This document shows, piece by piece, positions 1 through 38,307 of a DNA stretch of 38,307 nucleotides. Where the stretch lies: IMG/VR virus record IMGVR_UViG_3300045391_000521. One strand, given 5' to 3'. The translations under genes and the position numbers were made by a program. A model generated the notes under the pieces. That model was given only the letters and a program-made list of their open reading frames with translations. It searched no databases and had not been told where the DNA came from. Source of the DNA: a virus. Within the stretch, counting starts at the first letter, position 1, and every line of letters begins with the position of its first letter.

Positions 1-69
1 GCAAGCTGACCCAGGCGCTGGGCTTCAAATCGCCTGAGCAGTTCTTCTCCGAGCCTGACCCCAATGCAC
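1..69. repeat. Terminal overlap copy 1, identical to 38239-38307 (circular or permuted genome closure)
   Basis: Read directly: gcaagctgacccaggcgctgggcttcaaatcgcctgagcagttcttctccgagcctgaccccaatgcac occurs at both window ends. Confidence 0.95.
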
Positions 70-401
70 CGGCCATGCAGATGCAGCAACAAATGCAGCA
101 GATGCAACAGCAGTTCGCCCAGCAGATGCAGCAGATGAGCATGCAGATCGAATCGCTGAAGGCGGACAAGTCGATTGACATGCGCAAGGCGGATACCGAC
201 GCGTTCAACGCTGAAACCAACCGCCTCAAGGTAATGGGCGGCGCGATGACGCCGGATCAGGTTGCGATCATCGCGCAACAGGTGGTCATGCAGACGCTGC
301 AATCGCCTGATGTGCTGCCACCGGTCAATCCGGTGCCGATGATGCCGCAGAGTGCGCCACAACCCATGCCGAATCCTGACCAGATGGGACCGATGCAATG
401 A
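1..401 (+). CDS. Portal protein, C-terminal part (continuation of 36525..38307 across the circular junction)
   Basis: The frame opened at ATG 36525 runs off the window end. With 1-69 equal to 38239-38307, the phase continues into ORF-track piece 75..401. The joined product is 704 aa with a Q/M-rich C-terminal tail. Confidence 0.85.
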   Translation, partial: KLTQALGFKSPEQFFSEPDPNAPAMQMQQQMQQMQQQFAQQMQQMSMQIESLKADKSIDMRKADTDAFNAETNRLKVMGGAMTPDQVAIIAQQVVMQTLQSPDVLPPVNPVPMMPQSAPQPMPNPDQMGPMQ

Positions 402-727
402 GCCTGGAACAGCGTGCCGCGTTGGGCGAAGAAATCGAGTCGGCATTGGCCGAAGAGCTGACGCCGGAAGTGCTGGCGCGACCTTCGCTGCAAGCGGCGT
501 TTGATGATGTCGAGAGTCAGATCACGGAAGCCTGGAAGAATGCGCCGATTCGTGACCTTGAAGGACAGCAGGAGCTGAAAAGATGGCTGACAGTGACACG
601 GAAGATCAGGGAACACCTCGAAAGCGTGGCCCAGGACGGCCGCCTCGCCAAGCTGGAGCTGGAGAAGCGGCGCAACCCGATGCAAAGGGCGCTGGACACG
701 ACGCTCGAAAGACTTGGGATCAGGTGA
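398..727 (+). CDS. Hypothetical head-morphogenesis protein (109 aa)
   Basis: ATGA overlap with the portal stop. Acidic, helical composition. Lies between portal and scaffold. Confidence 0.7.
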   Translation: MSLEQRAALGEEIESALAEELTPEVLARPSLQAAFDDVESQITEAWKNAPIRDLEGQQELKRWLTVTRKIREHLESVAQDGRLAKLELEKRRNPMQRALDTTLERLGIR

Positions 728-891
728 AAGACGCGGTTCGGCAGCTGGAAGAAGAGCGAAAGTTGCCGGCTACGCGGGTGTTTTGTGAAAAAGGCCCTGA
801 GTTGTATGAAGGCCGCTATGGCAATGCGCTGGTAGTGGAAAGCGATGCCGATGCGGTCATTTTCAGTGATGGGCAACGTTTCGAACTGTAA
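724..891 (+). CDS. Hypothetical small protein (55 aa, GTG start)
   Basis: GTGA overlap with the upstream stop at 725-727. The C-terminal part of ORF 583..891 looks protein-like, while its N-terminal extension overlaps the previous gene and is low complexity. Confidence 0.35.
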   Translation: MKDAVRQLEEERKLPATRVFCEKGPELYEGRYGNALVVESDADAVIFSDGQRFEL

Positions 892-908
892 CGAAAGAAA
901 GGACGACC

Positions 909-1862
909 ATGGAACAGGCTACCGATACCGGCGCTGAATTCCAGGGTGACGAGATTGACCGTCTCGCCGCATACCTGAACGCAGAACAAGAGGACTCCGA
1001 GGAGGGCGCTGACGGCCACCCAGACGAGGAGGAAGCCGCCGACACGGATGAAGAATCCGAAGAAGGCGACGCCGAAGAATCTGCGGAAGGGAATGACGCC
1101 GCCTCCGATACCTTCACCATCAAGGTGGAGGGCAAAGAGGTCAAGGTCACGCGTGAAGAACTGATCGAGATGGCGCAGAAGTCCCAATCCGCTACCCAGC
1201 GGTGGGAAGAAGCTGCTGAGATGCGCCGAGCGGCAGAGGCTGAGCAGAAAGCGACCCAGGATGCGTTCAAGCGGGCCGAAGGCCTGATGCACCAGTACCA
1301 CAGTCAGCTGAATGCAACGCTGAATCAGTTCAACAACGTGGATTGGCAAGCGCTTCTGAACGAGGACCCATCCGAATACCTGCGTGTTCGCCACGCATTC
1401 GAGTCGGTCCAAAACCAGATGTTTGCCCTGCAACAAGATCAGCAGCGCTTGCAGCACGAACAAGCAGTCATGCAGCAGGAGGAAACGGCCAAGAGGCTCA
1501 AGGCCGAGACTGCCAAGGTTGCCGACGCTATCCCGGAATGGCGGGACGCCAAGGTGGCCGAGAAGGAACGCAGCAACATCATCGATTGGATGGCGAAACG
1601 CGGCTATACGCCGCAGGAGATCGGCAATGTGACCGATGCCCGCCGTCTGGTGGAGTTGCGCGATGCATGGCTGATGTCGCAGCTGCGAGACAAGAAGGCG
1701 CTGGCAGACAAGAAGGTGAAAGACCTTCCCGCGCCAGCTGCAAAACCGGGTGGGCGCAGTGCGCCTGCACAGAACAAGACCGCTGCCGCCAAGGCGTTCG
1801 ACCGTGCCCGTCATACCGGGAAAGTCGAGGATGCCGCCGCAGCGCTGGCAAAACTACTCTGA
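909..1862 (+). CDS. Scaffolding protein (317 aa)
   Basis: Very acidic N-terminus (EEGADGHPDEEEAADTDEESEEGD) followed by a long charged helical region. Sits immediately upstream of the major capsid gene. Confidence 0.7.
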   Translation: MEQATDTGAEFQGDEIDRLAAYLNAEQEDSEEGADGHPDEEEAADTDEESEEGDAEESAEGNDAASDTFTIKVEGKEVKVTREELIEMAQKSQSATQRWEEAAEMRRAAEAEQKATQDAFKRAEGLMHQYHSQLNATLNQFNNVDWQALLNEDPSEYLRVRHAFESVQNQMFALQQDQQRLQHEQAVMQQEETAKRLKAETAKVADAIPEWRDAKVAEKERSNIIDWMAKRGYTPQEIGNVTDARRLVELRDAWLMSQLRDKKALADKKVKDLPAPAAKPGGRSAPAQNKTAAAKAFDRARHTGKVEDAAAALAKLL

Positions 1863-1874
1863 AAGGGGTAACAA

Positions 1875-2819
1875 ATGGCCGTCCCGTCAAACACGTTTCT
1901 GACCTACAGCACCAACGGTCAGAAGGAGTCCTTCGAGGACATCATCTACAACATCGCGCCCACCGACACGCCGTTTCTGTCCTCGCTGAGCCGCGAATCC
2001 ATCGGTGCCAAGCGTCACCAATGGCAGACCGATTCGCTGGCGACCGCTGCGAACAACGCACAGCTGGAAGGTGACGACGCCACCGCTGATGCTGCAACCG
2101 CCACCGTGCTGGCGGATAACTACATGCAGATCATGCGCAAGGTGCCGCAGGTTTCCGGATCCAACCGCGCGGTTGCCAAGTACGGCCGCAGCAAGGACGA
2201 ACTGGCCTACCAGCTGGCCAAGCGTGGCAAGGAGCTCAAGCGTGACATGGAGTTCGCGCTGACCCAGAACACCACCTATAACGCTGGCGCGGCCGGTACG
2301 GCTCGTCAGCTGCGAGGTCTGGAAGGATGGATTGCCACCAATGGCAACTACGGTTCTGGCGGCTCTGCACCGGTTCCGTCGTCCAATACCGCGCCGACCG
2401 ATGGCACCCAGCGTGCGCTGACGGAGGCGATGCTGAAGGATGTGCTGCTGCAATGCTTCAACAGCGGTGGCTCGCCGACAATCTGCATGTTTGGCGCCTT
2501 CAACCGTCAGTCCGCATCGGCGTTCACCGGCAATGCCACCCGTACCGACGAGTCCGAGGACAAGAAGGTCACTGCGACGGTGAGCGTCTATGTCTCCGAC
2601 TTTGGCGACATTAAGCTGATCCCAAACCGCTTCCAACGCGCCCGTACTGGCTTCGTGCTGGACATGGACTACTGGAAGCTAGGTGTGCTGCGTCCGATCC
2701 AGCAGCAAGAGCTTGCCAAGACCGGCGACAGCGACAAGACCCAGATCATCACGGAAGTCACCCTGATTGCTGGCCAAGAGGCGGCATCCGGTGCGATCCG
2801 CGATCTGACTACGGCCTGA
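1875..2819 (+). CDS. Major capsid protein (314 aa)
   Basis: N-terminal motif ESFEDIIYNIAPTDTPFLSSL is typical of the P22-coat/DUF5309-like HK97-fold capsid family. SD aaagggg lies upstream. Position after the scaffold gene fits. Confidence 0.85.
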   Translation: MAVPSNTFLTYSTNGQKESFEDIIYNIAPTDTPFLSSLSRESIGAKRHQWQTDSLATAANNAQLEGDDATADAATATVLADNYMQIMRKVPQVSGSNRAVAKYGRSKDELAYQLAKRGKELKRDMEFALTQNTTYNAGAAGTARQLRGLEGWIATNGNYGSGGSAPVPSSNTAPTDGTQRALTEAMLKDVLLQCFNSGGSPTICMFGAFNRQSASAFTGNATRTDESEDKKVTATVSVYVSDFGDIKLIPNRFQRARTGFVLDMDYWKLGVLRPIQQQELAKTGDSDKTQIITEVTLIAGQEAASGAIRDLTTA

Positions 2820-2846
2820 TAGGTGAAAACCTGACGGTATAAAGGT

Positions 2847-2862
2847 GGGGGCTTCGGCCCCC
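2847..2862 (+). terminator. GC-rich hairpin with UUCG loop after the capsid gene (possible partial terminator or stabiliser)
   Basis: gggggc-ttcg-gccccc is a perfect 6-bp stem. It is followed by gtcttcgaat, which is only a weak U tract. Confidence 0.45.
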
Positions 2863-2886
2863 GTCTTCGAATAAGGAGATCACATC

Positions 2887-3312
2887 ATGCCTGTGTTGAA
2901 ACAGAACTCAGACGGTTCCATGGGGATTCAAGGCGCCGACCTGGATGCGGGCGGTTTCGTACCGGTCAGCATCGAGTGGAACGCTTCGAGCGTCGATAAG
3001 GTGGCTTTCGTCGCCAACCGCAGCTATGTCGTGGCCGGCATTCGGGCTCGCCCTGAAGTGGCTGGTACGGACGGTAGCGCAGTGACGGCGGCCATCAAGA
3101 AGGCTGCCTCTGGCACCGCTATTGCCTCCGGCACCGCGCTGCATTCCGGCTCGATCAACCTGAAAGGCACGGCGGCTACCAATCAGACGCTGACGCTGTC
3201 CACCACGCCATCCGATCTGGTCATTGCCGCTGGTGATTCCATCGGGATCGACTTTACCGGAACGTTGACCTCGGCAACTGGTGTTGTCACGGTCACGCTG
3301 CTGCCGCGATAA
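2887..3312 (+). CDS. Hypothetical virion protein (141 aa), possible capsid decoration or cement protein by position
   Basis: Strong SD (aaggag). Beta-rich, Thr/Gly/Ala-rich composition. Directly follows the capsid gene. Confidence 0.6.
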   Translation: MPVLKQNSDGSMGIQGADLDAGGFVPVSIEWNASSVDKVAFVANRSYVVAGIRARPEVAGTDGSAVTAAIKKAASGTAIASGTALHSGSINLKGTAATNQTLTLSTTPSDLVIAAGDSIGIDFTGTLTSATGVVTVTLLPR

Positions 3313-3315
3313 CGT

Positions 3316-3341
3316 GGGAAGGGCGCTCGTCGCCCTCTCCC
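3316..3341 (+). terminator. Bulged 10-bp hairpin after 2887..3312 (weak terminator-like element)
   Basis: gggaagggcg-ctcgt-cgccctctccc followed by aatttgac. Confidence 0.3.
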
Positions 3342-3360
3342 AATTTGACAGGAAACGAGC

Positions 3361-3669
3361 ATGAGCAACGTTATCGGGAAGATTGATGTACGCACTACCG
3401 GGGTGACGATTGCCACCGGGGCAGCATCAGCGCGCGCGGCTGTGCCAAACAACACTAGTAATGCTTCGCCGATGTTCGTGCGCGTTACTGCGACCGTGGC
3501 GGCCTACGTCAAAGCAGGCGACAGCTCGGTGACTGCCGCAGCAGGCGACTTGCTGGTGCAGCCAGGGGACGCGGTTGTCCTAAAGTTCAAGGGGGCAACG
3601 CATATCGCAGCTATCCAGGCGTCTGGCGCTGGCATCGTACAGATTTCTCCGCTGGAGGATTCGCTGTGA
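3361..3669 (+). CDS. Hypothetical virion-module protein (102 aa)
   Basis: ORF with an ATG start, in the late operon. Its stop overlaps the next gene start. Confidence 0.65.
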   Translation: MSNVIGKIDVRTTGVTIATGAASARAAVPNNTSNASPMFVRVTATVAAYVKAGDSSVTAAAGDLLVQPGDAVVLKFKGATHIAAIQASGAGIVQISPLEDSL

Positions 3670-3962
3670 GCGAGGTTCAGACGCGTTTCCACGTCGATCC
3701 TGACCGCGAGGACCATTATGTGGTTGAGCGCGTGCAGGACGTGGAAAGCGTTCTGGAAGCCACGAAAGCGGCACATAACGCGGGAGAGCACGGTTCACAC
3801 GACTTCCGACATGCGGCCGAGTTGCCGATGGTGCTGGTGGAGAAGTATTGCAACGTCAACCAGATCACTTTCGCGGAGTTCATGCGCAATCCTGAGCATG
3901 TGAAGCGCATGTGCAACGACCCGACGCTGAAGCATTTCCGTGTCTGGCCAGGCCGAGTATAA
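3666..3962 (+). CDS. Hypothetical virion-module protein (98 aa)
   Basis: GTGA overlap with the upstream stop. Balanced, protein-like composition. Confidence 0.65.
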   Translation: MSEVQTRFHVDPDREDHYVVERVQDVESVLEATKAAHNAGEHGSHDFRHAAELPMVLVEKYCNVNQITFAEFMRNPEHVKRMCNDPTLKHFRVWPGRV

Positions 3963-3971
3963 GGAATCGTC

Positions 3972-4574
3972 ATGGCGTTCACGAACTACGGCACGCTGAA
4001 GACCTCGCTGGCCAATTGGCTGCATCGAGGCGACTTGACGTCGCTGATTCCTGACTTTATCGCGCTGGCCGAGGTGCGAATCGCTGACGATGTGCGCAGC
4101 CACTTCAATACGGTGGTCGTGAGCGGAACCAGTGTCGTGCAGACCATCGCGCTGCCTAGCGACTATGTGGAGGCGCGTAGCCTCTATGTCACGCAGAGCG
4201 GGGAAAACCGGACCATTAGCTACGTGCCGCCATCGAAGTACGGACAAATGGCGCTGCCGGCGCGGGATTCTGTGGCTTACACCATCCTCGGGACCAGCAT
4301 CCTGCTGGCGCCGAACCCGACCGGCAATGTGGACTACACATTCAGCTATTACAACAAGCCGACGGCGATGTCATCGGATTCAGACGCACCGACGCTGCTG
4401 GTGGCTAGTCCAGGGCTCTATTTGTATGGCGCACTTTGCGAGGCCGCGCCCTATATCAAGGACGATGCGCGCGTCCAAGTGTGGGAGGCCAAGTACGCTC
4501 AGGAATTGGCGTGGGTGAATAGCTCCGAATCCGGACATGCAAACATGCGTGTCCGTGCGGATCAGGGGGTGTAA
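3972..4574 (+). CDS. Putative head-tail adaptor or head completion protein (200 aa)
   Basis: The N-terminus MAFTNYGTLKTSLANWLHRGDLTSLIPDFIALAEVRI resembles phage adaptor proteins I recall. Position between the head and tail genes fits. Confidence 0.5.
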   Translation: MAFTNYGTLKTSLANWLHRGDLTSLIPDFIALAEVRIADDVRSHFNTVVVSGTSVVQTIALPSDYVEARSLYVTQSGENRTISYVPPSKYGQMALPARDSVAYTILGTSILLAPNPTGNVDYTFSYYNKPTAMSSDSDAPTLLVASPGLYLYGALCEAAPYIKDDARVQVWEAKYAQELAWVNSSESGHANMRVRADQGV

Positions 4575-6025
4575 TGCCTGAAATCAAGCTCCTCGGCTAC
4601 GGACCTGACCTAGACCCGACTACGGCCGGGGTCATGACGGTCATGTCCAACTTTGTGCCTATCCGCAAGGGCTGGCAGGCACAGAAGGGGCTTGTGACGG
4701 TCGGTTTGCCGGCGCTCGCAGCACAGTGCCGTGGCGTATTCGTGGCCACGTTGCTCAACGGATCGCGACGCACCTTTGCAGGCACGCAGACGGCTATCTA
4801 CGAGGCGCTTTCCGGCTCCTGGACGGATCGCAGCAAGGGAGGCGGCTACGTAGGCGGCCCGGATACCTACTGGCGCTGGACACAGTTTGGCGACGCCACG
4901 ATTGCGACCAACAAGGCCGATCCGATGCAGGAGAGCACGTCGGCGGCGTTTTCTGACGTGCCGACTGCACCGAAGGCGTCTATTGTCGAGTCCGTCCAGA
5001 ATTTCGTGTTCGCGTTTAGCACCAATGATGCGACATTTGGCGACAGCCCGGATCGCTGGTGGTGCTGCGCACTGGGCAACCAAGACTCCTGGACGCCAAG
5101 TATTGCGTCTCAAGCTGCTACAGGTCGATTCATCGATGCGCCGGGGGAAATCCGTGCCGGGCGCAGCCTCGGGAACAATATCATCGCCTATAAGGAACGG
5201 GCGATGTGGATCGGTACGTACCAAGGGCCTCCCATCATTTGGGACTGGCAAAATGTCTCGCGCGATGTTGGCGCAGTGTCGCAAGAAGCCGTCGTTAATA
5301 TCGGAACTGCGCACATTTTCCTTGGTGCAGACGACTTTTGGATATATGACGGCTCGCGTCCGCAGTCCATCGGCGGCCCGATCCGCAAATGGTTCAACTC
5401 GACCGTTGATCCCTCGTATCGCAACAAGACGCTTGGCGTACATGACCGCGCGGAGGGGATTGTGCGGTTCCACTTCGTCTCATTGTCAGGCGCAGGAAGC
5501 CGCGATTCGTTCGTCGCCTACAACTACCTAACCCAGCAATGGGGCTATGGCTCGATGGGCATCGAGGCGGCGGCGGAATACTCTGCGGCTGGCATCACAT
5601 GGGCTGGAACCGCCACTCTGGCCGCGACATGGGATGCGTTGCCTGCGATTGCCTACGATTCGCCGTTCTGGAATGCAGGGAGCCCAATTCCGGCCGTGGT
5701 TGGGACGGACCATGTGCTCAAGAGCATGAGTGATGTGGCGGCCTCCAGCGGCTTCACGCTCGCTTGGCTGGGTGACGATGAGATGTTTTCGACGGTAACG
5801 CGGGCCAGACTGCGCCTGCTGAAGGCACCGACGACTGCGATCATGACGCACAACTACGGAGATTCGCCAAGTGACACGCCGACAATGGCCAGTTCATCTT
5901 CGCTGAATGACGGCAAATTCGATGCGTTGTGGTCCGCCCGCTGGCATCAGCTGGTGTTTGCATTTACCGGTGACATCGAGCTTGGATCGCTCAATGTCAC
6001 GGTCAGCGCGGATGGGGGCGAGTAA
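4574..6025 (+). CDS. Hypothetical virion structural protein (483 aa), tail hub or nozzle candidate by position
   Basis: TAATG overlap with the upstream gene. Large beta-rich protein in the structural block. Confidence 0.7.
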   Translation: MPEIKLLGYGPDLDPTTAGVMTVMSNFVPIRKGWQAQKGLVTVGLPALAAQCRGVFVATLLNGSRRTFAGTQTAIYEALSGSWTDRSKGGGYVGGPDTYWRWTQFGDATIATNKADPMQESTSAAFSDVPTAPKASIVESVQNFVFAFSTNDATFGDSPDRWWCCALGNQDSWTPSIASQAATGRFIDAPGEIRAGRSLGNNIIAYKERAMWIGTYQGPPIIWDWQNVSRDVGAVSQEAVVNIGTAHIFLGADDFWIYDGSRPQSIGGPIRKWFNSTVDPSYRNKTLGVHDRAEGIVRFHFVSLSGAGSRDSFVAYNYLTQQWGYGSMGIEAAAEYSAAGITWAGTATLAATWDALPAIAYDSPFWNAGSPIPAVVGTDHVLKSMSDVAASSGFTLAWLGDDEMFSTVTRARLRLLKAPTTAIMTHNYGDSPSDTPTMASSSSLNDGKFDALWSARWHQLVFAFTGDIELGSLNVTVSADGGE

Positions 6026-6339
6026 TGGCCAAGCTCAATCCGAACCCGAACCTGCCAACGGCCGGCATTGGCCAAGAAAGCCTGATCTATCGACTGACCA
6101 TCCTGGTGCGGCAGATCATCGCGTACTGCAACCAAGTAGCAGAGGGGCGGCTTACCGCGTTCAACACCTACACGACAGCGCCCACGGCAGGTTCGTGGGC
6201 CATCGGCGACGAGGTGCGCAACTCAGCCCCGGCAGAGCTTGGCACTGCTGGCAACAAGTATGTGATCCGTGGGTGGATTTGCACCGTGTCCGGCACGCCG
6301 GGGACGTGGGTAGAACAACGAACTTTGACAGGGAACTGA
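6025..6339 (+). CDS. Hypothetical virion protein (104 aa)
   Basis: TAATG overlap with the upstream gene. C-terminal motif GWICTVSGTPGTW. Confidence 0.65.
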   Translation: MAKLNPNPNLPTAGIGQESLIYRLTILVRQIIAYCNQVAEGRLTAFNTYTTAPTAGSWAIGDEVRNSAPAELGTAGNKYVIRGWICTVSGTPGTWVEQRTLTGN

Positions 6340-6340
6340 C

Positions 6341-7255
6341 ATGGCTATCACCGGACTGCTCGGAAACTACGCCGCGCCGGCATCCCCAAGCGGCTATTCC
6401 ATCCCGCAATACGGGGGTAACGCAACCGATTTCCCGACTTGGCTGATTCAGCAGGGATCGCGGGTCGCTTCTACGCCGTACCAGCAATATGGCGGACAGC
6501 GGATTGCGGGAATTTCCCCGGAGACTCAGCAGTCGTGGAACATGATCACGCAGCGCGCCCAGCAGGGGGACGCCGGCGTGAATTCCGCGCAGTCAATGAA
6601 CACGAACACGATCAACGGGCAATATCTTGATCCGAAGTCGAATCCGTACCTACAACAGACCTACGACCAGGCCGCCAATCGGATGGCCGACGCCTATGCG
6701 CGCGGCACCAGTTCGCAGACGCTGGCACAATTCAACCGCCCTGGTGCGTTCGGTGGCTCTGCGATGCAGGAAACGCAGGCGGCCAACAACCAGGCGTTCG
6801 GGGATTCGCTCGCCAACCTCGGCAACCAGATCTATGGCGGCAACTACCAGCAAGAGCGCGCGCGCCAGATGCAGGCCTCGGCGATGGCGCCAGAATTCGC
6901 GCAGCAGAAATATCAGGATGCGGCGGCGCTGGCTGGGGTTGGCGGAGCAAAAACTGGTTATGACCAGAACCTACTGGATACCAATTACCAGGATTGGTTG
7001 TCAGCACGGGACTATCCGCAGCAGCAACTCGGTCTACTTGCCGGCCTCGGCGGTGTAGGAACCAGCGCTGCCAAGCTTGCACAGGATCAATCCCAGATCG
7101 ATTGGGAACGCCAACAAGCGGCATCCAAAGCCAATCGACAGCAATGGCAAAGCGCGCTGGGCGGGGCGTTTTCCGGGTATCAGCTCGCCCAACAAAACGA
7201 CATCAATCCATGGCTAGGCGCAGTGGGTGGCGGCCTGCTTGGCTACATGCTGTAA
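6341..7255 (+). CDS. Putative internal virion or ejection protein (304 aa, Q/G/N-rich)
   Basis: Gln/Gly/Asn-rich composition with a Gly-rich hydrophobic C-terminus (GAVGGGLLGYML). First of a series of such genes. Confidence 0.6.
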   Translation: MAITGLLGNYAAPASPSGYSIPQYGGNATDFPTWLIQQGSRVASTPYQQYGGQRIAGISPETQQSWNMITQRAQQGDAGVNSAQSMNTNTINGQYLDPKSNPYLQQTYDQAANRMADAYARGTSSQTLAQFNRPGAFGGSAMQETQAANNQAFGDSLANLGNQIYGGNYQQERARQMQASAMAPEFAQQKYQDAAALAGVGGAKTGYDQNLLDTNYQDWLSARDYPQQQLGLLAGLGGVGTSAAKLAQDQSQIDWERQQAASKANRQQWQSALGGAFSGYQLAQQNDINPWLGAVGGGLLGYML

Positions 7256-7267
7256 AGGGAGGGCACC

Positions 7268-8218
7268 ATGGCTTACGGCGAAGACGACCGCGAGACGAGA
7301 GCGCGCAGCAGTGATGCCAACGCTGGCACTGGTACTGGTACAGGCGGCGATTACAAGGACCATAGCGATTATCGCTCGTTCGAGCATGGGTATAACAGCG
7401 CCTACGGGAGCACGCGGTCGCAAGACTACCAGGACAGTTTGCGTGACGCGTTCCGAAATGCCGGCTGGAGCGATCGTAAGGCGTCGGCACTGTCTGCTGA
7501 CCTAGCGAATGCTGACTACCTGGACCGGGCAAAGCGTTACGGCATCATCGATGGCATCGCAGGCCGCTCAGCATGGAGTCAGGCCCTATCAGGGCTGGCC
7601 AATGCCGGCTTAGCGATGACGCCATTGGGTGGATTGCTCGGCATCGGTGACTTGGCTCAGCAAGGGCTGACCAGTGGTTTTGGCACCTTGCGTGGCAACC
7701 AGATTGGTGGCGTGGTAGGCGGCCTGTTGCATAGTCCAATCGGCGGCATTGGCGCTGGCGCCGCGTGGGATGCTGGCAAGAGCCTGGCAAACGGTGGATC
7801 GATTGGCGACGCGGTGAGCGCTGGTCTGCGTGGCCAAGCTGCAAACATTGGCGGCATGCTCGGTTCGCAGCTGGGCGGACAAGTAGGAGCTGGGATGGCA
7901 AATTCCGGCTTTGGCGCAATGATGGGGGCAAACGTAGGCAATTTTGCTGGGCGCTCCATTGGAGAGCGCATCGCCGGAGCTAGCCAGCCGGCAACAGGCG
8001 CGAGTCCGAATGAAGCGCTGTCTGTCGGCCTGGGTGGATTCGGTAGCGGAGGTGGCAACCTCCAACGACAGGATCAGCCTGTTAAGGTTCCGTCCAATGC
8101 GCCGCCGGCCATCCAACAGTTTATCGACGCATCTCTAAACGCGCCGCAGCAGATGGAGTGGCAGCCTTACCAGATGTATGACCCGGTTGCGCAAGGGAGA
8201 CTGAATCGTGGCCTATGA
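7268..8218 (+). CDS. Putative internal virion or ejection protein with glycine-zipper region (316 aa)
   Basis: SD aagggaggg. Long GxxxG-type tract (GGLLGIGDL...GGVVGGLLHSPIGGIGAGAA...GGMLGSQLGGQVGAGMANSGFGAMMGANVG). Confidence 0.6.
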   Translation: MAYGEDDRETRARSSDANAGTGTGTGGDYKDHSDYRSFEHGYNSAYGSTRSQDYQDSLRDAFRNAGWSDRKASALSADLANADYLDRAKRYGIIDGIAGRSAWSQALSGLANAGLAMTPLGGLLGIGDLAQQGLTSGFGTLRGNQIGGVVGGLLHSPIGGIGAGAAWDAGKSLANGGSIGDAVSAGLRGQAANIGGMLGSQLGGQVGAGMANSGFGAMMGANVGNFAGRSIGERIAGASQPATGASPNEALSVGLGGFGSGGGNLQRQDQPVKVPSNAPPAIQQFIDASLNAPQQMEWQPYQMYDPVAQGRLNRGL

Positions 8219-9698
8219 GGATCTGCAACAACTGATGGAGCAGACGGGCGGACTACTTGGCCCCACGCAGCAGGACTTGGCTGAGGCGCGGTCGCGTGGT
8301 CTATTCAACCTCGGTGTTGGGCTCATGAGTGCCGGCGGCCAACGTGGCGGCCTCGGCCAGGGGCTGGCGGCCTATCAGCAAGCTCAAGACCAGTACCTGC
8401 AACAGCAGCGCAATCAGAAGCTCTCTGACATCGTACAAAGCGGAAAGATTGCCGATCTGCAAGACGAGGCCGAACAGCGCGCCACGCAGAAGCGCATGGC
8501 TCAGGAACTGGCCTCGCTCGATTGGAGCAAGCCGGAAGCGGCCGATGCCTACAAGCAGACGTTGTTGTCACAAGGCCGCGTGAAGGATGCACTGGCATTC
8601 GGCAAGCTGATGGGCGATGTGACTGGAGTTGGCGATGGCAAGGAATGGGGGCTGAATCCGCTGATCACTCCGGAAGGGGATGCATACGTTCTGTCCAAAA
8701 CAGGTCAGCAGCGTAAGCTGCCATTCCGGGTGAGTCCGAATTTCACCTATATGCAGGATGCCGGTGGCAACATCATGGCGATGCCAAGCCGGGGTACGCC
8801 TACGCCGCAAGCTGTTTCGGCTCCATCCGGAAACGGCCCCATGCAAGGCGAAAAGGCGGTTGATCGTCGCGAGGCTTACAACGCTGATTATACCCAGCTG
8901 CAAGGGGCCAAGAGTGGCCTTGATCGTCTCGCGCAAGCTGCTACGGAAGCGCTGAATGCTCCTGGCCTGAAGGGCGTGACTGGTATGCGTGGGATGTTGC
9001 CTGACGTCCCTGGATCAGATGCCGCGAATGCTAGAGCGAAACTTGAGACGCTGAAGTCGCAAGTGGCTTTTGGCGTATTGCAGGATATGCGCAATGCCTC
9101 AAAGACCGGCGGCGCGCTAGGCAGCGTTTCAGATGCGGAAGGGCGGCGCCTGGAAAGCAATTTGGCCGCACTCGCCAATTCGCAATCCGAAGAACAGATG
9201 CGCCAGAGCCTGCAAAAGATCGTCGAATACGCAAATTCTGCGAAGGGTCGAATGGAAGGCGCATTCTCGCTCAAATACGGGAATGGCCCTACTTCCGTAC
9301 CAACTGGGGCCGCTAGTCAGACTGGGCGTTTTCCCTCCGGATACGCAGGCGGTAACCAGCAAGCAGCAGATGCGCAACGCCTGGCAATCTTGGCCAATGA
9401 GTACCACAACGCACCGGACGATGCGACGCGGGAAGCCCGTATTCAGGAGGTGGATAACCTAGTTGCGGCCAACCCCGGTTTGGCAAAGCAGGCGCAAGCG
9501 CTAATGCAGGCTAATACTGGACGAGCAGCGGCTACTCCGCAGACGCAAAAGCGCGATCCAGCGTTTGATGCTGGCGTGCAGTGGCTGCGCAACAACGCAC
9601 GCATGATGCGCCCAGGCGATATGGTCAATGCACTACGCCGCAAAGGATGGAGTGACGCGGCTATTCGACGGGCCATGGAGACGGCGGGAGAGCAATAA
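8208..9698 (+). CDS. Putative internal virion or ejection protein (496 aa)
   Basis: GTG start with SD aagggaga, overlapping the upstream stop. Q/A-rich helical protein in the structural block. Confidence 0.6.
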   Translation: MAYEDLQQLMEQTGGLLGPTQQDLAEARSRGLFNLGVGLMSAGGQRGGLGQGLAAYQQAQDQYLQQQRNQKLSDIVQSGKIADLQDEAEQRATQKRMAQELASLDWSKPEAADAYKQTLLSQGRVKDALAFGKLMGDVTGVGDGKEWGLNPLITPEGDAYVLSKTGQQRKLPFRVSPNFTYMQDAGGNIMAMPSRGTPTPQAVSAPSGNGPMQGEKAVDRREAYNADYTQLQGAKSGLDRLAQAATEALNAPGLKGVTGMRGMLPDVPGSDAANARAKLETLKSQVAFGVLQDMRNASKTGGALGSVSDAEGRRLESNLAALANSQSEEQMRQSLQKIVEYANSAKGRMEGAFSLKYGNGPTSVPTGAASQTGRFPSGYAGGNQQAADAQRLAILANEYHNAPDDATREARIQEVDNLVAANPGLAKQAQALMQANTGRAAATPQTQKRDPAFDAGVQWLRNNARMMRPGDMVNALRRKGWSDAAIRRAMETAGEQ

Positions 9699-11954
9699 AT
9701 GGCAAAGTTCGATGTCGATGCCGCTTTTGCTGAAGCGGATGGCAAGGCGCCGTCCAAGTCGCCGATTGACGATGCGTTCGCGCAAGCCGATGCGACACAG
9801 AAGCAGCCAAAGCCATTGCCGAAGAAAGCCGCGTCCGATGAGGTGACGCTAACTGACCTCATCACGGGTCGTCGTCCGCAGAAGTCGTCGCTGGATTCAT
9901 TTATCGGGCGACTTTCTGCTACTCCGCTAAATTTGGCGGTGGCAGCTGGGCTGAAGGGCGTTCAAAAACTGTCGGATTACGGAAATGCCAATCCTGACAC
10001 GATTGCAGGGAAGGCAGTTCGCGTAGCAGGACGTACGAACCGGGCCCTCCTTGAGGGTGGCGGTGATGCTGCCGGGATCGTCTACGACCCGCTTGCCGGG
10101 TTGATGAATCTGACGGGTCTGCCGAAACTGCTGGGCGCCTCAGAACCGGTGCAGACTGCATCCACCTATGCGTCCAGAATTGCCGACGCATTGCATCTGG
10201 CAAAGCCAGAAACGCCGATCGAGCGCATTGGAGACAAGGGCGCGCGCCTACTGGCTACTGCTGGCGGAACGGTCGGCATCGGGAAAGCGTTGGGAGGCAC
10301 GGCGGCAGCCAATCTAGGTAACTTTCTGTCGCAGGATGCTGGATCGCAGCTTGCGGCCGCTGCTGGCGCTGGCGCTGGGCAGCAGACTGCTAAAGAGCTT
10401 GGTGCGGATGAGGTTGGTCAGCTGCTTGGCACTGCCGGCGGCCTATTCGGGGGTCTTGGCGTCGCCAAGGCGATCAGCGCATTGCGCGCCATGGGTGAGC
10501 CGACGAATACCCAGGTTGCACAAGACATGATTCAGCAGGCGCTGAGCCGTACTGGTTCGGAGATTGGCAGTAATGCCCGCACCGCTCTGCGGCGCAACGT
10601 TGAACGCGCGCTGAATTCCGGCCAAGAAGTCGATCCGGTGCGCATGCAGCGGCTAGCCGAGTTCCGAGCGTTGGGAATCGAACCTACTGCCGGTTGGGTA
10701 TCGCGCGATCCAGTCCAATGGGCGTCTGAGCGCGGCATGATGGGTGTTTCCGGGCCGATCTCGGAGCGCTTCACGCAGGCGGAAAGTGCGCTGCAACGGG
10801 CGCTCCAGAACGCCGCCCCTGAAGCGACAAACTACCAGCTTGGCGCAGCGGCACGTAATGCCGCACAAGACACGTCGCAGGCGCTGCGTGGTCAAGCAAA
10901 TAGCGCCTATGAGGCTCTGCGCGCCAACGGAATGGACATCCCGGTAGACGGTGCGCAGTTCGCGTCGAATGCTTTTGCGGAAGCTCGCCGGCAGCTGGTC
11001 GGCAGCAAGATTCCATCCGACGTGCAGGGCATCCTGCGTGACGTGCAGACCGGTCGTGCTCAGCTTGATTTCGGGCATGGCGTCGAGCTGATGCAGCGAC
11101 TTAATAGCGCAATCGGTCGCACCAACGATGGTGGTGAGCGCACCGCGTTGCAGATCGTGAAGCGCAGCCTGGAAAGTGCGCTCTCCAATGCGTCCGAACC
11201 CGCCGCTGATGTGGCATCGAATACCCCTCGGTGGTATGCGCGGTCGCTGCCAGCTCCGGGGGGGAACAGTCTGCCATCGACTGAGCTGGCGGCGAACAAG
11301 GCCAACGAGTTTCGGAACGCTCGGCAACTCGCTCAGCGGTATTTCCGCTACGAGGAATCCCCGATCATCCAGAACCTGCTGGACGAGAATTTCGCGGTTG
11401 AGAAGTTGCCGGCTGCCTTGGCGAAAACCTCTGTGGACGATCTGTCGCGGCTGCATGCGATTGACCGCGAATTCAACTCTGGACTTGCTCCACGCCTGCG
11501 TGACGCGGCAGCGGCCTACATCGAGCAGAAGTCAATGGTGCCGACCGGTGACGGGAGTGCCCGCGTACTGGTAAGCAGCCTCCGTCGAGCACTCAACGAC
11601 ATTGGCCCAGAAAAGGGCGTCGCCATCTTTGGTCGCGACGGTTGGAATCAATATCAGACCGTGCTGCGAGCGGCATCCAACATTAAGGATGTGCCGCCAG
11701 GCGCGATTGCGCCATCTTCGGGAACCGCTCAAGCACTGGCCCGCTATGGCATGCAGGGCATCAATGCGCTGTCGAATGTCCCGCTGCTGGGGTGGTTGCC
11801 AAGTCTCGGCACAGCGGCGGCGCGTGCGGTCGGAAGGGAGCGGGAGTTCGCGCGCGCCCTGTCGCCGCAGATCGGCCGCGCGGTGGTAGATGGCTCAGCC
11901 CCAGTGACGCGTGGACTGCTGTACGGGCTACTTGCCGCGCAGAACGGTAACTAG
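9699..11954 (+). CDS. Large internal virion or ejection protein (751 aa)
   Basis: Largest ORF in the window. Ala/Gly-rich. Its place before the tail fibre is typical of podovirus core or ejection proteins. No lysozyme motif recognised. Confidence 0.6.
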   Translation: MAKFDVDAAFAEADGKAPSKSPIDDAFAQADATQKQPKPLPKKAASDEVTLTDLITGRRPQKSSLDSFIGRLSATPLNLAVAAGLKGVQKLSDYGNANPDTIAGKAVRVAGRTNRALLEGGGDAAGIVYDPLAGLMNLTGLPKLLGASEPVQTASTYASRIADALHLAKPETPIERIGDKGARLLATAGGTVGIGKALGGTAAANLGNFLSQDAGSQLAAAAGAGAGQQTAKELGADEVGQLLGTAGGLFGGLGVAKAISALRAMGEPTNTQVAQDMIQQALSRTGSEIGSNARTALRRNVERALNSGQEVDPVRMQRLAEFRALGIEPTAGWVSRDPVQWASERGMMGVSGPISERFTQAESALQRALQNAAPEATNYQLGAAARNAAQDTSQALRGQANSAYEALRANGMDIPVDGAQFASNAFAEARRQLVGSKIPSDVQGILRDVQTGRAQLDFGHGVELMQRLNSAIGRTNDGGERTALQIVKRSLESALSNASEPAADVASNTPRWYARSLPAPGGNSLPSTELAANKANEFRNARQLAQRYFRYEESPIIQNLLDENFAVEKLPAALAKTSVDDLSRLHAIDREFNSGLAPRLRDAAAAYIEQKSMVPTGDGSARVLVSSLRRALNDIGPEKGVAIFGRDGWNQYQTVLRAASNIKDVPPGAIAPSSGTAQALARYGMQGINALSNVPLLGWLPSLGTAAARAVGREREFARALSPQIGRAVVDGSAPVTRGLLYGLLAAQNGN

Positions 11955-12056
11955 CTCGCGGAAAGCTCCATAAAGCAGCAGCAGGATAAGCTTTATAAGC
12001 TTCAGCAATAAGAAAGCGCTCATGCAGCGATTTTAGACGAATAGGGAGTAATCGCA

Positions 12057-13421
12057 ATGGCCGTGCCAACCAGCATGACAGACCTTAGCGTCACGGCGTC
12101 GAGCAACAGTCCGCAAGGGACGGATGCTTTCGGCCCGACGGCGGACGATTATCTACGTGCCTTCCAGGCGATCATGCGCCGTGAGCAGGCTCAGGCGACG
12201 GCGGTTGCGAGTGCGGCGACGGTGGACCTTGGCGCGGTCGCTACAGGGTCGTATTTCCACATCACCGGGACGACCACGATCACCAGCTTCGGGACGGTAG
12301 CGGCTGGCATCGAGCGCATGATTGTGTTCGATGGCGCGCTGACGCTCACCCACAACGCTACGTCGCTGATTCTGCCCGGCGCTGCCAACATCACCACGGC
12401 GGCCGGTGACTGCGCCATCATGCGCTCGGAAGGCTCCGGGAACTGGCGTTGCGTTGGGTTCATGAAGGCGAACGGCAATGCGGTCATTCTGCCGTCTGAT
12501 GTGGTGCGGCAGTCTGGCGCGCAGATCTATGCGACTACTGGCGGCACGGCTGACGCCATCACGCTGACGGCGACTCCAGCCGTCACCGCCTACACGGCTG
12601 GGCTGCACCTCCGGTTCGTCGCCAGTGGCGACAACACTATTGCTGGCGTGACGATCAACGTCAATGGTCTGGGAAACAAGAACGTCACCAAGCGCGGCAC
12701 CACTGCGCTAGTGGCAGCTGACATCAAGTCCGGTGCAGTAACGTTCGTCGTTTATGACGGCACGCAATTCCAGCTAATCAATCCGGCGGCAGATACTTCC
12801 GGAGCGATCAAGACGTTCAAGCGCACGGTCTTCACTTCCAATGGCACTTATACGCCAACCGCTGGCATGGCTTACTGTGACATCCAGATCCAGGCCGGCG
12901 GCGGCGGCGGTGCGCAGTCTGGTGTTGGCGCATCAGCTGGATCAGCCGGCGGCAGCGGGGCCTATACACGGGCGCGTTTCACGGCGGCACAGATTGGAGC
13001 GAGCCAGAGCATTACTGTAGGCGGCGGGGGAACCGGGGGTATTTCTGGCGGCGCGGCACCAGGCAATGGCGGAAACTCAAGTGTCGGTACGCTGTTGGCT
13101 GTAACTGGCGGATCGGCTGGAACAAACTCGGCTACCCCCACTCAAGGCGGCGCAGGCGGCACGGTAACCACCGCTGGTGACTATTCCATTCCTGGACAAC
13201 GTGGCGGATGGGGTGGAGGCACTACCGCAGGTGGTTCTGGTTCGCCCAATGGTGGCAATTCTCCCTTGGGAGTTGGCTCCGCCTACAACCCGGCCAACGC
13301 GAATGCGGCGAATGCCACCGGGTATGGCGCTGGTGGCGCAGGTGCATCTCCGGCAGGTAACAACAACGGCGGATCTGGCACTGGCGGTATCTGTATTGTC
13401 GATGAGTATCTGACCCAATAA
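12057..13421 (+). CDS. Tail fibre protein with glycine-rich C-terminal domain (454 aa)
   Basis: N-terminus LSVTASSNSPQGTDAFGPTADDYLRAFQAIMR is typical of phage tail fibres. The C-terminal ~170 aa are Gly-rich (GGGGGAQSGVGASAGSAGGSG...GGSGTGGICIVDEY). Confidence 0.8.
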   Translation: MAVPTSMTDLSVTASSNSPQGTDAFGPTADDYLRAFQAIMRREQAQATAVASAATVDLGAVATGSYFHITGTTTITSFGTVAAGIERMIVFDGALTLTHNATSLILPGAANITTAAGDCAIMRSEGSGNWRCVGFMKANGNAVILPSDVVRQSGAQIYATTGGTADAITLTATPAVTAYTAGLHLRFVASGDNTIAGVTINVNGLGNKNVTKRGTTALVAADIKSGAVTFVVYDGTQFQLINPAADTSGAIKTFKRTVFTSNGTYTPTAGMAYCDIQIQAGGGGGAQSGVGASAGSAGGSGAYTRARFTAAQIGASQSITVGGGGTGGISGGAAPGNGGNSSVGTLLAVTGGSAGTNSATPTQGGAGGTVTTAGDYSIPGQRGGWGGGTTAGGSGSPNGGNSPLGVGSAYNPANANAANATGYGAGGAGASPAGNNNGGSGTGGICIVDEYLTQ

Positions 13422-13441
13422 CCAAAACCAGGGAGAAACGC

Positions 13442-13783
13442 ATGAGTGAAATCACTAGCGGCTTGCTTGGCATCAAATATGCCCCGACCTTGGCCGGCAT
13501 CTTCGGCGCATTGGCGTCCTTGTCGTTTCGGGTCGGTTTTACTTATCCGCAATGCTTTTTCGCCATCTGCACGGGGATCGCTTGCGCAAACTACTTGACC
13601 CCGGTCTGTGTCTATTACCTGTCGCTGCCGTCGAGCATCGAACTAGCCTGCGCATTTGTGCTGGGAATCACTGGCACGAATCTAGTGGCCGGCATTGTGC
13701 TGATTGCTCGCAAGTTCGAGATTGACCCTATTGGATTCATCAAGAGCCGTGGAGGCAGCCAAGATGATGGAGACAAGAAATGA
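13442..13783 (+). CDS. Putative holin (113 aa, about 3 TM segments, charged C-terminus)
   Basis: Hydrophobic stretches LAGIFGALASLSF, FFAICTGIACANYL and CAFVLGITGTNLVAGIVLIA, with tail SRGGSQDDGDKK. An endolysin lies nearby. Confidence 0.55.
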   Translation: MSEITSGLLGIKYAPTLAGIFGALASLSFRVGFTYPQCFFAICTGIACANYLTPVCVYYLSLPSSIELACAFVLGITGTNLVAGIVLIARKFEIDPIGFIKSRGGSQDDGDKK

Positions 13784-14028
13784 TGCTGCCGCTGATCATC
13801 CTTGCAATTGCGCTGTTGGTCTTCTCGTTTACGCGCCTTGTGGAGATGGAGCCGGATAAACGCCACATGGAACGCATCGGGCATATCCTGCAAGCCGGCG
13901 GTGCGTCATCTATTCTGCTTGGCGGCCTGGAAACTGGCCTATGGCTGATCATCGGGGGCTGGACGGCATTGGCGTTACCGCACATCGGACATATGCTAGC
14001 CAAGGGAAAACGGCATAACAGGGTGTAA
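13780..14028 (+). CDS. Small membrane protein (82 aa), possible second holin or antiholin
   Basis: ATGA overlap with the previous gene. TM stretches LPLIILAIALLVFSF and GLWLIIGGWTALAL. Basic C-terminus. Confidence 0.45.
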   Translation: MMLPLIILAIALLVFSFTRLVEMEPDKRHMERIGHILQAGGASSILLGGLETGLWLIIGGWTALALPHIGHMLAKGKRHNRV

Positions 14029-14061
14029 CAACATCAACTATCAGTAATAAGGGAGGCATCA

Positions 14062-15375
14062 ATGGCACTCACGGCACCCAGCAATATTGTATCCAACTCG
14101 ACTGCGGCGGCGGCTGGCATCACGGCGCTTGTGCGCGCAGACGGCGCGTTGTTGGTCGCAACCGATCCGACCACGCTGTTCCAAGATCCGTTCGACGGCG
14201 GCACCATCGACACGACCAATACCTGGACCACGCAGGTATCTACTGGCACCGTCACGCAATCGGCCGGACAACTCGCCATCTCATCCAGCACGACCGGCAG
14301 CGCGTACGCCGCGATCTACAGCAAGCCAACTTTCCCGCCATTGGGCGAGCAAGCGTTCTTCGGAACGGTGCAGTTGGAAGCGACCACCTTCAAGGCAAAC
14401 CTACTGCGCTTCTGGGGTTTGGCCACGGTTCCTGGTACGCCGACCACCGCCGTACCGATAACGGATGGTATTGGCTTCCAGTTGGATGCCGCTGGTGCGC
14501 TGAAGGGCATTGTATATGCTTCTGGCGCAGTCGCCGGTAGCGTAACGCTCAGCACTACCACTTCATCCGGGACAAGTCTTCTAGATGGCGTATTCCACCG
14601 CTACGCCTTCATCTACCGCGCGGACTTCGTCATTTTCTACATCGATGATTTCGCGGTTCCGGCTGGTATCCTGTATTACACACAACCTGCTGTACAGGCG
14701 CTGCCACTGGCGATGGTCGCTGTCAACGGATCAACGCCGCCGACCGCTGGCCAAGTGTTTAACGTCAACTTGGCTGCGCTGGTTGACTGGGGAAAGAACT
14801 CCCAACAGATCAGCGACGGCACCTATCCGTGGCGTAAGATGGGCGTCGATTCCCTAGGGGCTGCCCGCATTCGCAACTATGAGCGGCTGACGGCTACCTA
14901 TTCGGCCGCCTTCAACGTCGCTCCGGCTGCCTCTGCGACAGACGTTGCCGTTATCGGCGGAAGCGCATCGAAGACCATCAATGTGACCAAGGTCATTATT
15001 GGCGGCACGCAGACGACTGCTGGCCTGGTGGACGTGCTATTGATCAAGCGTTCCACGGCTGATACAGGAGGCACTTCCGCAGGCGCAACGGCGGTGCCTT
15101 ACGATTCGACCGATGCAGCTGCAACAGCCACGGTGCTCGCCTACACCGCGAACCCAACCACAGGTACGACAGTGGGCGCCGTTCGACGCGCCTTCGTGCC
15201 GGTCGATGCTACCACCAGCATCATCAATCCGACGACCGTGTTTGACTTCGGCGCCAGTGGCAAGCCGATCAAGTTGCGCGGGACGGCACAACAGCTTGCC
15301 GTGAACCTGAACGGCGTAACCGTGACTGGCGGTTCGTTGGATATCAGTTTCGAATGGTATGAGGACGCGAGCTAA
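14062..15375 (+). CDS. Fibre or receptor-binding-like protein with lectin/LamG-like N-terminal region (437 aa)
   Basis: SD aagggagg. Beta-rich, T/S/A/G-rich sequence. DGVFHRYAFIYRADFVIFYIDD looks like a concanavalin-like jelly-roll strand pattern. The function is inferred. Confidence 0.45.
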   Translation: MALTAPSNIVSNSTAAAAGITALVRADGALLVATDPTTLFQDPFDGGTIDTTNTWTTQVSTGTVTQSAGQLAISSSTTGSAYAAIYSKPTFPPLGEQAFFGTVQLEATTFKANLLRFWGLATVPGTPTTAVPITDGIGFQLDAAGALKGIVYASGAVAGSVTLSTTTSSGTSLLDGVFHRYAFIYRADFVIFYIDDFAVPAGILYYTQPAVQALPLAMVAVNGSTPPTAGQVFNVNLAALVDWGKNSQQISDGTYPWRKMGVDSLGAARIRNYERLTATYSAAFNVAPAASATDVAVIGGSASKTINVTKVIIGGTQTTAGLVDVLLIKRSTADTGGTSAGATAVPYDSTDAAATATVLAYTANPTTGTTVGAVRRAFVPVDATTSIINPTTVFDFGASGKPIKLRGTAQQLAVNLNGVTVTGGSLDISFEWYEDAS

Positions 15376-15384
15376 GGAGCTGCA

Positions 15385-15789
15385 ATGATCACGCTGGTTG
15401 ATTACTACATGGGCCGCGACAAGCTCTATCCAGACGAGCTGACGGCGAAGCGGAGACTTAATGCCACGCGGACGGTGGAGCTGGTCAATGCGTTGCTGAA
15501 ACGCTACCAGGATACTGGTGGCGATGTCTCGCACGCTGTCGTATCCAGCGGCTGGCGCCCTCCGCAGATCAACGCCAAGGTAAGGAATGCCGCGCCAAGG
15601 TCCAACCATATGGAGTGCTTGGCCTGCGACATTGCCGACGTATCCGGCAAGCTAGATGCATGGTGCCTGGCAAACCAAAGCGTGTTGCATGAGCTTGGGC
15701 TTTGGCTGGAGCATCCGGGATACACCAAGGGCTGGTGCCATGTTCAAACCGTTCCGCCGCGCTCCGGAAATCGCGTCTTTATCCCCTAG
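15385..15789 (+). CDS. Endolysin, peptidase M15 (VanY / L-Ala-D-Glu peptidase-like, 134 aa)
   Basis: Zn-ligand pattern SNHMECLACDI (H-x6-D) plus C-terminal WCHVQ. SD aaggag. Lies in the lysis region. Confidence 0.75.
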   Translation: MITLVDYYMGRDKLYPDELTAKRRLNATRTVELVNALLKRYQDTGGDVSHAVVSSGWRPPQINAKVRNAAPRSNHMECLACDIADVSGKLDAWCLANQSVLHELGLWLEHPGYTKGWCHVQTVPPRSGNRVFIP

Positions 15790-15798
15790 GAGAACCGC

Positions 15799-16131
15799 AT
15801 GAAACGACTGCTCGCCTGTCTCGCACTGGTGCTGATCACCGCGTGTTCGATGATCCAACCAAAGTCGCTCGACCAGACGCTAGCCTATGGTGTCACGGCC
15901 ACGGCAACGGTTCTGAATACCACCTCCAACCTGTACGAACGCCACCGGATCAGCAAGGAGGAGGCCAGCAGCATTCTTGCCACCTCTGAGCAGATCAAGA
16001 TGATGATCGACTCGGCACATGCCGCTGCAAAGGCCGGCAAGAGCGCTGACGCCAATACCCAGGCACAGGCGGCACTTTCCATGCTCCAGCAGCTCGAAAC
16101 CTATCTGAAGACCAAGGAGGCCGCCCAATGA
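15799..16131 (+). CDS. Lipoprotein (110 aa)
   Basis: Signal peptide with lipobox MKRLLACLALVLITAC|S. No C-terminal TM segment. Lies after the endolysin. Confidence 0.65.
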   Translation: MKRLLACLALVLITACSMIQPKSLDQTLAYGVTATATVLNTTSNLYERHRISKEEASSILATSEQIKMMIDSAHAAAKAGKSADANTQAQAALSMLQQLETYLKTKEAAQ

Positions 16132-16349
16132 GCGCCGTCACCATCCTGGAAGGCGTGGAACTCGCCATTGACCTGCTCAACGCCATTACCGATCTGTCCG
16201 CCAAGGCATCTGCCGTGAGTGCCATCATCGCCAATGCGCAGAAGGAAGGCCGCGCTACGCTGACCGATGACGAGTGGGGACAGGTCACGTCTGCCTATAC
16301 CGACGCGCACGACCGGCTGAAGAAGGCCATTGAGGCCTCTGGCAACTGA
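16128..16349 (+). CDS. Hypothetical protein (73 aa), last gene of the late operon
   Basis: ATGA overlap with the lipoprotein gene. Soluble helical composition. Confidence 0.6.
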   Translation: MSAVTILEGVELAIDLLNAITDLSAKASAVSAIIANAQKEGRATLTDDEWGQVTSAYTDAHDRLKKAIEASGN

Positions 16350-16376
16350 ACAAAAAGAGACCGCCCGGAGGCGGCC
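16349..16376 (-). terminator. Intrinsic terminator of the early-left (-) transcript, downstream of the tRNA
   Basis: On the - strand: ggccgcc-uccg-ggcgguc followed by ucuuuuuguu. On the + strand the hairpin has no downstream U tract. Confidence 0.65.
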
Positions 16377-16407
16377 AAAGGTGAGTCCCAAGGTATTCAA
16401 AAAACTG

Positions 16408-16480
16408 TCACCGCGCCAGGATTCGAACCTGGGACATCCTGCTTCCAGGGCAGGCACTCTACCAGCTGAGCTACGCGGAG
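16408..16480 (-). tRNA. tRNA-Pro(UGG)-like, atypical anticodon loop
   Basis: Hand-folded cloverleaf: acceptor CTCCGCG/CGCGGTG (U2.U71 mismatch), D arm GCTC-AGCTGGTA-GAGT, anticodon arm CCTGC-CCTGGAA-GCAGG, variable ATGTC, T arm CCAGG-TTCGAAT-CCTGG, A73. C1-G72 plus A73 fit bacterial tRNA-Pro identity. Position 33 is C and position 37 is A. Confidence 0.7.
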
Positions 16481-17167
16481 AAACTGTTGTGGGCGGCCGG
16501 CTGGCAGTTGCCGGCTTACTCAGGTCGCGGCTTTTACTCCTGAGTCGTTTGTTTGAGGTGCCGGCTTTACGGCATCCTTGTCCGCATCAACATGGCGGCG
16601 CATCGCCACTGCGCGTCACCCACACAGAAACCGGCTGGCTTGGTACAAACTGGTTGTGCGGGCTTTCCGTTCAACCGGCTTCTGTGTGGATGCTGGCCCT
16701 TCCCCAGCACGTCCCATCTGGCACAGGCCAGTGGCGTAACCTCCTGCTTGGCCAGGAGGATTTCACGACCTTCCCGCAGTCGCTCACGTCCTCGTCACTG
16801 CTTTCCCTGTGAGGATCAGGGTTCAAATTACCGCCCATTTACCCGTGGGCGGCGCAGGCAGTGTCTGCGACCTGTCGGGGTACACACAAGACTGGCGACT
16901 AGGTGCCGATTCTCACCAATCAGAGCCACCTTAATTGGCTTCGGTCGGGACGATAGCTGGTGGCTTCCGGAACTACCGCCAATCGCCAGACTTGTGGGTA
17001 GTGGCCGAACCATCGCATAAGCTTTCGCCAACACTTGGAATCGAACCATGAGCCACTTGTAAGCGACCAAACCCGCCGGGGATGAGTGGGAAGGAATTGG
17101 GCCTAGCCGCTTACAGGTGGACCCTCGCGAGAGGGTGAGGCCATGGTGTCACATGGCCGTGTTCGTG
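16481..17167 (+). ncRNA. Candidate large structured noncoding RNA locus (class unknown, strand call tentative)
   Basis: No credible ORF. At least 15 helices were found by eye, including long-range closing helices 16620-16634/16675-16689, 16881-16898/16983-17000 and 17053-17065/17108-17120. Six G-T juxtapositions are valid wobbles only on the + strand, against one for the - strand. cUUCGg (16939-16944) and GCGA (17127-17130) tetraloops occur on the + strand. Confidence 0.4.
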
Positions 17168-17509
17168 TCAACCGAATGTTTCGTCGTCGAAGTGGTCGCC
17201 GTAGACGGACCGAACGAATGCGCGCATGCAGGCCTCAAGCGGCGTATCTCCGCTACCTTCGCAGCCGTTGCAAACCGCGTTGAATGTAGCCGATCCATCC
17301 GGAGCATCCAACCGCCACCACGCGTCAATATGCTCCTCGATGATGTGTCCGGCCTGATACCACTGCGTAGACGGTGAATAAGGGTGCGGGCCGCCGTCCT
17401 CGACGATGCAAACGTCCATGTGCTTGCCGATGCTGGCGGTGAAGCCCTGTGCACGGGCGACGGCTAGATCCAGCATGGAGCCGGAAAAGGTGGCTACTTC
17501 TTGGATCAT
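17168..17509 (-). CDS. NinX / DUF2591-like protein (113 aa)
   Basis: Start taken at the internal Met (MIQEVATFSGSMLDLAVARAQGF...) with an ATGA overlap to the upstream gene. The longer ORF-track N-terminus is Arg/Gly-rich shadow sequence. Confidence 0.55.
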   Translation of the reverse strand: MIQEVATFSGSMLDLAVARAQGFTASIGKHMDVCIVEDGGPHPYSPSTQWYQAGHIIEEHIDAWWRLDAPDGSATFNAVCNGCEGSGDTPLEACMRAFVRSVYGDHFDDETFG

Positions 17510-17769
17510 TCTTCCTCCTCCATCTCGCCGCGAGCCATGATCAGCGCCTCGCACTCGACCGCGAACTCCCCGCCGACGGTGCGCACGTCTTCGATGCACG
17601 CCTCGCGCTCGGCCACCATCCCCGCGCGGTAAACGAGCATGATCAGACCCACAATGTCGCCGCGCCACTCGTCCGTGCTGCAGAACTTGTCGTCGATGCC
17701 ACAGCAAGACCGGGTGCGCTTGAACCCCGCCTCCCGCGCCATGCGGATCACGTCGTCTCTCGTCATCAT
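17506..17769 (-). CDS. Hypothetical early protein (87 aa)
   Basis: Start at MMTRDDVIRMAREAGF. The upstream part of ORF 17506..17937 overlaps the tRNA-like element and looks non-coding. Confidence 0.55.
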   Translation of the reverse strand: MMTRDDVIRMAREAGFKRTRSCCGIDDKFCSTDEWRGDIVGLIMLVYRAGMVAEREACIEDVRTVGGEFAVECEALIMARGEMEEEE

Positions 17770-17778
17770 CACTCCTTG

Positions 17779-17856
17779 TGCAGGCGGCCGGAGTCGAACC
17801 GGCGTTACCATCATCAGCGGCGGCAGCACTGGGTAGAGAGGGCCGCTTACGCCCAC
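17779..17856 (-). ncRNA. tRNA-like element or degenerate tRNA (intact acceptor and T arm, possible GCC anticodon arm, no D arm)
   Basis: - strand: GTGGGCG...GCCGG-TTCGACT-CCGGC-CGCCTGC-A. The acceptor pairs 7/7 with two G.U pairs. Possible anticodon stem CAGTG/CGCTG with loop CTGCCGC. The D region does not pair and the variable region is 11 nt. Confidence 0.35.
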
Positions 17857-17864
17857 GTTGATCG

Positions 17865-18023
17865 TTACTCGTTCCACCACTCCGGGCACTTGCCCGTGAT
17901 CCACCATTGCTGGGTTTCTTCCCCTAGTTGCTCCCACGGCGGGTGGATTGACGGGTCTTCCTGGCGGGCGATGCAGGCTTCGTAGGCGGCTTTGGCGTGA
18001 TCTTCGGAGGTCTGGTTATCCAT
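17865..18023 (-). CDS. Hypothetical small Trp-rich protein (52 aa, below the ORF-track cutoff)
   Basis: ATG at 18023 with SD ggggtgagag. Reads MDNQTSEDHAKAAYEACIARQEDPSIHPPWEQLGEETQQWWITGKCPEWWNE. Confidence 0.45.
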   Translation of the reverse strand: MDNQTSEDHAKAAYEACIARQEDPSIHPPWEQLGEETQQWWITGKCPEWWNE

Positions 18024-18026
18024 CTC

Positions 18027-18218
18027 TCACCCCTTCGGAACACACAGCGCACGAACATTGGCAACGAGCTCGCCCACGTTGACGTTGAATTGTCCTTGCG
18101 CCGCCTTCGCTGCGAACATGCAAGCCGCTTTGGTGTCAAACTCTTGTATGGCCAGCGCTACTCCGCCCTTGTTGTAGCCAGTGCTATAGACCGTCAGAAT
18201 TAGAATCCACGCTTTCAT
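18027..18218 (-). CDS. Hypothetical small protein with hydrophobic N-terminus (63 aa)
   Basis: ORF MKAWILILTVYSTG..., tightly packed in the early-left operon. Confidence 0.55.
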   Translation of the reverse strand: MKAWILILTVYSTGYNKGGVALAIQEFDTKAACMFAAKAAQGQFNVNVGELVANVRALCVPKG

Positions 18219-18221
18219 CCC

Positions 18222-18440
18222 TCACCCCTCCCGCCCGGCGCGCTGGGTGGCATCGGCGCGGCGATTCCATTCTTGCACCGCCGCAGCGATCCCGTCATCC
18301 GTGCCGGGATGCCTGCGCACTTCCGGTCCGCGCGCATCACACTCCGGACAGTACAGCGCTATCCAACGATGTGTTGAGCCGTCGCATAGGGCAGGCTTGT
18401 CGTAGCCGCAAAATGGGCATGGCTTTAGCGGTTCACTCAC
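18222..18440 (-). CDS. Lar-family restriction alleviation-like protein (72 aa)
   Basis: LKPCPFCG...CPECD zinc-ribbon pattern typical of Lar family proteins. GTGA overlap with the upstream gene. Confidence 0.55.
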   Translation of the reverse strand: MSEPLKPCPFCGYDKPALCDGSTHRWIALYCPECDARGPEVRRHPGTDDGIAAAVQEWNRRADATQRAGREG

Positions 18441-18664
18441 TCCCCGTCCCCGCCTTCCAACTTTTCGACAGTGATCCGAAACGCCGGCTTGCCATTGTAG
18501 GTAACGATGACCGGCTCGCCGTTGTTGATGACATGTTCAGCGACGGCGCCACACGCTGCGCCAGTCACGTCCGTCTGGCTTGCCCAAGTTACGCCGTCCT
18601 TACACACCGTTCCGGCATAGATGCGGTTGCTGAGCGGACTAGTTGCGATGTGCAGGTTTTTCAT
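18437..18664 (-). CDS. Hypothetical early protein (75 aa)
   Basis: ATG at 18664 overlaps the upstream stop (TGATG). An alternative GTG start lies at 18667. Confidence 0.55.
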   Translation of the reverse strand: MKNLHIATSPLSNRIYAGTVCKDGVTWASQTDVTGAACGAVAEHVINNGEPVIVTYNGKPAFRITVEKLEGGDGE

Positions 18665-18864
18665 CACTCCCCGTCTTCCTGCCGCTGCGCTGTTTTCGCG
18701 TAATGGTCGAAAGGGTCAAAAACCACCCCATCCGTCCGCGTGAGATACACCACCGCCACATGATTCACCTGCGGGTAGCCGGCATCTGTAATACCCGTGA
18801 CTTCACCAGCTCCGACCGGGCTATCTGCGATGGTGTCGCCGATACTTAGGTAATCAGGATGCAT
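18664..18864 (-). CDS. Hypothetical early protein (66 aa)
   Basis: ORF in the coupled gene chain. ATG start at 18864. Confidence 0.55.
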   Translation of the reverse strand: MHPDYLSIGDTIADSPVGAGEVTGITDAGYPQVNHVAVVYLTRTDGVVFDPFDHYAKTAQRQEDGE

Positions 18865-19411
18865 GATCGTCTTCCTGGCGCTGCATGGCGGCGTCTACCA
18901 TCTCGACGCCACGATCAAGCCCGGCATTGAATGACTCTTCGGTTCTAGCCCTGCCAAACTCCGACTCGTACCGGAACAGGGCCTCGTTAAACTTATACGT
19001 CTCAGGGGAATCAATATGCAGCGCGCACCATCGGATTGCCCGCATCCGTCTAGCATCCTTGGCGTCCTGCTCAGGGTGGGGCGTTTGTCCAGCCAGCACG
19101 TACTCGAACATTGCCTTGGCTTGGTCCGCCGTGAATAGGTTCGTGCCGGTGGGCCAGTAAGGAGTGTCGTACTCGTGCACGGCCTTGAACGAGATGCCAG
19201 CGTCCGGGTAAAAATCCTTCGGCAGCTTCCAGCCAAGGAAGCGATTGACCATCGCGCTGATGTCCACCCCGGCATCCGGCTGCGCGGCGAGGGCTGCGGT
19301 CAGGCATTTTGCGAACCGCGAGAAGTTGTCTTCCCAAAGACTAAGCCAACCATCCTGGAAGCCGGCCGCCCGAGCCAGTTCGATGACCTTTTCCGTGCTC
19401 AGCTCATCCAT
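18854..19411 (-). CDS. Hypothetical early protein (185 aa), two domains joined by a PEQDAKDA linker
   Basis: N-terminal VIELARAAGF motif shared with other early genes here. The linker sequence is repeated in 20020..20538. Confidence 0.6.
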   Translation of the reverse strand: MDELSTEKVIELARAAGFQDGWLSLWEDNFSRFAKCLTAALAAQPDAGVDISAMVNRFLGWKLPKDFYPDAGISFKAVHEYDTPYWPTGTNLFTADQAKAMFEYVLAGQTPHPEQDAKDARRMRAIRWCALHIDSPETYKFNEALFRYESEFGRARTEESFNAGLDRGVEMVDAAMQRQEDDHAS

Positions 19412-19643
19412 TCTTCTTCCCCTTGACGATGGTGTTGGCCACCTGGGTCATGGCCCAGTCGAGTGACTTCGCTTCCATCTCGTCCACCACGGCGTCGATG
19501 GACATCACCTCTGCTTCCTCCACGCTGCGGCGACCACCGTTTCGGCCGTACATCAACTTGAAAAGTCGCTGGTTGGACTCCGGCAGCGAGGCCAGGCTCT
19601 CCTTCAGCGACGCCCGCGCGAGCTCCTGCAGTTGCTCGTTCAT
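19404..19643 (-). CDS. Hypothetical early protein (79 aa)
   Basis: Start at the internal Met MNEQLQELARAS, with an ATGA overlap to the stop of 19640..20023. The longer ORF-track version overlaps the upstream gene. Confidence 0.55.
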   Translation of the reverse strand: MNEQLQELARASLKESLASLPESNQRLFKLMYGRNGGRRSVEEAEVMSIDAVVDEMEAKSLDWAMTQVANTIVKGKKNG

Positions 19644-20023
19644 TTCTGCTTCCCCTTCATCGTGATCGGAACGCGGCGAATGGCTCGAGCACGATACATA
19701 TCGTCGTGGGCAACATAGCCATGAAAGCCAATGCTGAAGCTCTTCACCCATACATGGCCAGGAGACGCGATGGATTTTCTCCCACTCCAGTATCGACCCG
19801 GCTGGAATAAGTCCCAGCAATTGGCCATCAGCAATGACAGCTCGCACGGTTCAGGCAGAACCCCACCGACAGATGCCGCCCAAACTACCTGCGTGTCCCA
19901 GTCGGCCGCGTCGGCTTCACTTAGCAGCAGGACCAGATGGTGCGTCGGCGTGCCGGCCTTGTCGAGGATCAGTCCGGCGTAGTGTTCGCCTTCGTTCAAC
20001 GGTGGAATTTCGATTGTGGTCAT
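19640..20023 (-). CDS. DUF1566 (Lcl C-terminal domain)-like protein (127 aa)
   Basis: Pattern LPEPCELSLL...YWSG...RARAIRRV matches my recollection of the DUF1566 signature. Confidence 0.55.
   Translation of the reverse strand: MTTIEIPPLNEGEHYAGLILDKAGTPTHHLVLLLSEADAADWDTQVVWAASVGGVLPEPCELSLLMANCWDLFQPGRYWSGRKSIASPGHVWVKSFSIGFHGYVAHDDMYRARAIRRVPITMKGKQK
19641..19662 (-). repeat. Gene-junction module copy (catttctgcttccccttcatcg)
   Basis: On the - strand: CG-ATGAAGGGGAAGCAGAAATG(A). Encodes the ...MKGKQK* tail plus the SD and ATG of the next gene. Confidence 0.8.
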
Positions 20024-20538
20024 GGCTCCCCCTTCATCGCGAGGGCGGCGCGGTCCAGCCGTTCGATCTCGGCGAGGATAAGGGCGCCGGCTTTGACGAG
20101 ATCGCGGCGCGGATTGGTCGGCTTTAGCCAGGAAATGCTCCAGCTACGCGGCCATATCTGCCATAGAGCCTCCGTTCTACAACCGGCGGCAGATAGTGCG
20201 TAACATGCTGCCGCAACCGCCAACTGCATGGCAGTATGCGCATCGTCGTGCCTAGCCGTCCAACCTTCTGCTGTCACTTGCCGGTGGCGCTCGTCCAGTA
20301 CGTCGGTAGCCCCCTGGCTCAACTCCGCATCCTTGGCGTCCTGCTCGGGCTGGGGCGCCTTGCCGGCCCGCAACCGCGCCAGTTCGTCCGCCACGTCCTG
20401 CGGCACCGTGTAGGCGCGCTGGTTGATGACGACGGTAGCGGACTCGAATACAGGCCGCGCGAGCCTGCTGTATGGGTTCGGGTTGATCAGCATGCTCACA
20501 CCCACCCGAACGGCGCACACATTGCCGGCGTCTTGCAT
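20020..20538 (-). CDS. Hypothetical early protein (172 aa, start uncertain, alternative ATG at 20493)
   Basis: C-terminal part ...AHTAMQLAVAAACYALSAAG...WLKPTNPRRDLVKAGALILAEIERLDR resembles a conserved phage family I cannot name with certainty. Confidence 0.55.
   Translation of the reverse strand: MQDAGNVCAVRVGVSMLINPNPYSRLARPVFESATVVINQRAYTVPQDVADELARLRAGKAPQPEQDAKDAELSQGATDVLDERHRQVTAEGWTARHDDAHTAMQLAVAAACYALSAAGCRTEALWQIWPRSWSISWLKPTNPRRDLVKAGALILAEIERLDRAALAMKGEP
20021..20053 (-). repeat. Gene-junction module copy (variant ...AMKGEP*)
   Basis: catggctcccccttcatcgcgagggcggcgcgg. Shares ccccttcatcgcgagggcggcgcgg with the copy at 20759-20793. Confidence 0.8.
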
Positions 20539-20569
20539 TCTTCCAGGGACCCCTTGCAGATCATGACGC

Positions 20570-20761
20570 TCATTTCTGCTTCCCCTTCATCGCGAAGTCG
20601 TTGCGCTGCTGCTCCCGGATATTCGCGATGTGCAGCACGTCCCAAAGGCATTCGGAATGTTCGACAAGCTCCCGTGCCACCTTCGTGCCATCACGTGTGT
20701 CGTAGGTGGCAGTCAGCGGGTTGTAGAACACCCATGAATTTTGCGTGTGCTCAGAGGCCAT
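20570..20761 (-). CDS. Hypothetical early protein (63 aa)
   Basis: ORF ending in the shared ...FAMKGKQK tail. Confidence 0.55.
   Translation of the reverse strand: MASEHTQNSWVFYNPLTATYDTRDGTKVARELVEHSECLWDVLHIANIREQQRNDFAMKGKQK
20571..20592 (-). repeat. Gene-junction module copy
   Basis: catttctgcttccccttcatcg is identical to 19641-19662. Confidence 0.8.
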
Positions 20762-21929
20762 TCTGCTTCCCCTTCATCGCGAGGGCGGCGCGGGCTTGCC
20801 ATGCAGCCCACAAAGAGGCCGCACCGGGAGCGTCATAGCTAGGCTCGCCGATCCCATCGCACGGCGTCACTTTCCACAATTCGCGCTTGGTTTTGCGCGC
20901 CCATTCCTCGAACGCCTCGCGCTCATCCCCCACGCCGACCGGCTGCGAGGGCGGGGCGGTGTAGAATTCGGTGCCGGTAGGAAGGCTCGTCCAATGCGTG
21001 TGCCAGTGAAGAATTGGGCCATACTCATCCACGCCATCTAGTTTGCACACCGGCTCCTGCGCGTTCGTAACCGAGTCGCACCATGCTCGCTTAGCCGCCA
21101 GATCATGCTGGCACACACGGCAGAAATTCGGTCCGCCGCAGCGCGTCTTGAATCCATCCGGTCGCGGATTGACGTGCCCATGGCCGACGTTCTGGTACTG
21201 AACGCCATTAAGGTTTTCGTACAGCTCTTGTTGGAATTCCGCAGCTTCTTCTAAGGTTGGCAGAGTATCAGCAATTGGCTCCACCCCCGGCCGCCGTTGC
21301 TTCGTCTCGCGCCAGTGGGGTCCGGGCTGACCGATACCAGCACACCTCCAATGCCCGCCGGCCGCGACCCAAGTTTCGTCGAAGCAGTACGGCTCGGACT
21401 CGAATTCGTATTTCTTCCCCTCCGCGTCCGTCGCCGCCCATTCCACCCATTCCGGTGCCTGCGACCAGTCGTAGAGGGGTTGTGGTTGGGTGGGCTGCGC
21501 AGGCTGCACAGGCGGTTGTGGGGCGACGGAGAGCATGGCTTCACGACACGCGTCCCAACCCATTACCCAACAACCGACCTCATCCCATGAAAAGCTCTTC
21601 GGCGCTTTCTCATGCGCGTCCGGCGAACCTAGCATTTTCGGCGGCACCGCTACCGGGCCACCCTGCACGCTGGCGGGGATGGTTGCCAGGATGGCGTCGA
21701 TGTCGATTTCTTCGAACTGGACCTCACCGTCGTTGTAGTCGTAACGCTTCCAGTACCCTGCTCGCTTGGTTGCCTCAGACGCTGCCTCCGCGATCATCCG
21801 ATCCCGCTCGCTCGGCGTGGCCAGGGGCATGGCGTCCGCTACCGCGAGCGCCACGCTGTACGGATCATGCGACTGCTGGACGGCGAGGCGCAGGGCCTCG
21901 ACCAGGGCTTGGGGTGGGGTGCGGGTCAT
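20751..21929 (-). CDS. Hypothetical multi-domain early protein (392 aa, Trp/Cys-rich)
   Basis: Largest early-left ORF. Pro/Gln linker QPPVQPAQPTQPQP. Cys cluster CGGPNFCRVCQHD...C...C. No catalytic motif recognised. Confidence 0.65.
   Translation of the reverse strand: MTRTPPQALVEALRLAVQQSHDPYSVALAVADAMPLATPSERDRMIAEAASEATKRAGYWKRYDYNDGEVQFEEIDIDAILATIPASVQGGPVAVPPKMLGSPDAHEKAPKSFSWDEVGCWVMGWDACREAMLSVAPQPPVQPAQPTQPQPLYDWSQAPEWVEWAATDAEGKKYEFESEPYCFDETWVAAGGHWRCAGIGQPGPHWRETKQRRPGVEPIADTLPTLEEAAEFQQELYENLNGVQYQNVGHGHVNPRPDGFKTRCGGPNFCRVCQHDLAAKRAWCDSVTNAQEPVCKLDGVDEYGPILHWHTHWTSLPTGTEFYTAPPSQPVGVGDEREAFEEWARKTKRELWKVTPCDGIGEPSYDAPGAASLWAAWQARAALAMKGKQNGL
20759..20793 (-). repeat. Gene-junction module copy
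   Basis: cattctgcttccccttcatcgcgagggcggcgcgg. Confidence 0.8.
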
Positions 21930-22111
21930 GCTGCCTTCTCCTTGAACTCGACGTATGCCGTGCAGCTTTCCTTGGCTACTGGCGGTTTGAAATTGGGAGA
22001 CTTGCTGTAGTCCGCCGGCAGCGCGGGCCAGTGATCAGGCTCCCGGTAGCATGCGCACTGCTCGCGGATCGGGCAGCGGCTGCCTTCGCAGGTTGGGGTG
22101 TCCTTGCTCAT
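21926..22111 (-). CDS. Hypothetical Cys-rich small protein (61 aa)
   Basis: Internal Met MSKDTPTCEGSRCPIREQCACY with an ATGA overlap to the upstream HTH gene. Confidence 0.5.
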   Translation of the reverse strand: MSKDTPTCEGSRCPIREQCACYREPDHWPALPADYSKSPNFKPPVAKESCTAYVEFKEKAA

Positions 22112-22314
22112 GGCAGGAATCCTTTGTTCTTCAGCCGCAGCGCCTTGGTCTTGAGCCGGAACAGCTCGAAGGTTGCCGGCTTCATGCCGCGCTCGCCGTT
22201 CTCCCACTTGCGCCAGGTGCGATCCTTCACCCCGACGATGGCGCCGGCTCCAAGTTGCGTCAGCCCCGCATCCATGCGCAGCTGTTTGATCTCGGATGGG
22301 TCGGCGGTCTTCAC
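22108..22314 (-). CDS. XRE-type helix-turn-helix protein (68 aa)
   Basis: IKQLRMDAGLTQLGAGAIVGVKDRTWRKWENGER is a typical HTH_XRE pattern. GTG start with a GTGA overlap. Confidence 0.65.
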   Translation of the reverse strand: MKTADPSEIKQLRMDAGLTQLGAGAIVGVKDRTWRKWENGERGMKPATFELFRLKTKALRLKNKGFLP

Positions 22315-22733
22315 TCGGAGCCCTTCACCTTGGCGATAACCTCGTCGATCTGCTCCTCAGTGATCGGAACGTCATTTCTTGCGCGGTCGCGGATGCCTTC
22401 CAGCGCCGCCAGCAGCTCGTCGCGCTGCTCTTCAAGCCGCTGCCGAACCGGATGGCGCTCGATGGTGTCAGCGCTCGGGTCGATGCATTCGTTTGAAGGA
22501 TCGCAGACTACGACCATTCCATAGACGACACGGGAAATAGAGCCGTGTGCGAGCAGTTCTTGAAGATCTTCAATCAACCGCGCGTATTGCTCACAGTCGT
22601 TGGTGTCGAGGCATTCGATCTCTTCGCCGTTGGTAAACAATGCCGGGAAATGGCCTATCTCGATGTCTTCAAGCACGCTAGCGAGCTTCATCGCCATATT
22701 CAGATCGGCCTCTGAGGCCTTCGCCATTTTCAT
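22311..22733 (-). CDS. Hypothetical acidic protein (140 aa)
   Basis: Start at MKMAKASE with SD gggaggggg. Strongly acidic. Confidence 0.55.
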   Translation of the reverse strand: MKMAKASEADLNMAMKLASVLEDIEIGHFPALFTNGEEIECLDTNDCEQYARLIEDLQELLAHGSISRVVYGMVVVCDPSNECIDPSADTIERHPVRQRLEEQRDELLAALEGIRDRARNDVPITEEQIDEVIAKVKGSE

Positions 22734-22759
22734 TTCTACCCCCTCCCTTGCTGTATCAG

Positions 22760-22776
22760 TGATGCGCCCTGTCACG
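22760..22776. repeat. 17-bp direct repeat flanking paralog A (copy 1)
   Basis: tgatgcgccctgtcacg. Overlaps the stop codon of 22772..23470. Confidence 0.8.
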
Positions 22777-23470
22777 CGGCAACCTCAGAATTGACCGGGT
22801 ACATCGCCCCGATATCCAGCGCATCCCCACAGAACACTTTACGGAACATTTCCTTTTGCGCGTCCCTGGCGGCGTCCCAGGCAGCGTCCCTGGCGGCCCA
22901 GGCGGCGGCACTGGCGGCGTCCAAGGCGGCGGCACTGGCGGCGTCCAAGGCAGCGGCCCTGGCGGCCCAGGCGGCGGCACTGGCGGCGGCACTGGCGGCG
23001 TCCCAGGCAGCGTCCCAGGCAGCGGCCCAGGCAGCGGCCCAGGCGGCGTCCCTGGCGGCGTCCCTGGCGGCGTCCCTGGCGTCCCAGGCGGCGGCCCTGG
23101 CGGCGTCCAGCTCTTCGTCGCTTGCCTCGCCGTTTGCGTGCCGCTCAGCTACGTCCAGCGCATTCAGGCTGCGCGAATCCGTCATCAAGTGCTGCACTTG
23201 GCGTGCGCACCATACCGCGAACAGTCGTTCTGCACGGATCAGCTCTGGCGTTTGCTCGCAGGCCCGAAGCGTCCAAAGCGCGTCCTCCAGACCGTTCGAG
23301 TCAAGGACGAAACCCAACGGAATCGGATCGGCATGCGAAAACAGGATATGCGATTCGCGCTCTTGGTCGGAATCGGTGAACGGCTTACCTTGCAACGCAC
23401 GGACCAGCTTGTTGTAGCCAGACACGCAAGCGCCTTTCGCGCGCAGTGCCTTTAGGGTGGTGGTAATCAC
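22772..23470 (-). CDS. Ala/Trp/Asp/Arg-repeat protein, paralog A (232 aa, GTG start)
   Basis: The first ~124 aa and last ~14 conserved aa are nearly identical to 27205..27807. The central region is (A)AA[WRS][DA] repeats. Confidence 0.7.
   Translation of the reverse strand: MITTTLKALRAKGACVSGYNKLVRALQGKPFTDSDQERESHILFSHADPIPLGFVLDSNGLEDALWTLRACEQTPELIRAERLFAVWCARQVQHLMTDSRSLNALDVAERHANGEASDEELDAARAAAWDARDAARDAARDAAWAAAWAAAWDAAWDAASAAASAAAWAARAAALDAASAAALDAASAAAWAARDAAWDAARDAQKEMFRKVFCGDALDIGAMYPVNSEVAA
22861..23098. repeat. 9/12-nt tandem repeat array inside paralog A
   Basis: Units of type gcc(gcc)(tgg|agg|agt|ttg)g(a|c)c on the coding strand. All six frames are open across it (several overlapping ORF-track entries). 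Confidence 0.85.
23099..23470. repeat. Inverted repeat, left arm (372 bp, pairs with 27205-27576)
   Basis: The reverse complement matches 27205-27576 with 2 mismatches by eye (start codon G/A and the K/E codon). Confidence 0.85.
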
Positions 23471-23489
23471 ATTTACTCCCGGTTGTTAT

Positions 23490-23506
23490 TGATGCGCCCT
23501 GTCACG
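23490..23506. repeat. 17-bp direct repeat flanking paralog A (copy 2)
   Basis: The identical string tgatgcgccctgtcacg lies 20 nt upstream of the paralog A start. Confidence 0.8.
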
Positions 23507-23519
23507 GCGCTGGTGTTGG

Positions 23520-23735
23520 TCAGCCGTCGATGGACGCGATGTAGGCCGGGTCACCAGGGCGCAGGCGCGTTTCCTTCCGCTCTACATCAGCCCGGAAGAA
23601 AATCCACATGTCGGGGTTGGCCATCCACTTGAGGGCCTTGCGCCCCGCGGCTTCCTTGCTTTCTGCCTGCACGTGCTTGAACACGGCATCCATGTCGGAT
23701 GCTCTGCTAGTCAGCTCCACCGTGTATGTCTTCAC
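23520..23735 (-). CDS. Hypothetical early protein (71 aa, GTG start)
   Basis: SD ggaggatgg precedes the GTG. Product begins MKTYTVELTS... Confidence 0.55.
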   Translation of the reverse strand: MKTYTVELTSRASDMDAVFKHVQAESKEAAGRKALKWMANPDMWIFFRADVERKETRLRPGDPAYIASIDG

Positions 23736-23769
23736 AATCCATCCTCCATCACAGCGCCGCGAGGGCGCT

Positions 23770-23991
23770 TTATTTAACGTCTTTCACCCACAATCCGCCG
23801 CGCCAGCAGAACAGGTCTTCCGCGTGGCTTTTCACCTCCGCACTGGCGTTAATTTCGCCGAGATTCGCATGGCGGAATCCGCGCTGTTTGGCGTCCTCCA
23901 CCAACGCTGCAAACTCCGGCGCGGCGATGTATTCGGCATGTGCAACTGCGCGGCGCTCGCGTTCGTTCTGTTCGTGCATGTTGATGGCCAT
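23770..23991 (-). CDS. Hypothetical early protein (73 aa)
   Basis: Internal Met MAINMHEQNERERR chosen. The longer ORF-track N-terminus overlaps the upstream small gene. Confidence 0.5.
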   Translation of the reverse strand: MAINMHEQNERERRAVAHAEYIAAPEFAALVEDAKQRGFRHANLGEINASAEVKSHAEDLFCWRGGLWVKDVK

Positions 23992-24004
23992 TTCGCAAAA
24001 CCCC

Positions 24005-24184
24005 TTACGGGGCCACGCGGGCAAACAACCCTCCGTGTTGCTCCCAGGTGTGGCCATGGGCCAGTGCCATACGGATGGCCGCGTGTTGGGCGTCCGTATG
24101 GCAGTAGGCGACCACGATGTAGGTGGCCACGATGGCCAGAGTTTTGTGGGACTTGATGTTAACGGTGTAGGTGGTCTTGGTCAT
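24005..24184 (-). CDS. Hypothetical small protein (59 aa, below the ORF-track cutoff)
   Basis: ATG at 24184 with SD gggagag. Reads MTKTTYTVNIKSHKTLAIVATYIVVAYCHTDAQHAAIRMALAHGHTWEQHGGLFARVAP. Confidence 0.45.
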   Translation of the reverse strand: MTKTTYTVNIKSHKTLAIVATYIVVAYCHTDAQHAAIRMALAHGHTWEQHGGLFARVAP

Positions 24185-24282
24185 GATCGTCTCTCCCTCT
24201 GCTGCGCTGTGCGCGTTGTTGATGGAGTAATCATAGGCCCATTGGGCCTGTTTGTGGTGACCGTTCGTCGGCTACGGATCGG

Positions 24283-24720
24283 TCAGTCTTTGAAGTTCGT
24301 CCCGGCGTAGCGGCGGTGCAGCTCTTTCGGAAGCTTTTCTCGCAGGTAGCGCACGTGCCGGCAGTTCTGGCACATATCCTCATCGACACGGTTCTTGTTC
24401 CAGGCGTTCGCTGTCCGGACGACGTACATACCGCAATCGCAACGAGCCAACCATTTGGTGCCTGTGCAGCCTTTGGACTTCGCGAGATATCCAACGATGA
24501 CGATCCGGCCGTGGCGTTGCCCAGAGAGGTCGCGAAATCCTGGATTTCGCCTCGTGACCATCGGGATCGGCTGAACCTGCGGGGGAATCTCCCACATCAG
24601 CACACCTTCCCCGATGCAGTTTGAGGGCTTGAGTTTGGGCCCGTCACCAATCACCAGCGCAGCGGTCTTATTCACCGGATGGAGCGCCACGTCTGGCACG
24701 CCGGATTTCAGGTGCTTCAC
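24283..24720 (-). CDS. Hypothetical protein with Cys4 zinc-ribbon-like motif (145 aa, GTG start assumed)
   Basis: GTGA overlap with the stop of 24717..25028. Motif CDCG...CQNC. Confidence 0.5.
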   Translation of the reverse strand: MKHLKSGVPDVALHPVNKTAALVIGDGPKLKPSNCIGEGVLMWEIPPQVQPIPMVTRRNPGFRDLSGQRHGRIVIVGYLAKSKGCTGTKWLARCDCGMYVVRTANAWNKNRVDEDMCQNCRHVRYLREKLPKELHRRYAGTNFKD

Positions 24721-25028
24721 AGCGCCTCCTTCCACAGCGCGCGCACGCGTTCCCACTGCTGCCGGTCCATACCGTCGCCAAGCGGGCGATACTCACTGCC
24801 ACGGGCACGCGCCTCGTCGTCAGCCTTGAACGCCTTCGACAGATCGACCTGCACCTGGGCGCGTACCGTATCGGACAGCGTGCTCCAGTTCTCAACCAGC
24901 CAATCGCACGTTTCGCTGACCGTGTACGTCTGCCGGCCGATGGCGTAGCGCACGGCGTTGATGATGAGGAAGTCCAGCAGCTTCAGCATGTCCTCCTTAA
25001 CCGATTTGATGTCGTCTTGCTCGCTCAC
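24717..25028 (-). CDS. Hypothetical early protein (103 aa)
   Basis: ORF with the motif RYAIGRQTY, in the coupled gene chain. Confidence 0.6.
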   Translation of the reverse strand: MSEQDDIKSVKEDMLKLLDFLIINAVRYAIGRQTYTVSETCDWLVENWSTLSDTVRAQVQVDLSKAFKADDEARARGSEYRPLGDGMDRQQWERVRALWKEAL

Positions 25029-25387
25029 TCCCCGCCCTCCCCTGAGTTGTCATCTGTTGGTTGACTACTGGATTTGCCGATTGCGGCGCCCGCTCGGACG
25101 ATGGCGCGGCGGGTGGCGCGATCTGGATCGTCTCCGTAGTGCGGCTCGGCAACTAACGCCCGATTGTCAATAGACACTACTGCGCTAGCTCCGCTACCCC
25201 ACGGTTCAACACGCATGCGCAGCTTCACCGCCAGCCGCAGCGCGTCGCCGTCGTCCTGCAGCGGGTTCCAGAGCTTCCATACGCCACGGGTTTTGATCTG
25301 AAAAAATTGCCCCGCAGGGATGACGCACCACTGCCATTCGTAGCCCGCCGCCTTCGCCGCCAGCTCCAGCAGTTCGCGATCAGTCAT
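25025..25387 (-). CDS. Hypothetical early protein (120 aa), LLELAAKAAGY-type N-terminus
   Basis: ATG at 25387 with SD gggga. The N-terminal motif is shared with other early genes in this window. Confidence 0.6.
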   Translation of the reverse strand: MTDRELLELAAKAAGYEWQWCVIPAGQFFQIKTRGVWKLWNPLQDDGDALRLAVKLRMRVEPWGSGASAVVSIDNRALVAEPHYGDDPDRATRRAIVRAGAAIGKSSSQPTDDNSGEGGE

Positions 25388-25633
25388 TTTGGATATCCCC
25401 AAGGTGAATTAGCCAGCTCGCGACGTCTGTGCAATCCAATACTCTGATTGTGTATTCATAAAGGGGGGCCGATCTATATTCCCGTGGATCAGCTAAATCG
25501 CCATCTGGCGGAGAAATTGGGCGTCGCACAGTGGCAATGGCCTTATAGCCAACTTAGCGATGCTTCCCCTGTAGTTCCTTCACAAGCCTGTCAAAGGCGC
25601 CCGCTTTGGCTTTCAAGGTTTCTAGATCATCCA

Positions 25634-26173
25634 TCACGCCTCCTCCAGTTGTTTGGCCGTAATGGCCGGATCATGCATGTGCGTCAGGTGACGGCCTTCC
25701 CAACGATGCCTCTCTGCCCATTCGACGGCTCGCATCAGACGCGGGATTGCGGCGCGGCCCAGCTGGTCATCGTAGATGGCGACGAAGGTGTTTAGGATGC
25801 CGAGCTCGGTTGCGTTGGCGCCCCATTTCTTCGTCTTCAGGAACCGCTCCTGAATCGCCCGCAGCTTGAGCGATGCTTCCTTGCACAGCTCGTAGCTGGC
25901 CGATAGCTGGCGTTGCCGCGCCGAGCCGTTCGCGTCAGCCGTCTCGCCGACCAGGTGCGCACAAACCAGGATCGCTGCGCCCATGGTGGCCGAGTTCTCC
26001 AAGGTGAAGCCGCCGAACTGCAACGCGGTCAGCGCGCCGTAGACCTGCCCGATCATCTTGTCGCGCTCCTCAGGCAGCACGAAGCCGGTTCTGGATACGC
26101 GTGCCAATGGTGCCGGCTTGCGCTTTACAGCGCGGCGTTCTGCCCGGTTCAAAGCGGCATCCCCAGCACCCAA
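25634..26173 (-). CDS. Hypothetical early protein (up to 179 aa, start uncertain, TTG in the ORF track)
   Basis: Long ORF with protein-like composition. No motif recognised. Confidence 0.55.
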   Translation of the reverse strand: MGAGDAALNRAERRAVKRKPAPLARVSRTGFVLPEERDKMIGQVYGALTALQFGGFTLENSATMGAAILVCAHLVGETADANGSARQRQLSASYELCKEASLKLRAIQERFLKTKKWGANATELGILNTFVAIYDDQLGRAAIPRLMRAVEWAERHRWEGRHLTHMHDPAITAKQLEEA

Positions 26174-26238
26174 TCCACGAACGCCACCGTCGCGAAGACG
26201 ATGACCACGATACCAAGCATCTCAAGTGCAGTGCGCAT
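26149..26238 (-). CDS. Possible 29-aa single-TM micropeptide
   Basis: ATG overlaps the upstream stop (TGATG). Reads MRTALEMLGIVVIVFATVAFVDWVLGMPL. Confidence 0.3.
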   Translation of the reverse strand: MRTALEMLGIVVIVFATVAFVDWVLGMPL

Positions 26239-26396
26239 CACCGGATCACCCAGAGGTAATCCATCTGCGCACTGCGGTAGCGGGTATACATCAGCGCAGC
26301 GTTCTCCCGGTCGAACTTCTCCGCCCATAGCCAACGCCAGAACGATTTTTCCAGCTCCCACCACATGCGCACGCGGCGCTTGAAACTTGCTTTCAT
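26238..26396 (-). CDS. Hypothetical small basic Trp-rich protein (52 aa, below the ORF-track cutoff)
   Basis: ATGA overlap with the stop of the Cro-like gene. Reads MKASFKRRVRMWWELEKSFWRWLWAEKFDRENAALMYTRYRSAQMDYLWVIR. Confidence 0.4.
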   Translation of the reverse strand: MKASFKRRVRMWWELEKSFWRWLWAEKFDRENAALMYTRYRSAQMDYLWVIR

Positions 26397-26599
26397 GATT
26401 CCTCCTCCCTGCGTGGATACAAGTCCGGACGCACCGTCTCGCGACGTAGGCCCGTCACCGACTCGAACGCTAGCACCCTCTCTGCCGGGACATGCCCGGT
26501 CATATACCAGCGGTGCACAGCTTGTCGCGTTACACCCATCTGCCTTGCCACTTCCGAAATACCGAGCGATTCAATCGCCAGTTTCACTGCTTCTTCCAT
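26393..26599 (-). CDS. Cro / YdaS-like helix-turn-helix regulator (68 aa), first gene of the early-left operon
   Basis: LGISEVARQMGVTRQAVHRWYMTGHVPAERV is a Cro/YdaS-type HTH. Sits right next to the divergent promoter region. Confidence 0.7.
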   Translation of the reverse strand: MEEAVKLAIESLGISEVARQMGVTRQAVHRWYMTGHVPAERVLAFESVTGLRRETVRPDLYPRREEES

Positions 26600-26630
26600 T
26601 GATGAGCCCCTGTTGGTGCCCGGCGATTGA

Positions 26631-26659
26631 ATGATGCACCACTCATCGCATCATGTCAA
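26631..26659 (-). promoter_or_regulatory. Candidate leftward sigma70 promoter (-35 TTGACA, 17-nt spacer, -10 CATCAT)
   Basis: Read on the - strand: TTGACA is the reverse complement of 26654-26659, and CATCAT is the reverse complement of 26631-26636. Confidence 0.5.
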
Positions 26660-26672
26660 CAACGCGTTGACA
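26654..26672. promoter_or_regulatory. Operator-like palindrome tgtcaac-aacgc-gttgaca spanning both -35 boxes
   Basis: Perfect 7-bp arms with a 5-bp spacer. Confidence 0.5.
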
Positions 26673-26695
26673 ACAGACTCACCAATGTTTACGAT
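26667..26695 (+). promoter_or_regulatory. Candidate rightward sigma70 promoter (-35 TTGACA, 17-nt spacer, -10 TACGAT)
   Basis: TTGACA at 26667-26672 and TACGAT at 26690-26695. The first + strand gene starts at 26729 with SD ggaga. Confidence 0.55.
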
Positions 26696-26728
26696 GAACT
26701 CACATCGACAACAACAGCGGAGACGGCC

Positions 26729-26878
26729 ATGTACATCAATCGCAGGAAGCACATCAGGCTCGATAACCCTCGTCTTGACGACTGGCGCAGCCTGATCCTG
26801 GCCATCGCGGCAACGGTGGCGTTTTCGGCGATTGGTGCGGTTGGCCTGTCTCTGCTGGCCTATCCGGGAGTGGCGTGA
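26729..26878 (+). CDS. Small membrane protein (49 aa), first gene of the early-right operon
   Basis: Internal Met MYINRRKHIRL with an SD. TM segment LILAIAATVAFSAIGAVGLSLLA. The ORF-track N-terminus would lie upstream of the predicted transcription start. Confidence 0.5.
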   Translation: MYINRRKHIRLDNPRLDDWRSLILAIAATVAFSAIGAVGLSLLAYPGVA

Positions 26879-27195
26879 TGATTATCGACTGGGACGACAT
26901 GAAGGTGCCGGCATACAAGGCCTATCAGAATCCGGAGCAGACCGAAGAGCAACGCGAGGAACACATGCGCAACCTAGTCCAGAAGGAAGCCAGCCGCCTG
27001 CTGGAAGACGCGGAAGGCATCGGCGAGCTGCTGGGTGAAGTGTTCTTCGATCCGAACGCAGAGCGCGCGCTCTACAGCCTACTGGCCAGCATCGCGACGG
27101 CGCCGGATCGCGAACTAGTGTCATCCGAGCTGCACAATTTTCTGCACTTCCACGCCCAGCGCGTGGCCGACATTAACGTCGATCGTCAACAGTAA
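26878..27195 (+). CDS. Hypothetical acidic early protein (105 aa)
   Basis: ATG overlaps the upstream stop (TGATG). An alternative GTG start lies at 26875. Confidence 0.6.
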   Translation: MIIDWDDMKVPAYKAYQNPEQTEEQREEHMRNLVQKEASRLLEDAEGIGELLGEVFFDPNAERALYSLLASIATAPDRELVSSELHNFLHFHAQRVADINVDRQQ

Positions 27196-27204
27196 GGAAA
27201 CCCC

Positions 27205-27576
27205 ATGATTACCACCACCCTAAAGGCACTGCGCGCGGAAGGCGCTTGCGTGTCTGGCTACAACAAGCTGGTCCGTGCGTTGCAAGGTAAGCCGTTCACC
27301 GATTCCGACCAAGAGCGCGAATCGCATATCCTGTTTTCGCATGCCGATCCGATTCCGTTGGGTTTCGTCCTTGACTCGAACGGTCTGGAGGACGCGCTTT
27401 GGACGCTTCGGGCCTGCGAGCAAACGCCAGAGCTGATCCGTGCAGAACGACTGTTCGCGGTATGGTGCGCACGCCAAGTGCAGCACTTGATGACGGATTC
27501 GCGCAGCCTGAATGCGCTGGACGTAGCTGAGCGGCACGCAAACGGCGAGGCAAGCGACGAAGAGCTGGACGCCGCC
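27205..27576. repeat. Inverted repeat, right arm (372 bp, pairs with 23099-23470)
   Basis: See the left arm. A further 40-nt identical block lies at 27739-27778 versus 22810-22849. Confidence 0.85.
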
Positions 27577-27807
27577 TGGGACGTCGCCAGGGCCGCCGCC
27601 TGGGACGCCAGGGACGCCGCCAGGGCCGCCGCCTGGGCCGCCTGGGCCGCCGCCTGGGCCGCCAGGGCCGCTGCCTGGGACGCCGCCAGGGCCGCCGACA
27701 GGGCCGCCAGGGCCGCCGACAGGGCCGCGCATAAAGACATGTTCCGTAAAGTGTTCTGTGGGGATGCGCTGGATATCGAGGCGATGAGCAAGAAGGTGGA
27801 GGCCTGA
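27205..27807 (+). CDS. Ala/Trp/Asp/Arg-repeat protein, paralog B (200 aa)
   Basis: Near-identical N-terminal 124 aa to 22772..23470 (K12E). Shorter central repeat region. Conserved MFRKVFCGDALDI near the C-terminus. Confidence 0.75.
   Translation: MITTTLKALRAEGACVSGYNKLVRALQGKPFTDSDQERESHILFSHADPIPLGFVLDSNGLEDALWTLRACEQTPELIRAERLFAVWCARQVQHLMTDSRSLNALDVAERHANGEASDEELDAAWDVARAAAWDARDAARAAAWAAWAAAWAARAAAWDAARAADRAARAADRAAHKDMFRKVFCGDALDIEAMSKKVEA
27577..27729. repeat. 9/12-nt tandem repeat array inside paralog B (shorter, different unit order)
   Basis: gccgcctgggac / gccagggcc / gccgacagggcc units, about 85 nt shorter than the array in paralog A. Confidence 0.85.
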
Positions 27808-27808
27808 C

Positions 27809-28273
27809 ATGGACAAGAAGAAGTTGGAAGAGCTGAAGGCGCTGGCGGAGAAGGCAATGCCGGGGCCGTGGAGATCGGTAGGCGGCGCTATTTGCATTCG
27901 CTCAGCCAATGTTTCGCCTCGCGGGCGCGAGTTGTGGATAGGGGATGCCGGGCATGCTACCGCCGCCTTCATCGCTGCCGCCAACCCGACCACCGTCTTG
28001 GAGATGATCGAACAGAATGAAGAGCTGCGAGAGGCGCTAAAAGCACTACGCTCGGTGTGCTTCGACTGGCGCAAAACGCTTGATGAGTTCGAGCGGCTTG
28101 GTGAGCTGTATTACCAAGAATTCAGACGGCTGCGCCCCGGCAAAGACGATCCTTTCCGGGATTCGAACGAGCCGGAGAACATCAAGCAATACGATGAATG
28201 GGCGCGGAAGCGCAACGAGGATGCAATTGACCGCGCTGATGCCGCCCTCGCCAAGGCAGAGGGGGACGCATGA
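27809..28273 (+). CDS. ead/Ea22-like family protein (154 aa)
   Basis: The N-terminus LEELKALAEKAMPGPW is characteristic of Ea22-like phage proteins. Confidence 0.6.
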   Translation: MDKKKLEELKALAEKAMPGPWRSVGGAICIRSANVSPRGRELWIGDAGHATAAFIAAANPTTVLEMIEQNEELREALKALRSVCFDWRKTLDEFERLGELYYQEFRRLRPGKDDPFRDSNEPENIKQYDEWARKRNEDAIDRADAALAKAEGDA

Positions 28274-28371
28274 CCCGTCACCCCCTTCTCCGCGAACTTG
28301 CCCTGCGCATGCTGGGCGCTCTACTGGTGGTCGCCGTATGGGCCATCGCGATGTCCCTTGTTAAGGATTGA
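28270..28371 (+). CDS. Possible 33-aa single-TM micropeptide
   Basis: ATGA overlap upstream and TGATG overlap downstream. Reads MTRHPLLRELALRMLGALLVVAVWAIAMSLVKD. Confidence 0.35.
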   Translation: MTRHPLLRELALRMLGALLVVAVWAIAMSLVKD

Positions 28372-29582
28372 TGATGCTCAAGAAAGCAACCAACCGCATG
28401 GCCTATGCAAAGGTCGGCATCTACGGGACAGCTGGTTCCGGTAAAACCCGCACTGCGACGGAGATCGCCATTGGGCTGCACAAGGCAATCGGCAGCAAGA
28501 AGCCCATCGCGGCGTTTGACACGGAGCCTGCATTCAGTTTCGTCCTTCCGCTCTACGAGAAAGCCGGGATTGAATTGCTCGTAGCTGATGAAAGCCGAGC
28601 CTTAGCCGATCTGATGAAGTTTATGGATGAGGCTGAGAAAGTAAGTGAAATCGTCATCATCGATAGCATTACGCATGTATGGCGTGATGCGCAGGAGAGC
28701 TATCTAGCGCGCCTGAACAAGTCACGCAAAGCGGCCGGTAAACGTCCTCTTCCTGCACTGGAGTTCCAGCACTGGCGTCCAATCAAGGCGGCATGGGCTG
28801 AGTTCACCGACCGTTTCTTGTCCTCCAAGATGCACGTCATCGTCTGCGGGCGGGCCGGCAACGTCTACGAGTACCAGGACAAGGACGATGGCTCCGGCAA
28901 GAAAGAGCTGATCAACACCGGCACCCGCATGGCTACCGAGAAGGAGCTGGGCTACGAACCGAGCCTGCTAATCGAGATGATCTCGGATCGAGTTGAAGGC
29001 CGCATCATTAATACCGCGCTGATCCAGAAAGACCGGACGGACAGGCTGAATGGCCGAGAGATCCAGATGCCGAACTACGGCAAGCTGGAGTCACACTTCA
29101 AATGCCTGAACATCGGCGGCCAGCACTTCGACAGTATGGACCAGCGCAACTCCGAATCCTTGTTCCCGGAGGCCAACGAAAGTGGCTGGGACTCCGAAAC
29201 GCGGCAACGCACCATCTATGCGGAGGAGATCGGCGAGCTACTGAAGAAGCACTTCCCAAGCCAATCGGTGGAGGACAAGCAGCGCCGCATGGATCTTCTG
29301 GAGCAAATCTTCCAGACCCGTAGCTGGACGCGCGTTGAGGGCCTAAACAGCGATTTGCAGAAGGCTGGGCTGGCTGCCCTTCGCGACGCTCTGGAGCCGC
29401 GCGGCGAGGTCGAAATCGCCGTCGATACGGTAAAAGACCGCATCTGCGCCTCCCCCAATATGGACGTCCTCGACATGGCCGCCGATATGATCCCGCAGAT
29501 CATGGGTGACGATGATCGCCAGGCACTGCAAGAGCTGTACGAGGCTCGAAAGAAGGAATTGCTGGGCGACGTGCCGCAATAG
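28371..29582 (+). CDS. AAA/RecA-like ATPase (phage nucleotide-binding, Sak4-like N-terminal domain, about 403 aa)
   Basis: Walker A GTAGSGKT. Hydrophobic strand plus Asp (IVIIDS) as Walker B. Lies in the recombination/replication block. Confidence 0.65.
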   Translation: MMLKKATNRMAYAKVGIYGTAGSGKTRTATEIAIGLHKAIGSKKPIAAFDTEPAFSFVLPLYEKAGIELLVADESRALADLMKFMDEAEKVSEIVIIDSITHVWRDAQESYLARLNKSRKAAGKRPLPALEFQHWRPIKAAWAEFTDRFLSSKMHVIVCGRAGNVYEYQDKDDGSGKKELINTGTRMATEKELGYEPSLLIEMISDRVEGRIINTALIQKDRTDRLNGREIQMPNYGKLESHFKCLNIGGQHFDSMDQRNSESLFPEANESGWDSETRQRTIYAEEIGELLKKHFPSQSVEDKQRRMDLLEQIFQTRSWTRVEGLNSDLQKAGLAALRDALEPRGEVEIAVDTVKDRICASPNMDVLDMAADMIPQIMGDDDRQALQELYEARKKELLGDVPQ

Positions 29583-29643
29583 TTGCTCAACTCGTGCCGC
29601 GTGACAGGCGGTACTGGTGGATCAACTGCGCAGGAGGCGCAAA

Positions 29644-29928
29644 ATGGACAAGATCAATGATGGTGGGCCGGCGTTTCCGATGGTGACGAGGTTCGATCAC
29701 AGTAACGCTGGAAATCCGCATTACTACGCCAGCCAGTCAGCCGAAGGCATGTCACTCCGGCAATACTATGCCGGCCTTGCGATGCAAGGCATATTGTCTA
29801 ATCCAGACAATGGGAAAATCTCTGTGGCATTGCTGGAGCGTAATGGATTCGATGGGTTTGACCGCTTTGTCGCTAATTTCGCCGTCAGAGAAGCCGACGC
29901 CCTTATCCGCGAATTGGAGAAGAAATGA
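29644..29928 (+). CDS. Hypothetical protein (94 aa) with GGPAFP motif
   Basis: ATG at 29644 preceded by SD aggagg. Confidence 0.6.
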   Translation: MDKINDGGPAFPMVTRFDHSNAGNPHYYASQSAEGMSLRQYYAGLAMQGILSNPDNGKISVALLERNGFDGFDRFVANFAVREADALIRELEKK

Positions 29929-30470
29929 GCCGCCGCTTCGGTCGCAACCAAAAGCGTCGTATGCGCGCAGCCATGGCAGAGCAGGCGCAGTCCATCGAGA
30001 ACCTGAACACCGCGATCGCCATGGATCGTGGGTTGCTGGAGCGCCAAGGCCAGAACCTCGATGAACTGCGCGGCTGGCTGAGCGACATTGCCGAAAGGCT
30101 GGGGCATTACGCCATCGTCACCGGCAACGCCGAGCGGTTCGAGGCTGAATGGCTGGAGCGAAGGGGGCATTTCCAGATGCAGACACCGTCCAGCTTCGAT
30201 TTATCACGCGCGCTCAGCTTGGCAATTGCCAGTCCAGACAGCTTCATCGCCTACAGGCAGATGATGGATATCCTGGATTTGGAAGTCGTGGCGGACGAGA
30301 TGCGCCAGGACATGCACTGCAAGGTCTACTTCGGCGACCATCGGCTCGGCTATGCTATGAGCCATCATGCGATCCAACATATTCCGCGCAGGGAACTGAT
30401 ACGCAGAATATCTGAACAGCTATCTTTAATGCTGGAACAGCAGTTGAAAGAGGCAGGGGTGAGGAAATGA
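29925..30470 (+). CDS. Hypothetical protein (181 aa)
   Basis: ATGA overlap with the upstream gene. Basic N-terminus. Confidence 0.6.
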   Translation: MSRRFGRNQKRRMRAAMAEQAQSIENLNTAIAMDRGLLERQGQNLDELRGWLSDIAERLGHYAIVTGNAERFEAEWLERRGHFQMQTPSSFDLSRALSLAIASPDSFIAYRQMMDILDLEVVADEMRQDMHCKVYFGDHRLGYAMSHHAIQHIPRRELIRRISEQLSLMLEQQLKEAGVRK

Positions 30471-30550
30471 GTAAATACGCTAAGATATTCGCGCTAGCCT
30501 TTATCATTGGCGCGGTATTCCATTACCTGACGGCGCCATTGAATGGCTGA
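30467..30550 (+). CDS. Possible 27-aa TM micropeptide
   Basis: ATGA overlap upstream, and its stop overlaps the rusA start. Reads MSKYAKIFALAFIIGAVFHYLTAPLNG. Confidence 0.3.
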   Translation: MSKYAKIFALAFIIGAVFHYLTAPLNG

Positions 30551-30923
30551 ACTGTTCGTTCTCCCATTCCCGCCAAGCGCGAATCACTATTGGCGCCATC
30601 CTGGTAAAGGCCCGCTGGCAGGACGGCATCTGATCAGTGAGGAGGGCCGGCAGTACCGATTCGATGTGCACGTTGCTGTCTTGCAGCAACGCGTCAGGCG
30701 ACAGAAACTGACCGGTTCGATTTCCATCGACATTGCCGCCAACCCGCCAGACAAGCGGCGGCGCGATTTGGACAACATGCTAAAGGCATTGCTCGACGCT
30801 TTGACGCATGCTGGCGTGTGGGACGACGATAGCAACATTGATGAACTCTCCATCCGGCGTGGGAAAGTAGTGTCGGGAGGGCGCATCAGCATAGCAATCA
30901 GAGCAAATGGGGTTGTTGAATAG
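30543..30923 (+). CDS. rusA: RusA-family Holliday junction resolvase (126 aa)
   Basis: Motifs LPFPPSANHYW and RRDLDNMLKALLDAL are typical of RusA. Confidence 0.85.
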   Translation: MAELFVLPFPPSANHYWRHPGKGPLAGRHLISEEGRQYRFDVHVAVLQQRVRRQKLTGSISIDIAANPPDKRRRDLDNMLKALLDALTHAGVWDDDSNIDELSIRRGKVVSGGRISIAIRANGVVE

Positions 30924-30947
30924 TTCCCTAATCCGTCAAAATCCAAT

Positions 30948-30972
30948 AGCGCCTACGGGCGCTTTTTCTTTT
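30948..30972 (+). terminator. Intrinsic terminator after rusA
   Basis: agcgcc-tacg-ggcgct stem followed by tttttctttt. Confidence 0.75.
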
Positions 30973-31035
30973 CCAATTCATTGTTATATTCATTTTCAAT
31001 ATGACGTTAATTGTGCGATGCGCAATTGAAAGTCC

Positions 31036-31064
31036 TTGTAGAGTCCGCTTCCGTTTTATATAAT
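31036..31064 (+). promoter_or_regulatory. Candidate sigma70 promoter for the replication genes (-35 TTGTAG, 17 nt, -10 TATAAT)
   Basis: Perfect TATAAT at 31059-31064 in an AT-rich intergenic region just after a terminator. Confidence 0.4.
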
Positions 31065-31226
31065 CCAATTCGTGCAATTGGTTCTTGGCAGAATGTTTTG
31101 CACAACTGGAAGCATGGCTTTACGAAAGAGTCTTGATCTGTTGCTGCGCGTATATTAGGTGCTTCCCCTGATAAAACGCATTGCCAGCGGCGACAGATCA
31201 AGGCTTTTTTGCATTGGAAGCCGGCA

Positions 31227-31412
31227 ATGAAAAAAAAACTCCAATTCGACCAAGATCGTGAAAGCCTCATTGATGGGCTGACCCGCATCGTCTGCAACAC
31301 CTCCCAAGAAATTCAGTTCCGCAAGGCCGCCATGCAGGTACTGCGCCGAGTGATCTCCGGCCGCTCTGCCGGCACAGTTCGTGCCATGGAGAAGTCCAGA
31401 GGCATCGTATGA
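31227..31412 (+). CDS. Hypothetical protein (61 aa)
   Basis: ATG at 31227 followed by an A9 run. Its stop overlaps the next start (ATGA). Confidence 0.5.
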   Translation: MKKKLQFDQDRESLIDGLTRIVCNTSQEIQFRKAAMQVLRRVISGRSAGTVRAMEKSRGIV

Positions 31413-32227
31413 ACTACTACCAGTTCCATATCGGAGACTTCCGTGCCGGGACCATCCATATGTCCAGGCTGGCACGATGGATCTACCGGGACATGATGGA
31501 TGTGTACTACGACACTGAGCGGCCGTTGCCGTTGAAATTGGATGACTTATGCGATCTGATCGGCGTTGAATCCAATGATGAGCGTCGTATTGTCGAACGT
31601 GTGTTGCGTCTCAAGTTCCGATCGCATGACGATGGCTTTCACCATGACAAATGCGACGAAGTCATCGGTGAATTCCGCGCAAAAGCAGACGTGGCGCGGG
31701 CTAACGGGGCGAGAGGTGGTCGTCCACCGAAGAAACAAGAAAACCCAGAAAAACCCAGCCGGTTATTTCTGGGTTCCGAAACAAAACCCAACGGTAACCC
31801 AGCAGAAACCGGATCGAAAGCTAACCAAGAACCAATAACCAATAACCATAAAGAACAAACCTCCTTACAGGAGGTAGGGAACGGAATGCCCGTTCCCCAG
31901 CAAGAACAGCGCGAAAACTGCCCACATGAGCAGATCATCGAGGCCTATCACAGGCTCTTGCCTACAGGGCGAGTTGTTCGGGTATGGAACGATGCCAGGC
32001 GGGCGAAGCTGCGTGCACGGTGGAGGGAATCGCAAGCGCGGCAATCGGTGGAGTGGTGGGAGCAGCTGTTCACCTACATTGCCAAGTCCCCGTTTTTGAC
32101 GGGCGCGGTGCAATCGCATGACCGGACACCATTCCAGATAGATCTTGAGTGGATCGTGAATCCGTCCAACTTCGTCAAGATCATCGAAGGCAAGTACCAC
32201 AGCGACCGTACGGAGAAAGCGGCATGA
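31409..32227 (+). CDS. DUF1376 (YdaU-like) replication protein (272 aa)
   Basis: The N-terminus MNYYQFHIGDFRAGTIHMSRLARWIYRDMMDVYYDTERPLP is the DUF1376 signature. Lies directly upstream of dnaB. Confidence 0.75.
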   Translation: MNYYQFHIGDFRAGTIHMSRLARWIYRDMMDVYYDTERPLPLKLDDLCDLIGVESNDERRIVERVLRLKFRSHDDGFHHDKCDEVIGEFRAKADVARANGARGGRPPKKQENPEKPSRLFLGSETKPNGNPAETGSKANQEPITNNHKEQTSLQEVGNGMPVPQQEQRENCPHEQIIEAYHRLLPTGRVVRVWNDARRAKLRARWRESQARQSVEWWEQLFTYIAKSPFLTGAVQSHDRTPFQIDLEWIVNPSNFVKIIEGKYHSDRTEKAA

Positions 32228-33633
32228 CCTACCCGGCAGAACATCCTGAACAATCCGTGCTGGGAAGCCTGCTGTCCAACCCAAACGCGTTTGACAACAT
32301 TGGGAACATCATCAGCGCTACAGACTTCTACCGGCTGGACCATCGGCTGATCTTCGGCGCACTGATGTGGATGCTGGAGCAGGGAAAAAGCGCGGACATC
32401 GATGCAACTACTATCGCCGACCGGCTGAGCAGCCTGAACCAGTTGGACGAATGCGGCGGAATTTCCTACCTGACGCAGCTGCAATTGGCGAACCCGTCGG
32501 CAGCCAGAATACGTGGCTACGCTGAGATCGTGCGCAAGCATAGCCTGGAGCGACAGCTACTCAACGCCGCCGCAATGATCGACGAGGTGGTGGGAAGCGA
32601 AAAGACCATCGACGAGAAGATCGCCGACGCACAAGCCCTGTTCATGGCGATTGCTGATGCCAAGGCTTCCGCGCTTGAGCCGGTGGATATGCGCACCGCT
32701 CTGACCGAGGTGGTGACAGAGATCCAGAGGCGTTATGTTGCGGGGGGGAATCTGGCTGGCCTTTCATGTGGCTTCGATGATGTGGACAAGATCATGGGTG
32801 GTCTCAAAGCAGGAAACCTCATTGTCGTCCCTGGCCGTCCGGCAATGGGAAAAACCACCTGGGCGACGAACATCGCTGTGCATGTGGCACATGAGCGCCC
32901 GGTACTGCTGGTGAGCTTGGAAATGTCGCGGGATGAGCTGGCTATGCGCATGCTAGCTGCGATTCGCAAGGTAACCTTGGACGAAATGCAAGTGCCCAGG
33001 CAGCTTGACTACCGTCCTGGCGAAGAAGGATGGGAAGGGCTAACGGCAAGTGCCGCCATGCTCACTGACAAAAAAATCTTCATCGACGAATACAGCAACA
33101 CAGTTGCTAGGGTCGCTGCGAACGCACGCCGCATCAAACGGACACAGGGCGATCTTGGTTTGATCGTGATCGATTATCTGGGGCTGATGGACGGCACTGG
33201 CGAAAACAAGGTGCAGGAAATCGCCAGCATCACCAAGGGACTCAAGCGACTGTCCAAGGAAATGGGCATCCCCGTCATTGTGCTGGCTCAGCTGAATCGA
33301 CAAGTCGAGAACCGTCCGAACAAGCGCCCGCTGATGTCTGATCTGCGCGACTCTGGCGCCATCGAGCAGGACGCTGATGTGATCGTCACCCCGTTTCGGG
33401 ATCACTACTACACCGGCAACCCGGAAACGGAAGGTATGGCGGAGATCATCGTCATGAAGAACCGCATGGGGATGACCGGTACAGCACTCGCTGTGTTTGA
33501 CGGCAGGCATGGATGCTTCATCCCTGCCTGCGAATCTGCGGCAGCCAAGTACCACCGTGCGATGTCGGAAAACAACACGCCAGCACCAGCGCCAAAGAAG
33601 ACCGCCAATACCGGATTCCACTTGCCTGCTTGA
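32224..33633 (+). CDS. dnaB: Replicative DNA helicase DnaB (469 aa)
   Basis: ATGA overlap start at 32224. N-terminal PEQSVLGSLL, Walker A GRPAMGKT, and LSRDELAMRM, LAQLNR, DLRDSGAIEQDADV motifs. Confidence 0.9.
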   Translation: MTYPAEHPEQSVLGSLLSNPNAFDNIGNIISATDFYRLDHRLIFGALMWMLEQGKSADIDATTIADRLSSLNQLDECGGISYLTQLQLANPSAARIRGYAEIVRKHSLERQLLNAAAMIDEVVGSEKTIDEKIADAQALFMAIADAKASALEPVDMRTALTEVVTEIQRRYVAGGNLAGLSCGFDDVDKIMGGLKAGNLIVVPGRPAMGKTTWATNIAVHVAHERPVLLVSLEMSRDELAMRMLAAIRKVTLDEMQVPRQLDYRPGEEGWEGLTASAAMLTDKKIFIDEYSNTVARVAANARRIKRTQGDLGLIVIDYLGLMDGTGENKVQEIASITKGLKRLSKEMGIPVIVLAQLNRQVENRPNKRPLMSDLRDSGAIEQDADVIVTPFRDHYYTGNPETEGMAEIIVMKNRMGMTGTALAVFDGRHGCFIPACESAAAKYHRAMSENNTPAPAPKKTANTGFHLPA

Positions 33634-33643
33634 GGAGACCGCC

Positions 33644-33802
33644 ATGCTGCCCATGTCAACCAAACTCATCCTGCTGATCCTGGCCATCCTGCTGTTGCCG
33701 GTGGCGATCTGCATCCTGGCCGTACGGCTGATCAACCCGCAGCTGTTCGACCACAAGGGCGAAGAAGACATCAAGGACGATGATTGGTGGGGGGGCATGT
33801 GA
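33644..33802 (+). CDS. Small membrane protein (52 aa)
   Basis: SD gaggag. TM segment LILLILAILLLPVAICILAV. Acidic, Trp-rich tail. Confidence 0.45.
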   Translation: MLPMSTKLILLILAILLLPVAICILAVRLINPQLFDHKGEEDIKDDDWWGGM

Positions 33803-34134
33803 TGGCTAAGGAACTATCGCTCCGCCCTTATCACGGGCGCCTTTTCCTGACGAAGGCGCCAGAGGATTACGAGCGCTCGCACATCAAGCTGTTCAAGACG
33901 CCTGACGTGCTGAATTGCGCGCAGGCCGGGCGATTTTCTGGCGGAGAAGGTAACGACGGAATGTGGACGTACTTGGTATATGCGGATGCAACGCATACCT
34001 TGGCCCATGAGCTTTCCCATGTCGTGCTTCATGTTTTCGACCGGTGCGGCATCGATCCGAGAGAAGCTGGCGGCGAGCCGTTTTGCTATTTGCTGTCACA
34101 GTTGATGCTTGATGCGGGGCCGATCCATGACTGA
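33802..34134 (+). CDS. Small HExxH-motif protein (110 aa), possible minimal zinc metallopeptidase
   Basis: TGATG overlap start. Motif THTLAHELSHVVLH. Confidence 0.45.
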   Translation: MAKELSLRPYHGRLFLTKAPEDYERSHIKLFKTPDVLNCAQAGRFSGGEGNDGMWTYLVYADATHTLAHELSHVVLHVFDRCGIDPREAGGEPFCYLLSQLMLDAGPIHD

Positions 34135-34300
34135 CACCGAGCGCCGGCGCTGGGAGTTCGCTCAGGCCACCTATCAGTGCCTGATGCTCAACGATGCGCT
34201 GAAGCAGCTATGGCAGGAGTTCATGCGCAAGGTGCTGGACACCAGCATTTGGGATCGGGCGGACGAGTGGCGGGATATTGACGGGTGGCCGCTGATCTGA
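34127..34300 (+). CDS. Hypothetical protein (57 aa)
   Basis: ATG at 34127 overlaps the upstream gene by 8 nt. Trp-rich. Confidence 0.45.
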   Translation: MTDTERRRWEFAQATYQCLMLNDALKQLWQEFMRKVLDTSIWDRADEWRDIDGWPLI

Positions 34301-34358
34301 TCCGCTTGATAGCGGGCTCTTGCGTGTTAACATTCGGCGAAATCTGATGGGGCTCGAT

Positions 34359-34835
34359 ATGAGCGCATATGACCAATTGCAAAAGCGACAGCAACGATTC
34401 GTCGATGAATACTTGATCGACCTGAACGGTACGCAGGCCGCTATTCGAACTGGCTACGCAGAAAGATCGGCATTTGTCCAGGCCTCTCGTCTGCTAAGTG
34501 ATGCTAAGATTCAGGCTGCGGTGGCTGAAAAGAAGGAAATCAGGGCGCAAAGGATGGGGCTTGACCAAGATTTCGTGCTCAGCGGCATTCAGAAGCTGAT
34601 TACCCGCTGCGAGCAGGCGGAGCCCGTATTGGACCGTGAAGGCAATCCAACAGGCGAATATCGTTTCGATGCTAGCTCGGCGCTCAAGGGTTACGAGCTG
34701 CTTGGCAAGCATCTGGGAATCTGGCGTGACAAGGTCGAACTCAGTGGCAAGGATGGCGGCCCAATTCAGACGGCGGTCCGTCTTGAGTTTGTGGAGGCGC
34801 CTGTGCGATCTGAGGATGGAGAGGAAAATGGCTGA
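34359..34835 (+). CDS. Terminase small subunit (Terminase_2-like, about 158 aa, alternative start 34347)
   Basis: QRFVDEYLIDLNGTQAAIRTGYAERSAFVQASRLLSDAKIQAAV is the classic TerS N-terminal HTH region. Confidence 0.8.
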   Translation: MSAYDQLQKRQQRFVDEYLIDLNGTQAAIRTGYAERSAFVQASRLLSDAKIQAAVAEKKEIRAQRMGLDQDFVLSGIQKLITRCEQAEPVLDREGNPTGEYRFDASSALKGYELLGKHLGIWRDKVELSGKDGGPIQTAVRLEFVEAPVRSEDGEENG

Positions 34836-35013
34836 CACACGGTACTGCATCGACTGCGCGCATTTCAAGTTGCCGCATGGGCCGACGGACATGCCGGTCT
34901 GCGAACATGAGAGCGCTGCGACGATTCCGGATCAGAGTGCGGTGGCGAATCGTCAGGAAGGCTCGGAGTGTGGGCCGGATGGCGTTTATTGGATGAGGAA
35001 GGAAAATGTCTAA
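34828..35013 (+). CDS. Hypothetical Cys-containing small protein (61 aa)
   Basis: ATG with SD ggagagg, overlapping the terS stop. Reads MADTRYCIDCAHFKLPHG... Confidence 0.45.
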   Translation: MADTRYCIDCAHFKLPHGPTDMPVCEHESAATIPDQSAVANRQEGSECGPDGVYWMRKENV

Positions 35014-35206
35014 GCTCACCGCAAAGGCTCGCAAGAAACTGCCTGATTCCGCATTTGCCGGTCCTGGGCGCAGCTACCCGATTCCGGATAAATCCCATGC
35101 CGCGAACGCGAAAGCACGCGCTACGCAGATGGTCGAGAAAGGGCTGCTGTCACCGGCTGCTGCCTCTCAGATCAAGGCGGAGGCCAACAAGGCCCTCAAG
35201 AAGTGA
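35006..35206 (+). CDS. Conserved small phage protein (66 aa)
   Basis: The motif LPDSAFAGPGRSYPIPDKSHAANAKARA is one I recognise as widespread in phage genomes. Function unknown. Confidence 0.55.
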   Translation: MSKLTAKARKKLPDSAFAGPGRSYPIPDKSHAANAKARATQMVEKGLLSPAAASQIKAEANKALKK

Positions 35207-36465
35207 CGAAGGCGCAGTTCCCGGCAAAGCTGCGGTTCCTGTTCGATCCGCACCGCTACAAGGTCGCTTACGGCGGCCGTGGATCGGGCAAGAGCTGGGG
35301 ATTTGCGCGTGCACTGGTGCTGCGGATGGCGAGTAGTCCGCAGCCTCTGCGCGTTCTGTGTGCCCGTGAGGTGCAAGACTCGATCCGAGATAGTGTGCAT
35401 AGACTGCTTGCCGACCAGATCAGCGCGCTTGGTCTTGGTAGCATCTTCGAAGTCCAAGAGAAGCAGATCAAGGGGCCGTACGGGTCCCTTTTCCTTTTTG
35501 CCGGCCTGCAACAGCATACGGTCGAGAGTATCAAATCGTTCGAGGGTGTAGACGTCGTTTGGGTTGAAGAGGCGGCGAACGTCTCCAAGCGCTCATGGGA
35601 TGTGTTGATCCCGACTATTCGCAAGCCAGGATCAGAAATCTGGATCAGCTTCAACCCTGACCTTGATACCGACGAGACCTACCAGCGTTTTGTCGTGTCT
35701 CCACCGCCGGACTGCGTATCCGTCCAGATGAACTACATGGACAATCCGTGGTTCCCGTCCGAGCTGGAGGAGGAGCGAAAACATTGCGCCAGAACCAGGC
35801 CGACCGACTACGCCAATATCTGGCTTGGCCGCTGCCGTGGTGCAGTAGATGGCGCGATCTACACCGACGAGGTCAATGAGCTAGTCGAATCAGGACGATT
35901 CGGATTTGTCCCTTATGAGCCAACTCTGAAGGTACACGTGGTAGTTGACCTGGGCTGGAACGATGCCATGGCAGTTGGGCTCTTTCAGCGCGTCGGGTCC
36001 GAGATGCGCACCATCGAGTACTTTGAGGCTCAGCGTCAGCGCATCGACCAAATTTCTGCCGATCTGCGCGAGCGACGCTATAACTGGGGTCGTATGTTCC
36101 TTCCGCACGATGCAGAGCATGGCGATGCGGTACGGGGCTACGAGACCGCTAAAACGGTCATGGAGTCCCTTGGCTGGGAAGTGATAATCACCCCGAGTAT
36201 CTCTGTCGAGGAAGGCATCCTCATGGGTCGGGCGATGTTCGCCAGGTCACGCATTGACCGCGACAAGGCGGGGCAGATTGTGGAGCGGATGCGGCGTTAC
36301 CGGCGGCATATCAACAAGGCCACTGGCTCGCGAGGAGCCCCGCTGCATGACGACAACTCCCACGGTGCAGACGTCTGGCGATACGCCGCCATCAACGCGA
36401 ACGAGATGGTCAACGACGATTGGGGCACAAAAAGTTTGCCGTATAAGCGTTTGGGTGCGGCATGA
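35203..36465 (+). CDS. Terminase large subunit (PBSX/Terminase_3-like, 420 aa)
   Basis: Walker A YGGRGSGKSW. Walker B-like VVWVEEA. C-terminal nuclease region with conserved Asp residues. GTGA overlap start. Confidence 0.9.
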   Translation: MTKAQFPAKLRFLFDPHRYKVAYGGRGSGKSWGFARALVLRMASSPQPLRVLCAREVQDSIRDSVHRLLADQISALGLGSIFEVQEKQIKGPYGSLFLFAGLQQHTVESIKSFEGVDVVWVEEAANVSKRSWDVLIPTIRKPGSEIWISFNPDLDTDETYQRFVVSPPPDCVSVQMNYMDNPWFPSELEEERKHCARTRPTDYANIWLGRCRGAVDGAIYTDEVNELVESGRFGFVPYEPTLKVHVVVDLGWNDAMAVGLFQRVGSEMRTIEYFEAQRQRIDQISADLRERRYNWGRMFLPHDAEHGDAVRGYETAKTVMESLGWEVIITPSISVEEGILMGRAMFARSRIDRDKAGQIVERMRRYRRHINKATGSRGAPLHDDNSHGADVWRYAAINANEMVNDDWGTKSLPYKRLGAA

Positions 36466-36524
36466 GTTGATATTGTCGAGCTTGTTGGAGTAGCATGCGC
36501 GGAATTGCATAAGGAACGCGCAGC

Positions 36525-38307
36525 ATGTCGCCTCTCGGGAATAATCGGTCTCCCATGACCGAAGATGAGCTTAGAGCGCTGACGGACTCCGAAATCTACA
36601 ACGCTCGCGGCTTCACTGACGTCGTCGCTTCTATGCGACGCGAGGCGCTGGAATTCTACTTCGGTGACCCGGTTGGTCGCCTTGCCCCCCCCGAAATCGA
36701 AGGTCGCTCCACAGTTGTTTCCACCGACGTTCAAGACACCATCGAATGGATGTTGCCATCGCTGCTGAAGATCTTCACGGCCGGCGACGATGTGGTTGAG
36801 TTCACGCCGAACGGCCCGGAAGACGAAGCCGGCGCCCGCCAGGCAACCGAGTACATCAACTACCTGTTCCGCAATCATCCTGACTCGTTCAATCTGCTGT
36901 ATTCCTGGATCAAAGACGGCCTGCTGGAGAAGCTCGGCATTGCCATGGTGTATTGGGACAGTACGCCCATCGAGCAGAATGAGACCTATCAAGGCCTATC
37001 TGACGCACAGATGACCATGCTGCTGTCTGATCCGGATGTGCGCCCGATTGCGCACGCGGTCCGCTACGTTGAGCAGCAGACAGAAATGCCAGGGATGGCA
37101 CCGGTTGACTCAGCTCAGCCAGCAGAGCATGACGTGACCATCCTGCGCACCACCAGCCGTGGGCGCCTCTGCTACGCCAGCATCGCGCCGGATGACTTCC
37201 TGTTGTCCCCTGCCGCCACTAGCATCAATGAGCCTGATTTGCCGTTCTGTGGGCACAAGGTGCGCAAATCCATCTCCGATCTGCGCAAAGCCGGCTATGA
37301 GAACGTCGATGAACTGGTCTCCGACATGGAGACGATGGGCTGGACGGATGATGCGCGCTATCGTTATGCGGATAGCCGCTACGAGCAGGAAATATACGAA
37401 CCAGCCGATCCGAATGCTCGGCTTGTCTGGTTGACCGAATGCTACATCCGCTGCGATTACGACGGAGATGGCATCGCCGAGTTGCGCCGTGTCCTGCGGG
37501 CCGGAAATCACATCCTGGAAAACATCGAGGTAGACGACCACCCGTATTCGACGTTCTGCCCGGTCCCGATTACTCACCGTGTCATTGGCCTGTCCGTCGC
37601 TGACCTCGCCATCGAAAGCCAGCGTATCAAGACCGCTGTGCAGCGCGCTGTCTTGGATAACTTCTGGCTGTCGGTCAACAAGCGGATGGGCGTCCTAGAT
37701 GGGCAAGTCAACCTCGATGATGTGCTGGATTCCCGCCCCGGCGGCGTGATCCGCATGAAGAGCCTGAATGCACTGATGCCGATTGAGCAGTCCGGTATTG
37801 GTGGCGACGCCATGGGGCTGCTGGAGTACTTGGAGAGCCAGAAGGAAAATCGCACCGGCTTCACCCGCTATTCACAGGGCGTTGGTGCGGACAGCCTGAA
37901 CAAGACCGCGACCGGCATCAACGTCATCACCAACCGCTCAGACCAGCGCGTCGAGCTGATTGCACGACTGTTCGCCGAGTCGATGAAGCTGCTGTTCCGC
38001 AAGACGCTTGCGCTGATCATCAAACACCAAGATCGCAAGGCCGTTTATCGGCTGCGCAACCAATGGATCGAAGTTGACCCGTCCGAGTGGCGCAACAACT
38101 ATGACATGGAAGTATCGGTAGGCCTCGGCACAGGCAACAAGGACCAGCAGGTCCAGCACCTGATGATGCTGATCCAACAAATGCAGCAGATGCTTCCACT
38201 GGGCATCACTGACCCGCAGAAGATCGCTAATGCGGCCAGCAAGCTGACCCAGGCGCTGGGCTTCAAATCGCCTGAGCAGTTCTTCTCCGAGCCTGACCCC
38301 AATGCAC
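36525..38307 (+). CDS. Portal protein, N-terminal and central part (open at the window end, continues at 70..401)
   Basis: ATG at 36525. No stop before the window end. Motif STDVQDTIEWMLPSLLKIF is typical of podovirus head-tail connector/portal proteins. Follows terL. Confidence 0.85.
   Translation, partial: MSPLGNNRSPMTEDELRALTDSEIYNARGFTDVVASMRREALEFYFGDPVGRLAPPEIEGRSTVVSTDVQDTIEWMLPSLLKIFTAGDDVVEFTPNGPEDEAGARQATEYINYLFRNHPDSFNLLYSWIKDGLLEKLGIAMVYWDSTPIEQNETYQGLSDAQMTMLLSDPDVRPIAHAVRYVEQQTEMPGMAPVDSAQPAEHDVTILRTTSRGRLCYASIAPDDFLLSPAATSINEPDLPFCGHKVRKSISDLRKAGYENVDELVSDMETMGWTDDARYRYADSRYEQEIYEPADPNARLVWLTECYIRCDYDGDGIAELRRVLRAGNHILENIEVDDHPYSTFCPVPITHRVIGLSVADLAIESQRIKTAVQRAVLDNFWLSVNKRMGVLDGQVNLDDVLDSRPGGVIRMKSLNALMPIEQSGIGGDAMGLLEYLESQKENRTGFTRYSQGVGADSLNKTATGINVITNRSDQRVELIARLFAESMKLLFRKTLALIIKHQDRKAVYRLRNQWIEVDPSEWRNNYDMEVSVGLGTGNKDQQVQHLMMLIQQMQQMLPLGITDPQKIANAASKLTQALGFKSPEQFFSEPDPNA
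38239..38307. repeat. Terminal overlap copy 2, identical to 1-69
   Basis: Same 69-nt string as the window start. It lies inside the portal reading frame. Confidence 0.95.

Follow-up and report, generated by a model that had tools for sequence, protein, structure and literature searches.

A candidate phage RNA motif with paired hairpin loops in a non-coding stretch beside a tRNA-Pro gene

Why does a phage genome hold 687 nt without a credible open reading frame (ORF) at the point where two of its operons converge? The window that we analyzed, the whole of a 38,307-nt virus record (IMGVR_UViG_3300045391_000521), is a complete, circularly assembled phage genome, with a 69-nt terminal overlap and a portal-sized ORF across the junction. 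The phage is a lambdoid-style podovirus that encodes an SU10-type capsid, a Terminase_3 large subunit, a DnaB helicase, a DUF1376 protein, and Ead/Ea22-like and NinX-like proteins. Its plus-strand late and lysis genes finish at 16349 (the last plus-strand stop), and its minus-strand early-left block finishes with the NinX-like gene at 17168. Between these convergent operons are a tRNA-Pro gene and the 687 nt in question. An earlier reading of the sequence by eye (the original prediction) had proposed a large structured RNA of 0.69 kb, read from the plus strand. The locus is laid out as follows:

16350-16376, minus strand: intrinsic terminator of the minus-strand transcript (stem-loop GGCCGCCUCCGGGCGGUC at 16376-16359, then UCUUUUUGUU)
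16407-16480, minus strand: tRNA-Pro with anticodon UGG (ARAGORN; Rfam RF00005, 59.6 bits)
16481-17167, minus strand: ORF-free structured stretch, with no minus-strand terminator-like site between the NinX-like stop and the tRNA
16527-16548, plus strand: weak terminator-like hairpin, then TTGTTTGAGG (from a consensus scan only)
17168-17707, minus strand: NinX-like gene (Pfam PF10765), the upstream gene of the same transcript; gene callers picked a 113-aa version (protein P0001)

The tRNA-Pro at 16407-16480 forms a cloverleaf with T and D arms and its anticodon. It has C1-G72, A73, and a U2.U71 mismatch, does not encode CCA, and is 87% identical to the tRNA-Pro of Pseudomonas Bruynogheviruses. 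The minus-strand terminator lies 30 nt downstream on the same strand and is the only strong one in the area; in particular, there is no strong terminator on the minus strand between the NinX-like gene and the tRNA. We infer that transcription from the early-left operon crosses 16481-17167 and continues past the tRNA to the terminator. The weak plus-strand hairpin is possibly a stop for read-through from the late operon.

Does the stretch encode a protein? Between the stop at 16349 and the NinX-like gene we found shadow ORFs only, as the original prediction had held, and one of the two long plus-strand ORFs overlaps the tRNA. Six-frame translations of the region did not match any Pfam family at E ≤ 1, so that neither an integrase remnant nor any other protein-domain remnant was recognized. 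The same translations had no match in a collection of 5.8 billion proteins, although this is a weak negative because the search also missed the region's own called 143-aa ORF. No integrase domain was found in the 30 ORFs of the window that we scanned, which left no unscanned ORF of more than 300 aa outside the structural module. When the region was compared by blastn to the INPHARED phage and PLSDB plasmid collections, there was no match, and a 1-kb query matched through its tRNA only. The 687 nt are non-coding, with no credible ORF or protein remnant.

The stretch is densely structured. All 14 of the local hairpins that had been paired by eye fold as described, and the three long-range helices are real; they extend beyond the bounds first given and are inverted repeats of 18 to 22 nt. 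The main elements are these:

16497-16681, plus strand: five copies of CCGGCT(G/T) in the same orientation (AGCCGG on the minus strand), most of them in hairpin arms
16617-16637 with 16672-16692, minus strand: long hairpin I1, with 21-nt arms and 3 G.U pairs on this strand
16881-16898 with 16983-17000, minus strand: long helix I3, an inverted repeat that closes the conserved domain described below (there called P1)
17053-17074 with 17099-17120, minus strand: long hairpin I2, with 22-nt arms and 21 of 22 positions paired, including 4 G.U (4 A.C on the plus strand)
17122-17135 and 17139-17158, minus strand: two short hairpins just after the NinX-like stop codon, neither followed by a U-tract

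The recurrence of CCGGCT(G/T) was also borne out: 5 copies fall within 185 nt, compared to 35 on both strands of the whole window (2 x 38.3 kb). A T-arm-like sequence (GGAATCGAACC) is present at 17037-17047, and an anticodon-arm-like repeat at 16739-16749.

As a whole, the region folds better than 200 dinucleotide shuffles on both strands, with minimum-free-energy (MFE) z scores of -6.03 (minus) and -3.55 (plus). Every sub-part has a z score of -3.3 to -4.9 on the minus strand, while coding controls range from -0.9 to +2.2. The genome's other stretch without an ORF of at least 100 aa (26174-26874) folds about as well (z = -3.4 to -4.0), so the thermodynamic excess alone is not specific to 16481-17167. 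Structure outside the conserved module that we describe below may be generic.

To learn which parts are conserved, relatives of the locus are needed. The NinX-like protein had no relatives: three other contigs contain it, and since these are 100% identical to the window, no variation was gained. Relatives of the endolysin or of tail proteins had in common with the window only that gene or only the structural module, and none of them had the region. Conservation was found when the translation of a shadow ORF was used as a degenerate DNA probe, which led to a viral contig (L015); a longer copy of the same phage (L018) is present in a metagenome collection. Window positions 16906-16978 are 85% identical over 73 nt to L015 5084-5156 (L018 4660-4732), with a 28-nt identical core. 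The two phages are unrelated: the second has a G+C content of about 40%, a different terminase, homing endonucleases, and Ant-type regulators. Its copy lies in a 661-nt ORF-free stretch (53% G+C; z = -4.4), which is directly downstream of a tRNA-Arg(UCU) on the same strand and upstream of the terminase genes.

A pattern taken from an internal loop of these first two copies led to a third carrier, L020. A covariance model (CM) built from the first two sequences scores 126.7 and 132.5 bits on them and 43.6 bits on L020. In comparison, scans of genomes found nothing at first and then, on a second pass, four chance-like matches, of which three were in apparent coding sequence and two scored about 16 bits. 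Since those matches, to essentially the same pattern, score so much lower, L020 is not a chance match. Searching viral contigs with the 26-nt core and with a loop and junction pattern recovered only the L015 contig, and a metagenome scan found only the L015 phage again. In total, we found three carriers across the viral, metagenome, and genome collections that were scanned. 16881-17000 therefore recurs in two unrelated phage contigs.

In L020, the module stands within a cloverleaf, where the anticodon and variable arms would be, and there is no long closing helix. The cloverleaf has the acceptor stem GGGAGCG/CGCUUCC (with G3.U70 and A73), a D-arm-like segment, and a canonical T arm. Both of its ends align to the Rfam tmRNA model, with a score (27.5 bits; E = 4.8e-9) that falls short of the model's gathering score (47 bits). 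About 180 nt further on is another tRNA-like element, which is smaller. The locus is in an early operon, between exonuclease/RecT-like genes and a replisome-organizer gene, and its ORF-free stretch is only about 470 nt, built around the tRNA-like elements. All three carriers have a same-strand context that fits co-transcription. The module is upstream of a tRNA in the window, downstream of one in L018, and, in L020, within a tRNA-like scaffold. It is linked to tRNAs in all three phages, and because this happens in three different ways, the link may be loose.

Read on the minus strand, both the window copy and the L015/L018 copy fold as a three-way junction:

16881-17000, minus strand: conserved three-way-junction domain of about 115 nt (z = -4.7), closed by P1 (16881-16898 with 16983-17000)
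16951-16978, minus strand: hairpin A, with an 8-bp stem (16971-16978 with 16951-16958) and the 12-nt loop CCGGAAGCCACC (16959-16970)
16945-16948 with 16906-16909, minus strand: lower helix of hairpin B, CCGA/UCGG, invariant in the three sequences
16940-16944 and 16910-16914, minus strand: internal loop of hairpin B, CCGAA / GAGAA, invariant in the three sequences
16932-16939 with 16915-16922, minus strand: upper 8-bp helix of hairpin B, with 3 pairs changed on both sides
16923-16931, minus strand: 9-nt loop of hairpin B (16906-16948), AGGUGGCUC, which contains GGUGGC
16925-16964, minus strand: kissing loop-loop helix, GCCACC (16959-16964) with GGUGGC (16925-16930)

The 12-nt loop of hairpin A ends in GCCACC, and a two-nucleotide linker joins hairpins A and B. 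P1 is 17 to 21 bp long (17 to 18 bp in the window copy); its sequence differs between the window and L018 phages, and both versions pair. The junction strands differ as well (UUGG and CACCUAG in the window versus U and GU in L018), which argues against a catalytic core or ligand pocket centered on the junction. The stem of hairpin A and the upper helix of hairpin B are equal in length (8 bp), which would fit hairpins that lie side by side and pair within one molecule.

Do the differences between the copies preserve this fold? The 73-nt core has 11 substitutions, with no synonymous bias in the frame in which it was read, a pattern unlike that of coding DNA: three are in loops and eight keep the pairing. 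Between the first two sequences, 98.6% of cells are paired and all six variable pairs are compensated, compared to zero or one when the partners are slid; in the alignable part of P1 there are 3 compensatory pairs. When L020 is added, 93.7% of cells are paired and 17 pairs have changed on both sides, versus 6.0 +/- 1.9 in shuffles (none of 500 reached 17) and 0 to 3 in slid controls; these statistics rest on three sequences, and the pattern that led to the third came from the first two. In hairpin A, 100% of the cells are paired across the three sequences, 4 pairs have changed on both sides, and the third pair is G.U in every copy. The kissing helix is outside the CM. Nevertheless, L020 keeps 5 of its 6 pairs, 3 of which have changed on both sides (CACUC/GAGUG) and are counted among the 17, and this is independent support for the loop-loop contact.

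Judged by compensatory substitutions in independent lineages, albeit three sequences, 16881-17000 is an RNA element kept by selection. The domain that the original prediction had closed with 16881-16898 and 16983-17000 is the part with the 17 two-sided changes. We regard it as a candidate for a new RNA motif of phages, and covariation backs the model of its fold.

Which strand is the RNA? A large structured RNA on the plus strand would draw on several observations: that strand also beats shuffles (z = -3.55), read-through from the late operon may reach the region, and short local hairpins include five G/T juxtapositions that can be wobbles on the plus strand alone. The seven G/T or A/C positions from which the original prediction chose its strand are indeed as it gave them, and the bases are real, but the plus-strand wobbles lie in short local hairpins, and two of them sit in alternative pairings that the comparison of carriers does not support. 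As to a second cue, the cUUCGg loop, its hairpin gains an A.C mismatch in L015/L018, and on the minus strand these bases belong to the conserved internal loop (CCGAAG). Across I1, I2, and the conserved helices, G.U pairs favor the minus strand by 11 to 1; that is, 11 of 12 wobble-type positions in long or conserved helices work only on the minus strand and become A.C on the plus strand. In the conserved model from two sequences, all eight G.U cells become A.C mismatches on the plus strand, and each conserved hairpin receives 2 to 3 of them. Also, on the plus strand the CM scored just 25 bits in L018 and had no match in the window. The minus strand has the tRNA and the only strong terminator, its z score is much the stronger, and both the 11:1 tally and the eight G.U cells agree; hence the RNA strand is minus, not plus. 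We consider the plus-strand RNA extremely improbable, and the strand call drawn from the juxtapositions was wrong.

Another explanation for the hairpins is decay: the region might be a dead integrase or other ORF, or else a tRNA island that has degraded, so that its dense hairpins are leftovers of cloverleaf arms. PaP3-type phages have four tandem tRNAs, the last of which is a similar tRNA-Pro; the T-arm-like and anticodon-arm-like sequences noted above could be such leftovers, and the L020 module is within a tRNA-like scaffold. However, there is no second tRNA or tRNA-like match in the region at E ≤ 10, and there is no protein-domain remnant. The module is also 85% identical between phages of 60% and 40% G+C, with compensatory changes, which shows purifying selection and not decay. 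We view decay as very unlikely.

How far does the conserved RNA extend? The whole 0.69 kb might be one large, ornate minus-strand RNA of the GOLLD or ROOL kind, with the module as its core and its loops pairing between molecules to form a multimer. GOLLD and ROOL are phage RNAs that are often found near tRNA islands and that multimerize through kissing loops (PMC12286853). In support of this, every sub-part of the region beats shuffles on the minus strand, and the stretch in L018 is of nearly equal length, is enriched in G+C (53% versus about 40%), folds well, and abuts a tRNA. Nevertheless, a local alignment of the module's flanks (about 570 nt) between the window and L018 found nothing above the shuffled background; the module is 167 nt from the 5' end of the ORF-free stretch in the window versus about 254 nt in L018; and the stretch in L020 is far shorter, around tRNA-like elements. 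The Rfam models for GOLLD and ROOL did not match even at E ≤ 10, and the equal 8-bp stems fit pairing within a molecule. Because the flanks have no similarity between carriers, a single 0.69-kb ornate RNA is unproven, and we think it unlikely. Of the original call of a large structured RNA, the structure holds up, and a part of about 115 nt is conserved; the flanks are not alike between carriers.

The likeness to GOLLD and ROOL that the original prediction had raised is one of setting. The locus is phage encoded, next to a tRNA gene, and in an ORF-free stretch of 0.6 to 0.8 kb with many helices and a loop-loop contact, as those RNAs are (PMC12286853), and the same is true of L018. However, the window does not match either Rfam model, and about 115 nt are conserved rather than the entire stretch. 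GOLLD and ROOL are an analogy of context only, not a relationship.

A role for the DNA itself also has to be considered: the region might mark a terminus of the genome or serve in packaging, attachment, or recombination, or it might be a single-strand origin, at what is the attP/int junction in lambdoid phages. Two independent contigs (L002 and L003) both stop exactly at 16649, which is inside the I1 loop; the five CCGGCT(G/T) copies in 185 bp resemble protein-binding sites; in a distant relative (L012), the corresponding late/early-left junction contains a Phage_integrase gene; and the stretch in L018 is upstream of terminase genes. Yet the contig ends and the repeats concern 16497-16692, not the conserved module. 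Also, no ORF outside the structural module is long enough for a tyrosine integrase, there is no remnant of one in the region, and the window's terminase gene, which is of the classical type, is 18 kb from the module. Finally, the helices change in sequence while pairing is kept, and the wobbles are strand specific, which indicates a folded single-stranded molecule and not a duplex binding site. A DNA-level element seems decidedly unlikely for the region overall; such a role is possible for the left 200 bp (the CCGGCT repeats and 16649) and unlikely for the module.

Is the module a known RNA? We ran cmscan with Rfam 15, using gathering scores for the window as a whole and a cutoff of E ≤ 10 for 16250-17350, and the tRNA was the sole real match. 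Rfam 15 covers GOLLD, ROOL, RNase P, tmRNA, group I and II introns, self-cleaving ribozymes, pRNA, SRP, and 5S RNA, and none of these matched, in agreement with the original failure to recognize RNase P, tmRNA, or group I/II introns by eye. In L018 and L020, Rfam found only tRNAs and the subthreshold tmRNA match in L020. We set aside a match to archaeal RNase P in L018 as noise (10.3 bits, E = 3.4). Resemblances to RNase P, 5S RNA, and the SRP Alu domain are at the level of words and have no Rfam support. Hammerheads and K-turns were ruled out: the internal loop is off consensus, and conservation does not extend to the junction strands.

Four known systems resemble the locus in part. First, tmRNA and tRNA-like RNAs: the L020 module is in a cloverleaf with G3.U70, A73, and a canonical T arm, and the window and L018 copies adjoin real tRNAs. 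The window copy differs in that it has no acceptor stem or T arm (ARAGORN and the Rfam tRNA and tmRNA models found neither, and no match, in 16481-17167) and is closed by a helix of 17 to 18 bp. Even in L020, the tmRNA score is below the gathering score, and the element has no mRNA-like part.

Second, the pRNA of phi29 is about 120 nt, with a closing helix, a three-way junction, and two hairpins with complementary loops, and the module shares all of these features, including the size. However, the module does not match pRNA in Rfam, the window has a classical terminase that is encoded 18 kb away, and pRNA loops pair between molecules, whereas the module's geometry fits one molecule.

Third, riboswitches of the purine type have a closing helix and two hairpins with equal stems and paired loops, as the module does. 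In contrast to these, the module's junction strands are not conserved, its conserved residues are in the internal loop of a hairpin, and it is not ahead of a ribosome-binding site or terminator that it could control.

Fourth, the locus has the same map position as the attP/int/sib region of lambda, at the convergence of the late and early-left operons, where the distant relative has its integrase. The window differs in having no integrase gene or remnant, and its conserved part is a covarying RNA fold that also occurs in phages with other layouts. The sib element of lambda is an RNase III site, and the long hairpins here could likewise be RNase III sites.

The module may already be among the unnamed candidates in a catalogue of 10,006 csRNA, which includes thousands of unnamed candidate phage RNAs from IMG/VR (PMC10690425).

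Overall, we think it probable that these 687 nt form a non-coding tail on the early-left transcript of the minus strand and contain one conserved functional RNA module (16881-17000). The lack of coding, the minus-strand structure, its conservation, and its covariation are shown by the data above, while transcription, processing, and a binding partner are inferred. The transcript would run from the NinX-like gene through the structured spacer and the tRNA-Pro to the intrinsic terminator. Normal tRNA processing would release the module, in that the RNase P cut at the 5' end of the tRNA would also be the 3' end of the upstream RNA. The module consists of a long closing helix and two hairpins with 8-bp stems, whose loops pair over 5 to 6 bp, plus one invariant internal loop of 5 x 5 nt. 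It would fold into a compact body, like a tRNA elbow or a riboswitch, and act as an RNA. The remainder (I1, I2, and the smaller hairpins) is lineage specific; its role is probably in processing, stability, or termination where the two operons converge.

What might the module do? To judge from the G+C content of the three carriers (about 60%, 40%, and 64%), their hosts differ. A kissing body and an invariant internal loop that are universal across differing hosts suggest a widely conserved partner, and the tRNA-like scaffold in L020 points to tRNA metabolism. Most likely, the module would serve as a binding site or as a decoy, and its target would be a host factor in tRNA metabolism that is widely conserved.

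A bolder reading, which we hold only tentatively and think unlikely, is that the module belongs to an undescribed family that descends from a tRNA- or tmRNA-like ancestor and mimics the tRNA elbow to capture or mislead a conserved host factor, or else that in the window it is the core of a new ornate RNA of 0.7 kb. Under the elbow-mimic reading, the host factor could be an enzyme that processes or modifies tRNA, a factor of trans-translation, or a defense nuclease that targets tRNA. An alanine-type acceptor stem and a T arm persist in L020.

Many structured phage RNAs have no assigned role, and the large ones that have been studied, GOLLD and ROOL, form striking RNA-only assemblies. To these, the locus adds a compact candidate module with a helix-by-helix model and compensatory changes that include a tertiary loop-loop contact. 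The module is present in three unrelated phages and is always co-oriented with neighboring genes or tRNAs. The corrections to strand and extent matter, as the original call would misdirect experiments; at about 115 nt, the module is open to direct tests. More broadly, the copy within an alanine-type tRNA-like scaffold in L020 gives a concrete lead to tRNA mimicry.

The window is a complete genome of about 38.2 kb, assembled as a circle: it has a direct terminal overlap of 69 nt (1-69 are identical to 38239-38307), and a portal-sized ORF of 731 amino acids runs across the end junction. Within this genome, position 16649 is the exact shared terminus of two independently assembled contigs from the same phage:

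L002 (JGI), 3,599 nt, stops at 16649
L003 (Logan), 966 nt, stops at 16649

Position 16649 falls within the loop of a 21-bp inverted repeat (I1, 16617-16692), and the terminus could reflect a physical end of the DNA, a drop in coverage at the hairpin, or a branch in the assembly.

Two other sites in the window deserve mention. First, the minus-strand sequence CAUGGUUCGAUUCCAAG (17033-17049) resembles a T arm and is similar to that of the adjacent tRNA-Pro (repeat D4); neither ARAGORN nor Rfam called a tRNA at this site. Second, 26174-26874, which lies between the diverging early-left and early-right blocks, is another stretch of about 0.7 kb with no ORF of at least 100 amino acids, and it may hold small regulator genes. 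Its folding energy, relative to dinucleotide shuffles, gave z of -3.4 to -4.0 on both strands.

L012, a distant relative with a P22-type coat and an SU10-type adaptor, has a Phage_integrase gene (17099-18097) precisely at the junction between its convergent late and early-left blocks. Outside its structural module, the window phage contains no ORF of the length that a tyrosine integrase requires. In Pseudomonas phage PaP3, 1.6 kb without annotated features (L004 3330-4956, or 1-1627 of the record) adjoins a tRNA array in the order Asn-Asp-Tyr-Pro, whose tRNA-Pro is 87% identical to that of the window. The covariance model of the kissing-hairpin module (R1) found no copy of the module in this unannotated stretch.

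The unrelated phage contig L018 carries the module downstream of a tRNA-Arg. Reading by eye, we noted two further features in L018:

5088-6026, iteron-like repeats upstream of a replication-initiator-like gene: three of the caatttgacggtctga type, two of catcatcagtaatataaca, and several of atttgcacc
immediately upstream of tRNA-Arg, minus strand, a sigma-70-like promoter (TTGACA-17-TAAAAT)

Another carrier of the module, viral contig IMGVR_UViG_3300014656_006064 (L020), contains two tRNA/tmRNA-like elements, neither of which was called by ARAGORN:

8608-8736, minus strand, first element
8366-8424, minus strand, second element

Both elements have an alanine-type acceptor stem (G3.U70 and A73) and the T arm GCGGGUUCGACUCCCGC. 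In the first, the kissing-hairpin module replaces the anticodon and variable arms.

Follow-up and report, generated by a model that had tools for sequence, protein, structure and literature searches.

Two near-identical paralogous genes that point away from each other, one on either side of the early promoters of a phage, raise the question of whether the DNA between them can change orientation and, if so, whether such an inversion would have regulatory consequences. The source is a complete 38-kb phage genome (IMG/VR record IMGVR_UViG_3300045391_000521), and the window referred to below is the whole 38,307-nt stretch that was analyzed. According to the original prediction, a 372 bp inverted repeat with 2 mismatches, contributed by the two genes, could form a flip-flop in which homologous recombination would exchange the gene sets driven by each promoter. 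The arrangement itself is real and rare; its features are collected in Table 1.

Table 1. Coordinates of the paralogs, the repeats, the control region, and the recombination genes in the window.
Feature	Position	Strand	Description
17-nt direct repeat CGTGACAGGGCGCATCA, downstream copy	22760..22776	-	overlaps stop codon of left paralog
Left paralog	22772..23470	-	232 aa, GTG start; phrog_18326 member, leftward early operon
40-nt identical block, left copy	22810..22849	-	within conserved C-terminal motif (MFRKVFCGDALDI)
Left tetrapeptide array	22859..23107	-	AAWD/AARD/AASA/AALD units, 83 residues; 12-nt period, some 9-nt units
Left arm, near-identical inverted repeat	23099..23470		codons 1-124, N-terminal domain; 2 mismatches in 372 nt
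Segment between arms	23471..27204		3734 nt; 10 leftward genes, 2 rightward genes, control region
17-nt direct repeat CGTGACAGGGCGCATCA, upstream copy	23490..23506	-	perfect; brackets left paralog
Cro/YdaS-like helix-turn-helix gene	26393..26599	-	first in leftward operon; PF15943 YdaS_toxin E 2.6e-12, P22_Cro 2.3e-5
Divergent sigma-70-like promoters (predicted)	26631..26695		leftward 26659->26631, rightward 26667->26695
Right paralog	27205..27807	+	200 aa, ATG start; rightward early operon
Right arm, near-identical inverted repeat	27205..27576		codons 1-124, N-terminal domain
Right tetrapeptide array	27568..27729	+	54 residues; indels relative to left array; direct repeats
40-nt identical block, right copy	27739..27778	+	identical to left-copy block
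Sak4-like (AAA_24) recombinase/annealase	28368..29582	+	phrog_1366 2e-44; phrog_124 'Sak4-like' 5.6e-10; PF13479 5.6e-11
RusA Holliday-junction resolvase	30543..30923	+	PF05866 at 2.2e-17

The predicted repeat was confirmed base by base, the two 372-nt arms being 99.5% identical with exactly 2 mismatches, at positions 1 and 34. Position 1 belongs to the start codon (left copy GTG, right copy ATG), and at position 34 the left copy reads AAA and the right copy GAA, giving K11E; across 124 codons there are 0 synonymous differences, and the perfect core of the repeat extends over 338 nt (positions 35-372). A repeat search of the window returned arms at 23034-23469 and 27206-27641, which are 436 nt long, 97% complementary, and 3736 nt apart. 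By megablast, this inverted pair is the sole internal repeat of the window besides a 69-nt terminal overlap, and its similarity is far above chance. Identity sets in at the start codon, the leaders upstream of the two copies being unrelated, as are their C-terminal tails. Within the genes, divergence is uneven, with 2 differences in 372 nt in the 5' part versus about 6 in 72 nt in the alignable 3' block (Fisher test with a wider 84-nt 3' window, p=6e-11). The 40-nt identical block claimed near the 3' ends, ATGTTCCGTAAAGTGTTCTGTGGGGATGCGCTGGATATCG, was likewise recovered in both genes.

Each copy is an intact, in-frame gene. The left copy's stop codon lies within a GTGA overlap with the GTG of the downstream ORF, and that of the right copy is located 1 nt ahead of the next ATG. 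The 17-nt direct repeat around the left paralog, CGTGACAGGGCGCATCA, has 2 exact matches in the window, and 0 of 100 shuffles gave at least 2 matches with 3 mismatches permitted; no flanking direct repeat of at least 9 nt was found for the right paralog. The gene layout bears out the proposal of one copy per divergent early operon with the control region in between, and the Cro-like gene, both early promoters, and the palindromic operator are all located between the copies, as had been described. Promoter-like sites predicted in 22000-28500 are limited to these two, each matching 10 of 12 consensus positions, and their -35 boxes are formed by the two palindrome arms (TGTCAACAACGCGTTGACA, 26654-26672).

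Both paralogs are members of phrog_18326, a large, functionally uncharacterized family of phage proteins (for the left paralog, E 3.1e-46, with residues 1-217 on profile positions 2-194 of 203). Homologs of this family form about 5000 clusters, mainly from Burkholderia, Bordetella, and Achromobacter prophages and from metagenomes. Alignments of 36 members revealed a variable AAWD/AARD tetrapeptide array set between a helical head and a short tail that are both conserved, with invariant head residues (C15, G18-Y19-N20, W66, R82, C88, R90, D98, and E109) and a C-terminal AQKEMF..C.G motif after the Ala-rich array. Among 210 surveyed loci carrying the family gene, 189 are single-copy, as are 22 of 22 isolate phages. 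In the 21 multi-copy loci, all copies lie on the same strand, mostly adjacent, and inverted copies were found in none of them; across these loci and isolate phages, the inverted, split-operon arrangement is confined to this genome. Tandem clusters in other phages and prophages include L042 (4 copies), L068 (5), and L150 (6). Concerted evolution is habitual in phrog_18326: the four tandem paralogs of L042 share their heads (93.5-100% nucleotide identity across the N-terminal domain) and differ in their arrays. Each of the two gene settings is also seen elsewhere. In L021 and L024 the family gene precedes a homolog of the left neighbor, and in L027 and L028 it precedes a Sak4-like gene of 77% identity.

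The AlphaFold model of the left paralog (pLDDT 89.9) comprises a helical head and a hairpin of H118-161 and H166-213, and that of the right paralog (pLDDT 90.2) a hairpin of H118-150 and H154-184, with predicted arms of approximately 31-33 residues in one copy as opposed to 44-48 in the other. In this family, the head evolves in concert between paralogs, and the length of the predicted antiparallel helical hairpin depends on an in-frame tetrapeptide minisatellite, a pattern that suggests a variable-length binding or ruler module. Neither paralog matched any Pfam family at E<=0.01, and the structure search returned no significant PDB match. Foldseek against BFVD gave a match to A0A6J5RNF9 ('Imm-5-like domain-containing protein'; E 8.5e-3, TM 0.47), with an rmsd of 3.4 over 137 columns and 25% identity. 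Membership in Imm5 or Imm5_like (PF14423 or PF21805) is not supported at the profile level, with just 1 of 36 members touching PF21805 at E=0.51, short of the profile threshold. No toxin domains were detected among the neighboring genes scanned.

The Sak4-like gene downstream of the right paralog, together with RusA, would provide the phage with its own recombination machinery. No match to a recombinase, invertase, or integrase was obtained in the ORFs scanned against Pfam, PHROGs, NCBIfam, and PADLOC, a set comprising all but some small ORFs. A programmed segment of the Gin/Cin/Hin/Pin type is not supported, as no site-specific recombinase was found among the ORFs scanned and the repeat consists of 372-436 nt of coding sequence, not short crossover sites.

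Taken together, we favor, with a probability of roughly 0.6, an origin in which two distinct alleles have lately had their N-terminal domains homogenized by gene conversion, inversion being a passive by-product. On this view, a single accessory early gene would be present in the phage as two alleles, and each divergent early operon would contain one of them. These alleles would have different origins or reflect an old split: they differ in leader, array, 3' block, and C-terminal tail, and 17-nt direct repeats flank the left cassette. The N-terminal coding halves of the two would have been equalized recently through non-reciprocal homologous recombination, with the conversion tract limited by the start codon, where homology ends, on one side and by the repeat array on the other. 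The resulting 372-436 bp inverted repeat could then serve as a passive substrate for host RecA or for the Sak4-like/RusA functions of the phage, and occasional crossovers would invert 23471-27204 to give a second genome isomer, which we infer to be viable and rare. In that isomer, all genes would still read away from a promoter and the two proteins would be altered only at residue 11, so that inversion would probably be nearly neutral, a by-product and no programmed switch. The suggestion of ongoing gene conversion holds in part: the uneven divergence and the unrelated leaders and tails argue for recent recombination, but an ongoing process looks the same as a single copy-paste. Since no close relatives of this phage were found, the order of insertion and conversion is deduced from one genome.

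Three alternative explanations were weighed against gene conversion. One is that two co-occurring one-copy strains were merged, or that misassembly made the repeat, in a contig that does derive from a short-read metagenome, contains a 338-nt perfect core exceeding usual k-mers, and encodes a left-copy protein that, as read here, is absent from the protein collection. However, the contig is circular through its 69-nt overlap, with a coherent gene set and a portal ORF that closes across the junction, and both paralogs are undamaged, each abutting its downstream ORF. Logan contigs of SRR12692950 and SRR12692973 are 100% identical to the window and end exactly 30 nt inside a repeated block, which is k-1 at k=31: L008 and L009 end at 23440 and L134 at 27235, and L135 begins at 22839, 30 nt inside the left 40-nt block. 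L008 and L134 wholly cover 23471-27204 at 100% identity, and all four repeat borders were recovered at 100% identity in SRR12692950. A JGI contig from another sample, L001, corresponds to window 25291-27908 with 1 mismatch and spans the entire right copy, in which the gene with its flanks is identical. Because contigs of three other datasets reproduce every repeat border, the repeat is no assembly artefact, an explanation that we regard as barely credible. A single recent event with no continuing exchange, whether insertion of the left cassette or one copying of the 5' half from the right gene, would account for the 17-nt direct repeat, which resembles an insertion scar, for the lack of synonymous differences, and for the mostly single-copy state of relatives, the identity then reflecting no more than the youth of that event. 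It nevertheless appears unlikely, given that duplication of the whole gene leaves the divergence of the 3' block, tails, and leaders unaccounted for, and that a one-off partial copy amounts in practice to gene conversion, the two being inseparable in one genome.

The third alternative is a true flip-flop, in which both orientations of 23471-27204 would occur at appreciable frequency through homologous recombination at the paralogs, possibly with regulatory or replication consequences. The predicted geometry is correct, as a crossover within the repeat would invert this segment and exchange the promoter-proximal cassettes, and with genes for a Sak4-like recombinase and RusA in the phage, general recombination could plausibly bring this about. 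The inverted repeat, long and almost free of mismatches, bears signs of recent homogenization, and since inversion would keep all genes co-oriented with a promoter, both isomers should be viable. Moreover, just one inverted repeat of at least 150 nt was found in 1.70 Mb of related DNA, indicating that such repeats are not a common background, and conceptual precedents exist (PMC9731477, PMC3147054). Even so, a flip-flop at appreciable frequency is doubtful, and a regulatory one is unsupported. The protein of the right copy, with E11 and the right array, occurs on 3 contigs, a thin sample, and all 3 show the parental form; its 90% cluster has a single member and no K11 chimera, and a chimeric protein combining K11 with the right array is absent from a collection of 15 billion proteins. 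The window and L001 share the same orientation, and the Logan contigs, which break at the repeat, carry no orientation information. Uniqueness of the arrangement gives nothing to suggest selection. As for the foreseen swap of promoter targets, the cassettes would indeed be exchanged, but little may change because the -35 boxes are two arms of one palindrome, and the foreseen chimeric genes, although re-paired, would be trivial because the crossover falls in identical sequence and the products differ from the parental ones only at residue 11; with a shared operator and a one-residue protein change, little phenotype is expected. The stronger version, in which two isomers interconvert and the Sak4-like/RusA functions or host RecA flip the whole early control cassette to exchange promoter-proximal modules between operons, seems distinctly improbable. 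The operons concerned would be the leftward accessory/anti-restriction one and the rightward recombination-replication-packaging one. The yeast 2-micron plasmid is amplified by double rolling-circle replication and, as a further speculation, a flip after a fork passes only one repeat copy could by analogy redirect that fork.

To our knowledge, tailed phages have not been described to carry a recombinase-free inversion system that arises from a duplicated early gene. Should the segment truly flip, it would offer a simple example from nature of two genome isomers maintained by a tailed phage that lacks a dedicated invertase, and homogenization of paralogs would be shown to be capable of reorganizing an early control region. 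Even without a flip, the paralog pair records recent recombination inside one phage genome. It also brings phrog_18326, a very abundant early-gene family, to attention, and its variable-length hairpin module is worth examining for host-takeover or anti-defense activity. The orientation of the contig itself hinges on the path taken by the assembler across the perfect core, either orientation being equally compatible with the logic of genes and strands. For this and comparable short-read assemblies, the direction in which 23471-27204 lies should be regarded as provisional.

Among known systems, the G segment of Mu (Gin) and the C segment of P1 (Cin) employ a dedicated serine invertase, short crossover sites, and an enhancer to switch tail-fibre genes. 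As in Mu and P1, a phage segment is bounded here by inverted repeats, and inversion would re-pair constant and variable gene parts; unlike those segments, this one has a 372-bp coding region as its repeat, the scan revealed no such recombinase, and re-pairing would leave the proteins almost as they are. The tandem phrog_18326 clusters have the same domain layout, near-identical N-terminal domains, and differing array lengths, but their copies share one strand, whereas this genome alone has inverted copies split between early operons. In plastids and HSV-1, general recombination at inverted repeats yields isomers in roughly equimolar amounts and the repeat copies evolve in concert (PMC3147054); those repeats are kilobases long, in contrast to 372-436 nt in this phage, in which no isomer was seen. 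Some hallmarks of a homologous flip-flop are found here, namely a long, near-identical inverted repeat around a unique segment, a repeat far more similar than the adjacent homology, and recombination genes assigned by homology. A comparable case is the flip/flop (FF) region of yeast chromosome XIV, for which both orientations have been documented within and between species (PMC9731477). There, as probably here, inverted paralogs of a fast-evolving, frequently duplicating family (the Centroid genes YNL018C/YNL034W), kept near-identical via gene conversion, bracket a segment invertible by ordinary homologous recombination (PMC9731477). The yeast repeat is 4 kb long, whereas the phage has so far shown one orientation and has a 0.37-0.44 kb repeat, placed around the early promoters of a 38-kb genome.

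The genes at 22772-23470 (-) and 27205-27807 (+), which encode proteins of 232 and 200 aa, form an inverted repeat of 436 nt at 97% identity with arms 3736 nt apart, which confirms the inverted pair originally predicted here. Exactly the two mismatches claimed for the first 372 nt were recovered, one in the start codon (GTG vs ATG) and one producing K11E; synonymous changes number zero in this stretch, and positions 35-372 are identical. Identity sets in at the start codon, the leaders of the two copies being unrelated. Further downstream, the arrays of 12-nt units, 83 residues long in the left copy vs 54 in the right, show indels relative to each other, and the last 9-12 codons are again unrelated. 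The conserved 3' block contains the predicted 40-nt identical stretch, yet carries ~6 differences over its ~72 alignable nt. Inverted repeats of such size are rare: a single one of at least 150 nt, just 90.7% identical, was detected in 1.70 Mb of related loci.

An assembly artefact was rejected on the strength of independent contigs. L001, a JGI contig from a different sample, corresponds to positions 25291-27908 with 1 mismatch and crosses the right copy with identical flanks. Logan contigs from SRR12692950 and SRR12692973 are 100% identical to the window and break off precisely 30 nt into a repeated block, a length equal to k-1 for the k=31 of Logan assemblies. Taken together, these breaks and L001 place all four repeat borders in independent data; linkage of inner to outer flanks across the 338-nt core comes solely from two JGI assemblies and depends on the assembler's repeat resolution. 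A further break occurs in SRR12692950: the end of L008 (25683) and the start of L134 (25695) almost coincide within the gene for a 179-aa protein, in a repeat-free part of the window, and could reflect a local polymorphism or reduced coverage.

The window is a complete circular genome of ~38.24 kb from an SU10-like podovirus, with a 69-nt terminal overlap (1-69 = 38239-38307) and a portal-sized ORF of ~700 aa that crosses the junction from 36513 and wraps to ~401; the listed ORF 75-401 is just the C-terminal end of the latter. Neither an integrase nor a CI-type repressor was found among the ORFs scanned in the window. A 129-nt control region separates the two divergent early operons and contains the only two sigma-70-like sites found in 22000-28500 (26659->26631 on the minus strand and 26667->26695 on the plus strand); the arms of the palindrome TGTCAACAACGCGTTGACA form their -35 boxes. 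The first gene of the leftward operon encodes a Cro/YdaS-like helix-turn-helix protein. For the first rightward gene the most probable start is 26729 (49 aa), the position called in both L001 and L134, and with this start the control region measures 129 nt.

Mechanical ORF starts were probably placed too far upstream for 22311-22775 (-) and 26627-26878 (+). For the left neighbour of the pair, the most probable start is the ATG at 22733 (140 aa, MKMAKASE..., RBS GGGAGGGGG), which is the call in the Logan contig L135 and agrees with the homolog in locus L024. Exact-protein look-ups returned matches for neighbours with corrected starts (105 aa and 140 aa) and none for those with mechanical starts (154 aa and 106 aa), for the Ead/Ea22 gene or for the 232-aa left copy. 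Separately, direct repeats of 30-36 nt (20024-20060, 20577-20613 and 20764-20800, with a weaker copy at 20083-20112) sit at the 3' end of each of four successive leftward genes, whose products all end in ..(A)LAMKG(K/E)(Q/P)... This conserved gene-junction sequence, which contains an RBS-like AAGGGG and reaches into the start codon of the following gene, may represent a module-boundary or translational-coupling element.

Coordinates of operons, selected genes and Logan contig borders in the window
Feature	Position	Strand	Remark
Structural genes	1-17000	+	scaffold, major head, SU10 adaptor, tail fibre
Leftward early operon	about 17100-26600	-	NinX-like, Lar restriction-alleviation, DUF7446, XRE helix-turn-helix
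Lar-type restriction alleviation and NinX-like proteins	18222-18440 and 17168-17707, respectively	-	leftward operon
Rightward operon	from 26729	+	Ead/Ea22, Sak4-like AAA_24, RusA, O-like initiator, DnaB, TerS, TerL
RusA	30543-30923	+	rightward operon
Start of contig L135	22839		inside 40-nt block
End of contigs L008 and L009	23440
End of contig L134	27235

Both copies belong, over their full length, to phrog_18326, a family with ~5000 homolog clusters, many of them from Burkholderia, Bordetella and Achromobacter prophages, and with representatives in isolate phages including Bcep176 (gp36), Pseudomonas AF and PPpW-3, and Erwinia phiEt88. Family alignments reveal a conserved head of ~124 residues, in which certain Cys, Trp, Arg and Asp positions are invariant, followed by an AAWD/AARD array that is hypervariable and by a tail with the motif AQKEMF..C.G. 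In AlphaFold models of both copies (pLDDT 90), a helical head is joined to an antiparallel helical hairpin formed by the array, with predicted arms of 31-33 residues in the right copy vs 44-48 in the left. Searches for a function yielded no match in Pfam, NCBIfam or PADLOC, and the PDB gave neither a sequence match nor a significant fold match. The sole functional clue, a weak match to a structure predicted for a viral protein and annotated 'Imm-5-like', was not confirmed by profile tests and was not adopted. A family homolog in Curvibacter phage P26059A (KY981271.1, 64394-64756) carries the label 'tail fiber protein', which is probably erroneous and due to the Ala-rich repeats.

Among 210 loci with a family gene (139 of at least 5 kb), 21 carry more than one copy (6 at most), and in every one of these 21 all copies lie on one strand; all 22 isolate phage records are single-copy. 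Tandem clusters of 3-6 copies per locus occur in other phages and prophages (L042 10001-12800; L068 3409-7000; L150, 6 copies), with nearly identical heads and widely differing arrays. The four tandem copies of L042 have heads 93.5-100% identical at the nucleotide level and differing arrays, one of which consists almost entirely of AAWD units. Such clusters suggest that in-frame slippage is rapid throughout the family and that its copies evolve in concert; the combination of concertedly evolving heads and variable arrays is characteristic of the family.

The uneven divergence of the inverted pair, whose 5' halves are nearly identical vs diverged 3' blocks, tails and leaders, fits two distinct alleles with N-terminal halves probably made alike in recent times by gene conversion, a process already suggested in the original prediction; the conversion tract would be bounded where homology ends. 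A simple recent whole-gene duplication is contradicted as the full story by the diverged leaders, 3' blocks and tails, and in alignment the tails of both copies resemble genuine family tails. The left copy is marked as a cassette by the 17-nt perfect direct repeat CGTGACAGGGCGCATCA (23490-23506 and 22760-22776, minus strand), which brackets it alone; two such matches arose in 0/100 shuffles, and the downstream one overlaps the left paralog's stop codon. This repeat pair resembles a cassette boundary or the scar of an insertion, and through it the left copy could be lost precisely. Other phages show each of the two gene contexts: downstream of a family gene lies a homolog of the left neighbour in L021 and L024 and, in L027 and L028, a Sak4-like gene of 77% identity. 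The feature is judged real and unusual, and its probable origin, paralogy and gene conversion, is conventional.

Inversion of 23471-27204 is mechanistically plausible, given a perfect inverted core of 338 nt, the phage's own Sak4-like recombinase (for Sak4 biology, see PMC5928155) and RusA, and host RecA. After a crossover, the 10 leftward proximal genes would precede the right array gene, Ead, Sak4, replication and packaging, and the 2 rightward proximal genes would precede the left array gene and the accessory/Lar operon. The predicted exchange of downstream gene sets is geometrically sound, but the expected chimeric proteins would differ at residue 11 alone. Because one palindromic operator region is common to both promoters, the regulatory effect of a flip may be small. 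A programmed invertase system was rejected, given the long, coding nature of the repeat and the absence of any hit to a site-specific recombinase among the scanned ORFs of the window.

Because both orientations keep every gene reading away from a promoter, gene and strand logic is neutral as to orientation. An exact 36-nt probe taken from the repeat had no match in the viral_contigs or metagenome_contigs collections, so that, the phage being absent from both, no junction-spanning contigs were retrievable in this way. Against 50,697 phage records, megablast of the 22000-28500 region gave nothing beyond a 50-nt match to BcepC6B, and searches with the 179-aa inner gene and DnaB found no close relatives, rendering sister-genome synteny unusable. 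L001 agrees with the window in orientation. When chimeric proteins were sought through 90% cluster membership, the parental protein (E11 with the right array) appeared on 3 contigs, its cluster holding no other member. These observations, the same-strand arrangement at 21/21 multi-copy loci, the single-copy state of all 22 isolate phage records and the lack of a site-specific recombinase among the scanned ORFs argue against a frequent or selected flip. A regulatory flip-flop is unsupported. Inversion would be a reasonable, still putative by-product of the homogenised pair.

A literature search for flip-flop in phage early regions returned nothing relevant beyond analogies in other systems, in keeping with the earlier remark that such an arrangement is not known to have been described. 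The phage pair does not belong with Gin/Cin-type systems, and resembles instead the flip-flop of plastids and HSV-1 (PMC3147054). Its closest analogue is the yeast FF region, where re-inversion is driven by inverted paralogs that belong to a fast-duplicating family and have been homogenised (PMC9731477).
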